Shown here: positions 1 through 64,000 of the stretch, in pieces
Layout: every line of letters starts with the position of its first letter
Numbering within the stretch: the stretch's first letter is position 1
Translations under genes and position numbers: made by a program
The notes under the pieces: model-generated
What the model was told of the DNA's origin: nothing
Seen by the model: the letters and a program-made list of their open reading frames with translations, nothing else
Databases searched by the model: none
NCBI GenBank assembly: GCA_028716045.1
Contig: JAQUQO010000001.1
Span: forward strand, 528,897-592,896
DNA: 64,000 nt
Origin: Patescibacteria group bacterium
GTDB taxonomy: Bacteria; Patescibacteriota; Patescibacteriia; JAQUQO01
Direction: 5' to 3'

Positions 1-190
1 AAGACCGCCGACAAAAGTTGCTTTTTTGAGCCGCAAGAATTAAAAAATATATTTTCTGATTTTAATATCATTTTTTATGAAGAAAAGTCTACGACAGACG
101 AAGGGCATCCAGGAAATCCCGAACCGCATACGCACGATGTTGTTAAAATAATAGCAAGAAAAATAAAATAGCCCACAATAATATCTTTAA

Positions 191-222
191 TAGAGACGCA
201 TTGTCATGCGTCTCTACGGGGG
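191..222. repeat. REP-like hairpin repeat (TAGAGACGC-loop-GCGTCTCTACGGGGG)
   Basis: Perfect inverted repeat with conserved GTAGAGAC/GTCTCTACGG ends shared with 5 other copies in window. Confidence 0.6.
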
Positions 223-237
223 AACAAAATCAAAACA

Positions 238-260
238 CCCTTTGATAAAAGGGCGTTTTT
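238..260 (+). terminator. rho-independent terminator-like hairpin (CCCTTT-GATA-AAAGGG) + T6
   Basis: 6-bp stem 238-253 followed by TTTTTT 255-260; precedes repeat cassette copy 1. Confidence 0.35.
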
Positions 261-279
261 TATTTAAAAAATTTTTTGT

Positions 280-384
280 AGAAACAATTCGGGCATTTGG
301 TAGAGACGGGTTTAAAACCCGTCTCTACGGGGATACCAGGGGACGATAAAAGGATTGATGATATTGCATGGTAGAGACCCCGCC
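280..384. repeat. 105-bp composite repeat cassette copy 1 (two REP-like hairpins + spacer)
   Basis: ~95% identical to 3851-3956; contains hairpins 300-332 and 370-405. Confidence 0.8.
300..332. repeat. REP-like hairpin GTAGAGACGGG-TTTAAAA-CCCGTCTCTAC + GGGG
   Basis: Perfect 11-bp stem; identical copy at 3871-3904. Confidence 0.8.
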
Positions 385-405
385 GCAGCGGAATCTCTAT
401 GGGGG
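370..405. repeat. degenerate REP-like hairpin GGTAGAGACCCCGCC...ATCTCTATGGGGG
   Basis: Same GTAGAGAC 5' arm, degenerate 3' arm. Confidence 0.5.
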
Positions 406-529
406 AATACCCCGCATTTGTAAGGTATTTCTCGGATTTATTAAGCCCATATCTTGAAAATTGATAAAATGATAAAATAATAGTGGAAATGCGGTATTAT
501 TGTTTTGTATTATGTGTTGTAAGCTAATC

Positions 530-558
530 TTGACAAAATAGCTAAAATGTGCTATATT
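530..558 (+). promoter_or_regulatory. sigma70-like promoter TTGACA-17nt-TATATT for CDS starting 703
   Basis: TTGACA 530-535, TATATT 553-558, 17-nt spacer; AAGGAG RBS at 691-696. Confidence 0.55.
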
Positions 559-702
559 TAATAGTTAAAAAGAGTATATTTTAACCCCTTTAAATAGTCT
601 CTTTACCTCACTTTAGCGGGCCAAACACGAGTTGACTAAAGTCGGGTAAGCAGATTATTCTGCTGTTTGAAAACAAAAAAATTAATTTACAAGGAGATAA
701 AG

Positions 703-3700
703 ATGAAAAGGATGAAAAGTAATTTTTGGTTGATTTTGGTGTTGCTCGCGCCCTTGGGCTGCGGCAACGGAGAAAAGAGATCCTTCGCTGACGCTCAGGA
801 TGACAATGAGGGTGTCAGTGATGGTGGCGATGTTAACAACAATGACGACGATGACCCTTCGACAGACTCAGGGTCTGATGACGATGCTGGTGTTGAGCCG
901 TCAGACGGCGACGTCCCGATAGATGTCGGGGATGACGATGACGACACGACTTGCGTTCCGAGCAAAGAAATTTGCGACGGAAAGGACAATGACTGCGACG
1001 GCGATACTGACGAAGATTCGGCTTTGGAAATGGGATGTGACAACGACATTTTCTGCGACGGCGTTGAACAATGCCTTGGCGGATTTTGTGTCGTAGAAAT
1101 TGAACCCGAAGATTGCGCTCCTCTTTCGGACGAATGCAATGACGGCGTGTGCGATGAAGCCACCCGCGGTTGCCAAGCGGTTCCCAAAGAAAACGGGACA
1201 CTCTGCAACGCGGATTCTGATGGTTGCACCGAAAACGACTATTGCCAAGACGGTGATTGTCTATCCGGCAAAGCAGTGGATTGTTCGGGAGCGGTACCGG
1301 AAGAAGAAAAGCAATGCAACATCGGTGTCTGCTATTCTGCCGGAAACAATGAGTATGCTTGCGGCAAAGAATCTTTGCCCAACGAAACTCGTTGCGACGC
1401 GGATGGTGACGGCTGTACGGTCGGCGACACCTGCCAAGCCGGTGTCTGCGAAAAAGGACCGGCTCCGGATTGTTCCGAAGCTACGGATGCCTGCAACGCC
1501 GGAACTTGTTTCTCCGCTGGCTCGGAAACATATGAATGCGTTCCGACCCCCATGGAAGACCAAACTCCCTGCGACGCGGATGGTGACGGCTGCACAGTCG
1601 GCGACACCTGCCAAGCGGGAATTTGCGAGAAGGGTTTGCCGGCAGATTGCTCGGGTGTAAATACCCAATGCAAAACCGGTATCTGTATTTCCCAAGGTCA
1701 GGACAAATTCGTCTGCTCCTCTACGTCCAAGAACAACGGCGCGGCCTGTTTGGATAACGACGGCTGCACAGTCGGCGACAACTGCCAAGCGGGAATTTGC
1801 GTGGCGGGAACACCGGCTGACTGCTCGACGTTCACCAATCAGTGCAATGACGGCGTTTGCGAGGAAACGGCTGACCACGTTAACTTTAATTGCGTGGCTC
1901 AATCTAAACCCAACAACACCGCTTGCAATGCGGACTCTAACGGCTGTACAGTCGGCGACACCTGCCAAAACGGGAGTTGCCAAGCCGGAGCGAGCCGCGA
2001 TTGTTCCAAAAAGACCGACGATTGCAATCGCGGTATCTGTGTAGAGGACAGTTCAACTTCATCACACTGCGCGGCTAAGCCGAGGTCTAATGGAACTTCC
2101 TGTGAAGACGGCCAATACTGCACGGTCGGCGATTCCTGCCAAGACGGCGACTGCCAAGCCGGACCGGTGAAGGATTGCTCTCCTCTTTCGGACGAATGCA
2201 ACAACGGAGTGTGCGATGAAACGGCTGACAGTTGTGAAAAGTCGCCGATTAACGAAGGCGGCCTTTGCAATGACGGCGAGATTTGCACCACGACTTCTAC
2301 CTGCCAAAGCGGCGAGTGCAAGGGCGTAGATGACAAAGATGCCGATACTGACACTTTTATTGACAAGGATTGCGGCGGAACGGATTGCGACGACGGCGAC
2401 AACGGGATTTATCCCGGAGCGCTGGACACGGTGGGCGACGGCATTGACCAGAATTGCGACGGCCGAGACGGAGTGGACGCTGACAGCGATACTTATGCGA
2501 GTATCGCTTCCGGCGGAACGGATTGCGATGATGGCAACAACAGTATCCACCCTAACGCAGACGACAATGACACCGACGCGGTTGATGAAAACTGCGACGG
2601 CAAATTTGGCGGCGCGCTGGCGGGCGATGTTGATGCCGACGACTACGCGGCTTTGGGCACAGATGGAGTGACGGTGGTGGACTGCGATGATGATGAAGCT
2701 CTTGCCTATCCTAACAACCCGACCGATAAACTGGACAGTATTGACAACGACTGCGACGGCTGGGATGGGAAAAGTGAAAGCATAAGAGACATCGGCAGAA
2801 CCTACCTACAAATTTCCCTTGACTCCCAAGAAAAAATATGGATACTTGGCGGAAAATGGTTAAGCAACAACAAAGACGGAAATTGGGAAAATGAACAATG
2901 GAATCTAAATATGGCCAGTGATACAGATATGGCCCTTGACTCCTCTGACAACATCCATATTTCCTACCGTTGCGAGCAAGGGCTTTGCTACGCCAAAAGA
3001 GCGCCTGACGAAAGTTTGGAAACCACTATCATTGATAACGACGATCCGCAAACCGGTAAATCTACTTCCATCGCCCTAGACGACGACGGTTATCCACGGA
3101 TTTCTTACCGCGGATATAATGGCGACTTGCGGGAAGCGCGGTGGAACGGGGCAAACTGGGAAATACAAGTGGTACATGCCATTACAGACCTTGATAGAGG
3201 CACATCGCTTGTGATACAGAACAACTTAAGTCGTATTTCATACGAGAGAGTTGGCGCAACAGATGGATTGTGGTTGGCGGAAGAACAAAGTGATAGCAGT
3301 TGGGTTAAAAATAAAATTGACATCACTTATTCTGGTCTTTGGAGTTCAATGGCAGCGGATTCCGGCGGAAAACTCCATATTTCTTCCGGCTATTTCACGG
3401 CTAGCGGTTGGTCTCTTCGTATAACCACCAACGCCAGCGGGGATTGGGCGGGCGAACACGTTGATTTCAATGCCGATTATCCTCGCGGCTGGGCAACCTC
3501 AATGGCCGTGGATTCTAATGGGAAAAGACATGTGTTGTATCTCGCATTCGAAGAGCATAGGGTAATCTATGCTACCGACAAATCCGGAAGTTGGGTCTTA
3601 AGCGTCATCGGAGAATACAAAGATGGTGAAGAAGCTAATTTCATTACAGCCATAACGATTAACTCCGGTAACGAAATCCACGCCGTCTATTTCGGCGACA

Positions 3701-3744
3701 CAGCCCTTGGCGGCCCCTGCGACGGCCTGTGCTATGTGAAGTAA
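703..3744 (+). CDS. large secreted Cys/Asp-rich repeat protein (MopE-like metal-binding motifs; beta-propeller-like C-terminus)
   Basis: ATG 703 with AAGGAG RBS (track start 667 is a TTG). Lipoprotein-like signal LAPLGC. ~9 tandem CxADxDGCTVGDxCQAGxC modules. DCDDGDN..YPGA..CDGxDNDCDG MopE-type motifs. C-terminal ~45-aa repeats ending ISY/HISSGY. Confidence 0.85.
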   Translation: MKRMKSNFWLILVLLAPLGCGNGEKRSFADAQDDNEGVSDGGDVNNNDDDDPSTDSGSDDDAGVEPSDGDVPIDVGDDDDDTTCVPSKEICDGKDNDCDGDTDEDSALEMGCDNDIFCDGVEQCLGGFCVVEIEPEDCAPLSDECNDGVCDEATRGCQAVPKENGTLCNADSDGCTENDYCQDGDCLSGKAVDCSGAVPEEEKQCNIGVCYSAGNNEYACGKESLPNETRCDADGDGCTVGDTCQAGVCEKGPAPDCSEATDACNAGTCFSAGSETYECVPTPMEDQTPCDADGDGCTVGDTCQAGICEKGLPADCSGVNTQCKTGICISQGQDKFVCSSTSKNNGAACLDNDGCTVGDNCQAGICVAGTPADCSTFTNQCNDGVCEETADHVNFNCVAQSKPNNTACNADSNGCTVGDTCQNGSCQAGASRDCSKKTDDCNRGICVEDSSTSSHCAAKPRSNGTSCEDGQYCTVGDSCQDGDCQAGPVKDCSPLSDECNNGVCDETADSCEKSPINEGGLCNDGEICTTTSTCQSGECKGVDDKDADTDTFIDKDCGGTDCDDGDNGIYPGALDTVGDGIDQNCDGRDGVDADSDTYASIASGGTDCDDGNNSIHPNADDNDTDAVDENCDGKFGGALAGDVDADDYAALGTDGVTVVDCDDDEALAYPNNPTDKLDSIDNDCDGWDGKSESIRDIGRTYLQISLDSQEKIWILGGKWLSNNKDGNWENEQWNLNMASDTDMALDSSDNIHISYRCEQGLCYAKRAPDESLETTIIDNDDPQTGKSTSIALDDDGYPRISYRGYNGDLREARWNGANWEIQVVHAITDLDRGTSLVIQNNLSRISYERVGATDGLWLAEEQSDSSWVKNKIDITYSGLWSSMAADSGGKLHISSGYFTASGWSLRITTNASGDWAGEHVDFNADYPRGWATSMAVDSNGKRHVLYLAFEEHRVIYATDKSGSWVLSVIGEYKDGEEANFITAITINSGNEIHAVYFGDTALGGPCDGLCYVK

Positions 3745-3798
3745 TCCCCTTTCTCTCCCTTTGAAAAAGGGAGGTAAGGAGGGATTTAAAAAATCAAA

Positions 3799-3830
3799 AC
3801 ACCCCTGGGTAAAACTCGGGGTGTTTTTTT
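3799..3830 (+). terminator. rho-independent terminator (ACACCCC-loop-GGGGTGT + T7)
   Basis: 7-bp GC stem 3799-3824 then TTTTTTT. Confidence 0.7.
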
Positions 3831-3850
3831 ATTTGGGTTTTGATTTATAC

Positions 3851-3956
3851 AGAAACAATTCAGGCATTTGGTAGAGACGGGTTTAAAACCCGTCTCTACG
3901 GGGATACCGGGGGACGATAAAAGGATTGATGATTCGCATTATGTAGAGACCCCGCC
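3851..3956. repeat. composite repeat cassette copy 2
   Basis: Near-identical to 280-384; lies between convergent genes 703-3744 and 3971-7498. Confidence 0.8.
3871..3904. repeat. REP-like hairpin (identical to 300-332)
   Basis: GTAGAGACGGGTTTAAAACCCGTCTCTACGGGG. Confidence 0.8.
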
Positions 3957-3976
3957 TTGTCGAGACGTCTCTACGG
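3943..3976. repeat. REP-like hairpin GTAGAGACCCCGCC..GAGACGTCTCTACGG overlapping stop codon of 3971-7498 CDS
   Basis: GTAGAGAC/GTCTCTAC arms; minus-strand TAG stop at 3971-3973 lies inside the element. Confidence 0.6.
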
Positions 3977-6900
3977 ACTGCAGGTCATCACATTATCAGT
4001 TATCTCGCAGTTTCTTTTTATACTATTGTTGGCATTGCTATTTGAATCCATGTCAAACATATTTACTACTCCATCATTATCTCCATCTGAACCGCCCAAT
4101 AACACATTAACACATTGGTTTTGCCCCTCTATATTAACACATTTCCCGCCGACAAATTTACAGTCTCCATCTAAAAGGCACATTTTCCTTTCGCCCTCTT
4201 CCTCATAAGCGATTCCCTTACAATAAGGGTCGTCCATATTTGCCAAACCATTACCATCGTTATCAAATTTTCCATCAATACAATTTAATGTTCCCTCAAA
4301 ACAAGTATCGTCGCAAATCCCTTCTACTGGGAAACCAGTGGCCATTTTAGCGCTAAAGCCCACATCGCCAAGAAAATCACAGCGATAAACATTCGCCAGA
4401 TATTGACCAGCGCCGCCTGACATCTGCCAGCAATATTTTGCTCTTGTTTTATCACTCCCTTCCTCTCCTCCTTTTGTCCAAGTATTTCTGTGGACAAATA
4501 TCGGCTTTTGCGGAATCCCAATATCATCGCCATTAACCTTACATTCTTTCAAAAGCCAAAATGCTTCTTCATTTATTGAATCACCCGGCTGGACCGTGTA
4601 TTCCAAATTAGCTTTACCGTCTTCTTCTACACTACCGGAAACCAAGATGTTAGTTGTGCCCATACAAGATTCCCCTGTGGCGCAGTTATAATTGCCAAAA
4701 CAGATATTGCCAGAGATTTTCTCTCCGGTTTCTAACTCCTTCTCCGGACATCTCCCTGGAGTAATAACTTTACACTCCGCCATGCCCGAGGTGACTTTTA
4801 AATTCGCTAGTTTGACTGTAAAAGTATGCAAATGCGTGCCGGGCAAGGCCTGCCCGACATTCTCGCCGTCGCAATAAGCGTCGGTATTTTGGTAATCAGC
4901 ATAGCCATCGTCAACGCGCGCGCAATCCGTTCCACCACCTAAACAACACAACGGCTCAAAAATTCCTCCAGCCGGCGTCACGCGCACGGGCTCAAAACCA
5001 AAACTGGTTTTTATACCAACAAAACTACCAGCCACTGACGGCCCAAAATCAACCCAGCCAATATCCCACGGCGCCCATCCCCACCAGTAAAAATCTCCTT
5101 TGGAAATAAGAGGCTGTTCATTAATGGCAAAAGCCATTTTGGCGCCGTAAATCGGAGCGTCCAAATCCAGCGCCATCTTGCGCAAAGAAATCCAGCCCTC
5201 GCTGGCCGGATAAGCAATTACTTTCGCCCAGCCGCTGATATCGCCGATATTGGTATCGGCCTTGGCCGCAGCCGTCTGCGCTTCCGGAGTAGCGCCATAA
5301 TCAGCGCAGGTCGCGCCTACGCAAATCCAGCCCACGTTTTCGCTCCACATCCAGCCGGACAAAATTCCGTCCGCCGCGATTTTTACGCCATAAGCCGGAC
5401 CGGCGCAGGTATTGGTCGCCAAGTCGCAGTTATTAGCCGAAACCCAACCGACATTTTCGGACCACGCCCAGCCGTAAACATTGCCCTCGCAAGCGTCGCC
5501 CTGACCGTTGCCGTTGGAATCAATTTGTCTTTCCTGCCAGACACGCGGACAATTGTCGCTGATATCCAAAACACCGTCATTATCATAATCGCTGGTACCC
5601 ACGACAAAAAATGAAAAATGATTGATATTAAGCTCACAGACCAAATTCTCATTAAAGCAAACGGCCAGGCTTTCTCTCTGCCAAGTTCCATTGTTGTTCC
5701 AATAAATATCCGCCGAGTTATTAGCCAAAGAATATGGCAAACGGATAGTAACCGCCGAGGAAAAATTATTATCTCCGCCCTTGTGGAATTCGTAAATCTT
5801 ACTCAAGGGTGTTATGCCTTGCGCTTCCAAATTCGCCGGAACAGTTGTTTCGTAAATAGTGACTGTCGTGGCGCTCGCCAAAGCCCCGCTTGGGATATTG
5901 GCTTGCGCTCCGCCGGTAGTGCTTACTGCCCCGCCGGAAATTCTTATAACCGCCGACGCGCTTTCCTCGCCTGCGCAGGAATTGTTAAAATCGCCCGGAC
6001 AGGAATCGCAAACATCGCCAGAAGCGTCGGCGTCGGAATTAAGCTGGTCCGGATTGTAATTAGCCGGGCAATTATCAATGGTGTTATCTCTTAAATCGCC
6101 GTCGGTATCTAAATCGCAAAAATCCCCGAGCCCGTCATTGTCCGCGTCAGCTTGGTCGGGATTGGCGTTAAGTGGGCAGTTATCATTATTATTCAAAACG
6201 CCGTCATTGTCTTTATCAGTATCGCAGGCGTCGCCGGTGCCGTCGCTGTCATTATCAATCTGGTCAGGGTTATAAATATAGGGACAATTGTCAGCTGTGT
6301 TTAAACGGCCGTCGCTATCCCAGTCGGTGTCGCAAACATCGCCCTGACCATCATTGTCCGCGTCAGCTTGGTCGGGATTGGCAACGCTGGGGCAGTTGTC
6401 GCAGACGTCGCCATTACCATCGCCGTCAACATCAAGCTGATTGGCATTGGCGACAGCCGGGCAGTTGTCTCCGTTATCATCCACTCCGTCATTATCAGTA
6501 TCAGCAACTTCGCAGACATTACCAATACCATCGCCATCGGTATCGGCCTGGTCGGGGTTGGCGACTGAAGCGCAATTATCACAATTATTGCCAACACCGT
6601 CGCCATCGGCATCTTCCTGATTGGCGTTGGGATAATTGGGACAGTTATCGCAGACACTACCTCGGCCATCATTGTCCGCGTCAGCTTGGTCGGGATTGGC
6701 AATGCTGGGGCAGTTGTCGCAGGCGTCGCCGGTGCCGTCGCCGTCAACATCAAGTTGATTGGCATTGGCAACAGCAGGGCAGTTGTCTAAACTATCAGCC
6801 ACGCCATCACCATCCACATCTAAATAGTAGACCTCTATTTCATTCAAATAAGCGTAAGTTCCCGAATCCAAATCCGTCACTTTAAAATATCTGGCATTAA

Positions 6901-7498
6901 CCACGGAAGTAAAATAAATCTCTTTCAAACCGCCCGCCGGCACTTGGCCGCCGGAGTTCGGAGAAGGAACCAATTGCCAGTCGCCATCCCACCCGTCCGT
7001 GGTGTTCAACGAATACCATAATTTAAAAGCGGTGTATAAGTTATAAGTGTTTCTTAAAATAATTTTATTCACGGGACGCGCTTGCGGCATCTTCACAACC
7101 ACGATTGCCGGTTCATTCGCCTCCCGCCAGTAATCATTGACATTGTTAGCAATGGCTCCGTCAATAAGATTGCCGGGAGCGTAAGAAACGGCACCGGCGG
7201 GTCCGCTCCAACCAATAACGGTACCGCCCGCCTTTTTAACGTTCACCATCGTGCCGTCGGTGGTAAAATCGTATTTAACAAAAGAATCAGCTGTCTGCGC
7301 TTCCGCTTGGCCGATACCAAAAAACCCCCACACATTTTGCCAATACAAAATTGAAAGCAGGGGTAGAATTAAAATCAGGGCAAAAAGAAAACTGTAAAAA
7401 ATTTTCTTCCCCGCCTGAAACGGCGCCGGCTTAATCCCGAATAATCGGGACTGCCAAATCACCCTTTTGAGTAAAGAAAAAATCCACTTTTTATGCAT
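3971..7498 (-). CDS. giant surface protein: signal/TM anchor, F5/8 type C (discoidin) domain, ~12 thrombospondin type-3 Ca-binding repeats, GWxWSENVGW repeats, Cys-rich C-terminus
   Basis: N-term hydrophobic segment then AEAQ. YFKV..NEIEVYY discoidin signature. Repeated DxDxDGxGDxCDNCPxxxNxxQxD modules. Confidence 0.85.
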   Translation of the reverse strand: MHKKWIFSLLKRVIWQSRLFGIKPAPFQAGKKIFYSFLFALILILPLLSILYWQNVWGFFGIGQAEAQTADSFVKYDFTTDGTMVNVKKAGGTVIGWSGPAGAVSYAPGNLIDGAIANNVNDYWREANEPAIVVVKMPQARPVNKIILRNTYNLYTAFKLWYSLNTTDGWDGDWQLVPSPNSGGQVPAGGLKEIYFTSVVNARYFKVTDLDSGTYAYLNEIEVYYLDVDGDGVADSLDNCPAVANANQLDVDGDGTGDACDNCPSIANPDQADADNDGRGSVCDNCPNYPNANQEDADGDGVGNNCDNCASVANPDQADTDGDGIGNVCEVADTDNDGVDDNGDNCPAVANANQLDVDGDGNGDVCDNCPSVANPDQADADNDGQGDVCDTDWDSDGRLNTADNCPYIYNPDQIDNDSDGTGDACDTDKDNDGVLNNNDNCPLNANPDQADADNDGLGDFCDLDTDGDLRDNTIDNCPANYNPDQLNSDADASGDVCDSCPGDFNNSCAGEESASAVIRISGGAVSTTGGAQANIPSGALASATTVTIYETTVPANLEAQGITPLSKIYEFHKGGDNNFSSAVTIRLPYSLANNSADIYWNNNGTWQRESLAVCFNENLVCELNINHFSFFVVGTSDYDNDGVLDISDNCPRVWQERQIDSNGNGQGDACEGNVYGWAWSENVGWVSANNCDLATNTCAGPAYGVKIAADGILSGWMWSENVGWICVGATCADYGATPEAQTAAAKADTNIGDISGWAKVIAYPASEGWISLRKMALDLDAPIYGAKMAFAINEQPLISKGDFYWWGWAPWDIGWVDFGPSVAGSFVGIKTSFGFEPVRVTPAGGIFEPLCCLGGGTDCARVDDGYADYQNTDAYCDGENVGQALPGTHLHTFTVKLANLKVTSGMAECKVITPGRCPEKELETGEKISGNICFGNYNCATGESCMGTTNILVSGSVEEDGKANLEYTVQPGDSINEEAFWLLKECKVNGDDIGIPQKPIFVHRNTWTKGGEEGSDKTRAKYCWQMSGGAGQYLANVYRCDFLGDVGFSAKMATGFPVEGICDDTCFEGTLNCIDGKFDNDGNGLANMDDPYCKGIAYEEEGERKMCLLDGDCKFVGGKCVNIEGQNQCVNVLLGGSDGDNDGVVNMFDMDSNSNANNSIKRNCEITDNVMTCSP

Positions 7499-7608
7499 AA
7501 TAAAAAATTAGTTTCTACTGTGGATATTATAGCATAAAACACGAAAACATAAAAACATGAAAACAAAAGGGTCTAAAAACAATAAACATTAAAAACCGCT
7601 AAAACTAA

Positions 7609-7639
7609 TAAAAAACCAGCTCCCGAGTTTGGGGGCTGG
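7609..7639 (-). terminator. rho-independent terminator for 3971-7498/7669-10008 unit boundary (minus strand)
   Basis: Hairpin CCAGCTCCCGAGTTTGGGGGCTGG with A6 upstream on plus = U-tract on minus; near-identical copy at 10332-10362. Confidence 0.65.
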
Positions 7640-7668
7640 TTTGGATTAGTTTTAACGCTTTTATACCC

Positions 7669-10008
7669 TTAGGGTGATGCGCATTCCTCATAACACTTCT
7701 GAAAACAAATTCCAGTTCTGTCTTCCATCCCGGAGAACGAAACACAGGCAGTATTATTAGTGCAAGTATCTACCATACCAAGAATCATGCAAACGCCGTT
7801 ACGGTCGTCCGTATTACCTGGGGGGTCTTCACCCACTTGCCAACCGTCAGGCACACAAAATACCATATCGTTGCCACTACTATCTTGACCAAGTATTGAA
7901 CAGGTTTCATCTATCATACAACCGTTCAACCTTAAACGAGGCACTTCAATTTCACTAACTGGGCAAAAGCCAGTGCATATCGGCGTTTCGCCAGGGCCAA
8001 ACCAATTGACACACATCATATCATTGGAATTCTGATAACACGCATCATCCTCTATTGGATCTCCCTCTCCACAAACACCGTTTCTTTCGTTTTTTTCTCC
8101 TGGGTAGGTTGTACCGTCTCCGTTTATCAAATTCGGGTCAGTAGGATAACAAGCGCCGGCACCGCCGACATCAACGCATTTCTCGTTCTGAAGACATGAT
8201 TTCTCTTCAATCGAACCAATCCCCGCCGTATGGCATGAGAAATAATCATCAAAACAATAAGTAAAAAAACAATCTGCGTCCATTGAATTGTCGGGCAACA
8301 CACAGCCGTTTTCATTTGAACAAGTGCTCCATTTCTGTATGCAAGTCATGCAGTCGCCCGAGATGTTGTTTTGACATTCGGTGATGCAGTTATCCCTCTC
8401 TTGTATTTGTTCCTGGGTCAAATCTTCGTCTGCTTCGTTAATATATGGACAAGCTGCAATACATTCATCATATTCTTTACAAACAGGTTCTTCGGGATAT
8501 TCAAACGGTTGGATATTTGGATTATACACGCAATCCTCAGGAATTTCTTCGCATTCCCCGCCCTCGCAAAAAGTGAACTGCGGGCATTCATTAAAACATG
8601 ACCCGCAGTGCTCATCGGTAGAAGGCGCAGGAGAAACATCATCCATCCTCCCATCACAATCATTGTCTATCCAATCGCAAATCTCCACGCCATTGTTTGT
8701 AGGAACACACGAGTCGTCATCGTCATCTGTGATATCGTCATCATCATCTGCCGATTCGCAGACTACCTCTTCGCCGCAAACCCAATAGCCTTCCTCGCAC
8801 ATGCAGGTATTCCCTGTACCAGCCTCCGTCGCGCAACCGGCTTCATAGAAGCACATCGAATCGGCTTCCACCTCAGCATTATACTCCCGTATCATTTCGC
8901 ATTTTCCTTCGGGATAGGTGTCGATACAGACATCTCTATCTAAGGCGCAGGTGTCCATTATCACTGTCGGGTCGTAGCAATTATTGAAATCGTCTTGCCA
9001 CTTCATACAAGCAATTTGCTTGTTATAGCAATCAAGGCAATTACACATATCCGCGTCCGGCGTTGACTGGCTGCAGCCTAAAATGGCGTTGTAAATATCG
9101 TCATAGATTTCGCAGGATTTATACGTGCAGGGCCGGTCGGTATAAATTTCGTCTTTTTGGTTGCAGTTAAGCTTGCTAACGACTTCATCAGGGGTCTCAT
9201 CCCCTTTAGGCAGGCAGGTGGGTGGTCTTAATGAGGGGTCTTCGCACTCGACGGCCGAATCGTCATCATCCACATCATCATCCACATCATCATCGCCGGT
9301 GTCATCGTCGTCGGTAACGTCATCGGGAGGAGGACATTTGCCATCCCAATCCGGATTAATATCGTAAGAATTGCCACTATGCAGATACACTGGCACACTG
9401 TATCCTTCGCTTATGCGACAATTATAAGAAGTGGTCTCTTTAACCCAGCAAATAGCTTCATCATCATAACTATAGTTGCCCGGCACGCCAAAGTAATCCG
9501 GGCAGGAACTTAATTCTTCGTAGGGCGGTTCCGCGGACCACTTTCCGCCGATTAGTTCACAACACTGCCGGTCTATTTCATCATCAATATCCATCACCAT
9601 ATATAAATATTCAGCGGGCATATTAAAGACGGTAGCACAGCTGTCGCCTTCTTCGCATAAAAGGTCTCTGTTCTCACAGTTATATCCAGAGTCATCATCA
9701 TCTCCCCTCTCCAGACAAATCTCATCTTCATCACAGCTCTCATCAAGAGTCCAGGCATAACCGCCGCCATGGGCTTCCATGCATTCCAGAACTGCTGTCT
9801 GGTCCGGGGTGCAGGTTTCTACTTCTGGCACATAACACGACTCGCCGGGATTGGCAGAATCAAAATCTCCGACAGAAGAATCGTTATTATCATTGTCATC
9901 ATCATCTTCTTCTCCTGCTTCTCCTCCCCCGCCGCAGGCAACGAAAACGAGTATTGCCACTAGGGCCAGCGTCAACCAAAACAACCTCTTTACATTTCTT
10001 TCTAACAT
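7669..10008 (-). CDS. secreted acidic Cys-rich lipoprotein (about 90 Cys, poly-Asp tracts, one MopE-like CDxxDNDCDG motif)
   Basis: Signal peptide LALVAILVFVACGGGG (lipobox-like). Long ORF with strong coding periodicity. Function unknown. Confidence 0.8.
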   Translation of the reverse strand: MLERNVKRLFWLTLALVAILVFVACGGGGEAGEEDDDDNDNNDSSVGDFDSANPGESCYVPEVETCTPDQTAVLECMEAHGGGYAWTLDESCDEDEICLERGDDDDSGYNCENRDLLCEEGDSCATVFNMPAEYLYMVMDIDDEIDRQCCELIGGKWSAEPPYEELSSCPDYFGVPGNYSYDDEAICWVKETTSYNCRISEGYSVPVYLHSGNSYDINPDWDGKCPPPDDVTDDDDTGDDDVDDDVDDDDSAVECEDPSLRPPTCLPKGDETPDEVVSKLNCNQKDEIYTDRPCTYKSCEIYDDIYNAILGCSQSTPDADMCNCLDCYNKQIACMKWQDDFNNCYDPTVIMDTCALDRDVCIDTYPEGKCEMIREYNAEVEADSMCFYEAGCATEAGTGNTCMCEEGYWVCGEEVVCESADDDDDITDDDDDSCVPTNNGVEICDWIDNDCDGRMDDVSPAPSTDEHCGSCFNECPQFTFCEGGECEEIPEDCVYNPNIQPFEYPEEPVCKEYDECIAACPYINEADEDLTQEQIQERDNCITECQNNISGDCMTCIQKWSTCSNENGCVLPDNSMDADCFFTYCFDDYFSCHTAGIGSIEEKSCLQNEKCVDVGGAGACYPTDPNLINGDGTTYPGEKNERNGVCGEGDPIEDDACYQNSNDMMCVNWFGPGETPICTGFCPVSEIEVPRLRLNGCMIDETCSILGQDSSGNDMVFCVPDGWQVGEDPPGNTDDRNGVCMILGMVDTCTNNTACVSFSGMEDRTGICFQKCYEECASP

Positions 10009-10107
10009 CTTTCCACCTCCATTTTTACGGTTTACAATTCTTTACCAACAAAATTTATTTTAACCAAAAATTACTTTTGGATTATCAAGGAACGCCAGTT
10101 TAGAATT

Positions 10108-10136
10108 AGTATAGAAAAAACATCAAAAAAGGTCAA
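10108..10136 (-). promoter_or_regulatory. sigma70-like promoter TTGACC-17-TATACT (minus strand) for 7669-10008
   Basis: -35 at 10131-10136, -10 at 10108-10113 (reverse complement), 17-nt spacer, ~95 nt upstream of ATG. Confidence 0.5.
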
Positions 10137-10149
10137 GAGCTGAAATGAA

Positions 10150-10320
10150 GCTCCGTGCGGGTGAACATCTACCCCGGCGCCAATGGGTCGGACGGGCTCG
10201 CGCTTCGCCCGAAAAAGGGATGTGCCTATTCGGCACACGCGCTCGCCCCGAGGTTGGCGCGAGGTTAATATTTACAAGCCGCCATTCATCCCCTCACCTT
10301 GGGCGGAGGGAACTCTTGCG
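10150..10320. ncRNA. GC-rich (~65% GC) structured non-coding element of unknown identity between terminator and promoter
   Basis: Sharp GC island in AT-rich intergenic DNA. Multiple local hairpins (CCCGAAAAAGGG, GTGCCTATTCGGCAC, CTCGCGC/GCGCGAG). Only an Arg-rich implausible ORF. Strand and identity undetermined. Confidence 0.2.
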
Positions 10321-10331
10321 GGTAAATATTA

Positions 10332-10362
10332 AAAAAACCAGCTCCCGAGTTCGGGGGCTGGT
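10332..10362 (-). terminator. rho-independent terminator (minus) after 10472-12787; near-identical to 7609-7639
   Basis: AAAAAAACCAGCTCCCGAGTTCGGGGGCTGG. Confidence 0.65.
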
Positions 10363-10471
10363 TTGGGGAGTTATTTTTCAACCTATTTTCCTACCAGTTC
10401 CTAAAAATAAAAAAACAAAAAAGCTTGAATTTTAGCAACTTGCTAAAAACTTTTGAGGTAAGTGTTTTGGG

Positions 10472-12787
10472 TTAGGGGCAGTCTGTCTCTAAAATTACTC
10501 CGCGACTGCGAAGCTCCGCTATGTTCACACCTTGAGCCGCACAATCAATGGGATTGTATCTTATGTCCACCTCATCGTCATTATCAATACCAGAATTGCT
10601 CACGAGCGGCGATATATCGCTTATTCGATTATAATCAAGCCAAAGCGTTGTCAGTGCAGTAAGGTTTGACAATGGTGAGATGTCGCTTACCCCGTTGCCC
10701 CAAAGGTCAAGTATTGTCAGTGCAGTAAGGTTTGACAATGGCGAAATATCGCCTACTTGGTTGACCCTAAGGTAAAGCGTTGTCAGCGCAGTGAGGGTTG
10801 ATAATGGTGAGATATCGCTTACCTCGTTGCCCCAAAGGTCAAGTATTGTCAGCGCAGTGAGGTTTGACAATGGCGAGATGTCGCTTATTTGGTTGTTCTT
10901 AAGGTCAAGATCTGTCAGCGCAGTGAGGTTTGACAATGGTGAGATGTCGCTTATTTGGTTGCCCCAAAGGTCAAGTATTGTCAGCGCAGTGAGGTTTGAC
11001 AATGGCGAAATATCGCCTACTTGGTTGACCCTAAGGTAAAGCATTGTCAGTGCAGTAAGGTTTGACAACGGCGAAATATTGCTTATCTGGTTGTCCCAAA
11101 GGTAAAGCATTGTCAGTGCAGTAAGGTTTGACAACGGCGAAATATCGCTTATTTGGTTGGACAGAAGATTAAGTGTTGTCAGCGCAGTGAGGTTTGACAA
11201 TGGCGAGATGTCGCTTATTTGGTTGTTCTTAAGGTCAAGATCTGTCAGCGCAGTAAGGTTTGACAACGGTGAGATGTCGCTTATTTGGTTGGACCAAAGG
11301 TTAAGCAATGTCAGTGCAGTAAGGCATTCTATTCCTCCAAGGTATTGGATATCTTTATCTCCAGCATCAAGAAATGTCCGGTCTTTAACGTCTAAATAAT
11401 AAATGCCGCCAGAAAGCTTGCCAATAGCGTCCCGCACCGCCCGCTCAAGGTTTGGATCAGTAAAACTTATGACACCTTTACATTGGTCTGGGATATCCTG
11501 TTCGCAGGTATACGATTGAATGTTGCAGAACTCGCCCGCGGGACAATCCGCATCATCCGTGCACTCCACACAAATATTTCCTATACAGTAAGCATCTCCT
11601 CCTACGCAGGTACCGCAACTTCCTCCGCAACCATCATCGCCACACTCTTTACCGGAACAATCCGGTTCCAAGGGAGCAACACTGCAATATAACCCCGCCG
11701 GATTTGCTTCGAGCAAGCAAATTACCTCCCCCGTGTTTTGGCACTCTCCTTCGCCCGCAACACACTCTTCACCAATACTGGGAATATCATTGTCTATTTT
11801 GCCATCGCAATCATTGTCTTTGCCGTCGCAGAGTTCCTCGCCCGGCGGCAAAGCAACAGCGTCGCAGACGATTGACTTTTTGTCTAGCGAACAGATGTAT
11901 TCACCCCAAACGCGGCAATCGCTTAAGCCGTCGCTGCATTGGTCGCCCTTGCCGACTTCTTGCGCAGTCGGAAGGAAACCATTGTCCGCCACCTCATCGC
12001 AGTCATTATCTTTTTCATCACACAGCTCCTCGGCCCCCGGATAAACGGTTTTATCCTTGTCATCGCAATCGCCGTTTTTGACAGTAACCCCATCTTCGTC
12101 TTCATCGCGGTCAGAGTATTTGGCGTTGTATTCGTCAATGAACTTTTTGCCGGCGGTAAACTTTCCTCCCCACGCTTTGCCCTTAGAATCAAAGTCAACG
12201 TCTTCGCCATATTTAGGTCCATAACCGAAGTAAACCCAACTATAATTATCATACTCATCTTTAGGAGCGGGTCCTTTGCGAATACCAAAATGAAGGTGAG
12301 GTTCATTGTCGCCATTTTCATCATCTAAAACGCCATTACAATAAGCCACCCTACCATGAGGTGGCTTACCTCCGCTATGCCCCACATAACCAATAATTTC
12401 TCCTTTTTTGACAACCCCGCTTAACCTTGGTTTATATCCTTCGCGATTTGTCATATGGCCATATACTGAAGTTATTTTACCCCCATCCAGCAATGTATGC
12501 TCTACCACCACGACCATGCCATAACAAGTATGAGCTCCAGAGACAATACCCGTGATAATTTTCCCATTGCCAATTGCTCTCACGGGAGTTAAGGGTGATC
12601 TTTTGTCATCTTCGCCCAAATGTCGAGGCCAGCAACATCCAAAAACACGACCAAAGAATGAACCAGGATCATAGTTCGATAAAGGATATCCCAAACTGTC
12701 TGTTATTTCCGGTTCTTCAGAATAAGTATTTTTGGTATAACCGTAAACAGCAAAAAAAACAATTCCAATCAATATCAACCTTTTCAT
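10472..12787 (-). CDS. secreted multidomain protein: M23 peptidase domain + MopE-like Cys-rich modules + ~11 internalin-like 22-aa leucine-rich repeats
   Basis: Signal peptide. M23 motifs (GHM..., GHSGG, PHLHFGIR). CDxKDNDCDE/CDGKDNDCDG motifs. Tandem LTALTxLxLxxNQISDISPLSNL repeats (periodic DNA 10640-11340). Confidence 0.85.
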   Translation of the reverse strand: MKRLILIGIVFFAVYGYTKNTYSEEPEITDSLGYPLSNYDPGSFFGRVFGCCWPRHLGEDDKRSPLTPVRAIGNGKIITGIVSGAHTCYGMVVVVEHTLLDGGKITSVYGHMTNREGYKPRLSGVVKKGEIIGYVGHSGGKPPHGRVAYCNGVLDDENGDNEPHLHFGIRKGPAPKDEYDNYSWVYFGYGPKYGEDVDFDSKGKAWGGKFTAGKKFIDEYNAKYSDRDEDEDGVTVKNGDCDDKDKTVYPGAEELCDEKDNDCDEVADNGFLPTAQEVGKGDQCSDGLSDCRVWGEYICSLDKKSIVCDAVALPPGEELCDGKDNDCDGKIDNDIPSIGEECVAGEGECQNTGEVICLLEANPAGLYCSVAPLEPDCSGKECGDDGCGGSCGTCVGGDAYCIGNICVECTDDADCPAGEFCNIQSYTCEQDIPDQCKGVISFTDPNLERAVRDAIGKLSGGIYYLDVKDRTFLDAGDKDIQYLGGIECLTALTLLNLWSNQISDISPLSNLTALTDLDLKNNQISDISPLSNLTALTTLNLLSNQISDISPLSNLTALTMLYLWDNQISNISPLSNLTALTMLYLRVNQVGDISPLSNLTALTILDLWGNQISDISPLSNLTALTDLDLKNNQISDISPLSNLTALTILDLWGNEVSDISPLSTLTALTTLYLRVNQVGDISPLSNLTALTILDLWGNGVSDISPLSNLTALTTLWLDYNRISDISPLVSNSGIDNDDEVDIRYNPIDCAAQGVNIAELRSRGVILETDCP

Positions 12788-12801
12788 CTCTTTATCCTCC
12801 T

Positions 12802-13434
12802 TTAAGGTAACCGCACGGTTTGTAAAATTTTCTCAACTTCTGTTTTTATCTCGGTTGGCTCACGATCACCATTTAACATGTAATTAATAAAAATAATAAT
12901 ACTGGCTTCCTTATTATTAAACAACACACATTCGGCATAATTTATACCACCGCAAGCCACTATTAATGCACCATGTCCATCTATATAGATCCGCTCTTGA
13001 AGAGTTCCGTTATAATCTACATATTTAATGAGATCGTCCACATCATCACCTTCCACGTTTTCTCTTACATTAATTCCTATTGACACTTCTGCCATCCGAG
13101 TCAGATGTTCGAAATAATCCTGGCTAGCAAACTCCTCCTCCAGTCCTTCGCGCCATCGATACAGAATGCCGTCCTCCGATACCCTCCAATTCGGCGGATA
13201 TTTGAGGGTGATGCCGTCCTGCTCGTAGGTCTTCCATCCGACAAAATCTGACTCGCCGGAATCGCTGTCGATAGAAACATCTTCTTCGGCGGACGCGTCC
13301 TTATTTGCGCCAACGGCCGGAAGATTGTCCTCCTCTTTAACCGAAACGTTTGGGCTATCCTTGCCGCAACCCATTCCGATTAAAATTAATGATAAAAAAA
13401 TGCCCAAAGTTAAACAAAGTTTTTTTGCGCTCAT
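12802..13434 (-). CDS. secreted lipoprotein, unknown function (210 aa), co-oriented upstream of M23-LRR gene
   Basis: Signal + lipobox LILIGMGCG; 14-nt gap to downstream gene suggests operon. Confidence 0.65.
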   Translation of the reverse strand: MSAKKLCLTLGIFLSLILIGMGCGKDSPNVSVKEEDNLPAVGANKDASAEEDVSIDSDSGESDFVGWKTYEQDGITLKYPPNWRVSEDGILYRWREGLEEEFASQDYFEHLTRMAEVSIGINVRENVEGDDVDDLIKYVDYNGTLQERIYIDGHGALIVACGGINYAECVLFNNKEASIIIFINYMLNGDREPTEIKTEVEKILQTVRLP

Positions 13435-13585
13435 ATTGCACCTCCATTTTAGTTTTTATTGTTAATGAATTATCAACGTCCAAAAAGTATTTTTAGTATA
13501 ACAAAATAACAAAATAAAAACCAACCTTTACGGCATCCCGCCCTTTCATTATTCTCCCGAGTTCCAGAGTTAAGGGCAGGGTCTC

Positions 13586-13614
13586 TTGACAAAATCATCA
13601 AAATTTGCTATAAT
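13586..13614 (+). promoter_or_regulatory. consensus promoter TTGACA-17-TGcTATAAT (extended -10)
   Basis: TTGACA 13586-13591; TATAAT 13609-13614; AGGAGG RBS 13649-13654 before ATG 13659. Confidence 0.6.
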
Positions 13615-13658
13615 TTAAAATTAAGCTAATGAATTAACAACCAACAAAGGAGGAAAAA

Positions 13659-13943
13659 ATGGAGATAATTAACTGCCCTTATTGTAAAGTAGAGTTGGGC
13701 GTTGAAGTGGGTAACGAGATAAAAATTTATCACTGCCCCTGTTGCGATACCGTGTTCTTTATATCAAAATCTCTTCTTGAAAAATCCCCCATGGAACAAC
13801 TGCTCCCTAAATATCCTCTAGAGCTTACCATGCCCTTTTCAGAACTTCCTACTGTTGAAATCTCAAAAAAAATAAGCACACTTTTTGAAAAGGTAATGGC
13901 TAAAGAGAACAAAAAGGGGGGCTTTGAGCCAAAACTAAAATAG
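13659..13943 (+). CDS. small zinc-ribbon protein (CPYC...CPCC), 94 aa
   Basis: CxxC-x17-CxxC; strong promoter and RBS. Confidence 0.6.
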   Translation: MEIINCPYCKVELGVEVGNEIKIYHCPCCDTVFFISKSLLEKSPMEQLLPKYPLELTMPFSELPTVEISKKISTLFEKVMAKENKKGGFEPKLK

Positions 13944-14082
13944 GTAAAATATCAAAAATAAAATCGTCCTTCGATAAACTCAGGGCGATTTTTAAATTCC
14001 AAATTTTATTCTCCTTCGTCCCGCCTGGCGGAACTTCGGAAAGATTCCGTTTCGAAACCCCGGGCTTAATCCCGGGTGAGCT

Positions 14083-14997
14083 TTATATTCTCACATATTT
14101 GCCGATAGCCAAGCCACTGCTTAAAACATTCAAAATCATCGCCGCTAAAAGCTGGGTGCCAAAAATAGCTAAAAAATTCTTTTGAAAATACGCCAAGACG
14201 CTGAAATCCAACCCTTCAAAAAATTTCGCCAAATAAGGGTCGAACAACCCTAATAACGGATAAACAATCGCCACTATCAAAACGCAAGAAATAATACTAA
14301 AAAAAATTCCTTCCACCAAAAACGGCATGCTGATAAACCAGTTGGTCGCTCCTACCAGACGTTTTATCTCTATCTCCCCCCGATGGGTATAAATGGCAAT
14401 TTTAATAGTGTTAAAAACAATAATCACGGCGATAAAAACAAAAATGGCAATTGCCGCGAACCCCGCGGTTTCCACCTTTTTCGTTATATTGTTTATGCGG
14501 CCGATAATCGTCTTGTGGTCGTCAAAATTTTTATCCTGAATAATTTTCTGATACTCCGGCTTATTCACTTCTTCAATAATCTTGGAATAACCGTCCAAAG
14601 TTTTTGCCTTAATCACCAAAGACGCTCCCAGGGGATTGCCCTCCAATTGGCCAAGGGATTCCAAAATATCCGGTTCATCGGCGTGTTCGGTTTTAAATCT
14701 TTCCAGTGCCTCTTCTGGAGAAACAAGTTTTATTTCCTTGACGTCCGCCAATTTATCTAGGGAAGATTTAACGTTATTCACCTCGCCAGCGGTGGCCGCC
14801 GTTGAAAAATAGATGCTGACGTCAATTTTATTATGCACGGCGTCAATTACATTTCCGGCTATCAATTTAAAAACTATTAAAAAATTGACGGAAAAAAGCG
14901 CCATAACCAAAATGGTAATGGTAATTACCGACAACCAGATGTTTCTCCAAAAATCCTGACCGGCAAATTTTATTATCCGTCCGATTGCGTAAAGCAT
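14083..14997 (-). CDS. ftsX: cell division ABC transporter permease FtsX
   Basis: N-terminal TM, periplasmic domain, 3 C-terminal TMs; immediately downstream of ftsE. Confidence 0.8.
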   Translation of the reverse strand: MLYAIGRIIKFAGQDFWRNIWLSVITITILVMALFSVNFLIVFKLIAGNVIDAVHNKIDVSIYFSTAATAGEVNNVKSSLDKLADVKEIKLVSPEEALERFKTEHADEPDILESLGQLEGNPLGASLVIKAKTLDGYSKIIEEVNKPEYQKIIQDKNFDDHKTIIGRINNITKKVETAGFAAIAIFVFIAVIIVFNTIKIAIYTHRGEIEIKRLVGATNWFISMPFLVEGIFFSIISCVLIVAIVYPLLGLFDPYLAKFFEGLDFSVLAYFQKNFLAIFGTQLLAAMILNVLSSGLAIGKYVRI

Positions 14998-15007
14998 ATT
15001 TGATATT

Positions 15008-15688
15008 TTAAATTACGTAGCGTCCCCTTTCCTGATCGCCGACAATCATGCCGCGGTCAAGAGTCACCACTCTTTTTTGTAAACTATTCACCACTTCGCG
15101 GTCGTGAGTGACCAGTAAAATCGTGGTGCCAAACTCGTTAATTTTTAAAAGTAAATTTATAATTTCTTTGGCATTGAAAGAATCCAAATTACCAGTGGGC
15201 TCATCGGCCAGAAGAATTTTAGGACGATGGACCAGGGCGCGAGCGATCGCCACTCTCTGCGCTTCGCCTCCCGAAAGCTGGCGCGGATATCGGGACGTTT
15301 TTTCCTCTAAACCCACAATTTTCAAAACTTGCGGAACAACGACGTCGATTCTTTGGCGAGGAGAACCGCAGACTTCCAGCGCGTAAGAAACATTCTCAAA
15401 AACAGTTTTGCGCGGCAGCAGTTTAAAATCCTGAAAAACCACGCCGATTTGTCTTCTTAAAAACGGCACCTCATTGTGTTTTATATTGGTAATATCCCAC
15501 CCGCCGACGACAATTTTCCCCTTAGTTGGTTTTTCCTCCGCTATTAAAAGTTTAATCAGAGTTGATTTACCCGTCCCGCTCTGACCGACCACGGACACGA
15601 ATTCTTTCGGCTGGATATGTAAATTGATGTCTTTGACCGCCGTAGTATTGGGCGGGTACACCTTAGAAACATTTTTGAAAATTATCAT
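15008..15688 (-). CDS. ftsE: cell division ATP-binding protein FtsE
   Basis: Walker [13 protein letters not shown] signature LSGGEAQR, Walker [13 protein letters not shown]; 226 aa. Confidence 0.85.
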
Positions 15689-15699
15689 AAAAAATAATT

Positions 15700-16506
15700 T
15701 TATTTGCCGGACGGGCGCTTGATTAATTCCACTCCGACTTTCTTAATTATTCCCGCCCGCAAATTGGCCAATTTTTTAAAGGCGACCTTGTCTAAGTCAA
15801 TAATTCTGGCGGGAAAAATTGAACGGTCCGGTCCGTAATCATTAACTTTCACTGTCACCGATTTGTTATTTTCTAAATTCGTCACTTTAAGCAACGTTCC
15901 TTTGGGATAATCGGGGGAGGCGGCGCAATCGCAATTTTTATATTTATACCAACTGGCTTCCCCTTCTTCCAGTATATGGGAATTCGCGAAAACTGCCAAG
16001 CGGGCATAGGGGAGATGGATGCGCGCGCGCACTTTTTTCTCGCCGCTTAAGCTTTGCGATGGCAATTCCCGCCATTCTCCTTTTGAACCGTCCCAAAAAT
16101 ATATCTTTTTCAAATTATTAATTTCTTCTTTATACCCTAATTCTAAAACCAACGGCCGCTTATCACGAAAACTTTCTTTATTAAGAATATTAAATTCGTA
16201 AATGTCTGAAATCGGCTCTATGTTTTCCGGAAAATTGACCGCCCAGTCGGGCAAAATCATATCCGCGCCGAGAGATTTTAAATAAGTAGAGAGATTTTTA
16301 AATTCAATGGCGCTCTCTTTTTCCATCGCCCCCGGCATAATCCCCAAAGTCAGAAATCCGTCTAAAGTTTTTATCGTGTAACCGCGGCTAAGCGTCGGCC
16401 CGTCAATTTTAAGAGAATAAAAAAAGTCCGTTTCCTCCGCTTGCGCCGAAGAAAGAGCTAAAAAATAAAACGAAAAAAGAAAAAATAGTATTTTATGATA
16501 ACGCAT
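15700..16506 (-). CDS. secreted RlpA-like double-psi beta-barrel (DPBB) lytic transglycosylase-family protein
   Basis: Signal peptide. C-terminal GEASWYKY...VKVTNLENNKSVTVKVNDYGPD...RIIDLDKVAFKKL matches the RlpA DPBB signature. First gene of an apparent rlpA-like/ftsE/ftsX operon. Confidence 0.7.
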   Translation of the reverse strand: MRYHKILFFLFSFYFLALSSAQAEETDFFYSLKIDGPTLSRGYTIKTLDGFLTLGIMPGAMEKESAIEFKNLSTYLKSLGADMILPDWAVNFPENIEPISDIYEFNILNKESFRDKRPLVLELGYKEEINNLKKIYFWDGSKGEWRELPSQSLSGEKKVRARIHLPYARLAVFANSHILEEGEASWYKYKNCDCAASPDYPKGTLLKVTNLENNKSVTVKVNDYGPDRSIFPARIIDLDKVAFKKLANLRAGIIKKVGVELIKRPSGK

Positions 16507-16581
16507 CGCCCATCTTGAAATTAATAAGTAAATGTTTTAAAATGAAAATACGTCAATATTCACTTGCTAACGCGGGTGTCG

Positions 16582-16601
16582 CCTGCCTGCCGGCAGGCAG
16601 G
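16582..16601. promoter_or_regulatory. perfect 20-bp palindrome CCTGCCTGCCGGCAGGCAGG (core TGCCTGCCGGCAGGCA), candidate operator; abuts TATAAT at 16602-16607
   Basis: Palindrome; a 15/16 matching copy at 46210-46225 upstream of another minus-strand gene. Confidence 0.4.
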
Positions 16602-16654
16602 TATAATGGTTATTATATTAGTTAGCTTCGCCCCGCCTGTCATAGCCCGAGCGA

Positions 16655-16725
16655 GCGGAATTAGTACAGTGGTAGTATGTCGGCTTCCCAAGCCGAAGAT
16701 GCGGGTTCGATTCCCGTATTCCGCT
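16655..16725 (+). tRNA. tRNA-Gly (anticodon CCC)
   Basis: Cloverleaf folds by hand: acceptor GCGGAAT/ATTCCGC, U8, D-loop with GG, anticodon loop UUCCCAA, T-loop TTCGATT, discriminator U; no encoded CCA. Confidence 0.75.
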
Positions 16726-16847
16726 CAGTCTGGCGATGACAGACTAAAGATAAGGACTGGATTCTCGAAGTCCCGAGTATTTGGAGCGCTCATCCGCTCA
16801 ATTTTAAAGGTATAATCATTATACCAAAAAAATTAAATCTTTAAAAT

Positions 16848-16920
16848 GCCGAGATAGCTCAATTGGTAGAGCAACGGTATCGTAAACCGTAGGTTGGAGG
16901 TTCGATTCCTCTTCTCGGCT
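16848..16920 (+). tRNA. tRNA-Thr (anticodon CGU); CCA encoded at 16921-16923
   Basis: Acceptor GCCGAGA/TCTCGGC, D-arm GCTC/GAGC, anticodon loop AUCGUAA, T-loop TTCGATT. Confidence 0.8.
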
Positions 16921-16962
16921 CCAAAATTAATTGTTAGAGCAATCCCGAGTACTCGGGATAAA

Positions 16963-17001
16963 CCGTAAGTTGCCCCGCATCATGCGGGGTTCTCGGCTCC
17001 A
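16963..17001 (+). repeat. partial copy of tRNA-Thr 3' half (anticodon-stem 3' strand + substituted T-arm hairpin + TTCTCGGCTCCA)
   Basis: CCGTAAGTTG..GGTTCTCGGCTCCA versus tRNA CCGTAGGTTGGAGGTTCGATTCCTCTTCTCGGCTCCA. Confidence 0.55.
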
Positions 17002-17021
17002 AATCAAATCAAAAATACATC

Positions 17022-17054
17022 CTTAAGTTACCCCGCCAAGCGAGGTTCTCGGCC
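17022..17054 (+). repeat. second, more degenerate tRNA-Thr 3'-end-like fragment (..GGTTCTCGGCC)
   Basis: CTTAAGTTACCCCGCCAAGCGAGGTTCTCGGCC. Confidence 0.4.
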
Positions 17055-17069
17055 TTAGATAAACAAAAA

Positions 17070-17096
17070 CCCCTGATATTGCGTCAGGGGTTTTTG
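17070..17096. terminator. bidirectional rho-independent terminator (CCCCTGA-TATTGCG-TCAGGGG + T5)
   Basis: 7-bp stem; A-run upstream and T-run downstream. Confidence 0.7.
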
Positions 17097-17106
17097 TTTG
17101 GAGAAA

Positions 17107-18096
17107 CTATTTTTCCAAATCAATTAATTTTTTGATTTTTGATTCTTCCATCACCTTTTGGATGTAGCTATCCAAATCAATTCCGCGGATGAGGATATGG
17201 GTAGCATGCACCTGCTCCACTTCCCCCGTTTCTTCATTGGTCTTTTTCTCTAAAACTTTAATAATATGATAACCGTAGCGCGTTTTAATAAGCTCGCTGA
17301 CTTGCCCTTCGGCCAAGCCAAAAGCGGCATCCTCAAATTCCTTGACCATTTGTCCGCGGGAAAAAAATCCCAAATCCCCGCCCGATTCGGCAGTAATGTC
17401 TTCGCTGTATTCCTTGGCTAATTCTTCAAAACTCTTGGCGCCGGATTTAACTTTATTTAAAACTTCCTCCGCCTTTTGCAAATACTCTTTATTTAACTCC
17501 GCGTCATTATTCAAGGCCTCGCTTAATTTTTCTTGATAAATAAACGGTCTGATGACTTTATTCTTAAATTGTTCTCTGCCCCACCCATAAAGCTCGCTTA
17601 GCTCTTTGTCAACATCTTCGCCGTTAGATTGGCTCAAAAAAATTTCAAATTCTTTCTCAACATCATCTTTAGCAACACTCACTTTAAAGGCTTTTGACTT
17701 TTGCTTAATCAGTTCATTTCTGATCAGGCGGTCTAAAACATTTATTTTAATATCCTTTTCTTCCGGCGCGACAAAATCCGGCGCTTGTTCTTTTTGTTTG
17801 GCATAAACATGCTTTAGAGTTTCCACGTCTTCCACAAATTCACCCATAGACACCGAGCGGTAATTAACATAAGCAATGGGGAAATTAAACGTTTTGACAA
17901 TCAATCCCCCTAATTTATTGTCATACCACCCATAATTATAAACGCCAAAACTAAAAACAATAAGAATAACTATCAAAACCCCTAAAACACCGAGAATAAT
18001 TCCTCCCCAAAACGGGGCCTTTCTGCCGCCATCCCCCCGAGAAATTTTTTCTAAAATCTTTTTGTCTTGGTTTTTTTCTAAAACATTTTCTTCCAT
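17107..18096 (-). CDS. membrane-anchored PpiC/parvulin-type peptidyl-prolyl isomerase (PrsA/SurA-like)
   Basis: N-terminal TM; parvulin domain ...GGDLGFFSRGQMVKEFEDAAF...YGYHIIKV. Confidence 0.75.
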   Translation of the reverse strand: MEENVLEKNQDKKILEKISRGDGGRKAPFWGGIILGVLGVLIVILIVFSFGVYNYGWYDNKLGGLIVKTFNFPIAYVNYRSVSMGEFVEDVETLKHVYAKQKEQAPDFVAPEEKDIKINVLDRLIRNELIKQKSKAFKVSVAKDDVEKEFEIFLSQSNGEDVDKELSELYGWGREQFKNKVIRPFIYQEKLSEALNNDAELNKEYLQKAEEVLNKVKSGAKSFEELAKEYSEDITAESGGDLGFFSRGQMVKEFEDAAFGLAEGQVSELIKTRYGYHIIKVLEKKTNEETGEVEQVHATHILIRGIDLDSYIQKVMEESKIKKLIDLEK

Positions 18097-18107
18097 ATTA
18101 TTGATTA

Positions 18108-18554
18108 TTATTTTTTAAAAAAATATCTCCACCATTTTATCGGGTTGCTCCCCTCTGATTTTTCTTCCTCTGGAAGTCCGAAAGAAGTACTTGGTATAAC
18201 AATTAAATCTTTTTTGGCATCACTCTCACCGTTTATAATCTTTTCTTCGTTCGGCGGAATAATAATGGCCTTTTCCCCTTCCTGACCAAGGCCCATGGTA
18301 ATTCTCGCCTCACCTTCTACAAACTGTTCGCTGTTAAGATAATCTATCAGCTGATTAAACTCATTATTGGTCTTTTCTAAACGACTTATTTCTTCCTGCA
18401 ATCCCTTTATGTCCTGGTCCACCTTGTAATCATGTAAAAATTTTTTTATTAAAACGCTGCCCAATAAAAACAAAATAATCGCCCCGCCAATTAAAAAAAA
18501 TTTGGACAAAATTATTCTTTTTATAAAAAACTGTTTTTCTCTCCTTAAAATCAT
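18108..18554 (-). CDS. FtsB/DivIC-like septum formation initiator (TM + coiled coil)
   Basis: Single TM, LQEEISRLEKTNNEFNQL coiled coil, ...FVEGEARITMGL motif. Confidence 0.5.
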   Translation of the reverse strand: MILRREKQFFIKRIILSKFFLIGGAIILFLLGSVLIKKFLHDYKVDQDIKGLQEEISRLEKTNNEFNQLIDYLNSEQFVEGEARITMGLGQEGEKAIIIPPNEEKIINGESDAKKDLIVIPSTSFGLPEEEKSEGSNPIKWWRYFFKK

Positions 18555-18590
18555 AATTAAAGTATACTAAATCTCCGACAAATTTTCAAA

Positions 18591-19265
18591 CTATCCCTCG
18601 TCAGAAAAAATTTCTTTAACTGCCTCGTCTTTCGCCATTATTTTGTCGTCAATCTTTTTTTGAAGCCTTTCCAGTTCTTCGTCGGAAAAATTTTTAATAT
18701 CTTCCCAGGCCTTTTCTATTCTTTTGCTATTGGATGGCGACTCCGCCGGTGATTCTTCCGACCCTTTATAAGCGTGCTGCAACCCCAAAATCAATTCCTG
18801 GACTTCGGCCGGATGATGAACATAGCGTAATTTAATTTTCGTGCTGGTATTGGCTATCTGAAGCTGCACCGAACCGTATTTAAACATGGATTGCCAAAGC
18901 CCGCGCTGATGATAAGAAACTTCCTGAATTTTATCGTAAGTTATGCCGGAAACGGTTTTGTCAAAAAATCCTCTTTGGTCAAAATCAATCACGCGGTAAT
19001 TAGTGACAATGGAAGCGTTGTAATGCCATACCACGAAAATCTTTAGCGCGTAAACAATCCCGCACCCGAGAACCAAGAGGAAAAGAAGCACGCCCCAGAA
19101 TCCCCAAGAGAACAGTAAAAACATAAAAAAGAACGGGGCCAAAATCAAAATCAGGGCCAGAAGAATCTTAAAAAATAAAGTGAGAGGGTAACGCCGGATT
19201 ACTCTGATTATTTCTTCTCCCTCCCGTAAGTTTAAAATTTTATAAAATTTTTTTTCTCCGCTCAT
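18591..19265 (-). CDS. membrane protein with bacterial PH (bPH_2/YdbT-like) domain
   Basis: Two TMs followed by PH-like region. Confidence 0.45.
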   Translation of the reverse strand: MSGEKKFYKILNLREGEEIIRVIRRYPLTLFFKILLALILILAPFFFMFLLFSWGFWGVLLFLLVLGCGIVYALKIFVVWHYNASIVTNYRVIDFDQRGFFDKTVSGITYDKIQEVSYHQRGLWQSMFKYGSVQLQIANTSTKIKLRYVHHPAEVQELILGLQHAYKGSEESPAESPSNSKRIEKAWEDIKNFSDEELERLQKKIDDKIMAKDEAVKEIFSDEG

Positions 19266-19268
19266 AAG

Positions 19269-19889
19269 TTAAATATTGAAAAAATCTTTAATTTTTTTCA
19301 ATGATTCTCCGGCTCGCAAAACTTTAATTTTCTTGCCGGTAAAATCAATAATGGTTGACGGTCTCTTGCCTTTTAATTTTCCGCCGTCCAAAATAAGGTC
19401 GGGCTTGAATTTTCTTTTCTTAAAAATTTTATAAACACCCGCGGCAGTGTCCGGTGTTATTTTTCCTGAAATGTTGGCGGAAGTGGAGGTAAGCGGACGC
19501 TTTAATAACCGCGCGAGAGTCAACGCCGTTTTGTCATCGGGCATTCTTATCCCCACTTTCTTTCTCCCACCGCTAACCCATTCTGGCACAATTTTCCTTT
19601 TCTTCAGCACCAAAGTTATCGCTCCGGGCAAAAAATGTTCAGCAACTCGCCGCGCTGTTTCTGTAAGATACGCCCACCGACTAATATCCTTCTTTGAACC
19701 CACAGAAATAAGCAAAGGTTTCTTAAAATTTCGTCCTTTTATTTTATAAACTTTCTCTACCGCTTTTTTATTAAAAATATCCGCCCCGAGACCGTATAGA
19801 GTATCTGTCGGATAAACAATCGCCCCGCCACGCCGCAAAACCGCAACCGCTTCTTCGATAGATTTTTTTGTAATTTTTTTAATTATCAT
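19269..19889 (-). CDS. tsaC: L-threonylcarbamoyladenylate synthase (YrdC/Sua5 family)
   Basis: VYPTDTLYGLGAD motif; start chosen at internal Met (MIIKKITKK); ORF extends to 19949. Confidence 0.7.
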   Translation of the reverse strand: MIIKKITKKSIEEAVAVLRRGGAIVYPTDTLYGLGADIFNKKAVEKVYKIKGRNFKKPLLISVGSKKDISRWAYLTETARRVAEHFLPGAITLVLKKRKIVPEWVSGGRKKVGIRMPDDKTALTLARLLKRPLTSTSANISGKITPDTAAGVYKIFKKRKFKPDLILDGGKLKGKRPSTIIDFTGKKIKVLRAGESLKKIKDFFNI

Positions 19890-19980
19890 GATTCTAATGG
19901 CAAATTCCAAAATCCTAATGTCAAACAAAACCCAAATTACAAATAACAAACTTTATCGCCAAGTATTTAATGTCTGACAT

Positions 19981-21378
19981 TTATTTGTCATTTGAAATTT
20001 GTAATTTTTGCTTTATCGCTTCCCTCGCTTTTATCCTGTCGTCCCAGGGAATTTTTTTGCCTTTAGCCACGGCTATCGCCTGCTCCGCGCCCTTGCCCGT
20101 AATAACAACCAAATCCCCCGCTTCTGCCAGTTCCATGGCTTTTTTAATTGCCTCTCCCCGGTCTTCTATTTTAAATAAATTTTTGGCTAAAATTTTTCCT
20201 TCTTTAATAGCGCCTTCGGCCACTTCATCAATAATTAAGCTCGGAATATCGTCATAAGGGTCCTCATTAGTCACAATTACTATATTTGCTTCTTTGGCCG
20301 CCAAACTCCCAAGGATCGGCCGGCGGTTGCGGTCTCGCCCGCCGCCGCAGGAACCAAGAACGTGGATGACTTTCCTCGCGGAATTTTTTATACCGGACGA
20401 TTTCAGGGCTTCATACATTTTAGCAAAAGAAGCCGGTTCCGGAGCGTAGTCAACCAATACGCGGAAGGGCTGGCCTTCTTCTATAAATTCCATCCTGCCC
20501 GGCAAACCGGGAATTTTTTCTAAAGCCCGCCGGCAAGTTTCCAAATCAATATCTTGAGATAAAGCCACGGCAATAGCCGCGAGCGAATTATAGATATTAA
20601 ATTCGCCAAGAAGTTTTAAATTAAAAACTGTTCCCTTGACTTCAAAGCTCACCCCCCCCTGATTCAAAAGAATTTTTTCCGCTTGAACAATGCGGCTGAT
20701 GTTCGCTCCTCCCCGGCCTTCAATGCCATAACCCCAGGCCTCATCAGTTTCAAAACGCAAAAAATCTAAAAAATATTCATCATCAATATTAACTACACTC
20801 GTCTTTTTTATATTAACTGGTTTATTTTTTAAATAAACCTTCTTGATGGTGCCGCGGGCGGTATGCCTGAATAATTCCATTTTAGCTTTTTTATAATTTT
20901 CAAAACCGCCGTGCGATTCCAAATGCTCCGGCGTCAGGTTGGTAAAAACCGCCACGTCATAATTGATACCAAAGTGACGAAATTGCTTAATGCCCTCGGA
21001 CGAAGTTTCTACTATGGCGTATTCGCAACCGGCGCGCACCATGTCTTTTAATAACTTCTGTAATTTAAAACGGCCAAGCATGGTCATTTTAGTATCATTA
21101 AGCCACTCTTTCTCCGCGATTTTAAAATTGGCAGTGGAAGTCCAGCCGACTTTGTAGCCCGCCTCTTCCAAAATCCGGCCAATGAGATTGACGGTGGTGG
21201 ATTTACCGTTGGTTCCCGTCACGCCAATGACCACCATTTTCCCCGACGGATGACCATAAAAAATATCAGCCATTACGGCTAATGACTTATAGTAAAAAGC
21301 TAACACAAACTTCGGGATAAATTTTTTGATGAATTCTTTCATTAAATACAGATTATCATTTAACCGCATTTTTTTCAA
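19981..21378 (-). CDS. murE: Mur ligase, MurE-like (UDP-MurNAc-L-Ala-D-Glu:diamino acid ligase)
   Basis: GVTGTNGKSTT P-loop, NLTPEHL, PGRMEF, C-terminal ...ITGKGAE...WDDR. Confidence 0.65.
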   Translation of the reverse strand: MKKMRLNDNLYLMKEFIKKFIPKFVLAFYYKSLAVMADIFYGHPSGKMVVIGVTGTNGKSTTVNLIGRILEEAGYKVGWTSTANFKIAEKEWLNDTKMTMLGRFKLQKLLKDMVRAGCEYAIVETSSEGIKQFRHFGINYDVAVFTNLTPEHLESHGGFENYKKAKMELFRHTARGTIKKVYLKNKPVNIKKTSVVNIDDEYFLDFLRFETDEAWGYGIEGRGGANISRIVQAEKILLNQGGVSFEVKGTVFNLKLLGEFNIYNSLAAIAVALSQDIDLETCRRALEKIPGLPGRMEFIEEGQPFRVLVDYAPEPASFAKMYEALKSSGIKNSARKVIHVLGSCGGGRDRNRRPILGSLAAKEANIVIVTNEDPYDDIPSLIIDEVAEGAIKEGKILAKNLFKIEDRGEAIKKAMELAEAGDLVVITGKGAEQAIAVAKGKKIPWDDRIKAREAIKQKLQISNDK

Positions 21379-21389
21379 GAACTAAAAAA

Positions 21390-21425
21390 GCCCTGCGTTT
21401 TTCGCGCAGGGCTTTGTGATTTTGA
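21390..21425. terminator. bidirectional terminator (GCCCTGCG-TTTTTC-GCGCAGGGC)
   Basis: Stem-loop flanked by A-run and T-run. Confidence 0.65.
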
Positions 21426-21487
21426 AAAAAAGTTATAGGGCTTTTGATATTTCTCAAGGGATGTTTTGACTGCTTCTCTACTTATTA

Positions 21488-22216
21488 TTAATTTGACGGC
21501 AAGGTCTTCAGGGCGTTTTCCAGTTTCTCCCTTATTTCTTGGGCATGTTTCGATTTACTCCTGTCTTTGGATTTTTTAATCCCATCGATGATTGATTCTA
21601 TATTAGAAATAAGGTGCTGGTTATTTGCTTTTGTAGAATCAAACTTAACAATCAAATCCGACAGGCCAGAAAACCTCTGCAAAATATCCAAAATATATTC
21701 GGGGTCATTGGCAGTAATTCGCTGAGTGCCATTGAAAGCTGAAAGTGTAAAGCTCTCGCAATCCCAATTTGCTAATTTCCAGTGGCCAATACTCGGGGTG
21801 TGCAGGATATAAACCTTGCGAAACCATCCTCCTTGGCGAATATATAACACCGGTCCGCCCACCTCATAATAAGGAGGGTTGGGCGATAACTTAGAATCTT
21901 CGTGGCAATGAAGAATACCCCTATCATCGCGAAATATAAATAAGGATTTTCCTATTATATTATTTGCGAAAAATGAACGCGCCATTGCTATACCACAACA
22001 CCCAGTAAACAATACTACGAAAGCCCACGTAATTTTCTCTGCTCCCGAATTTTCCGGATTTAACATTCCTTTGGTGAGAAAAAGTGGCGTAAATATTATA
22101 AACAAAAAACCTAAAACCCCAAAAACCGGATGGAGTATTCTGTCTCGTCCAGGATTTCTATAATTTCTACATCGTTCCTTACACTTAGTAAATTTTGCTT
22201 CTATTAACTTTTCCAT
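21488..22216 (-). CDS. membrane protein, unknown function (242 aa)
   Basis: Two predicted TMs; no recognised motifs. Confidence 0.55.
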   Translation of the reverse strand: MEKLIEAKFTKCKERCRNYRNPGRDRILHPVFGVLGFLFIIFTPLFLTKGMLNPENSGAEKITWAFVVLFTGCCGIAMARSFFANNIIGKSLFIFRDDRGILHCHEDSKLSPNPPYYEVGGPVLYIRQGGWFRKVYILHTPSIGHWKLANWDCESFTLSAFNGTQRITANDPEYILDILQRFSGLSDLIVKFDSTKANNQHLISNIESIIDGIKKSKDRSKSKHAQEIREKLENALKTLPSN

Positions 22217-22587
22217 CTCTTTTTCTCCTTCCTAACTGACAGGCCCATCTCTCCTGCCAGTAGAAGTGCCGTGATTGGCCCTTCCCGCACTATGCGGGAC
22301 ATTCCAACCAGGGCTATTTCAAAGAACCTTAATATCTGTTAAATATAACTTATCTTGGGGGTTTTGTCAAGACCCTGAGCGCTTTAAGCATCGAAGGGGC
22401 AACTCCAAAAACAAAAAAACGGCTGAAATAAGCCATTTTCTACTTAGCATCTCCTAAAATCCCTCTCTAACTCTCCCTTTTTCAAAGGGAGAGGACTTAC
22501 CTCTAAATCTTATTTTAGAATAACCGTCTCCCCCTTTGAAAAAGGGGGTGCCCTGAGCGAAGTCGAAGGGCGGGGGATTTTTTATCT

Positions 22588-24033
22588 CTATAAATTTCTT
22601 ACTTCCCTCACAAACTGGTCTCCGCGGTCAAATTCATTTATAAACAATCCGAAGCTGGCGGCGCCGGGAGATAATAAAACAATATCACCACGAGTAGCAA
22701 TCTCTTTCGCCCAACTGACAGCATCGCTCATTGTTAAAATTGGATACGGGATGCCTGCCGGCGGTTCGACTGAGCTCACCGAAGTCCGGCTAGGCAGGTC
22801 TGATTTTTGATATTTGATATTTTTTAACTCTTTTAATATCTTCTCGCTGGCATCGCCCTTAAATAAAATCACCGACTTGGTATATTTTTTAATATATCTC
22901 GCCAGCTCTTTAAAATCTAATTTTTTGTCCGCCCCGCCGGACAGCAGAATAATGTTTTTCTTTTTCCCGCCGAGCGCCTTCAGAGAAGTAATCGCGGCGT
23001 CCGGCGCGGTGGCCGTGGTATCATTGATATATTTCACTCCCCCGACTTCCCGCACGAGTTCCAAGCGGCTGGGTACGCCTTTAAAATTTTTAATCGCCGA
23101 GCGGATTATTTTAGCGGGTGCACCGGCGACTCCGGCCATCGCCACGGCCCCCAAAATATTTTCCAAATTATGTTCGCCGAGTAATTTTATTTCTCTCACC
23201 GGCAGGACTCTTGTCTCCTTGCCGTTATTTCTGAATTTTATCCAGCCATCGGGAGTAATAAAACTTCCGTTTTCACCGGCGAAATATTTTTTAGAAAACC
23301 AGAACCGGCGCGATAAAACTTCCCGGCCCATGGCTAAAGTATGGCGATTGTCGCGGTTTAAAATAACGCTGTCGTCGGGAGTTTGAAAAGTATAAACAAG
23401 CTTCTTGGCTGATTTATAATCCTCCAAATCCTTGTAACGATTCAAATGGTCGGGAAAGATATTGGTGATTAGAGAAATTCGCGGACTGCGTTTGATGCGC
23501 GCCAGGCCTTCAAGCTGCCAGGAGGAAAGTTCCAAAACAACCGGCGTGTCCGCCGCGATTTTATCTAAATCATCCAACGGCGATTTGCGGATATTGCCCG
23601 CCACTACGGTTTTTTTATCCAACTTTTTGAAAATCTCTCCGGCTAAGACCGTGGTCGTGGTCTTGCCCTTGGTGCCGGTAATGCCAAAAATCGGGGCGGG
23701 GCAATATTCAAAAAAAATACTGACATCCGTGGCAATGGGCACGCCGTTTTGTTCGGCGATTTTTAAAAATTTTGATTCCCGCGGCACGCCGGGATTTTGA
23801 ATAATCAAATCGGTATTTTTAAAATCAGCTTCGGGGTGTTTTCCTAAAACAAATTTAACTTTTAAGCCCCGCAGTAAAGCGATTGATTTTTGAAGCTGCT
23901 TTCTTGTTTTAAGGTCAGTGACTAAAACCTTGGCGCCGTGGCGAATAAGCCACCGTGTTACTCCCACCCCGCCGCCATGAAGACCAAGCCCCATGACCGT
24001 GACGCGCCTTCCTTTAAATTCGCTGATTTTCAT
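22588..24033 (-). CDS. murD: UDP-N-acetylmuramoylalanine--D-glutamate ligase MurD
   Basis: N-terminal Rossmann VTVMGLGLHGGG, GITGTKGKTTT, 481 aa. Confidence 0.85.
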   Translation of the reverse strand: MKISEFKGRRVTVMGLGLHGGGVGVTRWLIRHGAKVLVTDLKTRKQLQKSIALLRGLKVKFVLGKHPEADFKNTDLIIQNPGVPRESKFLKIAEQNGVPIATDVSIFFEYCPAPIFGITGTKGKTTTTVLAGEIFKKLDKKTVVAGNIRKSPLDDLDKIAADTPVVLELSSWQLEGLARIKRSPRISLITNIFPDHLNRYKDLEDYKSAKKLVYTFQTPDDSVILNRDNRHTLAMGREVLSRRFWFSKKYFAGENGSFITPDGWIKFRNNGKETRVLPVREIKLLGEHNLENILGAVAMAGVAGAPAKIIRSAIKNFKGVPSRLELVREVGGVKYINDTTATAPDAAITSLKALGGKKKNIILLSGGADKKLDFKELARYIKKYTKSVILFKGDASEKILKELKNIKYQKSDLPSRTSVSSVEPPAGIPYPILTMSDAVSWAKEIATRGDIVLLSPGAASFGLFINEFDRGDQFVREVRNL

Positions 24034-24123
24034 ATTACCTCATCATATTATATTATCGGCTATTTTTCAATAATAACCAACGGCGATTGGCTCCAAACCA
24101 AGTATTTGCTATACTATTACCAT

Positions 24124-24624
24124 ATGACTGAAACATTAATAAACGCCGTAAAAAATCTGCCGCCGGAACTGGCCGTGCTGATTTTAGCTATGTTCCCGCT
24201 CACCGAACTTCGCGCTTCCATCCCCCTCGGCTTAACTATTTTTCATCTGAATGTCTTCTCAACTTTTATTTTTTCGGTAATCGGCGACATCATACCCATG
24301 CTCGTAATTATTTACCTTCTGGAGCCGGCCTCTTTATGGCTTAGTAAAAAATGGCGGCTGGCGGAAAAATTCTTTAACTGGCTGTTCGCCCGCACGCGAC
24401 GCAAATTTACCGGCAACTATCAAAAATACGGAGAAATAGGCCTGATGATTTTTGTCGCCATCCCCCTCCCTCTTACCGGTTCCTGGACCGGCGCGGTCGC
24501 CGCTTTCCTTTTCGGCATACCGAAAAAACGGGCGATAATTTTTATCAGCGCCGGGGTGGTTTTAGCGGGAATTGCTGTCACCATTCTAAGTTTAAGCGGA
24601 ATAACTTTGTTTAATAATTTTTAG
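24124..24624 (+). CDS. small multi-pass membrane protein (COG2426-like)
   Basis: 4 TMs; start at ATG 24124 (upstream in-frame extension unlikely). Confidence 0.5.
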   Translation: MTETLINAVKNLPPELAVLILAMFPLTELRASIPLGLTIFHLNVFSTFIFSVIGDIIPMLVIIYLLEPASLWLSKKWRLAEKFFNWLFARTRRKFTGNYQKYGEIGLMIFVAIPLPLTGSWTGAVAAFLFGIPKKRAIIFISAGVVLAGIAVTILSLSGITLFNNF

Positions 24625-24636
24625 CGAGAGTTATTT

Positions 24637-25524
24637 ATGAACAAATTATTTTTTACTGTTTTTCTTTTCGCGCTATTGGTCGGACCGGCTCTCGCTGCGA
24701 CTCCGCCATCTCTCACGAAAGAAACTGACGAGCCCAAAACTCCTTTGGAAATTTTTAAAGAAAACAGGAAATTAATAAAAATATCTTCTACCAAGGCGGC
24801 TAAGATATTGACGGAAAAAATCCCCCAGACAATCAATTCTTCGCGCGTCGTCTGGATTAACGAAAAGCCATACTACTCTTTTGACGGCACTCAAGAAATA
24901 GAGGAAGCGGACGGAGTCCAAATTAAATTTAAAACCACTTATAATGTCAGCGCGGAAAACGGAGAAATTGCGGAAATTTCCAAAGCGCTCGCTTTTAAAA
25001 AAGGAGGGGGTGAAAGAATAGAGCCGAATAACGATCTCCTTCTCCTTGTGGGCAATGACTTTCTCTATATCTACAACGTCCCGCCGGAACTAAAAGAAAA
25101 AATTCGCGCTAAAATGATGCTCCACTATTTCCAACCGCTAATCAGTTTTCCCACCATAAATGACATCCGCCAACCCTACATCGCGAAACAGACTATAAAA
25201 ATTTTAGTCCAACAAAAAAAGGATTGCGATTCTCTGCTGGTAACGCACGGGCGACTGCTGGCGGAAATAGCCGGCGCTGAATATGATTTGAAGGTAATAA
25301 AAACTAGGTTGTGGTCACTGCCCTCCATCTGGGACGACGAATGTCTGCTTAAGACGGCCGACGCGGACGGAACGGAGGCGCTGCTAACCGAATTGAACAA
25401 AAAAGAACTGTTGGAACAAGTTAAAGAAGGATTTATTGAATCTAAATTGACTGTTTACTGGGATTCCGTCAGAAATGCTTTTTGGAGATTTATCTTCAGA
25501 GTGCAGAATTTGTTTAGAAAATAA
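24637..25524 (+). CDS. secreted protein, unknown (295 aa)
   Basis: Signal peptide LLVGPALAATPP. Confidence 0.6.
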   Translation: MNKLFFTVFLFALLVGPALAATPPSLTKETDEPKTPLEIFKENRKLIKISSTKAAKILTEKIPQTINSSRVVWINEKPYYSFDGTQEIEEADGVQIKFKTTYNVSAENGEIAEISKALAFKKGGGERIEPNNDLLLLVGNDFLYIYNVPPELKEKIRAKMMLHYFQPLISFPTINDIRQPYIAKQTIKILVQQKKDCDSLLVTHGRLLAEIAGAEYDLKVIKTRLWSLPSIWDDECLLKTADADGTEALLTELNKKELLEQVKEGFIESKLTVYWDSVRNAFWRFIFRVQNLFRK

Positions 25525-25539
25525 GAAATGATTTAAAAA

Positions 25540-25575
25540 CCCTCCTCGGTTTATCCGGGGAGGGTATTTGTTTTT
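25540..25575 (+). terminator. strong rho-independent terminator (10-bp stem CCCTCCTCGG/CCGGGGAGGG)
   Basis: Followed by TATTTGTTTTT. Confidence 0.75.
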
Positions 25576-25620
25576 AATAAAAAACCACCGCCATTTTAAT
25601 AGCTGTGGTGATTTATATTA

Positions 25621-25827
25621 TTATCGGGTAAATCTGAAATGAGCGGCCTCATTCATTTTAAAGCGCGCGGCACGAATTTTGTCCATACCATCTTTAATGG
25701 CTTCTGAAAATCTAACGGAAAAACCTTCCATTCTCTTCCTGGTTTTTCCGAGATCTTCAACTGCTTCCTCGCCGAAAATTTGTATTGCTAATCCATAAAA
25801 ACGACCGCCTTTTTCTTCTCTATGCAT
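25621..25827 (-). CDS. small hypothetical protein (68 aa)
   Basis: GGAGGTG RBS 6 nt upstream of ATG. Confidence 0.5.
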   Translation of the reverse strand: MHREEKGGRFYGLAIQIFGEEAVEDLGKTRKRMEGFSVRFSEAIKDGMDKIRAARFKMNEAAHFRFTR

Positions 25828-25900
25828 CTTGCACCTCCGTTTAATCCTTAATAACTACAAAACAAGCATACTTTATTATGAACGTCGAAGGGAGATAACT

Positions 25901-26182
25901 TTACTCATAAGAATCGTCGGGAAGGACCTCAATGTCATCTATCCCGGCGTCTACAACGATACGTTCTCTCACTTTAAGTTTCATTGGATATCCGACTCGA
26001 AACTGTATATCATGCAGATTTATCCTAAAAGAGAGCTTATCAACTTTCCGATTCGTTTCCCTGAGTCCTTCTACGATTCTTTTTGCCCGTTTGTTAATTT
26101 CCCCAAACTGTTTGTTAAAAAGGGCTGAGATTTGCTTAATAATATTGCTTTCTTCTTTAGAAAAATCTTTTTCTTCTACCAT
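25901..26182 (-). CDS. small hypothetical protein (93 aa)
   Basis: GGGAGG RBS; start overlapped by stop of upstream mini-ORF. Confidence 0.5.
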   Translation of the reverse strand: MVEEKDFSKEESNIIKQISALFNKQFGEINKRAKRIVEGLRETNRKVDKLSFRINLHDIQFRVGYPMKLKVRERIVVDAGIDDIEVLPDDSYE

Positions 26183-26259
26183 CGCCGATTCCTCCCTTCC
26201 ATCTTTTTCTTCTTGTAAAAAGAAAATTTATCCCTCTCTGTTGCTTTTTCTATTACCAT
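26176..26259 (-). CDS. 27-aa mini-ORF translationally coupled to 25901-26182
   Basis: GGAGGTG-4nt-ATG; stop TAG overlaps downstream ATG (ATGGTAG). Confidence 0.3.
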   Translation of the reverse strand: MVIEKATERDKFSFYKKKKMEGRNRRW

Positions 26260-26279
26260 TTCACACCTCCGTATAATTT

Positions 26280-26474
26280 TTAAAGGTCAGGATTTTTTGA
26301 CAACCAAGCCAATGTCAAAAAGAAATTCTCAATTTTCTCCCAAATCTGGCTGTACCAAGGTTTGGGAGGACTTTTGAGAGAGTATACTCCACCCTTAAGC
26401 TCAAAATTATCCCGAATTATTTTTTCCCCTTCTCTCCGCTTCCTTTCTTCCCGCCTCTTACTTTTCTTATCCAT
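26280..26474 (-). CDS. small basic hypothetical protein (64 aa, N-terminal KKSKRREERKRREGEK)
   Basis: AAGGAAAG RBS. Confidence 0.4.
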   Translation of the reverse strand: MDKKSKRREERKRREGEKIIRDNFELKGGVYSLKSPPKPWYSQIWEKIENFFLTLAWLSKNPDL

Positions 26475-26695
26475 TTTTTTCTTTCCTTTCTATCCCAATC
26501 TTAAATGTTCAGCGTTCTGCTCTTACTCTTAAACCTAAAATTTCAGGAGTGACAGTTTTCATCGGCTGAATTTCTTTCTCAATATTTTTTCTTAATTCAG
26601 TTCCGATTTTAAGCAACCCAATATCCTCTTGCAAGAACTTCTATTTTTATTCATTTTTACCTCGGTTTTGATTGTTAATGTTCAACTCTTTATTT

Positions 26696-27271
26696 TTACC
26701 CCCTCCTGATTTTGATATCGTATAAAATTTCCTCAATCTTTTTTAAATTGTGCTTTGCCTGGTCGTATTTGACGCGCAAGTAACTCGTCAGATTCATTTG
26801 AATAAGTTCGGCCATAATTTCTTCCAGCACATCCTTCGCCTCCTCCGCCGCTTTGTAATTTCCCTTGTTGGCCTGGTTAATCGCCCGCCGGACAATCTCG
26901 CCCGTCAGGTCGCAAACCCCGCCGATATAGGAATCAAAATTAATCTCCATTTCTTTTATTTCACCAATTTTCCCCTTTTCCAAAAACATGCAAAATAATT
27001 TTGCTTCCACATATTCTTCCACCGCCGCGCGATACGACCCTTCACTATTTAAAATTTCCTGATTTTTTATTTTCTTTTTCAGGTCGGCAAAAATGGCCTC
27101 CACTTCTCCGAGCGTCTTTTTGGCTTCCGCTAAATTCTCCCGATGAAGAGAAAAAATCGCCTGTTTGGATTTATGTAAGGCGTCTCCCGTATATCTAATA
27201 ATCTGCCGGCGATAACCGACGTATTCCAGAAAATCTTTTCTAAGCTGCGCGAAAAACTTTTTGTTAATCAT
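26696..27271 (-). CDS. helical protein, possibly translin-like (191 aa)
   Basis: YIGGVCDLTGEIVRRA resembles translin-family core; low confidence. Confidence 0.35.
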   Translation of the reverse strand: MINKKFFAQLRKDFLEYVGYRRQIIRYTGDALHKSKQAIFSLHRENLAEAKKTLGEVEAIFADLKKKIKNQEILNSEGSYRAAVEEYVEAKLFCMFLEKGKIGEIKEMEINFDSYIGGVCDLTGEIVRRAINQANKGNYKAAEEAKDVLEEIMAELIQMNLTSYLRVKYDQAKHNLKKIEEILYDIKIRRG

Positions 27272-27415
27272 TTATTTTTGAGCCGGCTGTAAGCGGCTTT
27301 TAAGTTCTTTGATTAATTTGTCTTTTTCTTCTTCGCTCACAGCTATTCTCCTTATCCGCGCCTTCTCCCTCCTTAAATACTTCTTGCCGCCACGACTTAA
27401 TTTAAACTGTTCCAT
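27272..27415 (-). CDS. 47-aa basic small protein, stop codon directly abutting ATG of downstream gene
   Basis: MEQFKLSRGGKKYLRREKARIRR...; ...AAATAA-ATG junction. Confidence 0.35.
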   Translation of the reverse strand: MEQFKLSRGGKKYLRREKARIRRIAVSEEEKDKLIKELKSRLQPAQK

Positions 27416-27424
27416 ATTGAAAAT

Positions 27425-30109
27425 CTATTTTTTGTAAAGTCCTCTCCTGAGAAAAAAACTTTTGGTTAATTCTATCGCGAATAATTCCATTATACCAAGG
27501 CCGAGTAAAAATGTCCAGTCCAAACCGTCTAAAGGCATAGTGCGCAACAATAATTGTAATGGTTTCCAATAAACAGACAAAACCAGCGTCATCAAGCTGA
27601 ATAAAATGGAAAGATTGAGGATATTATTGGAAAAAAGATTGTTGCCCCAAAACGGCCGGCGGAAACTGCGGCAGGCCTGAATGTAAAACAGGGAATCAAT
27701 TGACAGCGCCGCAAAAAGAAAAGTGCGGATATGGTCCAGAGTGTATTCTTTGCCTAAAAAATAAAAAAACAAACCGAAAAGTACCAGGTCAGTAAAAATA
27801 CCGATGATAAAAATAAGGGCCTTCATTTCCGCGTCCATAATCGGCGCTTTTTTAGGATACGGTTTTTCTCGCATTACTTCTTTCTCGCTTGATTCAAAAG
27901 CCAGCGCGAAAGTGGGGAAACCGTCAGCGACCAAATTTACCCATAAAATTTGCGCCGGCAACAACGGCAAAGGCAAACCCAAAAGCAAACTGCCGCCAAT
28001 CAATATTATTTCCGTAAAACTGTCGGACATCAAATAAACAACGACTTTTTTTATATTGTCAAAAATGGCTCTCCCCTGTTCCACTGCCTTCACGATAGTC
28101 CTGAAATTATTATCTAATAAAACTAAATCCGCCGTTTCTTTGGTGATATCACTGCCCGACCCCACCGCCACTCCAATATCCGCCGATTTTATCGCCGGAG
28201 CGTCGTTGACGCCGTCGCCGGTCATAGCCACCACTTCTCCCTGTGATTGTAGGGCATCAACAATACGAATTTTATGTTTAGGAGTGACACGGGCAAAAAT
28301 ATAAATAGATTTTATTTTTTTACGCAGCTCCGCGTCACTCATTTGTTCAAGCTCCGGACCGTCTATAATATTCTCCGCTCTAACTTTCAGTCCCGCTTCT
28401 TCGGCAATGGCTTTGGCGGTTAAACGATGGTCGCCGGTTACCACTATAGTCCTGATGCCGGCCATTCGGGTAATTCTTAGTGTTTCGGGGACTTCTTTTC
28501 TAAGGGGGTCTTTAAGACCGATAAACCCGACTAAAACAATTTCTTGCACATCGTTTTCCGAAATTATTTTCACGTCTTTGCTTAATTCCTTATAACCAAC
28601 CGCCAAAAGTCGTAAGCCCCGGCTGGTCAATTTTTCATAATTATTTTTTAAAATTTTAAAACTTTGAAGGGTTAATCTTTCTTTTCTGCCATCAATTTGT
28701 AGAAATTCCGCCCGCTCCAAAACTTTCTCCGGAGCGCCCTTAATATAAAGCCAGTGGTGATGGCCGCCATCATGCAGAGTCACCATATATTTCTTTTCGG
28801 AATCAAAAGCAATTTCGTCCAGCCGTGGATTATTTTTTTCTAAATCTCTCTTATTAAGACCCGCCTCCACAGCGGCTAACAGCAAAGCGCTTTCCGTGGG
28901 GTCTCCAGAAATAACCCAATCGTCCAAAACGGCTTCGGGATTTTCAATAATGGCATTATTGCAAGCCAACCCGATATTTAGAGCAAAGATATGCGCGGCG
29001 CTATCTTTTATTGACTGCCAATCAAGCCCTTCCGTTTTTAGCCTGCCGCCAAGATAATCATTTAAAAGTTCTTTGCCGGTAAAAATTTCCGTTACCCCCA
29101 TTTTCCCCTCCGTCAGAGTCCCCGTCTTATCAGTACAAATAACCGTGGTGCTCCCCAAGGTTTCCGCCGCCAGTAAATTTCTGACTAAAGACCCTCGTTT
29201 GGAAATTCTTTGCATGCCAATAGCCAAGATTACCGTCACTGCCACAGCCAGACCTTCGGGCATAGCCGAAACGGCAATGGCCACTGCCATAGTAAACATT
29301 TCAAAAAATGACTTGCCAGCAAATGTTCCTAAAATTAAAATGAGAAAACAAATAACCCCCACCGCGCCGCCCATCCACTTGCTTAGTTTGAGAAGCCGCA
29401 ACTGCAACGGAGTTTTATCTTCCGGCGTTTCCCTGATTAAATAAGCCGTTTCCCCCAAAAAAGTGTCGGCGCCAATTTCTGTGACTACCGCCCGCGCCAT
29501 CCCCCGGGTTATCATCGTTCCCATAAAAACCATATTTTCACGGTCAGCCACAGCCAAATCACCGCTTAAAGTCCTGCTTGTCTTATCAACCGGCAAAGAT
29601 TCGCCGGTTAAACTGGCTTCATCAACTTGAAAATCCTTCAATTCTAGTATACGACCGTCAGCTGGTACCCGATCACCCGCTTTAAGAAAAACAATGTCCC
29701 CCGGCACAAGCTCTCCCACTTTAATCTGATGCTCCCAACCATTTCTTATCACCTTCACCCTGTATTCAATCAATTTTTTTAGATTAGTAAGGGCCCGGCT
29801 GGCCTTATTCTCCTCTATAAATCCGACGATGGTATTCACGCCAACGGTTAAAAGTATCACCGCCATATCAACGAACTTTTGGAGGGTTAAACTAATCGCC
29901 GCGGCAAGCAATAAAATATAAATCAAAGGATTTTTAAATTGCGAAAGAAAAATTTGCAAACTTGTTAATTTTTTTTCTTTGGGCAATTCGTTTTTGCCGA
30001 ATTTTTTTTGGCGCGCTAAGACCTCGACGACAGTCAAGCCCTTGGTTGAAGTTTTTAAATCTTTTAAAACTTGCTCAAGCGGCAAATTATGCCAATTTTT
30101 TCTAGTCAT
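27425..30109 (-). CDS. P-type cation-transporting ATPase (type II, Ca2+/Mg2+-like)
   Basis: DKTGTLT phosphorylation motif, TGDGVNDAPA, 10 TMs, 894 aa. Confidence 0.85.
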   Translation of the reverse strand: MTRKNWHNLPLEQVLKDLKTSTKGLTVVEVLARQKKFGKNELPKEKKLTSLQIFLSQFKNPLIYILLLAAAISLTLQKFVDMAVILLTVGVNTIVGFIEENKASRALTNLKKLIEYRVKVIRNGWEHQIKVGELVPGDIVFLKAGDRVPADGRILELKDFQVDEASLTGESLPVDKTSRTLSGDLAVADRENMVFMGTMITRGMARAVVTEIGADTFLGETAYLIRETPEDKTPLQLRLLKLSKWMGGAVGVICFLILILGTFAGKSFFEMFTMAVAIAVSAMPEGLAVAVTVILAIGMQRISKRGSLVRNLLAAETLGSTTVICTDKTGTLTEGKMGVTEIFTGKELLNDYLGGRLKTEGLDWQSIKDSAAHIFALNIGLACNNAIIENPEAVLDDWVISGDPTESALLLAAVEAGLNKRDLEKNNPRLDEIAFDSEKKYMVTLHDGGHHHWLYIKGAPEKVLERAEFLQIDGRKERLTLQSFKILKNNYEKLTSRGLRLLAVGYKELSKDVKIISENDVQEIVLVGFIGLKDPLRKEVPETLRITRMAGIRTIVVTGDHRLTAKAIAEEAGLKVRAENIIDGPELEQMSDAELRKKIKSIYIFARVTPKHKIRIVDALQSQGEVVAMTGDGVNDAPAIKSADIGVAVGSGSDITKETADLVLLDNNFRTIVKAVEQGRAIFDNIKKVVVYLMSDSFTEIILIGGSLLLGLPLPLLPAQILWVNLVADGFPTFALAFESSEKEVMREKPYPKKAPIMDAEMKALIFIIGIFTDLVLFGLFFYFLGKEYTLDHIRTFLFAALSIDSLFYIQACRSFRRPFWGNNLFSNNILNLSILFSLMTLVLSVYWKPLQLLLRTMPLDGLDWTFLLGLGIMELFAIELTKSFFLRRGLYKK

Positions 30110-30115
30110 AACAAA

Positions 30116-31000
30116 TTAAAAAATGAAGAAAGAGATAAAGAACCCGGCAATTCCCAAAAGAGCAATCGGCGGGAGAGCCGGAATGGGGGTTGGTTTTTGC
30201 GGACGGACAAAAATAAAATGAGTTATAATTACTCCGACAAACGAAAAAAGAGAAACTATCAAGGCGTTTAAAATGTTAAAGTTAGCCGCGGCCGCCGCCA
30301 AAATTAAAGGTAGGGCAAAATCTCCCCCGCCCATAATCACAAAATCTTGCCCGACCTTAATCTCCGACAGGTCGGCTTTCCATTTTAATATTTTCTCGGG
30401 AATGATAAGGGCGATAATGACTCCGCGTTCCATCAACCCTTTGGCCATAGCCACCATATGCTTAGTTCCGTAAACAGCCACTACGTCATAAACGGATAAA
30501 ATAAACAAAATGAGAACGGCTGTCCAGGGGTTAAGGGAATTGCCGAAACTGCCGCCAATCCCCGACAAGACCAAAACCATAATTAAATTATGAAGCCAAA
30601 TTTTCTGATAAAATTTCCTGATCACCAAAAGTAGAATGGCTGCCATAACCGAAAGGAAATTATTGAGCCAAAAGCTTAAAACAATTTCTAAACCGCCCCA
30701 AAGAGCTAAAACATAAAAAAACATTAAAATTCTTTTCCCTCCCCTGAACTTTAAAAGAAACAAGATTGCCAACGTGGCCAGCAAAAAATAGATTAACGCC
30801 CCCGACCAACTTAATTCTTCCACCGCGACGGTGCCGGCAACTGTCATTAAATTCAAACGCCAGGAAAAATAGATGCCTAAAGAAAAAACTAATAAAAACA
30901 ATAATAGCTCTTCCGCGAGCAACACAATTTTATATTTTATTAAAAAATCCCTCAATTTGCCCATGCCTAAATAAAAATGATTATTCTTTAAGTTTACCAT
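30116..31000 (-). CDS. polytopic membrane protein, possible presenilin/signal-peptide-peptidase-like aspartyl protease
   Basis: YD (SVYDVVAV) and GxGD-like (MGGGDFALP) motifs in adjacent TMs; tentative. Confidence 0.4.
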   Translation of the reverse strand: MVNLKNNHFYLGMGKLRDFLIKYKIVLLAEELLLFLLVFSLGIYFSWRLNLMTVAGTVAVEELSWSGALIYFLLATLAILFLLKFRGGKRILMFFYVLALWGGLEIVLSFWLNNFLSVMAAILLLVIRKFYQKIWLHNLIMVLVLSGIGGSFGNSLNPWTAVLILFILSVYDVVAVYGTKHMVAMAKGLMERGVIIALIIPEKILKWKADLSEIKVGQDFVIMGGGDFALPLILAAAAANFNILNALIVSLFSFVGVIITHFIFVRPQKPTPIPALPPIALLGIAGFFISFFIF

Positions 31001-31126
31001 AAAAACAACTTGACCCCGAAATTGTCCCCGTTTGGACGGGGACGCAACGGGGCAGGACGAGGATTTTTGAGTAACTTAAAATAATCAGCACACTCCTCCG
31101 GTAAGCGCTATGGCGCCTCAAAAAAC

Positions 31127-31155
31127 TTGACAAAAATGCCCTAAAATGCTATAAT
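31127..31155 (+). promoter_or_regulatory. consensus promoter TTGACA-17-TATAAT
   Basis: TTGACA 31127-31132; TATAAT 31150-31155. Confidence 0.6.
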
Positions 31156-31181
31156 AAACAAGTAAATAATAATACAAAATT

Positions 31182-31253
31182 ATGTACTGCGAACCATGCC
31201 CAGATTGCGGCAAAGATCCTTGCGAATGCGAGGAATGTGGCTGCAAAAAATAA
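31182..31253 (+). CDS. 23-aa cysteine-rich peptide MYCEPCPDCGKDPCECEECGCKK (8 Cys; metallothionein-like)
   Basis: ORF sits exactly between the consensus promoter and a strong terminator. No SD; short leader. Confidence 0.5.
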   Translation: MYCEPCPDCGKDPCECEECGCKK

Positions 31254-31263
31254 TATATCTAAA

Positions 31264-31292
31264 ACAGTCCCGAACACTCGGGACTGTTTTTT
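31264..31292 (+). terminator. rho-independent terminator (ACAGTCCCGA-ACA-CTCGGGACTGT + T5)
   Basis: 10-bp stem, T-run. Confidence 0.75.
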
Positions 31293-31310
31293 ATTACAAA
31301 AAATATGCTC

Positions 31311-32369
31311 TTAAATTATTCTGATTATTTCTTCGCTAATCTTCTCCGCCGCGTTAGTGGGGATAATTTTTTTTATATTCTCACTTAAACTCTCCAGCCC
31401 CTTTTTGTCTTGAAGCAGTTCTCTAATTTGAGATACAAAACTGGAAACCCCCAAACCGTCTTGCTCTAATAAAATCGCCCCTCCGTTAGCGGAAAAAACT
31501 TTAGCATTGGCTTCTTGATGGGAGTCAGGTATGGGGATAATCACGGCCGGTTTGCCCAAGCGGGATAACTCGGTCAGGGTTCCCATACCCGCCCGCGTGA
31601 CCACTAAGTCGGCAACGACGTAGGCCTCAGCCATTTCGCCGGTTAAAAATTCGTAGGCGTGATAATTTTCAAACTCTCCGGCTTGGATTCTCTTGCCTTT
31701 GCCGGTGAGATGGATAACCTGACAAAATTTAATTAATTCCGGGAGCGCTTCCAGAACCAAGTGATTAACCGCCAGCGCGCCGGTACCGCCGCCCAAAATC
31801 AGAAGCGTGGGCAAATCGCTTTTCAGACCGAAAAAATGTACTCCTCTGTTTCTATCGCCCTGTAAAATTTCCTCCCTCACTGGATTACCCACCACCACCG
31901 TTTTTTTCTGCTTAAACTTTTCCGCCGATTGCGGCAGGGCTAAGGTAATTTTTTTGGCAACCGGAGACATTAATTTATTGGCTAACCCCGGGATAACATC
32001 TTGCTGATGGATTAAAGAAGGTACGCCTAAAAACCATCCCGCCCAAACCACCGGCACGGAAACAAAACCGCCGGCCGATAAAATTACCCCCGGCTTTTCG
32101 CGGGAGATTATCTCAAGCGATTCAAAAAATCCCGCAAAAATAAAAAAAATGTCCGCGATATTTTGTAAACTAAAATAGCGGCGCCATTTACCGCAATCAA
32201 TGGTTAAAAATTTTACATTTTCTTTCAAAATAAGCTCTTTCTCGGGTCCATGTTTCGTGCCAATCCAAATAAATTCCGACTGGGGAAATTTTTCTCTAAA
32301 TTTTTTTACTACGGCCAAAAGCGGAGTCGCCGAACCGGCCGTCCCCCCTCCGGTTAACATTATTTTCAT
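31311..32369 (-). CDS. murG: UDP-GlcNAc:MurNAc-pentapeptide-PP-undecaprenol GlcNAc transferase MurG
   Basis: MLTGGGTAGSATP N-term, GT28 fold, 352 aa. Confidence 0.85.
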   Translation of the reverse strand: MKIMLTGGGTAGSATPLLAVVKKFREKFPQSEFIWIGTKHGPEKELILKENVKFLTIDCGKWRRYFSLQNIADIFFIFAGFFESLEIISREKPGVILSAGGFVSVPVVWAGWFLGVPSLIHQQDVIPGLANKLMSPVAKKITLALPQSAEKFKQKKTVVVGNPVREEILQGDRNRGVHFFGLKSDLPTLLILGGGTGALAVNHLVLEALPELIKFCQVIHLTGKGKRIQAGEFENYHAYEFLTGEMAEAYVVADLVVTRAGMGTLTELSRLGKPAVIIPIPDSHQEANAKVFSANGGAILLEQDGLGVSSFVSQIRELLQDKKGLESLSENIKKIIPTNAAEKISEEIIRII

Positions 32370-32446
32370 AGATGTAAAAAAATTAAATTATTGGAATTAT
32401 TATATCTATATTTACTGTAGTCGGTAGACAATAAGCGGTAATCGGC

Positions 32447-33544
32447 TTATTTCGCTTGCGAAGATATATTAACTAAAATTCCGGCGGCGGCCAAAGAAAC
32501 AACCATCGAAGAACTGCCGTAGGAAATAAAGGGCAACGGCACGCCGGTCATAGGCATAATTCCTATCATGGAAGCGATATTAACAAATGCCTGCCCGACA
32601 ATCCAAACTACAATACCCACGGCCACTATGCGGCCGAATAAATCGGGGGCGTTTTGGGCGACTTTAAAGCCGCGATACATAAAAAATAAAAAAGCGCCGA
32701 CCAGCAGAGCGGCAAAAATAAACCCCAACTCTTCGGCAATAACGGCAAAGATGGAATCCGTGGTGACTTCCGGCAGATACTGGAACTTCTGGCGCGACTG
32801 GCCGAACCCTCGGCCCCAAAAACCGCCGGAGCCAATCGCTAAAAACGCTTGATTGATATGGTAGCCGATTCCTTGCGGGTCAAGTTCGGGATTCAAAAAA
32901 ACCATAAAACGGCTGGCGCGATAAGGCGCTATTTTAACGAGCAACCAAAGGACAACGACGCCAATGCCGCTTAAAAGTATGACATGAGACCAAGCCGCTC
33001 CGGCCAAAAAATAAACCGCCAAAGAATATAAAACAATAATGGACATAGTGCCAACATCCGGCTGTAAAATCATCAAAACCATTATTATGCCAAGTAAGAA
33101 AAAAAATGGCATAAAACCATAAGAAAAATCCGCCAGGCCGCGGCTACTGCGAGATTCTAACCACGTTGCTAAATATAAAAGAAAGGTTAGCTTGACTAAC
33201 TCCGACGGCTGGAAGCTGAATGTCCCCAAAAAAATCCATCGGCTGGCGCCTTTGATTTCCCTGCCAATACCTGGCAAAAAAACCGCGACCAGCAAAACTA
33301 TAGTTATGACTAAAAGCGGAAAGGCAATTTTTTTCCAAAAATGATAATCAATTTTACTAAAAATTATAAAAGCGGCGGTACCGAATAGAAAGCCAAATAG
33401 CAACTGATGTTTAAATAAAAAATAGCTGTCGCCGTAATTCAAATACGACAAGGCCGAACTGGCGGAAGACAGCATCGCTAAACCAAAAGCAACTATCCCA
33501 AAAATAGTGGCGATTAAAATATAATCCGGTCTGCGTTCTCTCAT
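32447..33544 (-). CDS. ftsW: SEDS-family peptidoglycan glycosyltransferase FtsW/RodA
   Basis: 10 TMs, conserved loop motifs, 365 aa, between murG and mraY. Confidence 0.8.
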   Translation of the reverse strand: MRERRPDYILIATIFGIVAFGLAMLSSASSALSYLNYGDSYFLFKHQLLFGFLFGTAAFIIFSKIDYHFWKKIAFPLLVITIVLLVAVFLPGIGREIKGASRWIFLGTFSFQPSELVKLTFLLYLATWLESRSSRGLADFSYGFMPFFFLLGIIMVLMILQPDVGTMSIIVLYSLAVYFLAGAAWSHVILLSGIGVVVLWLLVKIAPYRASRFMVFLNPELDPQGIGYHINQAFLAIGSGGFWGRGFGQSRQKFQYLPEVTTDSIFAVIAEELGFIFAALLVGAFLFFMYRGFKVAQNAPDLFGRIVAVGIVVWIVGQAFVNIASMIGIMPMTGVPLPFISYGSSSMVVSLAAAGILVNISSQAK

Positions 33545-33617
33545 ATTTTTTTATAATATCATAAAAACACGGAACACGAAATATGAATGTAAAACACGTA
33601 CTATGGAACATGGGTAT

Positions 33618-33653
33618 AAAAATAAAACCCCGCTTTGTTTCGCTAAAGCGGGG
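33618..33653 (-). terminator. rho-independent terminator (minus) after 33687-34535 gene
   Basis: CCCCGCTTT-GTTTCGCT-AAAGCGGGG with U-tract on minus. Confidence 0.6.
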
Positions 33654-33686
33654 CGGTTGTGACCCAAGTATCAAGGAACTAAATAT

Positions 33687-34535
33687 CTATAAAACTATTA
33701 AGAAACGGAAACCAACGTGACCGTAATGGTCGTCGTGCCAACGCTCGCGCACCCCCGCCAGCCCCCCATCATCACAATCACCTGTTATGAGATGGTGCTC
33801 CGAGGAAATATTTGCACACCACTCCCAATACTCAGGTTTGCCCAGGTCAGGCAACTGCTCCCGATGGTTCTCTCGTAACCAGTTAAACATATTGCCAAGA
33901 AAATTCCACTCTTCGACCGTTGGCAAGCATACATGATTTTTCGGAAAGCCAGTGATTTTGGCGGCCCTGGCGAGAAGACCAGTGTCATTATAAAAATCAC
34001 TATCATATTCCACAGAGAAACGGCTTTTGAGCTTAAGCTTTACTCTAAGGAGATCATTTGAGTAATCATCTCGATCGATGGTTTCAATTGCCACCCATCG
34101 TCCCAAGAGCGGCTTGCGCTCAGTATCATCTGCGTCGAGGCCACGGTTTCCCCATTCGGGTTTTATAAAATCCGAGGGGTATTCATCCTCACTGACTGCT
34201 GGGATAAAGAAAGATCGGAAACCGAACTTGACCAGTGACTTCATCTGCTGCGGGGTGAGTTTAGGCACCAGCGGAACCTTACAAGAGATTTCTATTTCAT
34301 TGTAAACGTCCTGCATCCAAACCCGAAGGTTGTCCCTGGGGACGACGAGACCGAATGGTGTCTCGCGCCAACGCGTAGGGTCCTCGAGGAACGCGTTAAG
34401 ATCCTCAGAAAAAATCTGGCCTGCAGCCGCACGCTCAATAAGCTGTCTGATCTGTCCTGTTGTAATAGAATCCATCTTCTCCTCCTCGCCCATTGGCACA
34501 AGCCGCGGCAACTCCCTTGGAGTCGATGCGACCAT
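33687..34535 (-). CDS. GC-rich hypothetical protein; C-terminus weakly FGE/SUMF1-like (..EYWEWCANI...GHVGFRF)
   Basis: ~50% GC versus ~40% in neighbours. Own terminator and ~200-nt upstream region. Inserted between mraY and ftsW. Confidence 0.5.
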   Translation of the reverse strand: MVASTPRELPRLVPMGEEEKMDSITTGQIRQLIERAAAGQIFSEDLNAFLEDPTRWRETPFGLVVPRDNLRVWMQDVYNEIEISCKVPLVPKLTPQQMKSLVKFGFRSFFIPAVSEDEYPSDFIKPEWGNRGLDADDTERKPLLGRWVAIETIDRDDYSNDLLRVKLKLKSRFSVEYDSDFYNDTGLLARAAKITGFPKNHVCLPTVEEWNFLGNMFNWLRENHREQLPDLGKPEYWEWCANISSEHHLITGDCDDGGLAGVRERWHDDHYGHVGFRFLIVL

Positions 34536-34735
34536 TCACCTTTAGGCAATTTGATTTACTCCTGTCTTCCGGACAGACACGGTTTCCCATTCTTCGGGAT
34601 GTTCTATTATCCCATAAGTTTAAAAAATGTCAATAGCCCATACGGTTTATATTGGGTCACCACACGCGTAACATAAAAATACGTAAATAAAAACTGCCAA
34701 AAGCGGTTTCTTATCCTCGTGTTCCATGTTATATG

Positions 34736-35788
34736 TTAGGTGATTCCTTTATCTATCAAGGCAATAATCAACCCCATTACCGCCGTCACGCCGGCAATAA
34801 TCCAGGTACGCATCACGATTTTGGGTTCCGGCCAGCCGATAGCTTCAAAATGATGGTGGAGCGGCGTGGAAAGAAATATCTTTTTATGCCTGATTTTTTT
34901 AGATAAAATCTGAACAATCACGGAAAGGGATTCCAGGGCAAAAATAAAACCAATGACCGGCAAAAGCAAAATGGAATTAGTTAAAATGGCGAGAATGCCC
35001 AAGGTGACACCCAAAGACATCGCGCCCGTATCACCCATAAAAAACCTGGCTGGATTAATGTTAAACCACAGAAAAGCGAGCAGGGCGCCGATAATCACCC
35101 CGCAAAAAGCCGTTAAATCATACTTTCCCTGCGTAAAGGCAATAGCCCCAAAAGCCGCGAAAGAAGCCAGCAACGTCCCTCCGGCCAAACCGTCCAGCCC
35201 ATCGGCTTCATTAACTGAAAAAGAAGTAGCTACCACTACAAAAATATAAAGCGGTATGGCCCAAAGGCCTATGCTGAAAACTCCGAGAAAAGGAACTCGC
35301 ACCACATCCCAATCCAATTTAAAATAAAACCACCAGGTGGCGACCATGGCAATGGCGGTATAAATAATCAAACGATGGCGCATCCTTAACCCTCCGCCAT
35401 TCGGGCCAATGCCCCGGACATTAAGCCAATCATCAATAAAACCGACCAGCGCTGAAGCCACCAGCGCGCCGAGCGGCAAAAGGGTCTGGGGACGAGTGAG
35501 AAAATTAAGCTGTTTTAAAATTTCACTATCAAAATAAGAAGATAAATAGAAAAAAACTAAAGCTAAAACAAGAGTGGTTATCCAAATCAAGAGCCCGCCC
35601 ATGGTGGGCGTTCCCGATTTCCCCCGATGCATTTTGGAAAAAATCGGAGCAGATTTCTCATCGCGGATTTTTTTCCCCAATTTATATTTATATAAAAAGT
35701 GAGTCAGGGCCGGAGTCCAAAGTATGGTGACAATAAAAGACAGGGTGGTTAAGATAAAAATTTTTATAACAGGAAAATAAGCTGTCAT
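34736..35788 (-). CDS. mraY: phospho-N-acetylmuramoyl-pentapeptide transferase MraY
   Basis: 10 TMs; conserved DD and HHH-type loops; 350 aa. Confidence 0.85.
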   Translation of the reverse strand: MTAYFPVIKIFILTTLSFIVTILWTPALTHFLYKYKLGKKIRDEKSAPIFSKMHRGKSGTPTMGGLLIWITTLVLALVFFYLSSYFDSEILKQLNFLTRPQTLLPLGALVASALVGFIDDWLNVRGIGPNGGGLRMRHRLIIYTAIAMVATWWFYFKLDWDVVRVPFLGVFSIGLWAIPLYIFVVVATSFSVNEADGLDGLAGGTLLASFAAFGAIAFTQGKYDLTAFCGVIIGALLAFLWFNINPARFFMGDTGAMSLGVTLGILAILTNSILLLPVIGFIFALESLSVIVQILSKKIRHKKIFLSTPLHHHFEAIGWPEPKIVMRTWIIAGVTAVMGLIIALIDKGIT

Positions 35789-35803
35789 GTTAAATTAATT
35801 AAA

Positions 35804-36184
35804 TTATTGAATGGAAAGGATAAGCAGTCCCGCCCCTAAAATTATCAATCCAACCAAGCAAGAAACAATAACCAACGAATGGCTTAAAAATTTCTCTTTT
35901 TTATAGATAAAATAAGCGAGAAAAAAATTAACCAGCAAAATAAAAAATGCGGTCAGGGGGAAAAGAAAAATTTCGTACCACCGTCCGATGCGGTCAATGC
36001 CAAAATAAATATTATAATGCAAGGGAACGCTTTCCCCGCCGCGGGGCATTTTAAAATAGAGCCACGCCCAAAAAAAGATATTGAAAACTATCCCCAGTGA
36101 TGTCGCTACCCAGATTATTCTGTCTCTTATAAAAAAAGAAAAAGAGACGATGAATTTACTATCAAATAATTTTGCTAAAAACAT
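35804..36184 (-). CDS. small membrane protein (126 aa)
   Basis: 3 TMs; sits between nfu-like and mraY. Confidence 0.5.
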   Translation of the reverse strand: MFLAKLFDSKFIVSFSFFIRDRIIWVATSLGIVFNIFFWAWLYFKMPRGGESVPLHYNIYFGIDRIGRWYEIFLFPLTAFFILLVNFFLAYFIYKKEKFLSHSLVIVSCLVGLIILGAGLLILSIQ

Positions 36185-36188
36185 AAAA

Positions 36189-36419
36189 TTATACTTGAAT
36201 TACTTCTTTAACTTCCGGCACTTCTTTTTTAAGATATTTTTCTACGTGGTTCTTCAGAGTAACGGTGGCCAAAGGACAACCTTGGCAGGCGCCGATTAAT
36301 TTAACCTTAACAACGCCGGTTTTTTTATCAAAACTGACAAATTCAATATCGCCTCCGTCAGCTTCCAAAGTCGGGCGGAGGACATTAAGGGCTTCTAGAA
36401 TTTTTACTTTTGTATCCAT
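36189..36419 (-). CDS. NifU-like Fe-S cluster assembly domain protein (Nfu)
   Basis: LIGACQGCPLATVTLK motif; 76 aa. Confidence 0.75.
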   Translation of the reverse strand: MDTKVKILEALNVLRPTLEADGGDIEFVSFDKKTGVVKVKLIGACQGCPLATVTLKNHVEKYLKKEVPEVKEVIQV

Positions 36420-36485
36420 ATTATTATTAAATAATAACGGGAAAACAACAAAAAGTCAAACCTAACCGCGATTTTCCTTATAATA

Positions 36486-36514
36486 TTGACAGTTTTTTAG
36501 AGTTTTGTTATACT
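36486..36514 (+). promoter_or_regulatory. promoter TTGACA-17-TATACT for rpmA
   Basis: TTGACA 36486-36491; TATACT 36509-36514. Confidence 0.55.
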
Positions 36515-36555
36515 AAAAACACTGATACTTAATTTATTTTAAATTAACCAACAAT

Positions 36556-36840
36556 ATGTCACATAAGAAAGCGGGCGGCAGTACAGCGTTAGGCCGCGAT
36601 TCAGTAGCTAAAAGGTTAGGCGTCAAATTGTACGAAGGCCAGCATGCCAAAGCCGGAAGTATTTTAGTCAGACAACGCGGCACTAAAATCCATCCCGGGC
36701 AGAATGTCAAAAAAGGCGGAGACGACACTTTGTATGCCGCTATCTCCGGATTTGTTAAATTTACCCGCAAACAGGTTCATCGTTTTGACGGGAATTTGAG
36801 CTTGCGCAAATTCATCCACGTTTTGCCGGTAAAAAAATAA
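36556..36840 (+). CDS. rpmA: 50S ribosomal protein L27
   Basis: [16 protein letters not shown]...[10 protein letters not shown] canonical L27. Confidence 0.9.
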
Positions 36841-36857
36841 TATCTTAAATAAAAAAT

Positions 36858-36885
36858 CGTTCCGATTACTCGGGACGGTTTTTTT
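36858..36885. terminator. bidirectional terminator between rpmA and pyrG
   Basis: CGTTCCG-ATTACT-CGGGACG + T7. Confidence 0.7.
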
Positions 36886-36891
36886 ATTTAG

Positions 36892-38532
36892 CTATTTTTT
36901 CTTTTTGATGGCCGCTTTGATAAATTCTCTGAATAAGGGATGCGGCCTTAGCGGGCGGGATTTAAATTCCGGATGGAATTGAACGCCGACAAAAAAGGGA
37001 TGGTCTTTTTTGGAAAGTTCTACAATTTCTACCAGCTTATTATCCGGAGAAGTGCCGGCCAAAACCAGTCCTTTCTTTTGGAATAAACCCCGATAATCAT
37101 TATTAAACTCGTAGCGATGGCGATGGCGTTCAAAAATTTGCCTTTTATCATAGGCCTCGCGGCTGATAGACCCCGGGGCTAAAAAGCAGGGATAAGCTCC
37201 CAGGCGCATGGTCCCCCCATATCTTTTATCTTTAATTTTTTCCGCCTGGTCGGGCATAATATGAATCACCGGATTTTTAGTGGAAGGATTTATCTCGGCG
37301 GTGTTAGCGTTTCTTAATTTACAAACGTGGCGCGCGAATTCAATCACGGCCATATGCATTCCGTAACAAAGTCCGAGATACGGAATTCTATTTTTTCTCG
37401 CGTACTCCACGGCTTTTATTTTTCCCTCTACTCCGCGCGAACCAAAACCTCCGGGGATAATTATCCCGTCCAGCTCTTTCAACTCTTTTAATTTCTGCGC
37501 GTCTTTCTCGTATTCTTCGGAATTAAGCCAAAAAAGCTCTGGTTTTTTCCCGTGGAACCAGGAGGCGTGTTTAACGGCCTCAATAACTGAAATATAAGAA
37601 TCGGACAAAACAAATTTACCCGTGCTAAAATATTTTCCGACTATTCCGATTTTAACCGCCCGATTGGATTTGTTGAGTTTTTTAAACTTAAACACCAATT
37701 TCTTCCACTCGGCCAAATCTTTCTTTTTATCTCTTAGCCCGAATTTCTGTAAAATCCTCTCCCCTAGTTTTTCTTTCTGAAAAAGAAGAGGTATTTCATA
37801 AATAGAATCTACGTCCGGCGCGGAAATTACGTCCTCCTGGCTGACGTTGCAGAAAATGGAAAGTTTGCGCTTGCGCGGCGTATCCAACGGCCTTTCCGAC
37901 CGCCCGAGCAGGATATCCGGCTGGATACCCACCGCGTTTAAAGAACGCACCGCGGTCTGTGTAGGTTTAGTTTTCATCTCCCCTACTTTGCTCGGGATAG
38001 GCAAATAACTCACCATCACGACTAAAACTTTGTCGGGATACTGCGACCTCATCATTCTCACCGCTTCCAGAAATAAAACGTTCTGGTATTCGCCGACCGT
38101 TCCGCCTATTTCTATAATAATAAAGTCCGCTTTGCCTTTCTTCTCCACCCGCTTGATTCTTCTGATGACCTCTTCGGGAACATGAGGAACAACCTCCACG
38201 CATCTGCCGCCATATTCCAAATTACGCTCTCGCCCAATTACCGTCTGATAAACACGGCCGGTGGTCATATAATTATCGGATAAAATATTCACGTCCAGAA
38301 ATCTCTCATAATTTCCAAGGTCCTGGTCGGTTTCATCGCCGTCTTCAGTCACAAAAACCTCCCCGTGTTCCACGGGATTCATGGTGCCGGCATCAACATT
38401 GATATAGGGGTCGATTTTTATGGCCGTCACTTTATAACCCTTGCTTTGTAATAATTTTCCAATGGAAGCCGAAGCCGCTCCCTTGCCAACGGAAGACATC
38501 ACCCCGCCAACGACAAAAATAAAGCGTGACAT
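36892..38532 (-). CDS. pyrG: CTP synthase
   Basis: GGVMSSVGKG N-term; glutaminase GLCYGMH; 546 aa. Confidence 0.9.
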   Translation of the reverse strand: MSRFIFVVGGVMSSVGKGAASASIGKLLQSKGYKVTAIKIDPYINVDAGTMNPVEHGEVFVTEDGDETDQDLGNYERFLDVNILSDNYMTTGRVYQTVIGRERNLEYGGRCVEVVPHVPEEVIRRIKRVEKKGKADFIIIEIGGTVGEYQNVLFLEAVRMMRSQYPDKVLVVMVSYLPIPSKVGEMKTKPTQTAVRSLNAVGIQPDILLGRSERPLDTPRKRKLSIFCNVSQEDVISAPDVDSIYEIPLLFQKEKLGERILQKFGLRDKKKDLAEWKKLVFKFKKLNKSNRAVKIGIVGKYFSTGKFVLSDSYISVIEAVKHASWFHGKKPELFWLNSEEYEKDAQKLKELKELDGIIIPGGFGSRGVEGKIKAVEYARKNRIPYLGLCYGMHMAVIEFARHVCKLRNANTAEINPSTKNPVIHIMPDQAEKIKDKRYGGTMRLGAYPCFLAPGSISREAYDKRQIFERHRHRYEFNNDYRGLFQKKGLVLAGTSPDNKLVEIVELSKKDHPFFVGVQFHPEFKSRPLRPHPLFREFIKAAIKKKK

Positions 38533-38534
38533 AA

Positions 38535-38984
38535 TTATTTAGTACCTGTTATTCTTATTTTAATATTAAAAAATATCTCCGGGGTAAACTTTATTTCTAC
38601 ACTATGCTCTCCTGCCTCTTTGATTGGCTTTTTGATTATAATAAAATCCGGCCCTACCTCTGCCCCCAATTGTTGCTTGAGCGCGCTGGATATTTCTGAC
38701 GGTTTTACGGCGGCAAAAAGTTTTCCGCCCTGGCTGATTTTCCCCTCCACTTTCACCTCGCGGTTGGCAATTTTATTTTTTATAGCCACGAATCTGTCTT
38801 TTTCTCCTTGCTCGCGCCTATTTTTCGCTTTCATTTTTATCTCGGCCACGGCCAGCGCCTTAGCATCAGCCAAAACCGCTAGATTATTAGGAAGCAAAAA
38901 ATTCCTGCCATAACCCTCCGCCACTTCTTTTACTTCCCCCTCCTTACCTAACTTGGAAACGTCTTTAAGCAAGATAATTTTCAT
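38535..38984 (-). CDS. rplI: 50S ribosomal protein L9
   Basis: MKIILLKDV...GYGRNFLLP. Confidence 0.85.
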   Translation of the reverse strand: MKIILLKDVSKLGKEGEVKEVAEGYGRNFLLPNNLAVLADAKALAVAEIKMKAKNRREQGEKDRFVAIKNKIANREVKVEGKISQGGKLFAAVKPSEISSALKQQLGAEVGPDFIIIKKPIKEAGEHSVEIKFTPEIFFNIKIRITGTK

Positions 38985-39037
38985 ATTGGCAAAACATTAT
39001 CTTATAATAACACGGAACCTATCTTTTGTTTAACGCT

Positions 39038-40312
39038 CTAAGGGGCTAAAATTTCAAGGGCTTTATCAAGTTGTGGGTCATTATCATTATTGAAATCGTC
39101 TTTAGTCAAATCAATTTCTATATCCGGGTCAATTCCCAGCTGGTCGATTTCTCTCCCCTTGGGAGTAAGCCATTTAGCCACGGTCAATTTGACCGCTGAA
39201 CCATCTGTAAAAGTTTCCATTTCCTGCACCGACCCCTTGCCGAAGGTTTTTTTGCCAATCAGCGTGGCTAAGCCATAATCCTGTAAAGCACCGGCGACAA
39301 TTTCAGAACCGGAAGCGCTGCCCTCATTAATTAACACCATTGTCTTATAATCCTTAAGACGCGCCCTCGAAGGAGATTTGTACTCTTTAATGCTCCCATC
39401 GCCGAATTTCTCCGTCACTACCAATTCGCCGTCTACCCACTCCGAAGCGACTCTCACGGCGCCGTCCAAAAATCCCCCGGGGTTGCCCCGCAAATCGATA
39501 ATTAAACCATCGGGATTTTCTTCCAGCGCCCATCTAACCGCTTTGTCAAAACGTTCCACCGTGTCTTCAATAAATTGATTAATTTCTATATAAGCGATCT
39601 TCTTGCCGTGATAATCTTTCATCTCATATTTAACACTCACAATATTAATCACTCCGCGAGTAATAGTAAAATCCTTCGGTTCGGTAAATTCCTCGCGGGT
39701 TATCTTCAGGATGACATTGGTACCGGATTTCCCGCGAATAATTGAGATGGCATAATCCAAAGAAATACCGGAGGCATCCATATTATCAATTGCTAAAATT
39801 ACATCGCCAGTTCGAATGCCCGCCTTGTCCGCCGGAGTATCGGGCAAGGGAGCGATAACCGTGAGATGATTATTTTTTATCCCGATTTCCGCGCCGATAC
39901 CCTCAAAACTTCCGGAAAGTTCTTTGGTGAATTTTTCGGTCGTTTCCGGGTCAAAAAATACCGAATGCGGATCGCCCAAAGATGCCACCATTCCGGCCAA
40001 AGCGCCATAAAATAATTTGGTGTCAAGAATATCTTTATTTATATACCTTATTTTTATCGCCTCCCATAATTGCCAGAATAAATTAAAATCCACGTCTTTA
40101 GATAAAAATTCCGGCGTTTTATTTTTTTCAACATTTACCACCGCCCCGCCGGCAATATCAGCGCCTTTCTGCGTTTCTATTTTCCAGCGATATTCATTAA
40201 CCAAGAGACCGGCGACAAAACTAAACAAAACTAAAGTCACCACCACGTAAATGGAAACTCCGCACCACCACCCCTTTTTCGGCGACCGACTGGGCTGATA
40301 TTGAAATTGCAT
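39038..40312 (-). CDS. C-terminal processing (S41, tail-specific) peptidase with PDZ domain
   Basis: N-terminal TM, PDZ, S41 catalytic region GSASGSEIVAGALQD. Confidence 0.8.
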   Translation of the reverse strand: MQFQYQPSRSPKKGWWCGVSIYVVVTLVLFSFVAGLLVNEYRWKIETQKGADIAGGAVVNVEKNKTPEFLSKDVDFNLFWQLWEAIKIRYINKDILDTKLFYGALAGMVASLGDPHSVFFDPETTEKFTKELSGSFEGIGAEIGIKNNHLTVIAPLPDTPADKAGIRTGDVILAIDNMDASGISLDYAISIIRGKSGTNVILKITREEFTEPKDFTITRGVINIVSVKYEMKDYHGKKIAYIEINQFIEDTVERFDKAVRWALEENPDGLIIDLRGNPGGFLDGAVRVASEWVDGELVVTEKFGDGSIKEYKSPSRARLKDYKTMVLINEGSASGSEIVAGALQDYGLATLIGKKTFGKGSVQEMETFTDGSAVKLTVAKWLTPKGREIDQLGIDPDIEIDLTKDDFNNDNDPQLDKALEILAP

Positions 40313-40321
40313 ATTCTAAAA

Positions 40322-41584
40322 TTAAATTCTTTTTATTTTCGCTCCCAAATTTCCTAATCGCTCTTCTATTTTTTCGTAACCCCTGTCAACTATTTCCGCT
40401 TCATTGATAATCGTCTGTCCGCGAGCGATAAGACCGGCGATAATCATAGTGACGCCGGCGCGCAAATCAAAACTTTTTATTTCCTGGCCGTATAAAGGCG
40501 TGGGGCCGGTAATAATGACGCGATGCGGGTCAGCCACAATGGCGTTGGCTCCCATTTTAACAAGTTCGCCCACATAACTCATTCGCCCCTCATACATCGG
40601 GTCGTGGATGAGCGAAGTTCCGGCGCACTGCGTCGCCAAAACTCCAAAAGGCGCCTGCAAGTCCGTCGGAAAACCCGGGTAAGGCAGCGCCTGCAATCGG
40701 AAAGATTTTAAATTATGCGAAGGAATAATTTTGAGAAAATTTTTGCCTAACTCTGTTTTTACTCCCGCGCTCTGTAATTTCAATAAAATCAAATCCAGAT
40801 GCTCGGGAATAATATCTTCAATAACGACTTCGCTCTTGGTCGCCGCCGCCGCCACGGCAAAAGTCCCTATCTCTATCTGGTCAGGAATAATTTTATGCTT
40901 CGCGCCTTTTAATTTTTCTACGCCCTCAATTTCAATAACATGATTGCCGGCAAATTTTATTTTAGCTCCCAAAGCATTCAAAAAATCGGCTAAATCCTCA
41001 ACGTGCGGCTCTACGGCGGCGATTTTAATAGTAGTTATCCCTGCGGCAAAAACGGCAGCCATCATCGCGTTTTCAGTTGCGGTAACTGAAAATTCTGGTA
41101 AAATAATAATAGCGCCCTTTAGCTTGCCGGAAAAATTATACAATCCGTCCTCCCTCTCCACTTTAGCTCCCAGCTTTTCCAAGACATACAGATGAGCGTC
41201 AATCGGCCTGTTGCCGATAATACAACCGCCCGGTTCGGGAATAGCGACTTCCCCGAATCTCGCCAAAAGCGGGCCCAAAAGCAAAATGGAAGAACGCATG
41301 CTTTTCACGGTCTGCTTATCCAAATCGTTCAAATCAACCCCCTTGTTGCAGATGGTGAGTTCGTTAGCGCCGGTCCATTCCGCGCGACCGCCCAAACTGC
41401 GGAGAATCTCCAACATTTTTTCTACGTCAACAATGCGGGGAACATTTTGCAAAACGCACTCCTCGGCCGTTAGCAGGGTGGCGGCGATGATGGGTGTAGC
41501 CGCGTTTTTCATCCCCCCCGCTTTAATTGTGCCGGAAAGGTGATAACCTCCCTCAATAATAAATTTAGACATACTTATACACAT
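40322..41584 (-). CDS. murA: UDP-N-acetylglucosamine 1-carboxyvinyltransferase MurA
   Basis: EPSP-synthase fold signatures; 420 aa. Confidence 0.85.
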   Translation of the reverse strand: MCISMSKFIIEGGYHLSGTIKAGGMKNAATPIIAATLLTAEECVLQNVPRIVDVEKMLEILRSLGGRAEWTGANELTICNKGVDLNDLDKQTVKSMRSSILLLGPLLARFGEVAIPEPGGCIIGNRPIDAHLYVLEKLGAKVEREDGLYNFSGKLKGAIIILPEFSVTATENAMMAAVFAAGITTIKIAAVEPHVEDLADFLNALGAKIKFAGNHVIEIEGVEKLKGAKHKIIPDQIEIGTFAVAAAATKSEVVIEDIIPEHLDLILLKLQSAGVKTELGKNFLKIIPSHNLKSFRLQALPYPGFPTDLQAPFGVLATQCAGTSLIHDPMYEGRMSYVGELVKMGANAIVADPHRVIITGPTPLYGQEIKSFDLRAGVTMIIAGLIARGQTIINEAEIVDRGYEKIEERLGNLGAKIKRI

Positions 41585-41638
41585 CTTAACCCAGCCGGAT
41601 AAAATAGTAAACCCCTCAAACTTTAAACGATTTTTATT

Positions 41639-43027
41639 ATGGATTTAAAAACTCGTCGAATAATTTATTCAATTTTCATAGCGGTTTTCATTATTGTCGC
41701 GCCATTTGTTGTCCTTTACGCCGCGGGGTATCGCTACGACTGGAAACGGGGCAAACTTCTTCAAACTGGCGGAATTTATTTAATAGTTAAAACCCCAAAA
41801 ACTAAAATATATCTTGGCGGAGAATTAATCAAAGAAACTGGCATATTTTTTAATAACGAAGTACGGCTAAACAATCTCCTGCCCAATAATTATCGCCTGA
41901 CAGTGAGTAAAGACGGTTTTTATTCTTGGGAAAAAAATCTGACCGTCCGGAGTCAAGAAACCACCTTTGCCGAGCATATCAATCTTTTTCGGCAGAATCA
42001 GCCGCGGGAAGAAATAGATGAGCCGAGTGAGTTGATAAATATTTCTCCCAATCAAAAATATTTAATCTACTCCGGCATCAAAAGAGAAATATCGGGACTT
42101 TGGCTTTGGGATAAAGAAAAAAAATCCAAGGAATTATTATATCGGATAAATAAAAACTCGCTGGAAAATTTAAATTATGAAGAACTTGTCAAATGGTCCT
42201 CTGACAGCAAAAAAATTCTGCTCGCCGCACCAGCGGCGGCTGGCGGAAATTCTCATTTTGTTATTAATGCCGAAAATCCGGCTGAAATTATCCTCGTAGA
42301 GAATATCGCCAAGCAAAAATTTAATGCTGTTTTTTGGGTCAAAAACGGCAGTAATTCCCTTTACGCTATCAGTAAGAATATAATCTACGAAATTGACCTG
42401 CCTAACAATACTGTCGCCCAATTTATAACTTCAGAAAACGAAGGTGAAATTGTTGATTTATGGAGAGAAAATGACGATTTTTATTATACTTTGCTCACCG
42501 ACACAGAGACATTGCTTCTCAAAAAAAATGTCTGGAGCGGAGAACAAATTATCCTACGCCTGACTGCCAATCCCTATAAATTTATCGCTCCCGGACCCAA
42601 AAATATCTTTTCTCTATACGACGATAAAAATAAAGAAGTGCTGCTCATAGATAAAACTACTTCGGAAGTTTTGCTTCAAGAAAAAGCGCTGGGCGGCGAA
42701 TGGGAAAAAACGCAGGAAAGATTTTTGTATTACAAAAATTTTGAATTATGGTTTTACGAGCACAAAGAAGATAAAAACGAGCTTATTTCCCGCTACAGCC
42801 AAGAAATAAAAAAAGCCCGCTGGGTTCCGGCTTTGGATTATATCACGTTTCTTCTTGGCGATGCTCTTAAAATTATTGAACTTGACGGCAGGGATAAACG
42901 CAATTTTTATAATCTGGCGGATGAAATACGCGCCAATAATTTTCTCTTGACTGAAAACGGGGAAACGGTTTATCTAAGTTCCGACAAAGATAAGGGCGGC
43001 GGTTTATATGAATTGGTTATCCAATAA
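41639..43027 (+). CDS. membrane-anchored PEGA-domain protein with beta-propeller-like C-terminus
   Basis: N-terminal TM; PEGA-like IYLIVKTPKTKIYLGGE...YRLTVSKDGFYSWEKNLTV. Confidence 0.55.
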   Translation: MDLKTRRIIYSIFIAVFIIVAPFVVLYAAGYRYDWKRGKLLQTGGIYLIVKTPKTKIYLGGELIKETGIFFNNEVRLNNLLPNNYRLTVSKDGFYSWEKNLTVRSQETTFAEHINLFRQNQPREEIDEPSELINISPNQKYLIYSGIKREISGLWLWDKEKKSKELLYRINKNSLENLNYEELVKWSSDSKKILLAAPAAAGGNSHFVINAENPAEIILVENIAKQKFNAVFWVKNGSNSLYAISKNIIYEIDLPNNTVAQFITSENEGEIVDLWRENDDFYYTLLTDTETLLLKKNVWSGEQIILRLTANPYKFIAPGPKNIFSLYDDKNKEVLLIDKTTSEVLLQEKALGGEWEKTQERFLYYKNFELWFYEHKEDKNELISRYSQEIKKARWVPALDYITFLLGDALKIIELDGRDKRNFYNLADEIRANNFLLTENGETVYLSSDKDKGGGLYELVIQ

Positions 43028-43037
43028 ATTTATTACT

Positions 43038-43070
43038 AAAATCCCCCTCATTATAGAGGGGGATTTTTTA
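43038..43070. terminator. bidirectional terminator (ATCCCCCTC-ATTATA-GAGGGGGAT)
   Basis: 9-bp stem flanked by A3 and T6. Confidence 0.75.
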
Positions 43071-43075
43071 ATTAT

Positions 43076-43804
43076 CTATTTTTTATTTTTTTCTCTTTCG
43101 GCCGCCAGCTCCGCGGCTTTGAGCAAACTGTCAAAACTTTCACCGCCATCTCCCCACCAGCCCGTAAGTTTGGAAAAGGTCATGGTCCCCTGCTTGACGT
43201 AAAAATTATTGACGTCTGTAATTTCCAATTCCCCCCGGCCCGAGGGCTTGAGGGTTTTAATCACTTCCCAAACCTGATTGTCATACATATATAGTCCGAT
43301 GACCGCCAAATTGCTCTTGGGCTCGGCCGGCTTTTCCACTATACTGACAATTTTGTCTCCGTTTACTTCCGCTACGCCAAACGATTTTGGATTCTCCACT
43401 TCTTTCAAAAATATCTTGGCGCCCTTCTCTCGTCTGGCAAAATCGTCCACTGCTTCCTTGATATTATCCTCTAAGATATTATCGCCCAGCATTACCACGA
43501 TTTTATCGTTATCGGCAAAATCATCGCACAACCCGAGCGCCTGGGCGATGCCGCCCGGCTTTTCCTGCACGCCATAGGAGAACCTCGCGCCGAATTCCTC
43601 GCCGGAACGGAGTAATTCTAAAAAGTGCCCCGCGTGTCCTTTGCCCGAGACAATCATAATATCTTTGATTCCGGCGCTAACCAAAGTTTCAATCGGATAA
43701 TAAATCATGGGCTTATCATAAACCGGCAATAAGTGCTTATTAGTGACATAAGTTAACGGCCGCAACCGCGTCCCCTCGCCTCCTGCGAGTATGATGCCTT
43801 TCAT
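43076..43804 (-). CDS. rfbA: glucose-1-phosphate thymidylyltransferase (RmlA)
   Basis: MKGIILAGGEGTRLRPLT start at internal Met; ORF extends to 43909. Confidence 0.8.
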   Translation of the reverse strand: MKGIILAGGEGTRLRPLTYVTNKHLLPVYDKPMIYYPIETLVSAGIKDIMIVSGKGHAGHFLELLRSGEEFGARFSYGVQEKPGGIAQALGLCDDFADNDKIVVMLGDNILEDNIKEAVDDFARREKGAKIFLKEVENPKSFGVAEVNGDKIVSIVEKPAEPKSNLAVIGLYMYDNQVWEVIKTLKPSGRGELEITDVNNFYVKQGTMTFSKLTGWWGDGGESFDSLLKAAELAAEREKNKK

Positions 43805-43845
43805 AGGATATAAAATTATTTTACTCTTTGAATTTTTATTTAAAT

Positions 43846-44364
43846 CTAATGGAGAATAATCGCCAAAATAACTACAAAAATTAACACAACCACTCCAGCG
43901 GATATCCAAAGCCGTAAAATTTTTTTATTAGTTTCAGTCGCCCTTTGTTTCCTTTCTGCATCGCTTAAACGGATTGGCGGTTGTTTTTCTCCTAAAATTA
44001 TTTTAAGAGGGTCTGTTATCAACGGATAAAACCATAACCAACTAAGTGGAGCAAAAACCATACACCACAAAGCGTTCGCTTTCGATAATTTTTCCGCTTT
44101 TAATACCTTTGTGCAAAAATAGATAAAATATACCAAAAACCCTATATAGAGAATAAAAAATATAACGACTAATTCGCTTTCGGATTCGCTTAAACCACGT
44201 AAAACGATACTACCAACAAATGCTATCCAAAACAATACCTTTAATCGGTTTAAATATTCTCTTGCCTGTTCTGTATGTTTTATGTCCGTTCTTGCTAAAT
44301 ATTTTTCTGCGATCTCTCTTGAATTATTTGACTCGATTTCTTTCATTCTATTATATTGCTCCAT
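43846..44364 (-). CDS. membrane protein, unknown (172 aa)
   Basis: 4 TMs. Confidence 0.45.
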   Translation of the reverse strand: MEQYNRMKEIESNNSREIAEKYLARTDIKHTEQAREYLNRLKVLFWIAFVGSIVLRGLSESESELVVIFFILYIGFLVYFIYFCTKVLKAEKLSKANALWCMVFAPLSWLWFYPLITDPLKIILGEKQPPIRLSDAERKQRATETNKKILRLWISAGVVVLIFVVILAIILH

Positions 44365-44497
44365 ACATTTAATATTTTATATATTTATAAATCAATGGCC
44401 TATTCTTTACAATTTTATCTTAAAAAATTCTTCTACTAATAAATTTTATTTATTCCAAATACTCCCCCAACGCTTCTTGCCACCTCCTTATCTATTT

Positions 44498-44619
44498 TGT
44501 CTTTGCGACCCCGAGATTGACTTCGGCGAGCTCAGTCGAGCCGTCGAGGGGGAAGCAATCTCTATAATACGCGTAGATTGCTTCGTCGTCCCGAATTCTA
44601 GGGACTCCTCGCAATGACA
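44498..44619. mobile_element. 122-bp MITE-like element copy 1 (11-bp TIR TGTCTTTGCGA...TCGCAATGACA) abutting rfbD stop codon
   Basis: ~95-bp core near-identical to 45470-45592; internal 10-bp-stem hairpin GAAGCAATCT...AGATTGCTTC. Confidence 0.55.
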
Positions 44620-45462
44620 TTATTGTTTTAAATACTCCCTCAATGCCTCCCTCCAACTCCTCATCTCCGGCAATTTGGTGTTTAACAAAACAGAAAATTT
44701 GGGACGGCGGGCGAGGCGGGGAAATTTATCGGAATTGACCGGTTCAACTTTTATATCTATATTTTTTATTTTAAAAATCTCTTTGGCAAATTCGTACCAC
44801 GTGCAGGCATCGTCGTTTGTCGCGTGATAAATACCCCACGGATAACCACCATCAACTATTTCTTTCGTCCTCTTCGCTAAATCTAAAGCATAAGTGGGAC
44901 TGGCATATTCCTCGTCAACGACTTCCAGCTTATCACGCTCCCCTGCCAATTGCAACATTAAATCAACAAAACTTTTCTTGGCCTCGGCGCTGGAAGCGGG
45001 ATTGCCGAATAATTTACAAGTACGCAAAATATAGTATCTATCACCATATTTTTGAACCTCCCGTTCGCCCATCAATTTGCTCTCACCATATTTATTAACC
45101 GGACTCGGTTCGTCATTTTCCTTATATCCCTCCTCCTTACTGCCGTCAAAAACGTAATCACTGCTATAATGGACGAAAACAGAACCAACTTCTTTGGCTA
45201 TTTTTGCCAAATATCCCGGCGCCTCGCCATTTACTTTTTTAGCAATGGCAAATCCTTCTTCTTCCTCGCATTTATCAACGGCATTATAAGCCGCGGCGTT
45301 AATAATTAAATCAGGTGTTAATTTTGTAATCTTTTCTCGCGCTTGCTTTTCATCGGTGATATCAATTTCTTCTCTATCCCATAAAAAAAGTTCCTCGCCG
45401 GAAAAAACTTCCGCCAAGTACTGCCCCAGCATTCCTTTCGCGCCGATGATTAGTATTTTCAT
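44620..45462 (-). CDS. rfbD: dTDP-4-dehydrorhamnose reductase (RmlD)
   Basis: MKILIIGAKGMLG Rossmann; YxxxK; 280 aa. Confidence 0.8.
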   Translation of the reverse strand: MKILIIGAKGMLGQYLAEVFSGEELFLWDREEIDITDEKQAREKITKLTPDLIINAAAYNAVDKCEEEEGFAIAKKVNGEAPGYLAKIAKEVGSVFVHYSSDYVFDGSKEEGYKENDEPSPVNKYGESKLMGEREVQKYGDRYYILRTCKLFGNPASSAEAKKSFVDLMLQLAGERDKLEVVDEEYASPTYALDLAKRTKEIVDGGYPWGIYHATNDDACTWYEFAKEIFKIKNIDIKVEPVNSDKFPRLARRPKFSVLLNTKLPEMRSWREALREYLKQ

Positions 45463-45469
45463 AGTATTT

Positions 45470-45592
45470 TGTCATTGCGACCCCGAGCTTGACTTCGGCG
45501 AGCTCAGTCGAGTCGTCGAGGGGGAAGCAATCTCTAATACGTGTAGATTGCTTCGCTCATCTTCAACAAGTTCGGATTCGCTCGCAATGACA
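45470..45592. mobile_element. 123-bp MITE-like element copy 2 (perfect 11-bp TIR TGTCATTGCGA/TCGCAATGACA) 8 nt upstream of rfbD start
   Basis: Same orientation as copy 1; divergent ~30-nt segment near right end. Confidence 0.55.
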
Positions 45593-45623
45593 GATTATTA
45601 CAAATTATTATAGATATTTAAAC

Positions 45624-46172
45624 TCAACTATCTCCCTTGCCCAACGGCAAAAGTTCGCTATCATGTTCAGCTAAAGCAATCACAACTTCACCTCCACTTC
45701 TTTTACCCTCTCTTGCCATTAACGCCAAAGCGCCTGCCCGATGTATTCCTTCAATTAAAACTATTTCTCCATTATGGATAACGCCCGTTAACATTGTTTG
45801 AAAAGGAAAATTATTAATAATGTCTTTTATTTTATTATTAGCGGCAATTAATGGATGATTTATTATATCTGACAATCGTTTAGTAATAATTCCGCCATAA
45901 CATTTGGCAATCCAACTGCGTGTCGGCGTTCCGTAAAATTTTTCCACCTCCGCGATGTCATTTATGCGGTATATTTTCCATTTTTTCTCCTGCGGTTTCA
46001 ACGGGGCAACATAATTGGCTCTCCACTCATCCCAAGAGTTAAATCCTCTTTCTCTCCAATGCTTCTCCCAGCCTTTCTGATAAGCTTCGTAAACACGCCA
46101 CACCGCAAAAATATCCCGCCATTCAATATCGTGGACGTATTCTAAGGATTTATATTGCTCCGGGATTTTCAT
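45624..46172 (-). CDS. hypothetical protein (182 aa)
   Basis: Preceded by 5-codon uORF whose TGA overlaps ATG. Confidence 0.5.
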   Translation of the reverse strand: MKIPEQYKSLEYVHDIEWRDIFAVWRVYEAYQKGWEKHWRERGFNSWDEWRANYVAPLKPQEKKWKIYRINDIAEVEKFYGTPTRSWIAKCYGGIITKRLSDIINHPLIAANNKIKDIINNFPFQTMLTGVIHNGEIVLIEGIHRAGALALMAREGKRSGGEVVIALAEHDSELLPLGKGDS

Positions 46173-46209
46173 AAATAATTATTCATTACTCCCCTCCTTA
46201 GATAAGCTT

Positions 46210-46225
46210 GCCTACCGGCAGGCAG
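46210..46225. promoter_or_regulatory. second copy of palindromic motif TGCCTACCGGCAGGCA (15/16 match to 16584-16599)
   Basis: 38-53 nt upstream of 45624-46172 start. Confidence 0.35.
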
Positions 46226-46300
46226 GGAGGGGTTGGGGTGATTAGATATTTCAACTCCCACCCCCTCTGACTCCCCCTCGGGCAGGGGGAGAATATTAAC

Positions 46301-47029
46301 TTAAAAATATTTAAAATTAATCTTTCCTGTCTCTACCGTCTCTTTCACTCTCTCATAATCTTCCGGCGTACCCAAATCCGCCCAAAAGCCGTCGTGGATG
46401 AAACCGTAAATCGGCCTTCCTTCGCGCAACATTCCAAAATAGGCAGTGTCAATTACAGATGCCGGCTCTTTTTTCAGATAATCCAAAACTTGCGGCTCTA
46501 AAACATGGATTCCCGTGAACATATATTCTTCCGCCTCGTCCGTGTAACCGGATATTTCTTTGATGTCGCGGACTCTGCTTTCTTTATCGACTAAAATTTT
46601 TGGATACTGTTTATCTGAATCATTTTTTCGCAATACCATGGTTGCCAGCGCTTTTTTCTGCCGGTGGAAATCAACGACTCGGCGCAAATCAATATCAGCT
46701 AAAATATCGCTATTTATTACCACAAAAGTATCTTTGATTTTACCGATTTCTGCCGCTTGTTTTATCCCGCCGCCGGTGTCTAAAATTTCCTCTTCTTTGG
46801 AATAAACGATACACATTCCTAATTGTGAGCCATCGCCCAGCTCCCTTTTTATCAAATCACCTAAGTAATATAAATTGATAATAACGTCGGTAATGCTGGC
46901 GTTTTTTAAAAGTTTCAGCGAGTAATAAATAAGCGGCTGACCGTTAACCGGCAAAAGCGGTTTGGGAATTTTTTCTGTAAGTGGACGCAATCTCTCTCCC
47001 CGTCCCGCCGCCAAAACTATGGCTTGCAT
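46301..47029 (-). CDS. sugar-1-phosphate nucleotidylyltransferase (NTP_transferase family)
   Basis: MQAIVLAAGRGERLRPLT start at internal Met with GGAGG RBS; ORF extends to 47101. Confidence 0.7.
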   Translation of the reverse strand: MQAIVLAAGRGERLRPLTEKIPKPLLPVNGQPLIYYSLKLLKNASITDVIINLYYLGDLIKRELGDGSQLGMCIVYSKEEEILDTGGGIKQAAEIGKIKDTFVVINSDILADIDLRRVVDFHRQKKALATMVLRKNDSDKQYPKILVDKESRVRDIKEISGYTDEAEEYMFTGIHVLEPQVLDYLKKEPASVIDTAYFGMLREGRPIYGFIHDGFWADLGTPEDYERVKETVETGKINFKYF

Positions 47030-47030
47030 T

Positions 47031-48038
47031 TTATCCTCCGTATTGTTTTTTATAATAATTCTGATACTCGCCGGATTTGATATTCCCCCACCATGATTCA
47101 TGGGTTTTATACCATTCTACCGTTTCTTTAAGTCCGGTTTCAAAATCTACCCGCGGCTCCCAGCCCAGTTCGTTTTTAATTTTGGAAAAATCAACGGCGT
47201 AGCGGCGGTCGTGGCCCGGACGGTCTTTAACATACTCAATCATTTCTTCGCCATAGCCCATTAATTCTAAAATTTTCTTGGTAATTTCTATACCGGATTT
47301 TTCGCTATCCCCCCCCAGACAGTAGGTCTCGCCAATTTTCCCTTGATGTAAAATCAAATCCACTCCACGATTATGGTCATCTACGTAAATCCAATCGCGG
47401 ACATTAAGCCCATCGCCATAAACTGGAACTTTTTTGCCCTCAATTAAATTGGTGACGAACAAAGGAATAACTTTTTCCGGGAATTGATAAGGACCATAAC
47501 TATTTGAACAATGGGAGATGGTAATGGGCAAAGCGTGCGTGTGAAAATATGACCTGACCAAATGGTCCGCCGCCGCTTTGCTTGCCGAATAAGGGCTGCG
47601 CGGGTCATAGGGCGTTTTTTCATTAAATTTTTTAGGCGAATCAAGCTCTAAACTGCCAAAAACCTCATCGGTGGAAATATGATGAAATCTTTTTCTGCTA
47701 TTAATCCTCGCTGCTTCCAGTAAAACCTGTGTGCCCAATACATTGGTTTTTACAAACTCTCCCGAATCAATAATTGAACGGTCCACGTGCGACTCGGCGG
47801 CAAAGTGGACAATGGCATCGCAATCCTTAACTAGTTCATTTACTAAATCGGCGTCTCCAATATCGCCCTTAACAAATTCATAATTAGGATTTTTTTCAAC
47901 TGCCGTTAAATTTTCCAAATTCCCGGCATACGTCAATTTATCCAGATTGATAATCTTATAATCAGGATGGTTCTTGAAAATGTGGTGGATAAAATTGGAG
48001 CCAATAAACCCCGCTCCTCCGGTAACGAGTATTTTCAT
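47031..48038 (-). CDS. rfbB: dTDP-glucose 4,6-dehydratase (RmlB)
   Basis: GGAGFIGSNF, YxxxK, IYVDDH; 335 aa. Confidence 0.85.
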   Translation of the reverse strand: MKILVTGGAGFIGSNFIHHIFKNHPDYKIINLDKLTYAGNLENLTAVEKNPNYEFVKGDIGDADLVNELVKDCDAIVHFAAESHVDRSIIDSGEFVKTNVLGTQVLLEAARINSRKRFHHISTDEVFGSLELDSPKKFNEKTPYDPRSPYSASKAAADHLVRSYFHTHALPITISHCSNSYGPYQFPEKVIPLFVTNLIEGKKVPVYGDGLNVRDWIYVDDHNRGVDLILHQGKIGETYCLGGDSEKSGIEITKKILELMGYGEEMIEYVKDRPGHDRRYAVDFSKIKNELGWEPRVDFETGLKETVEWYKTHESWWGNIKSGEYQNYYKKQYGG

Positions 48039-48047
48039 AAAAAATAA

Positions 48048-48494
48048 TTATTTAAATTTCCGCCAATCAAAGGTTCTTTCTTTTTTCTTTTCGCTCTGTA
48101 TTTTCTTTTCTTGGAGGCGCTTTTCTTTTGAAGACCGCGTCGGCTTGGTTTCCAAACGCTCTTTTTCCGGGACAATAGCTTCAGTGATGAATTTTAGAAA
48201 TTTTTCCACCGCTCTTTCCTTATTCGCCTTTTGCGACCTTTCTTCGCTTGCTCTCACAATCATAATGGAATGTACTTCCTGCCGCGCGCCTTCTTTAAAA
48301 TCTTCTCTGACTATCCGGCTGGGGTATTGCTCTTTGATTCTATTCTTCTCTTCCTCTGTCAAATCTAATTCGTCAATATCGCAGCGCAATTCCACGGCCG
48401 TGCTCACTTTATTGACGTTTTGCCCGCCGGGTCCGGCGCTTTTTTTGTACGCGGTGATTTTATATTTATTTTCCGGAATAAAAACTTCTTCCAT
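48048..48494 (-). CDS. arfB: ArfB-type peptidyl-tRNA hydrolase (GGQ release-factor domain + basic tail)
   Basis: GPGGQNVNKV motif; 148 aa; Lys/Arg-rich C-terminus. Confidence 0.65.
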   Translation of the reverse strand: MEEVFIPENKYKITAYKKSAGPGGQNVNKVSTAVELRCDIDELDLTEEEKNRIKEQYPSRIVREDFKEGARQEVHSIMIVRASEERSQKANKERAVEKFLKFITEAIVPEKERLETKPTRSSKEKRLQEKKIQSEKKKERTFDWRKFK

Positions 48495-48498
48495 AAAT

Positions 48499-48909
48499 TT
48501 ACTCTAAATTGTTTTTAATTTTTTCCGCCGTTTTTTGCATTTCGCCTTCAGCATAGGGTTTACCGGGCCAGAGATGAAGGCCGTCGTCGGGAAAACGGGG
48601 GACGATATGAAAATGCGCGTGCGGGACAATCTGACCAGCTACCCGGCCGTTATTTAACTCCAAATTAAACCCCTGCGCGCCCAGTCCGTTCATAATCGCC
48701 TTGGAAATTTTATCAATTACCGGCATCATTTTTGATAAAAGCTCGTTGGGCGTCAGGGAAAAATCGTCATAATGCTCTTTGGGAATAACCAAGGTGTGCC
48801 CGGGATTAACGGGATTAATATCCAGGAAAGCGAAAATTTCGTCGTCTTCGTAAACTTTAGCCGAAGGAATTTCGCCTTTGATAATATTGCAAAAGATACA
48901 ATCGTTCAT
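48499..48909 (-). CDS. HIT-family hydrolase
   Basis: HAHFHIV histidine triad; 136 aa. Confidence 0.8.
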   Translation of the reverse strand: MNDCIFCNIIKGEIPSAKVYEDDEIFAFLDINPVNPGHTLVIPKEHYDDFSLTPNELLSKMMPVIDKISKAIMNGLGAQGFNLELNNGRVAGQIVPHAHFHIVPRFPDDGLHLWPGKPYAEGEMQKTAEKIKNNLE

Positions 48910-48920
48910 AAAGTCAAAAA

Positions 48921-49376
48921 TTAATTTATTTTAAACTTGGAATTTGCACCGTCTTTTTCATGCCTTATTTCATCCACTGCTTCTTTTTTATTCTTACCGG
49001 CATACAAAGCATCCGGCAAATTAACGTACCAGGCTCCCGATTCCGAAACGCATTTATATCCATGAACAACCCCCGGCGGAACAAGAACCGCCAGCGGATT
49101 GCTCTCCCCCACCCGCATTTCCATTTTTTCGCCATAAGTAGAAGAATCTTTTCTCTCGTCCCAAAGATACATCATAAAATCACCTGGACCGAAAAAACAA
49201 AAATAATCCGACTGCTTTTTGTGTTCATGCGGCCCGCGCACCGCGCCATTTTCAGAAAACGAAGCATAGGCCATCGCCGGAACAAAATCCATTTCATCAT
49301 GGCGATAAAGCTCCGCCACCCAGCCTCGCTCATCTTTGAATATTTTTAAATTTTTTATAATCACCCTGTCTATCAT
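48921..49376 (-). CDS. rfbC: cupin dTDP-sugar epimerase/isomerase (RmlC/FdtA-like)
   Basis: KIFKDERGWVAEL N-term; 151 aa cupin; in context of rml genes. Confidence 0.55.
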   Translation of the reverse strand: MIDRVIIKNLKIFKDERGWVAELYRHDEMDFVPAMAYASFSENGAVRGPHEHKKQSDYFCFFGPGDFMMYLWDERKDSSTYGEKMEMRVGESNPLAVLVPPGVVHGYKCVSESGAWYVNLPDALYAGKNKKEAVDEIRHEKDGANSKFKIN

Positions 49377-49378
49377 AA

Positions 49379-49567
49379 TTAAAAATCTTCTTTAATTATC
49401 AGGGTAATAATAGCACTGGCCGCCGAGATAATCAAGACAAAATGGGGATTGAAAAAATTAACAACAAAACCCTTGATAAAAAATTCTAAAATCATCAAAG
49501 CCGCCCACAAAATAAAAGAAGCATAAAATAATTCTTCAAAAAATATTTTGACAAATCCCCTATTCAT
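49379..49567 (-). CDS. small membrane protein (62 aa)
   Basis: Two hydrophobic segments; overlaps next gene by 8 nt. Confidence 0.3.
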   Translation of the reverse strand: MNRGFVKIFFEELFYASFILWAALMILEFFIKGFVVNFFNPHFVLIISAASAIITLIIKEDF

Positions 49568-51008
49568 AGAAAAATTTATTTAGAAATTTGGTAAAATTCT
49601 CCCGAGAAAATTCACCCCTGTTTATTCTAATTATTATCCCTCGAACGTCAATCGGCTTCTTATCGGCGGTAAGCCCCGGCGCGGAAATAATAAACCTTAC
49701 TTTTCCTTTTTCTTTTCGGGCGTTATAAAGATTAAAACTGGCTCCTCGCGTCTGCCATTCACTGTTAGACGCCAGCGGTTGGTATCTGGCGATGACAAAA
49801 TTTAATCCTTCTAAATCCCGGCTGTCCGCCACCCGCCGTTGCCGCGGGTCAAAAAAATTTTTCTCGCTAAAAGACCATAGGCCATCACCTTGAAGCAAAA
49901 TATCACTTACGGGAACTCTGACCGAAAAATTTCCGGCCGAATTTTTATAATAATACTGAATATGTGTTTTTTCTATGAACAAATTTTCTCCGGTGAAACT
50001 CAAAGTTTGACGGCCTTCATCGTGAGTAGTAACGGCCGCCACTTCCCTGCTATTGCCGAATAGCGTCGCATCTTTTTGAGAAGTGACGGTAGAATTTATA
50101 TTATCGCCGAGATATATTTCCCCGATAAAAGACAGATATTTTTGTCTGGTCTGAATGTCTCTTAAAAAAATATCGTCGCTGGCGGAGATTTCCAGCCGAT
50201 AAACCCCCTCGGATAAATCGCCGATGTTCAATTTAAGCTGGCGGGGGGTAACCACGACCTCGTTGGCCTCCGAATTGCCATCATCAGTCATTATCCAATT
50301 TTTTACTAAATTATTTTCCTCATTATAAAGGTTAACTTCTACTTCGTCAGCGCCAACCGAACGGTTCATATCCTCAAAAGTAAACATAAAATCCAAATCC
50401 TCGTCTTTTATGTAGGTGTAAAATTGGTGAGCACCGCGCAGGGAATAATTAAAACTTTGATATCGTTCGCTTGGTTTATAATCCGGCAAACGATAGGGAC
50501 GCCCCAGCTCATAATAATAAACGCCGATTTTCTCCGCCGCTGGCTGATTCTCCATAAAATCCCCGATGCTCTCGTATTTTTTTTCTTTCTGCCAAAGGCA
50601 AACCCCGTCAGCGCAAATTTTCGGCCAGGATAAATCGTCCAATACCTTATTCTGAAGCGGTCGCAAATCATAACCGTTTTTAGTCACCAGACCGAGTTCC
50701 AAAATATCTTGCTCGGGATTTTTATAATTTAAAACTATCTCGGCCTTTTTAAAAAAACTCAAAGGAATGTTTGATTCAATATAAATTGGCTCCCCTACAA
50801 TGGATTGATAAAATTTCCCCGCCTCTTCTTTGATTTCCGAGACCCTCCCCCGCGGTTTTAAAAAAGAAATCCACCCGCTCGGGCGGGAAAAATCAAATTC
50901 CGCTTGGAGCGGAGCAAAAATTAAAAGATTACGCTCCGCGAGAAACCCCAAAATCAAAACCGCTACGAGAGTCAACATTATTCTGATATTTTTTCTCGTC
51001 TTATCCAT
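49560..51008 (-). CDS. membrane-anchored/secreted protein, unknown (482 aa)
   Basis: N-terminal TM; adjacent to GT-C transferase. Confidence 0.55.
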   Translation of the reverse strand: MDKTRKNIRIMLTLVAVLILGFLAERNLLIFAPLQAEFDFSRPSGWISFLKPRGRVSEIKEEAGKFYQSIVGEPIYIESNIPLSFFKKAEIVLNYKNPEQDILELGLVTKNGYDLRPLQNKVLDDLSWPKICADGVCLWQKEKKYESIGDFMENQPAAEKIGVYYYELGRPYRLPDYKPSERYQSFNYSLRGAHQFYTYIKDEDLDFMFTFEDMNRSVGADEVEVNLYNEENNLVKNWIMTDDGNSEANEVVVTPRQLKLNIGDLSEGVYRLEISASDDIFLRDIQTRQKYLSFIGEIYLGDNINSTVTSQKDATLFGNSREVAAVTTHDEGRQTLSFTGENLFIEKTHIQYYYKNSAGNFSVRVPVSDILLQGDGLWSFSEKNFFDPRQRRVADSRDLEGLNFVIARYQPLASNSEWQTRGASFNLYNARKEKGKVRFIISAPGLTADKKPIDVRGIIIRINRGEFSRENFTKFLNKFFYE

Positions 51009-51009
51009 T

Positions 51010-52608
51010 TTATTTTTTCATCAATTTCATTAATTTCGCCCCATTGGGCAAATCTTGATAAGCCGATAAAACCAGATTAAAACGGCTTAATTTTTTATCG
51101 TTTAGAAAATTTACATCTTTTTCTGAAAATAAACTATAAACATACACCGGCGCTTTATCTAAAAGAGCCGATAAATTTTCTTCCGTATAATCGTCGGCGA
51201 TATTTTGGACTACCCGCCTTTCGGGAAATAGAATTTTATCCATATAGCTGGCCACAATTACCGAATCTTCTTCTGTATTTTCAATAATTTTTTCTTTGAC
51301 CTGCCCGTAAATCTCTAAAGTGTGGCGCACCTGGAAAACACTCTCTTCTGTTTGCCATAAAACAAGACGTGCCGAAGGATAAGCCAGGGCTAAAATAAAA
51401 ATTACTACTATTAAAATCCGGCTGGCTTTATTTTTTACCAATCCGCCGGCTTTGATTATTAATAATGACACGAAGGGCAAAAGGCCAAGATAAATCGGCA
51501 GCCAATAACGGACGTAAGAAGTTCCAATGGTCACAGTGCCGGGGGTCGGGTTATCGTAAAAAAACCAACTCCCATAATAAACTACAAGCCAAGCGGAAAT
51601 AAAAAACCAAAGCCAGAAAAAAACTTTCTGTTTCTTCTGCCAATCGCGATAACGATAGATAAAAAAACCGAGCCCGGCCAAAAACAACGGAGTAAACCAC
51701 CAAAAAATTAAAATAAGGTAATTCCAGCAATTTTTAACCATCAGCCGCGGATGAATTCCAAAACGAAAAATAATATCCAACCACGACCCGCTGCCTTGGG
51801 TTAAATTGGAAGCAACGTCGCTGCCGAGTTGAGAGTATCCCGTCAGCAAGGCGTTGCCATAAGTAAGATATTGGTAATAAAAAACCGGTACAAGGGATAA
51901 AAGCAGCCCGCCAAACCCTAAAACAACATAGGGCCATTTCATTTCCCGCCGATAAATAAAAATAAGCATGGCGGGCGCAATAATCAACCACCAGAATTCG
52001 GATAATCTCACGGACAGCGCGAGACCCAAAAAAATCCCAGCGAAAAAATACAAAGACCATTTGGAATCCTTTTTGATTCTAGACATCAAATAAAATCCGC
52101 CCAGAAGCAAAGAAATAAATAACACATTCGGCATCATTGTCCGTGAACTCCAATACCACCACGCCGGATGGATAAAAAGAAGCAGTGAGGAAATAAAAGC
52201 AATGGTAGAGTTGAAAACTTTGCGTGTCAGGCCGTAAAAAAATAAAACGCCGGCTACGGCCGCGAGTGGAGTAAAATACGTCACCACCTCCAAAGAAAAA
52301 ATTTTGCCTAACAAACCATAAATCAAAATCAAACCCAAAAAACTTCCCGGTACGATAAACGGCCCGGCCACGTTGGTGCTTCGCGGGTGGACGATATTAC
52401 CAACCTCTCTGTTGAGCGGCTCAAAAATTTTTAAATCACCGCGCTCAATTAAATTTTTGGTAAAAATAAAATTGGCGTTTTCATCGGGAGAGTTAAAAAT
52501 CAAACCGCCGGCGACCGGCAAAAAGGAATAAATAAAAAAGAACACGGCCCCCAACACCAGCAATGTTCTTAAAAAATATTTATGGTTGTTTGTTTTTGCT
52601 TCACCCAT
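51010..52608 (-). CDS. GT-C fold glycosyltransferase (ArnT/PMT-like, GT39/GT83 family)
   Basis: ~11 TMs; DE motif in first extracytoplasmic loop (SPDENANF); 532 aa. Confidence 0.65.
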   Translation of the reverse strand: MGEAKTNNHKYFLRTLLVLGAVFFFIYSFLPVAGGLIFNSPDENANFIFTKNLIERGDLKIFEPLNREVGNIVHPRSTNVAGPFIVPGSFLGLILIYGLLGKIFSLEVVTYFTPLAAVAGVLFFYGLTRKVFNSTIAFISSLLLFIHPAWWYWSSRTMMPNVLFISLLLGGFYLMSRIKKDSKWSLYFFAGIFLGLALSVRLSEFWWLIIAPAMLIFIYRREMKWPYVVLGFGGLLLSLVPVFYYQYLTYGNALLTGYSQLGSDVASNLTQGSGSWLDIIFRFGIHPRLMVKNCWNYLILIFWWFTPLFLAGLGFFIYRYRDWQKKQKVFFWLWFFISAWLVVYYGSWFFYDNPTPGTVTIGTSYVRYWLPIYLGLLPFVSLLIIKAGGLVKNKASRILIVVIFILALAYPSARLVLWQTEESVFQVRHTLEIYGQVKEKIIENTEEDSVIVASYMDKILFPERRVVQNIADDYTEENLSALLDKAPVYVYSLFSEKDVNFLNDKKLSRFNLVLSAYQDLPNGAKLMKLMKK

Positions 52609-52617
52609 GGAATCTAT

Positions 52618-53190
52618 TTAAATACCTTGGCTAAATAAGCTCACGATGGCAAAAATCACAGCGAGATAAAGCGTGCCGGCCGAAATGGAAGAGAGCGACT
52701 GCATTTGAAATAATAATCCAAAAAGAAGAAACAAAATCCCGAAAAATTGGCAAAACATTTTTAATTTCCCCCAAATCTCCGCCTGGATAACCAATCCTCT
52801 TTTATGCTTTAACCACCCACCGATTATCAGCACCGCTTCAATAGCGATAATTGCAAATGCAAGATAAAAAGAAAGATAACGCAAAACAATGATAAAAACC
52901 AGCGAACCGATGAGTAATTTATCCGCTAAGGGGTCATAAATTTTCCCCCACTCGGTGACTTCTTCGCGCACGCGCGCCATAGACCCATCCAACATATCGG
53001 TAAAAGCGGTAAAGATATATAGCGGGATTCCCCAGCTAAAATTTTCTTTAACTATCAGCCAAACCACCAAGGGCGTTAAAATAAACCTCACCATAGTAAT
53101 ATGGTTTGGCTTAATGAATTTTGGAATTATCGGATTAAAAAACCAGCGAAAAACCAAATCTTGAGGATAAATTTGTGGTCCTTTCCACAT
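52618..53190 (-). CDS. CDP-alcohol phosphatidyltransferase family protein
   Basis: D-x2-DG-x2-AR...G-x3-D-x3-D motif (DMLDGSMAR...DPLADKL). Confidence 0.75.
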   Translation of the reverse strand: MWKGPQIYPQDLVFRWFFNPIIPKFIKPNHITMVRFILTPLVVWLIVKENFSWGIPLYIFTAFTDMLDGSMARVREEVTEWGKIYDPLADKLLIGSLVFIIVLRYLSFYLAFAIIAIEAVLIIGGWLKHKRGLVIQAEIWGKLKMFCQFFGILFLLFGLLFQMQSLSSISAGTLYLAVIFAIVSLFSQGI

Positions 53191-53231
53191 AAGCTGAATT
53201 ATGCTAAACTAACTTAAAATATCCGAAAATC

Positions 53232-55334
53232 ATGAAGAAACCCTTATTATATCTTACCATTTTTTGCGTAATTCTTCCAGCCATTCTAATTCTTAATATT
53301 TTTTTCTGGCAAAATACGGTAGTCGGGATAATTGGCGGCTGTTTCTATCTTTTACTCAACGGCTTTTTAGCCGGTGTTTTATTTTTAAATAAAGAAAATC
53401 CGGGCTGGTCAATTTTTTATGGGCTACTTCTATTTTTATGCCTTAATTCCTTGGGGGGCGCGATTATTTATTTTTTTTACGAGTTAAATAATTTTGTAAT
53501 CTCCGCTCTTTTAATCTTAACTCCGGTCGCATTACTGGCCGCAAAAAAAATACAAGTTGCAAGTTTTCCGCCAGGGACCGATAAGTCTTCGGCTGACAAG
53601 TTTCAAATTTTCCGCCAGGGACTGACAAGTTTGAAATTAAAAAATTTGTATTTACCAGCCCTATATCTAACGCTGATTGCCATTAATTCTTATCTGCTTT
53701 TCGCGCACCGAACCGACTTGGCTATCCGTTCGCCTTGGGAGCTTTTGCCTAAATCATTTTTTATAATTTATTTTCTCACCACGGCAATTCTCCTCGTTTT
53801 CATTCTGCGCAATAAAACTAAATTATCGCTTTTATTTATTTCCATCCACTCTCTTTTTTCTCTCGCCGTTGCTCTTATAATTTACAAATTGGGCTACGGC
53901 TACGACCCCTTCATCCACGAAGCAACGGAAAAATTTATTCTGAACAACGGTTTTATCTCACCCAAGACACCGTATTATCTCGGACAATATACTTTGGTTA
54001 TTTATTTAACTAAAATCCTGTCGCTCCCCCACGAATGGATTGACAAAATTCTCGTCCCCCTCTTTTACGCCGTTTATCTGCCGGCTACCGTCTATTTTTC
54101 TTTCGCAAAAAATTCCGCTAAAAAGTTTTTGCCTCTAATTATTTTAACCATACCTTTCGGGGTGTTTCTCTTAACCACTCCCCAGGGTTTAGCCAATCTG
54201 CTCGTATTGCTTATTGCTCTTTTATCTTATAAATACACATCGGCTAAAGAAAACATCAACTGGTCAATTCTCCTTATTCTGGCTCTGACCGCCGCCGCCG
54301 TTCACCCCTTGGCCGGCATACCGGCGCTATGTTTTGTAGCGCTTCTGTTCTTGATAAGCCGGAATTATAAAAAATTGTCTTTATTTTTTGGTCTTCTCTC
54401 GGCCATCGCCCTGCCGGCTATTTTTTATCTGCAATCCGTGGTATCAAATAACCTTTCAACCGTCATTAGATTCTCTCCGCCGAATATCCTGAATGACTGG
54501 CAGTGGCCGGTGCTGGTCAGAAAATTTGATGCGGTTTTAGATTTAGTTTATTTGTATGCTTGGAATTTTAATTTTTGGTTCATAGCGCTGGCCGCCGTTG
54601 GTTTTTGGCTTCTTTTAAGGCAACAAAAAAATACTTCGGTAAAAATTTTCGTTTATTCTTTTATAATTCTAATCATAAATTATCTGCTCCTGACTTTGTT
54701 TTTTCAATTCCAAGGGCTAATCGCTTACGAACGGCAAAATTACGCCTCCAGAATTTTAGAGTTGAGTTTTTATTTTCTCATCCCATTTTATCTTTGGACT
54801 TTTGACTGGCTAGCCCAAAAAATTACCGAAAAAAATATCTTTTACAAATCATTTTTTATTTTAATTTTAACCATTGCCATAATCAGCTCTTTTTACGTTT
54901 CTTACCCGCGCCAGGACGATTATGACGACGCCCGCGGATATAATTTGAGCCAAGCTGACCTCAGCGCCGTTCATTATATAAAAAATACAGCTGGCGGAGA
55001 TTACATAGTACTTGCCAATCAAATGGTGGCGGCCGGGGCCTTAAAAGAATTTGGCTTTGCTAAGTATTATCAAACTTCCCGCGGAGAGATATTTTATTAT
55101 CCTATTCCTACCGGCAGCCCGCTTTACGATTATTATTTAAAAATGGTTTACGAAAAAGCGGCACGGAAAACAATGATAGAAGCTATGGATTTAGTCGGAG
55201 TTGACGCCGGGTTTTTAGTGGTGAATGATTACTGGCACCGCTCGGCCATCACCGTAGAGGAAGCCAAGTCCTCGGCCGATAATTTTGTAAAATTAGACAA
55301 CGGTAAAATTTACGTTTTTGAGTATAAGAGATAA
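53232..55334 (+). CDS. large polytopic membrane protein (700 aa), putative glycan polymerase/transferase
   Basis: More than 14 TMs and a C-terminal soluble domain; no definitive motif. Confidence 0.5.
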   Translation: MKKPLLYLTIFCVILPAILILNIFFWQNTVVGIIGGCFYLLLNGFLAGVLFLNKENPGWSIFYGLLLFLCLNSLGGAIIYFFYELNNFVISALLILTPVALLAAKKIQVASFPPGTDKSSADKFQIFRQGLTSLKLKNLYLPALYLTLIAINSYLLFAHRTDLAIRSPWELLPKSFFIIYFLTTAILLVFILRNKTKLSLLFISIHSLFSLAVALIIYKLGYGYDPFIHEATEKFILNNGFISPKTPYYLGQYTLVIYLTKILSLPHEWIDKILVPLFYAVYLPATVYFSFAKNSAKKFLPLIILTIPFGVFLLTTPQGLANLLVLLIALLSYKYTSAKENINWSILLILALTAAAVHPLAGIPALCFVALLFLISRNYKKLSLFFGLLSAIALPAIFYLQSVVSNNLSTVIRFSPPNILNDWQWPVLVRKFDAVLDLVYLYAWNFNFWFIALAAVGFWLLLRQQKNTSVKIFVYSFIILIINYLLLTLFFQFQGLIAYERQNYASRILELSFYFLIPFYLWTFDWLAQKITEKNIFYKSFFILILTIAIISSFYVSYPRQDDYDDARGYNLSQADLSAVHYIKNTAGGDYIVLANQMVAAGALKEFGFAKYYQTSRGEIFYYPIPTGSPLYDYYLKMVYEKAARKTMIEAMDLVGVDAGFLVVNDYWHRSAITVEEAKSSADNFVKLDNGKIYVFEYKR

Positions 55335-55349
55335 AAATAAAACCTGCTT

Positions 55350-55384
55350 GTAGAGAAGACACTCTATGGCGTGTCTCTACGGCG
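55350..55384. repeat. REP-like hairpin GTAGAGAAGACAC-TCTATGG-CGTGTCTCTACGGCG
   Basis: Same GTAGAGA...TCTCTACGG termini as copies at 191-405 and 3871-3976. Confidence 0.6.
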
Positions 55385-55398
55385 TTAGAACAAAATAA

Positions 55399-55428
55399 AA
55401 CCCCGCGTTATTAGCGCGAGGTTTTTTA
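55399..55428 (+). terminator. terminator (CCCCGCG-TTATTAG-CGCGAGG + T6)
   Basis: Stem-loop with T-run. Confidence 0.6.
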
Positions 55429-55433
55429 TTTGT

Positions 55434-55703
55434 TTAATTGGGGGCTTCAAAAAGATTTTTACTTTCCACGACTGTTACTGAAATGCCAGAAATAAATTCT
55501 TCGGAAATGTTTTCATCTACAAACCTTAAGGCCTGGCGCGTAGCCGTTTTAGAAGCTCCTGACGGGCTTTTGTCATAAGTCGGAATGAACAGGGTTCCCA
55601 TGTGTTCTTCCGCATGGCTAATCACGGCTTGAAAAATTCTTACTTTTCCAAGAAGTGGAATCTCCAATTCTCCACTTTTTATTTTTCTCAAAAAATAACC
55701 CAT
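55434..55703 (-). CDS. small hypothetical protein (89 aa; start MGYFLRK with AAAGGAGG RBS)
   Basis: ORF track extends to 55853 but the strong SD precedes the internal Met. Confidence 0.45.
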   Translation of the reverse strand: MGYFLRKIKSGELEIPLLGKVRIFQAVISHAEEHMGTLFIPTYDKSPSGASKTATRQALRFVDENISEEFISGISVTVVESKNLFEAPN

Positions 55704-55866
55704 TTTTATTCCTCCTTTGTCTAAAAATAAAAAATTGGGCAACAATAAACTTTTAAATATAGCATATCTTGATAATTCTGTCAAGACACATCGGTCGTGA
55801 CTGGCGTGCCAAAAGTTGATAGAGCTAAAAGTAAAATAATGGCATGGGAACATTAAAACATTATAA

Positions 55867-55897
55867 TAAAAAAGCGCAATCCAAATTGGATCGCGCT
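55867..55897 (-). terminator. minus-strand terminator after 55944-56849
   Basis: AGCGCAATCC-AAATT-GGATCGCGCT with U-tract on minus. Confidence 0.55.
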
Positions 55898-55943
55898 AAA
55901 GAACACTTATTTACCCTTTATCAGCATAACACCACTTGCCCGC

Positions 55944-56849
55944 CTAATTGACAGGCCCGAGGAACAAGAGACCGCCAGAATTGAAACAAAGGGCACTGGT
56001 CGGGTCGCTGTCGTTACTGAAGACGAGATATTCGTTGTGAGCAACGAAAGCGGGTGTGCACTCGGCGGATTGGGCGGAAAGAGCGGCCATATTTAGACAT
56101 AGTGTATTCCTATCACGCGCCAAGATGTCAGGATACATTACCATAGCAATGGGAGTATCCATACCGGAAAGAATAAACCCTTCGGGTAACGTTGACACTT
56201 GTTCCCTGTCGGCATTGATGGAAAATCCCTGTAAGGGGGCTGGGAAGTGAATCCCGATAACCGGCCCCCACTTCATTCGTTCAATAAGCTGGTCATGCCG
56301 GCTTCCCTCAACGATGCTAAACTCGTTCGCCGAGGTATTTTTGTGAAGATTACGAAACTCCCGATCACCGAAGGTTCTTATATAACTCTTGCCGACCGCC
56401 TCAAGATACTGTTTGAGAATAACTCCGGGGTTTTTGGTCGTGAGTGGAGGTATAACCACCGGCAGCCCTACACCTTTTATGATATTAGCGATTTGGGGGT
56501 TGTTCCGAATTAAAGCCAACAGACGTTCGGTTTCCGCCCTGAATTGTCCGGCAGTAATCGCCGTAAACGAACCGAGACACTCGTGCAATCGACTAAGGCG
56601 CTTGAGATAATCAACCTCTGCCTTCAGCTCCGGTTGAACTAGCCGAAATTTCCTGTCCCCGTCGCAGACGTTGGCCGAGAGTCCTTCTGGAATCCGTCGG
56701 CCGTGTTTGTCAAAGAGTAGTCGAACTGCGTCTGTAACCGTCACGGTTTTTTCGCCCCTGAGCCAAGCATCCCATACTTTCTTGCCGCCCAAATTATTAA
56801 TGGCAGCTTCCACTTCTCCTAAAGTCACTTCTCCGTATTTCATTGCCAA
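55944..56849 (-). CDS. GC-rich hypothetical protein (301 aa)
   Basis: ~50% GC; GGGAGG RBS; own terminator; no recognised motif. Confidence 0.55.
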   Translation of the reverse strand: MAMKYGEVTLGEVEAAINNLGGKKVWDAWLRGEKTVTVTDAVRLLFDKHGRRIPEGLSANVCDGDRKFRLVQPELKAEVDYLKRLSRLHECLGSFTAITAGQFRAETERLLALIRNNPQIANIIKGVGLPVVIPPLTTKNPGVILKQYLEAVGKSYIRTFGDREFRNLHKNTSANEFSIVEGSRHDQLIERMKWGPVIGIHFPAPLQGFSINADREQVSTLPEGFILSGMDTPIAMVMYPDILARDRNTLCLNMAALSAQSAECTPAFVAHNEYLVFSNDSDPTSALCFNSGGLLFLGPVN

Positions 56850-56987
56850 ACCTCCCAGCAGACTTTTTGCCCGCTTTTTGGATTTTTCCTCTGCCCGAGG
56901 ACTAGGATTCTTTCACCCCGAAAGAATAGTTTAATATATTACAAATAATAAAATCTGTCAAGGCCTAAAGCGAATTTCGGGCTGGCC

Positions 56988-58172
56988 TTAACTAAATAAT
57001 TTTTCCAGCCCCCCGATATAGTTATCCAAATTATATTTAGCCACTGACAGCCGAGCGTTATTTTTCATTTTTAGATACTCCTCCGGGCTGGCTAAAATGT
57101 ATTTTAAAATGCCCGCAAATTCCTCCCCGTTCCCGGGCTCAAAAGTAAAGCCGTTTTTGCCAAGCTCCACCAACTCGCCGACGCCGCCGATATTGGCGGC
57201 CACCGCCGGCACGCCATAATATAAACTTTCATAAATCACTGACGGTGAATTTTCATAGCAGAGAGAAGGAACAATAGTTAAATCCGCCTGACTAAAAATT
57301 TTCCCGACTTCTCTTTGCTCCACCGGCCCCTCAACGCTGATGCGCTTGTCTTCTCCGACTAATCTTTGGGCTTCACCCATTGCCGCGCCACCACCGACAA
57401 TTCGTAAAGTTAAATTATCGTTATTAATGTTTTTAAAATTTTCTATAAGCCAAAGGATGCCTTTATGTTTTTCTATTTGCCCCAAGTAAAGCAGACGAAA
57501 TTTCTCGCTCCGTTCCCCCTCTGAGATGTCGGCATCAAAAAGCATAATAGGGTTAGGGAGAATCGTCCGTTTTGAAGTGGGGAAAAAGCCCGCGAAACTA
57601 TGAACGGATAAAAGCCACCGGCTGGGAGAAATCACCACGGCCGGGGAACTAAAAAGTTTTTGGCAAATAAAGGCGTAAATTGCTAAAACAAAATTGCAAT
57701 TTTTAATTTTCTTCTCCTCGCCCCACAAAACAATACCCGAAGGGTTAATAAGCTGAATATCATGAAGAGTGTGGATGTGTTTAATTTTCAATATTCCTAA
57801 AAGCAGGGGCGTTAAAAGGCCGATACCCTTCAAATTATGGGTTAAAACAACATCTGGCTTTTCTTTTTTTAGAATTTTTTTAATTTCTTTAAAACTATAA
57901 AAATTAAAAGTGTCAAAGATGTGCCAAAAAAATCTTTTAATCCAACTGTGTTTATGCGCATCGCCGAGCCAATATAAATTTTTCGGGAAAAATCTATAAA
58001 TAAGCTGGCCGCCTTTCACCTCTTGTCCCAAACCCGATTCTTTCGGTTTGGTGGTAATAACAAAAATTTGATAGCCGCGATGCGCCAAACCATTAGCAAT
58101 TTTAGCGGCTATCCTTTCGGCCCCGCCTCTTTCGTAGGGATAATAAAAATTGGAAATAATGCCTATTTTCAT
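56988..58172 (-). CDS. glycosyltransferase family 4 (GT4/GT-B)
   Basis: C-terminal EX7E-type motif region; 394 aa. Confidence 0.75.
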   Translation of the reverse strand: MKIGIISNFYYPYERGGAERIAAKIANGLAHRGYQIFVITTKPKESGLGQEVKGGQLIYRFFPKNLYWLGDAHKHSWIKRFFWHIFDTFNFYSFKEIKKILKKEKPDVVLTHNLKGIGLLTPLLLGILKIKHIHTLHDIQLINPSGIVLWGEEKKIKNCNFVLAIYAFICQKLFSSPAVVISPSRWLLSVHSFAGFFPTSKRTILPNPIMLFDADISEGERSEKFRLLYLGQIEKHKGILWLIENFKNINNDNLTLRIVGGGAAMGEAQRLVGEDKRISVEGPVEQREVGKIFSQADLTIVPSLCYENSPSVIYESLYYGVPAVAANIGGVGELVELGKNGFTFEPGNGEEFAGILKYILASPEEYLKMKNNARLSVAKYNLDNYIGGLEKLFS

Positions 58173-59404
58173 TATTGAAAAGATTTGAAGAGGGATTCTA
58201 ATTTATCGCCAATAACTTTCCAATCGTATTTTTGCTCGGCCTTCTTTCTGCCGGCAAAACCAAATTGGCGGGAGAGGTCTTCGCTGGCAAAAATATTTTT
58301 AATACAGCTGGCTAAATCTCCTTCATTTTTTAAATCCGCTAAATATCCATTGATACCATTTTCGACTACACTGCGTACTCCGGGAAGATTGGAGGCAATA
58401 ACTGGTTTGCCCGAAGCCATGGCTTCCACTAAAACCACGCCAAAGGCCTCGGATTTATCAGTAGATGGCAATACGAATAAATCCGCTAAATTGTAATAGC
58501 GCGGCAAATCTTCATCGCTGACAAACCCCGTAAAAATCACTTGGCTGGCAATATCAAGGGCGCGGGCTTTGGCGATATATTCTTCTTTCATGTTGCCGGC
58601 GCCGACAATCAGCAATTTAATCGTTGGGTTGCCGATTAATTTTATCGTGCGCAAAAGATAATCTATACCTTTAAAATAATGCGCCCTGTCCAAGGCACCG
58701 ACAAAAAGAATTTTTTTATCTCCTTCACCAAGAGAATGTTTAGCCAACAACTCCCTGTCTTGGCTACGCGGGAAAAACCTTCGGGTATCCACGCCATTCG
58801 GTATTTCCGTGAATTTATCCTGCTGGGTAAAGAAAAAATTCTTGATATCTGATTCCTTCGCGTAGTCAAAAGAAGAAACGATAATTTTATCCGCTTGTTT
58901 TAAAATTCCGGTTAACAAATACTTGGTATGCCAGCGAAAAATAAATCCTAAAATCCCTCGGCCGACAACATCCATGTGATAAGTAATTATCAGCCGCGGC
59001 AAAAGACAGCGCTTTTTCATCAAACGGCAATAAAATTTTTTAACCGCGTACCAGAAATAAACAATTTCCGCGCCGCCAAAAAAAGGATAGTGAAGATGAA
59101 TAAAATCAAAATGCCCCAAACGCCACCAAAGCTGCGGCACAATTCCGGCATTGCCATAACTAAAAAACGACACCATCCTTTTTACCTCGATCTCCGGCGG
59201 GTCAATAATTTTCCCCCGCAATCTTTCCCAAAAATCCCAATACCACGGAGTTAAAACTTCCACCGCGTAACCCCGACGGGCGAGAATCAAAGAATTTTCC
59301 TTGGCCACATTACCAATCCCTCCGCGATAAGGGGGAAAAGTGCAGACAATTTCCGCTATTTTATTTTTTTTATCGCCTATTCCCATATTAAAAGCTACCA
59401 CCAA
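58172..59404 (-). CDS. glycosyltransferase family 4
   Basis: GT-B fold signatures (..GKPVIASNLPGVRSVVENGINGYL..); 410 aa. Confidence 0.75.
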   Translation of the reverse strand: MVVAFNMGIGDKKNKIAEIVCTFPPYRGGIGNVAKENSLILARRGYAVEVLTPWYWDFWERLRGKIIDPPEIEVKRMVSFFSYGNAGIVPQLWWRLGHFDFIHLHYPFFGGAEIVYFWYAVKKFYCRLMKKRCLLPRLIITYHMDVVGRGILGFIFRWHTKYLLTGILKQADKIIVSSFDYAKESDIKNFFFTQQDKFTEIPNGVDTRRFFPRSQDRELLAKHSLGEGDKKILFVGALDRAHYFKGIDYLLRTIKLIGNPTIKLLIVGAGNMKEEYIAKARALDIASQVIFTGFVSDEDLPRYYNLADLFVLPSTDKSEAFGVVLVEAMASGKPVIASNLPGVRSVVENGINGYLADLKNEGDLASCIKNIFASEDLSRQFGFAGRKKAEQKYDWKVIGDKLESLFKSFQ

Positions 59405-60444
59405 ATAATTAACCGGCAGAATTGAAAATATAAATTAAAAACTGGATTTAAAATAAAACGCACTAACGGATTGGCGACCTCCTGAAAATCTATTTTACCG
59501 GTAAAAAATTTCAAAATCTTCCGGTCTTTTATTTTTCTTTTTGCCTGCACCGTTTTTCTGTCAGCGAGTAAAATCCGCCAATGGCGCGCTTTTAAATAAT
59601 ACCAACCGACCCTGGACTCTTCTTTGAGCCACCCGCCGCGCCAAGAAGAAAATAAAAGACCGATATTCATTACGAGCCAAGCGGGGAAAAATAAAATCAG
59701 TGTCGGCCATTTATAATTCTGGATTAACACCCAAAAACGATTGCGTTCCATAAAATAGTATTTCTTAATACTGCGACTAAATTCATATTTATGGCAGACG
59801 ACGGAATTTGGGGCCAATAAAATCTTAAATCCGCCGAGGCGCATCCGCCAACCCAAATCCAAATCTTCGTGATACATAAAAAACAAAGGATTAAAAAGCC
59901 CGACTTCTTTCAAAACTCCGGCTTTTATTAAAACCGCCGCACCGCTCGGATAAGTTATTTCCTTAACTTCCAATTTTAGATTCGAGTGATTCAATTGGCG
60001 ATAACCGCCGGCATAGCCAAAGCCCAAAAAATGTATCTCATTACCCCAGCTATTAATGCGTTCCCTTTCTGGATGGAGTAAAAGCAATGACTGGACAGCT
60101 CCGGCTCCTTGGTCCGCTTCGGCGACTTTAATCGCTTCTCCCAGCCATCCTTTTTCCACTATCGTGTCCTGATTCAATAAATAAATATAATCGGCGCCAT
60201 CGTCCAGCGCCCTTTTAATGCCTATATTATTGCCGCCGGCAAAACCGAGATTCTCTCGACTTTCAATCAATATCGCTTCCGGATATTTTTCTTTTATAAA
60301 TTTAACCGTGCCGTCGGTTGAATTATTATCAATAACCAAAACCTTTACTTCTTTATCTTCGGGTAAATTAGAAAAAATACTGCCGAGACAATCCGGCAGG
60401 TATTTTTCGGCGTTATAAGTGACAATAATAATATAAACCTTCAT
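59395..60444 (-). CDS. glycosyltransferase family 2
   Basis: IIIVTYNAEKYL...VIDNNSTDGT, DxD-type motif region; 349 aa. Confidence 0.8.
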   Translation of the reverse strand: MKVYIIIVTYNAEKYLPDCLGSIFSNLPEDKEVKVLVIDNNSTDGTVKFIKEKYPEAILIESRENLGFAGGNNIGIKRALDDGADYIYLLNQDTIVEKGWLGEAIKVAEADQGAGAVQSLLLLHPERERINSWGNEIHFLGFGYAGGYRQLNHSNLKLEVKEITYPSGAAVLIKAGVLKEVGLFNPLFFMYHEDLDLGWRMRLGGFKILLAPNSVVCHKYEFSRSIKKYYFMERNRFWVLIQNYKWPTLILFFPAWLVMNIGLLFSSWRGGWLKEESRVGWYYLKARHWRILLADRKTVQAKRKIKDRKILKFFTGKIDFQEVANPLVRFILNPVFNLYFQFCRLIIWW

Positions 60445-60586
60445 ACAAATTTCTAATTCCCAATGACTAATTTCTAATCAAATCCTATTTTCTAAATCCT
60501 AACTACTATATAAATCACGAATTAAAATATTAAAACCGTTTTAAATTTTGATTATTTGATATTTGAATTTGTTTAGAATTTCGGAT

Positions 60587-60925
60587 TTAGGATTTCGGAT
60601 TTTTTCTCTCTTCTCTTAAACCCATCTCTCTCACCACTTTAGTTATATCCTGCTCAATTTTTTCCAAACGGACAAAAATACGAAAAATGACATAAAAAAT
60701 CACAACGATAGCAACGTAGATGGCTAAATCAACTCCTCTCCCGACCCCCACCCAGCTAGCCAACAAACTCGTGGTCTGGGGCAAAAGCACCGCTACCGCG
60801 ACTGCTATCCAAAAAATCAGCCAAAACAGAAGTTCTTTGGCCGTAATTTCTCCCTTTTTAAACCGCAACAAAATACGAGAGAGAACAAAAAGAACGAATA
60901 AAACAATAAAAAATTGAATTAACAT
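60587..60925 (-). CDS. DUF2304-like small membrane protein
   Basis: 3 TMs, 112 aa, typical GT2 neighbour. Confidence 0.5.
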   Translation of the reverse strand: MLIQFFIVLFVLFVLSRILLRFKKGEITAKELLFWLIFWIAVAVAVLLPQTTSLLASWVGVGRGVDLAIYVAIVVIFYVIFRIFVRLEKIEQDITKVVREMGLREERKNPKS

Positions 60926-60965
60926 ATCCGTAAAGATTCGTTATTATTCTTTATTTTTCGTGTCA

Positions 60966-61643
60966 TTACTTGCTTATTTTTTGTAAAATTAATTGCCAAA
61001 GAGTTTTAAGACCCACCACAAAGTTTTGCCCTTTAGATAGTGAATAATCGGTATAGACGGCTTCAATCGGGATTTCCGTAAATTTAAAATTATGACGCTT
61101 CACCTCTTTGATGATTTCCGAGGAAACTTCCATCCGATTGCTTTTTAGATGAAGGAGGCTGGCGGCGGGGGCGGTAAAGAGACGCAGTCCCGACTGACTG
61201 TCGGTCACCCAAATCCCAAAAAGGAGATACGTGGATAAATTGCCCAACCAATTAGCAACCCTTCTCGCCAATGGCATCCCCCTGGGATTTAAAAGGCGCG
61301 AACCTATAACGATGTCATAACCGCCTTCTTCCGCGATCTTTTTTAAACGAAATATATCTTCGGCCTGATGTTGGCCATCGGCGTCAAAAGTCACTATATA
61401 ATCAGCTCCGCTTAAAAGAGCGGCTTCTATGCCAGTGCCAAGAGCCGCTCCCAATCCGCGATTAATTATATGATTAATTACCGTCACTCCTTCGTTCTCG
61501 GCGATCTCACCTGTCTTATCTGAAGAACCGTCATTGACAACGATGATATCTGCGCCACAATTTTTAACTTCCTCTAAAATTTTTTTGATTGTTTTTTCTT
61601 CATTAAAAGCCGGGATGACTACTGTTATTTTCATAAATGCCAA
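60966..61643 (-). CDS. GT2 polyprenol-phosphate glycosyltransferase (Dpm1/GtrB-like)
   Basis: VVIPAFNEEKTI, DGSSDKT, DADGQH motifs; 225 aa. Confidence 0.8.
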   Translation of the reverse strand: MAFMKITVVIPAFNEEKTIKKILEEVKNCGADIIVVNDGSSDKTGEIAENEGVTVINHIINRGLGAALGTGIEAALLSGADYIVTFDADGQHQAEDIFRLKKIAEEGGYDIVIGSRLLNPRGMPLARRVANWLGNLSTYLLFGIWVTDSQSGLRLFTAPAASLLHLKSNRMEVSSEIIKEVKRHNFKFTEIPIEAVYTDYSLSKGQNFVVGLKTLWQLILQKISK

Positions 61644-61664
61644 AACTTTTCCTTAGCAATGCGT

Positions 61665-62684
61665 TTAATTAAATCCTAAAAGGCCTTTTTCGGCCATAGT
61701 ATATTCAATGGTCTGTTTTAAGCCTGATTCCAAGGTCACTATCGGCAACCAACCCAGCTCTTCCTTGGCCTTGGTAATATCGGGCAAACCCAAGGGGGTC
61801 ATAAAAAGCAAAGGTTTTTCAAAAACAATTTTTGATTTGGACTCCGTCATTTCAATTATTTTTTCCGCCACTTCCGCCAACTTATATTCCTGCGGACCTC
61901 CTAAATTTACGGGTTCATTAATTTCCAAAGATGCTAATTTAACAATTCCGGAAATGACATCATCAATATGACAAAGCGAAGTGGAAAAACTTTTGTCTCC
62001 ATAGATAACTAAATCCTTGCTGTCCAGCGCGTTAACGATAAAGTCGGGCACCATTTCTCCGTCATTAATTCTCATCCTGGTACCATAAGTCCTGAAAATA
62101 CGCGCGATCTTGGTATCCAATTTATAAACATCATGATAAGTATTCACTATCGTTTCCGCGAATTTCTTGCCCTCATCATAACAGCCGCGGGGAGTCAAAT
62201 GATTAACAACACCCACATCACTCTCTTTAAAATAAACTATTTCCTCGGTCCGCGGACCATAAATGACAGAAGAAGAGGCGTGAATAAACTTAGAATTATA
62301 CCGGCGGGCTATTTCTAAAAGGTTAATCAGCCCAGTGGAATTCGCTTCTAACGTTTGAATCTTAAAATCGTCAAATTTTTTTGGAGAAGTCGGGCAGGCG
62401 AAATTATAAATCTCCTGAATGCCCTGAAAGGGAATTTTAAACTTTTCTAATTCCGGAAAATTTTCCAAATCAAACGGTTTGGTAATATCATGGTTAATAA
62501 AAACAAAATCGGGAGAACGCAACAAATGCTCGATATTTCTGACATTACTAGTTAAAAAATTATCCACGCAAATAACTTTGCTTTCTTTTATCAGCCGGTC
62601 GCAAAGATGCGAACCCATAAACCCTGCTCCGCCGGCGATTAATACATTTTTCTTGCCGAATATCGGCTTTTTTGCTGCTACCAT
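61665..62684 (-). CDS. NAD-dependent epimerase/dehydratase (UDP-glucuronate decarboxylase/UXS-like)
   Basis: GGAGFMGSHLCDRL, YxxxK; 339 aa. Confidence 0.75.
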   Translation of the reverse strand: MVAAKKPIFGKKNVLIAGGAGFMGSHLCDRLIKESKVICVDNFLTSNVRNIEHLLRSPDFVFINHDITKPFDLENFPELEKFKIPFQGIQEIYNFACPTSPKKFDDFKIQTLEANSTGLINLLEIARRYNSKFIHASSSVIYGPRTEEIVYFKESDVGVVNHLTPRGCYDEGKKFAETIVNTYHDVYKLDTKIARIFRTYGTRMRINDGEMVPDFIVNALDSKDLVIYGDKSFSTSLCHIDDVISGIVKLASLEINEPVNLGGPQEYKLAEVAEKIIEMTESKSKIVFEKPLLFMTPLGLPDITKAKEELGWLPIVTLESGLKQTIEYTMAEKGLLGFN

Positions 62685-62855
62685 ATTATATCTATATTAT
62701 TGTTAAACCTTGGTTAATTATAGTAAAATTAGCTATTTTTGGCAAGAAAACGCAAAGATTTGTTCATAAAATGGCTCGGTCATCCGACTGGGTTGTCCGC
62801 TCAAATAATCAGACGAAGCTTTTCGCCTGCCGGCAAATGGGGGAAAATCATAAAT

Positions 62856-64000
62856 TTATTTCAACACGCTGGCATTCAGCCCGCCTCTAAGTTTCTGGTC
62901 AAAAGCAAAAAATTGCCACAAAACTTCCCCGCCGCCATTAAAAATTCTTACCTGCGGACCGCCTTTGCTCGCCGGCGCGGCGATAATTTCATCCTGGCCA
63001 TCGCCATTTAAATCTCCGGCGGATAAATTAACCCCGCCGCGGAAAGATTCGCTAAAAGCCAGAAATTTTTTCAAAAGTTCTCCGCGGCTGTTAAAAATTC
63101 TTACTTCGGGAACATTATCTGAGTCCGAGGCGACGATTATTTCTTTCACACCATCACCGTTAATATCTCCTACGGAAACATTTAACCCGCCGCGGAAACT
63201 TTTAGTTAAAGCTAAAAAATTCCCCAGCGCTTTCCCGTTGCTGTCAAAAATTTTTACCTCTGCGCTACTCTTACTCGCCGGCGCGGCGATAATTTCATCC
63301 TGGCCATCGCCATTTAAATCTCCGGCGGATAAATTAACCCCGCCGCGGAAAGATTCGCTAAAAGCCAGAAATTTTTTCAAAAGTTCTCCGCGGCTGTTAA
63401 AAATTCTTACTTCGGGAACATTATCCGAAGCCGGCGCGGTAATGATTTCCTCACCGCTATCCCCCAAACAATCGCCCACAGCGATACTGACACCGCCGCG
63501 AAAGGACTCGCGATAAGCCATAAACTGACCAAGAAGCTGACCGCTCTCACTAAAAATTCTCACCTGTGGGCCGCCGGAAGAAGCGACCGCCGCGACTATT
63601 TCCCTGGCGCCGTTAGCATCCAAATCTCCGCTGGCTATATTTATCCCGCCTTTGAAATTTACTAAAACCGGCCATTCTTTTATTACTCCACTGTTTTGAA
63701 AAAACTTAACATCCGCGGGAAACCCTTGCTCCCCGGAAACAAGCAATTTAATTTCATCTTTCCATTGGGCCGGTTCCGGAGCAATCGCCGGAGCCATTGC
63801 TTCCTCGTTGTTCTCCTGTGCCATAGCTAAAAAAATTTTTTCCGTATTTAATCTCCCCTTGCCCAGCTTACCGACATAGAAAGGATTTTTATCGTCTATC
63901 GGTTGGCTGTTTTCCAAAATCAATTTGATAATTTTTTCTACGGAATAGTTTGGTTTAAAAGATTTTATTAAAGCGGCCGTGCCGGAAATAAGCGGGGTGG
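62856..64000 (-). CDS. partial (5' end beyond window) subtilisin-like S8 peptidase C-terminus fused to FG-GAP/VCBS-type repeats
   Basis: Reading frame open to 64000. LISGTAALIKS resembles the subtilase Ser-motif region. ~51-aa repeats GPQVRIFN..GDLNGDGQDEIIAAPAS. Confidence 0.65.
   Translation of the reverse strand, partial: TPLISGTAALIKSFKPNYSVEKIIKLILENSQPIDDKNPFYVGKLGKGRLNTEKIFLAMAQENNEEAMAPAIAPEPAQWKDEIKLLVSGEQGFPADVKFFQNSGVIKEWPVLVNFKGGINIASGDLDANGAREIVAAVASSGGPQVRIFSESGQLLGQFMAYRESFRGGVSIAVGDCLGDSGEEIITAPASDNVPEVRIFNSRGELLKKFLAFSESFRGGVNLSAGDLNGDGQDEIIAAPASKSSAEVKIFDSNGKALGNFLALTKSFRGGLNVSVGDINGDGVKEIIVASDSDNVPEVRIFNSRGELLKKFLAFSESFRGGVNLSAGDLNGDGQDEIIAAPASKGGPQVRIFNGGGEVLWQFFAFDQKLRGGLNASVLK

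Follow-up and report, generated by a model that had tools for sequence, protein, structure and literature searches.

Two three-layered palindromic repeats, probably of REP type, at the rmlD locus of a Patescibacteria genome

The window analyzed here is a stretch of 64,000 nt from a Patescibacteria genome, carried on an 812-kb contig. It contains an operon read on the minus strand in which rmlD and ORF182 are co-directional and which includes two palindromic elements, called copy 1 and copy 2 (Table 1). In agreement with the original prediction, the two elements lie around the gene, there named rfbD, in the same orientation; copy 1 (122 nt) ends one base before the rmlD stop codon (44620-44622) and copy 2 (123 nt) begins 8 nt upstream of the ATG (45460-45462). 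The 7 nt in between contain no Shine-Dalgarno sequence.

Table 1. Features of the rmlD locus, of the two elements and of the related murD insertion (positions in the window)
Feature	Position	Strand	Remarks
Copy 1	44498..44619	+	122-nt palindromic doublet; directly 3' of the rmlD stop (operon read on the minus strand)
Copy 1, outer stem P1, 5' arm TGTCTTTGCGA	44498..44508	+	TGTC tag and beginning of the AT-initiated stem; one mismatch
Copy 1, P1 partner arm TCGCAATGACA	44609-44619	+	
Copy 1, apical hairpin of one REP unit, CCCCGAGATTG [24-nt unit] TCGAGGGG	44509..44551	+	
Copy 1, nested 24-nt mini-hairpin unit ACTTCGGCGAGCTCAGTCGAGCCG	44520..44543	+	
Copy 1, inner stem P2 GAAGCAATCT / AGATTGCTTC	44552..44584	+	13-nt loop
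Copy 2	45470..45592	+	123-nt palindromic doublet; 31 nt past the ORF182 stop, 7 nt (45463-45469) ahead of the rmlD ATG
Copy 2, outer stem P1, 5' arm TGTCATTGCGA	45470..45480	+	Partner arm 45582-45592
Copy 2, nested 24-nt unit ACTTCGGCGAGCTCAGTCGAGTCG	45492..45515	+	Within the host hairpin CCCCGAGCTTG^TCGAGGGG (45481-45523)
Copy 2, inner stem P2 GAAGCAATCT / AGATTGCTTC	45524..45554	+	11-nt loop
Copy 2, apical module of the second REP unit	45555..45581	+	Unrelated to the copy 1 counterpart 44585-44608
rmlD (dTDP-4-dehydrorhamnose reductase)	44620..45462	-	Gene between the copies; Pfam RmlD_sub_bind, E = 7.7e-84
ORF182, conserved hypothetical protein of Patescibacteria	45624..46172	-	With copy 2, inserted segment of ~701 nt relative to L142
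9-nt direct duplication TATGAAAAT	45455..45463 and 46165-46173	-	Flanks the insertion of ORF182 and copy 2
Relic duplicate of the last ~47 nt of rmlD (IRRWQEALGEYLE*)	44446..44493	-	Across copy 1 from its counterpart, the live 3' end at 44620-44666
In-frame 48-nt insertion in murD (DLPSRTSVSSVEPPAG)	22753..22800	-	Hairpin CCTGCC..GGCAGG with the 24-nt unit at 22762-22785

The ends of both copies read TGTC/GACA. The 11-bp terminal inverted repeats (TIRs) described earlier are found in both, the left one of copy 1 with one mismatch; the pair TGTCATTGCGA/TCGCAATGACA is matched four times with at most one mismatch in 64 kb, against about 0.84 expected, and none of 100 shuffled sequences reached four. 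The internal hairpin with a 10-bp stem had also been recognized correctly, since GAAGCAATCT/AGATTGCTTC pairs without mismatch in copies 1 and 2. Together, P1 (11-12 bp) and P2 (10-11 bp) join two units into one long hairpin. Copies 1 and 2 fold at -53.6 and -59.4 kcal/mol on the plus strand (z = -4.6 and -7.6 relative to shuffled sequences) and at -49.4 and -47.5 kcal/mol on the minus strand (z = -3.9 and -4.6), and their GC content is 52-54% compared with 42.7% for the window. The similarity on which a shared core of about 95 bp had been proposed is real but not contiguous: it covers the first ~88 nt (96% identity, one 2-nt indel) and the last 12 nt, whereas ~22 nt ahead of the right TIR are unrelated between the copies. 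The shared repeat reaches 5 nt (TATTT) outside the left TIR.

Each element is made of three nested layers. The first is an inverted doublet of TGTC-tagged REP-type units, TGTC-ATTGCGAG...GCAAT-CTC. The second is an apical hairpin, CCCCGAGCTTG^TCGAGGGG, located in one of the units, and the third a sharply bounded 24-nt unit, ACTTCGGCGAGCTCAGTCGAGYCG, within the loop of this hairpin. The sequence GAACTTGTTGAAG, part of the apical module in the second unit of copy 2, agrees with the GAGCTTGTCGAAG motif at 11 of 13 positions.

Doublets of this kind are encountered far beyond the present genome. Their long form, TGTCATTGCGA N80-110 TCGCAATGACA, occurs in 18 IMG/VR contigs and their short form, GTCATTGCGAG N35-65 CTCGCAATGAC, in at least 120. 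The two copies are members of this very large family of palindromic doublets, which supports the earlier proposal of a non-autonomous repeat family. Units of the ATTGCGAG family, 29-55 nt long, display a 5-bp basal stem ATTGC/GCAAT, followed by GAG/GAA mismatches and then by a variable apical hairpin, whose size ranges from 6 to 45 nt. The apical hairpins behave as swappable modules, and the CCTGAGCYTGTCGAAGG motif family of the apical hairpin is widespread. Among 138 family members listed, GTC is preceded by C in 92 and by T in 40. The inner tail is CCA(G) in the family consensus, GCAATCCAG, and the units of the window copies end in CTC and CTA. The flanks of the 138 members listed exhibit no target-site duplication; by a crude ORF call, 53 of the family members listed have a co-directional gene context, 20 a convergent and eight a divergent one, and 39% lie at most 20 nt from an upstream stop codon. 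Family members elsewhere are mostly single and not arrayed. The full composite, a doublet TIR together with the 24-nt unit, was found at six metagenome loci (four of them distinct) and in no viral contig; being rare elsewhere, the composite itself is not a propagating family. Phage GenBank records yielded no match to copy 2, and literature queries with element DNA strings and translated-repeat peptides returned primers and noise only.

In the 72.7 kb examined, copies 1 and 2 are the only full ones. The notion of just two copies holds to that extent but leaves out a third, partial relative in murD, which consists of the 24-nt core only, inside another hairpin. Since no more than two copies lie in 72.7 kb, the pair could stem from a local event, with one copy arising by duplication or gene conversion of the other inside a 1-kb stretch, and would then be a fossil of rearrangements around rmlD and not the product of two independent insertions. 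Such an origin would agree with the co-orientation of the copies, 972 bp apart, with their close identity extending into the common TATTT and with their location at rearrangement junctions, one where 47 nt of the rmlD 3' end are duplicated and one where ORF182 is inserted between duplicated 9-nt stretches. Short flanking duplications, whose absence had been proposed to favor local duplication over mobility, are indeed missing, but the doublet family is abundant and dispersed elsewhere. Moreover, the ~22 nt of the second unit are wholly different between the copies, so that duplication alone is insufficient, and no relationship exists between the flanks past TATTT, the similarity of those around copy 2 being non-significant (p about 0.15). 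A local origin thus appears possible rather than probable. It is compatible with membership in the family and bears on the origin of the second copy only.

The history of the locus can be read from related genomes. Relatives that have rmlD without the elements were found, and in these rmlB, rmlD and rmlA are tightly packed; synteny shows that rmlD stands in its ancestral place. An empty site is provided by L142, an 82% relative in which the segment of ~701 nt formed by ORF182 and copy 2 is absent from the first rmlD codons. This comparison shows that ORF182 and copy 2 are a segment inserted into the first codons of a resident rmlD. The empty site implies that each element trails an ORF, copy 2 behind ORF182 and copy 1 behind rmlD, instead of bracketing rmlD. 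Trailing an ORF is the usual, tolerated site of REPs. The packed, element-free genes of the relatives and the empty site of L142 lend no support to the isolation of rmlD as a cassette. No family assignment was obtained for ORF182 or for ORF172, and the latter is unrelated to the ORF at the corresponding place in L142. A candidate cassette composed of ORF182 and its element was rejected because homologs of this ORF elsewhere lack the element: those of L289 and L290 have downstream gaps of just 20-28 nt, and that of L288 is followed by a different hairpin.

The 47-nt duplication across copy 1 is real, with an alignment score of 23 against a null of 9.1 +/- 4.3. L142 has a like arrangement at the rmlD 3' end, with a duplication of about 40 nt around a different element, and for this reason the 47-nt duplication is not read as the target-site duplication of copy 1. 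The relics of the window genome and of L142 have WQE and TTG in common, yet each also has codons in common with its own live copy, and the relative L296 has no such relic. The sequence signals as to whether the relic predates the split between the window genome and L142 are mixed.

A trailing position also evokes the attC sites of integrons, which are defined by R''/R' core sites (RYYYAAC ... GTTRRRY) and served by the IntI integrase. Under this explanation the elements would be gene-cassette recombination sites, and ORF182 with copy 2 and rmlD with copy 1 would be mobile cassettes. The constant orientation of the elements, one behind each ORF, their imperfect palindromes of attC length, the insertion of ORF182 with copy 2 relative to L142 and the varied gene contexts of ORF182 homologs are as would be expected. 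However, the ends read TGTCATT.../...AATGACA with no GTTRRRY/RYYYAAC core, the Pfam-annotated genes within +/-10 kb include no integrase, homologs of ORF182 elsewhere are not followed by such an element, rmlD retains its ancestral synteny, and the mostly single, non-arrayed occurrence of the family elsewhere does not resemble cassette arrays. This explanation is largely refuted and we regard it as very improbable.

Because both elements are necessarily transcribed with the minus-strand operon, an effect at the RNA level is possible, and the elements might be functional structured RNA modules of the rml operon (intercistronic stabilizer, processing or attenuator hairpins), maintained by selection, that tune rmlD expression relative to the neighboring genes. 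Their location between co-directional ORFs and their highly stable folds (z = -3.9 to -7.6) are in line with this idea. Copy 2, 7 nt from the ATG, leaves no Shine-Dalgarno sequence and must therefore influence initiation somehow. In L142, GC-rich hairpins of other families are present at both rmlD ends, L296 has a different inverted repeat upstream of rmlD, and a role at the RNA level has been proposed for REPs close to ORF 3' ends (PMC3733652). On the other hand, the sites hold unrelated families in different relatives and none in others, so that neither position nor sequence is conserved, while the same elements occur in any genomic context elsewhere and the 24-nt unit is antisense to the rml operon. 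No T-run follows copy 1 or copy 2, and neither is thus an intrinsic terminator. In Rfam searches the window gave no match at the gathering threshold other than tRNAs and chance matches, and neither positions 44350-45750, searched at E up to 10, nor 15 loci with canonical doublets gave a relevant one. A role as dedicated rml modules is, in our view, distinctly unlikely.

Classical prokaryotic MITEs are IS-derived and possess TIRs and a target-site duplication. The window elements, which had been described as MITE-like, are similarly small, non-coding and intergenic, with 11-bp TIRs. They depart from MITEs in that their 'TIRs' are the tagged feet of two REP-type units and in the absence of a target-site duplication of the short kind at either copy: at most TT is duplicated in the flanks of copy 1 and nothing in those of copy 2. 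No parent IS or transposase with matching ends was found among the called genes within +/-10 kb. A tblastn search of the window with the Y1_Tnp protein of the relative L144 gave nothing below E = 0.6; among 169 loci the same query detected L146 and L036 only, and the Y1 genes of L144 and L146 are not flanked by these repeats. These results lend no support to a classical MITE.

The doublet family fits most features of the superfamily of CGTC-tagged REPs, which include Neisseria dRS3 and Rickettsia RPE-4 and RPE-6 (Di Nocera, De Gregorio and Rocco 2013, BMC Genomics 14:522; PMC3733652). In these repeats the tag is CGTC, often TGTC (also CCTC), the first two stem positions are AT and the tail is CCA; they form mainly inverted dimers, heterodimers being common, reside near ORF 3' ends where the adjoining genes are co-directional or convergent and have in-frame intragenic copies, no dedicated transposase has been found for them, and the stem of families CGTC-1 to -4 measures 8-9 bp with a loop of 4-5 nt (PMC3733652). 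The window copies likewise carry an unpaired terminal TGTC tag and units with an AT-starting stem (TGTC-ATTGC...GCAAT-C), and their units form an inverted dimer folding into one hairpin of -47 to -59 kcal/mol. Copy 1 lies 0 nt and copy 2 31 nt past ORF stops, the family favors co-directional or convergent contexts, and in-frame intragenic copies exist here as well. The differences reside in the unit, where a stem of 5 bp leads to an internal loop and then to a hypervariable apical hairpin, in the tail of the window copies (CTC/CTA, whereas the consensus of the doublet family has CCA as in the published repeats), in the extra mini-element nested inside the doublets, and in the host, a Patescibacteria genome where the copy number is apparently low (two in 72.7 kb). 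The ATTGCGAG family is not found in the part of the CGTC-REP supplementary sequences that was compared. It is a new family or a variant of a known repeat kind.

REPINs, which are reportedly mobilized by RAYTs (Bertels and Rainey 2011; Nunvar 2010; Quentin 2018), offer a second term of comparison. As in REPINs, the window elements are inverted doublets of REP units that form a hairpin, are non-autonomous and show no target duplication; at the locus L036, a RAYT-like gene lies next to a GTAG REP whose loop holds the 24-nt unit, inside a REPtron. REPIN/RAYT systems possess a GT[AG]G tetranucleotide 0-2 nt 5' of the hairpin foot (PMC6006769), whereas the window tag is TGTC with no GT[AG]G, no RAYT flanked by these repeats was found and the window has no Y1 homolog. 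RAYT-associated REPs are species-specific (PMC6006769), unlike the window-type sequences, which recur across phyla. Taken together, we consider it probable that both copies belong to the REP/REPIN type of selfish, non-autonomous palindromic repeats and are not a regulatory device specific to rmlD.

The innermost layer has the widest distribution. At least 120 genome contigs, representing about ten phyla, contain the 24-nt unit; the hosts among the matches listed include Planctomycetota, Chloroflexota, Bdellovibrionota, Latescibacterota, Verrucomicrobiota, Desulfobacterota, Nitrospinota, Acidobacteriota, Gemmatimonadota and an Asgard MAG. The unit is also found in 17 IMG/VR contigs and in plasmids of cultured Picosynechococcus (PCC 7002), and is multi-copy in several genomes. 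This spread is hard to explain by vertical descent. The borders of the unit are sharp: in the matches listed, G is found at -1 in 136 of 138 and at +23 in 135 of 138, and conservation is at background by positions -2 and +24. The pair Y9/R22 covaries (C-G 117, T-A 13, C.A 7, T.G 4). In an anchored count of perfect stems, host stems of at least 6 bp surround the unit at 22 of 130 sites compared with 26 of 1220 control sites; a fold of 60-mers scored by crossing base pairs was uninformative in GC-rich loci. At the locus L031, the difference between two paralogous host repeats is exactly a single 24-nt unit inserted at ACTTCGG^CGAG without duplication, and nested insertion of the unit into itself was encountered in four cases. 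In murD, the insertion adds 16 residues in a surface loop, keeps the frame and is missing from the 15 closest homologs; the unit is here in sense orientation relative to transcription.

Two known kinds of small repeats can be set beside these observations. The small dispersed repeats (SDRs) of Nostocaceae are said to comprise the families SDR1-8, of 21-27 nt, and to form hairpins with compensatory changes that are nested in repeats, mini-transposons and their own copies and have no recognizable transposition features. The 24-nt unit is comparable in size, sharp borders, compensatory changes in its hairpin and nesting in repeats and in itself. SDRs have been reported to be confined to Nostocaceae (PMC5861425), whereas the 24-nt unit spans about ten phyla and Picosynechococcus, probably differs in sequence and is inserted in a hairpin loop directly 3' of G. 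The murD copy, for its part, recalls the Rickettsia RPEs as a 48-nt palindromic, in-frame insertion in an essential enzyme; sequence and host differ, and the insert is a small hairpin with the 24-nt unit. RPE-1-type elements measure 100-150 bp.

The tip of one REP unit carries a hairpin of the widespread GAGCTTGTCGA type, into whose loop the 24-nt mini-hairpin element has been inserted, directly 3' of a G. The 24-nt unit itself is probably a tiny insertion element targeting the loops of REPs, terminator-like hairpins, other repeats and its own copies, and may also enter genes in frame. Spread would proceed through a single-stranded hairpin intermediate and a trans-acting enzyme not encoded nearby, for which an HUH/Y1-type nuclease-ligase is our best guess; we know of no enzyme for the 24-nt unit. 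On the rml mRNA, the hairpins of -47 to -49 kcal/mol would at most be passive 3'-end or processing barriers, as are E. coli REP/BIMEs.

A bolder proposal is that the 24-nt unit and the related GAGCTTGTCGA hairpin tips represent the smallest known cross-phylum mobile element, copied into hairpin loops. The predicted hairpin would have a CGGY/RYCG stem, tandem G.A pairs and a hexaloop, and its mobility would depend on an undescribed mechanism, of such generality that Patescibacteria, Planctomycetota, cyanobacteria and an Asgard MAG retain almost the same sequence. We consider this unlikely. It is unusual for a purely selfish repeat that a 24-mer stays nearly identical across phyla, and a conserved host function could be the reason instead. 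The presence of the unit in Picosynechococcus PCC 7002, which is genetically tractable, makes its mobility and its partner protein directly testable.

For the rmlD locus itself these results have little consequence: the elements are ordinary REP-type passengers and rmlD is no cassette. In a broader perspective, REP doublets with a CGTC or TGTC tag, previously known mainly from Proteobacteria, are now found in a reduced Patescibacteria genome and in many IMG/VR contigs. In practical terms, repeat modules of this type give rise to spurious ORFs and to breaks in assemblies. Copy 1 is present in independent Logan assemblies of the same organism, which are interrupted inside copy 2.

Finally, unusual duplications of gene ends accompany GC-rich hairpin elements at several rml loci. 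In the window they measure 47 nt (rmlD 3' end) and 9 nt (on either side of ORF182 with copy 2), compared with about 40 nt in L142 and about 34 nt, from the rmlB 5' end, in L288. Should duplications of such variable length arise as a by-product of insertion, they would indicate nick-and-fill or template switching and not a transposase with a fixed stagger.

The two palindromic elements predicted around rmlD (rfbD in the original prediction) are real, share the plus orientation and bracket a gene whose identity is backed by hundreds of Patescibacteria homologues. As anticipated, copy 1 ends one base before the rmlD stop codon and copy 2 lies immediately upstream of the ATG, from which it is separated by a 7-nt spacer. 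The length of 122 bp proposed for both applies to copy 1, but copy 2 is one nucleotide longer. The 11-bp terminal inverted repeats (TIRs) are present, with four occurrences at no more than one mismatch versus 0.84 expected, but the left TIR of copy 1 carries one mismatch; the 10-bp stem of the internal hairpin is perfect in both copies. Instead of a shared core of ~95 bp, the first ~88 nt are 96% identical and the last 12 nt common, with ~22 unrelated nt in between. The repeat reaches 5 nt (TATTT) past the left TIR and its core has a third relative inside murD. Both strands fold into structures far more stable than those of shuffled controls (z = -3.9 to -7.6). Copy 1 is also present in independent Logan assemblies of this organism, which break off within copy 2.

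Coordinates of the palindromic elements and associated genes
Feature	Sequence	Position	Strand	Remarks
Copy 1	Window	44498-44619	+	122 nt
Copy 2	Window	45470-45592	+	123 nt
rmlD, dTDP-4-dehydrorhamnose reductase	Window	44620-45462	-	Pfam RmlD_sub_bind, E = 7.7e-84
In-frame palindromic insertion in murD (22588-24033)	Window	22753-22800	-	48 nt; hairpin CCTGCC..GGCAGG, 24-nt unit in loop
RAYT-like gene	L036	1287-1733		flanked by GGTAGGGCGG... REPs
REP carrying the 24-nt unit in its loop	L036	about 1731-1778		

A scan of IMG/VR recovered a long form, TGTCATTGCGA N80-110 TCGCAATGACA, in 18 contigs and a short form, GTCATTGCGAG N35-65 CTCGCAATGAC, in at least 120. The consensus reads (C/T)GTC-ATTGCGAG-[variable small hairpin]-(C)GAAGCAAT-CCAG-[variable loop]-CTGG-ATTGCTTCG-[variable hairpin]-CTCGCAAT-GAC(G/A), the base 5' of GTC being C in 92 and T in 40 of the 138 elements among the matches listed. 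The element is thus built from two tagged hairpin units, one per half, arranged as an inverted doublet and paired with each other through an outer stem (P1) and an inner stem (P2). Read on the minus strand, both window copies match this plan exactly. The apical hairpin of one unit, CCCCGAG(A/C)TTG^TCGAGGGG, is a variant of the hairpin-tip motif CCTGAGCYTGTCGAAGG, found alone in at least 120 IMG/VR contigs and typically as ccgttcgcCCTGAGCYTGTCGAAGGgc; at ^ sits a third layer, the 24-nt unit ACTTCGGCGAGCTCAGTCGAG(C/T)CG.

We regard the two copies as quite probably REP/REPIN-like palindromic repeats, and the closest known system, as the best fit, is that of the CGTC-tagged REPs. In these the tag is often changed to TGTC, the stems 'almost invariably' begin with two A-T pairs and the tail is CCA; they are mostly inverted dimers, with many heterodimers, lie near ORF 3' ends with in-frame intragenic copies (RPE-4/6, dRS3) and 'apparently lack a dedicated transposase' (Di Nocera et al. 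2013; PMC3733652). The window elements share the tag, the AT start, the dimeric form and the location, but their units consist of a 5-bp base and a variable apical hairpin, unlike the 8-9 bp stem and 4-5 nt loop of those REPs, and their sequence family is not found in the accessible part of the supplement sequences (PMC3733652). Two copies occur in the 72.7 kb of the genome examined. They constitute a new family, or a variant, within the CGTC/TGTC-tagged kind in typical positions, and the finding is real and mostly ordinary. The description as MITE-like did not hold in the sense of a classical MITE, as no short target site duplication (TSD) accompanies copy 1, copy 2 or members of the doublet family. 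RAYT-type REPINs, defined by a GT[AG]G tag (PMC6006769), were rejected for want of this tag and of any Y1 gene in the window, and attC sites for want of core sites and of an integrase within 10 kb; Rfam returned no match for the elements. Elsewhere, an IS200-like Y1 transposase gene (Pfam Y1_Tnp, E = 3e-9) lies between rmlC and the HIT gene of locus L144 (3943-4470), is absent from the otherwise identical L143, and has a homologue upstream of the rml genes of L146 (1-306); neither gene is flanked by repeats of the copy 1/2 type.

The minus-strand gene order is rmlC-HIT-RF1-rmlB-rmlA'-ORF182-[copy 2]-rmlD-[copy 1]-relic-ORF172-rmlA''-..., where the product of ORF182 is a hypothetical protein conserved in Patescibacteria and encoded in varied contexts. 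The 5' UTR and first 8 nt of rmlD in L142, a relative with 82% RmlD identity, match the region upstream of ORF182 and its start (88% over 42 nt, E = 4e-10), and L142 rmlD itself matches window rmlD; a segment of ~701 nt therefore lies within the first codons of window rmlD. This segment comprises the ORF182 body, 31 nt, copy 2 and AAATAC, and is flanked by a 9-nt duplication, TATGAAAAT. Thus rmlD is the resident gene and its neighbour ORF182 was inserted with copy 2. The view of rmlD as a cassette isolated by the elements is not supported by this history. Homologues of ORF182 usually have no element of this kind downstream. In the window both elements lie behind an ORF, copy 2 after ORF182 and copy 1 after rmlD, the usual place of REPs (PMC3733652). 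Relatives carrying rmlD without the elements, a point raised originally, do exist: those with 71-74% RmlD identity have a tightly packed rmlB-rmlD-rmlA and no such elements, and none was found downstream of rmlD in L296, the other 82% relative.

The last ~47 nt of rmlD, including the in-frame stop codon, are duplicated beyond copy 1 (44446-44493 versus 44620-44666). This could be taken for a TSD of copy 1, a reading we rejected because L142 has a similar rmlD 3' relic (~40 nt, 1270-1309 versus 1148-1187, in-frame stop included) around a different element, the CGTC-tagged heterodimer GTCATTCCTGCGGAGGCAGGAATCC...CCCGCTTTCGCGGGGATGAC. Neither element nor relic was found in L296 and L295. Duplications around GC-rich hairpins at rml loci measure 47, about 40, about 34 and 9 nt, and the spacers on either side of rmlD look like a hot spot of palindromic insertion in the clade.

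Several further features were noted at these loci. Two NTP_transferase (RmlA-like) paralogues flank the rmlD region (43076-43909 and 46301-47101), against a single one in more distant relatives. A leader conserved between the window (46165-46230, minus strand) and L142 (300-355) lies ahead of the first gene after rmlA'. It contains a hairpin, CCCCTCC...GGAGGGG, with the Shine-Dalgarno sequence as its 3' arm, and then a 5-codon uORF, MNN(F/Y)L, that overlaps the downstream ATG with its stop (ATGA). The window leader now serves ORF182, not rmlD, and its hairpin loop holds an extra CTGCCTGCCGGTAGGCAAG mini-hairpin of the CCTGCC..GGCAGG type seen in murD. Upstream of rmlD, L142 (171-347) carries the other hairpin modules CCCCCTTTTTCAAAGGGGG, TCTCCCTTTGAAAAAGGGAGA and CCCCTCCTTGTTTAAGGAGGGG, and L296 (735-812) an AT-rich inverted repeat with 17-bp arms. 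Downstream of an ORF182 homologue in L288 (3573-3720), an rmlB 5'-end relic, ATGAAAGTTTTAGTCACAGGTGGAGCCGGATTTA, comes first, then a GC-rich hairpin, CCCGCCTCG...CGAGGCGGG, and then the real rmlB start; here, too, a gene end is duplicated around a GC hairpin.

The 24-nt unit is an independent, discrete element. A scan with one genome per species located ACTTCGGYGAGCTCAGTCGA at no fewer than 120 loci, with hosts, among the matches listed, in Planctomycetota, Chloroflexota, Bdellovibrionota, Latescibacterota, Verrucomicrobiota, Desulfobacterota, Nitrospinota/Nitrospirota, Acidobacteriota, Gemmatimonadota and one Asgard MAG; several MAGs each contributed 2-5 contigs to these matches. It is not a MAG artefact, since it occurs in complete long-read chromosomes, in 17 IMG/VR contigs and in plasmids of the cultured Picosynechococcus PCC 7002, 8807 and 7117 (30/30 nt identical including the TTG...TCG flanks). 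Conservation falls to background just outside G|ACTTCGG...RYCG (138 occurrences among the matches listed). Positions 9 (Y) and 22 (R) covary (C-G 117, T-A 13, C.A 7, T.G 4) and position 23 is C or T, facing G, which supports a CGGY-GA-G-CUCAGU-C-GA-RYCG hairpin containing tandem G.A pairs; the motif CCCU-GA-G-CUUGU-C-GA-AGGG is built in the same way.

The unit favours positions between the two arms of stems that differ from locus to locus: 22 of 130 sites are flanked by a perfect stem of 6 bp or more, versus 26 of 1220 control sites. Hosts include terminator-like hairpins with T-runs (L101, L014) and perfect palindromes (L012, L036); in L036 (a Verrucomicrobia MAG, 1150-1900) the host stem is a GTAG REP beside a RAYT-like gene, a classical REPtron. 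Two paralogous host repeats of L031 differ by exactly one unit, placed without duplication at ACTTCGG^CGAG of the resident unit; four such AABB nestings were counted and a triple AAABBB nesting is visible in L083. Insertion is discrete and without duplication, and falls immediately 3' of a G, as a rule in the loop of a hairpin; nested modular architecture, base-pair covariation and presence or absence among relatives were likewise observed. In murD the insertion adds 16 residues, DLPSRTSVSSVEPPAG, at a position that is a gap in the 15 closest homologues and in the solved MurD structure PDB 3lk7. The Nostocaceae SDRs (Elhai 2008) are reportedly very small repeats that form hairpins, nest inside their own copies and also reside in mini-transposons. 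The 24-nt unit resembles them in size, hairpin formation, self-nesting and residence in other repeats, but it spans phyla and is not an SDR member, since SDRs were reported only in Nostocaceae (PMC5861425).

Spread would proceed via single-stranded hairpin intermediates on which an enzyme acts in trans. The obvious candidate is an HUH/Y1-like nuclease-ligase, since enzymes of this type recognise a hairpin with an adjacent short guide and leave no duplication; among the loci analysed, the only linked one was the single REPtron of L036. One strand may matter, as RNA or ssDNA, as its frequent G-U-compatible changes hint, although the orientation of the unit relative to transcription is inconsistent within the window genome. 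On rml mRNA the doublets are predicted to fold into hairpins with energies of about -47 to -49 kcal/mol. No T-run follows these hairpins, and they may, by analogy with E. coli REPs, be passive stabilisers or processing barriers. Some effect of copy 2 on rmlD translation is likely because it leaves rmlD without a Shine-Dalgarno sequence.

The interest of these observations lies in the nested 24-nt unit, on account of its near-identity across phyla and its self-nesting, and is increased by the variable-length duplications of gene ends around GC-rich hairpins of the rml loci. Other repeats were noted in the window. A 90-nt repeat (273-362 and 3844-3933, 94% identical) holds the GC-rich hairpin GGTAGAGACGGGTTTAAAACCCGTCTCTACGGGG and flanks a large repeat-rich ORF (667-3744), and a near-identical pair of terminator-like hairpins, AAAAAACCAGCTCCCGAGTT(T/C)GGGGGCTGGTTTGG, lies at 7610-7644 and 10332-10366. 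Large ORFs contain long in-frame tandem repeats (10542-11435; 62902-63656; 1100-2220; 5487-6814), with periods of 66 nt (about 10 copies), 153 nt (4 copies), about 177 nt and about 69 nt (Cys/Asp-rich units), and probably encode repetitive surface proteins.
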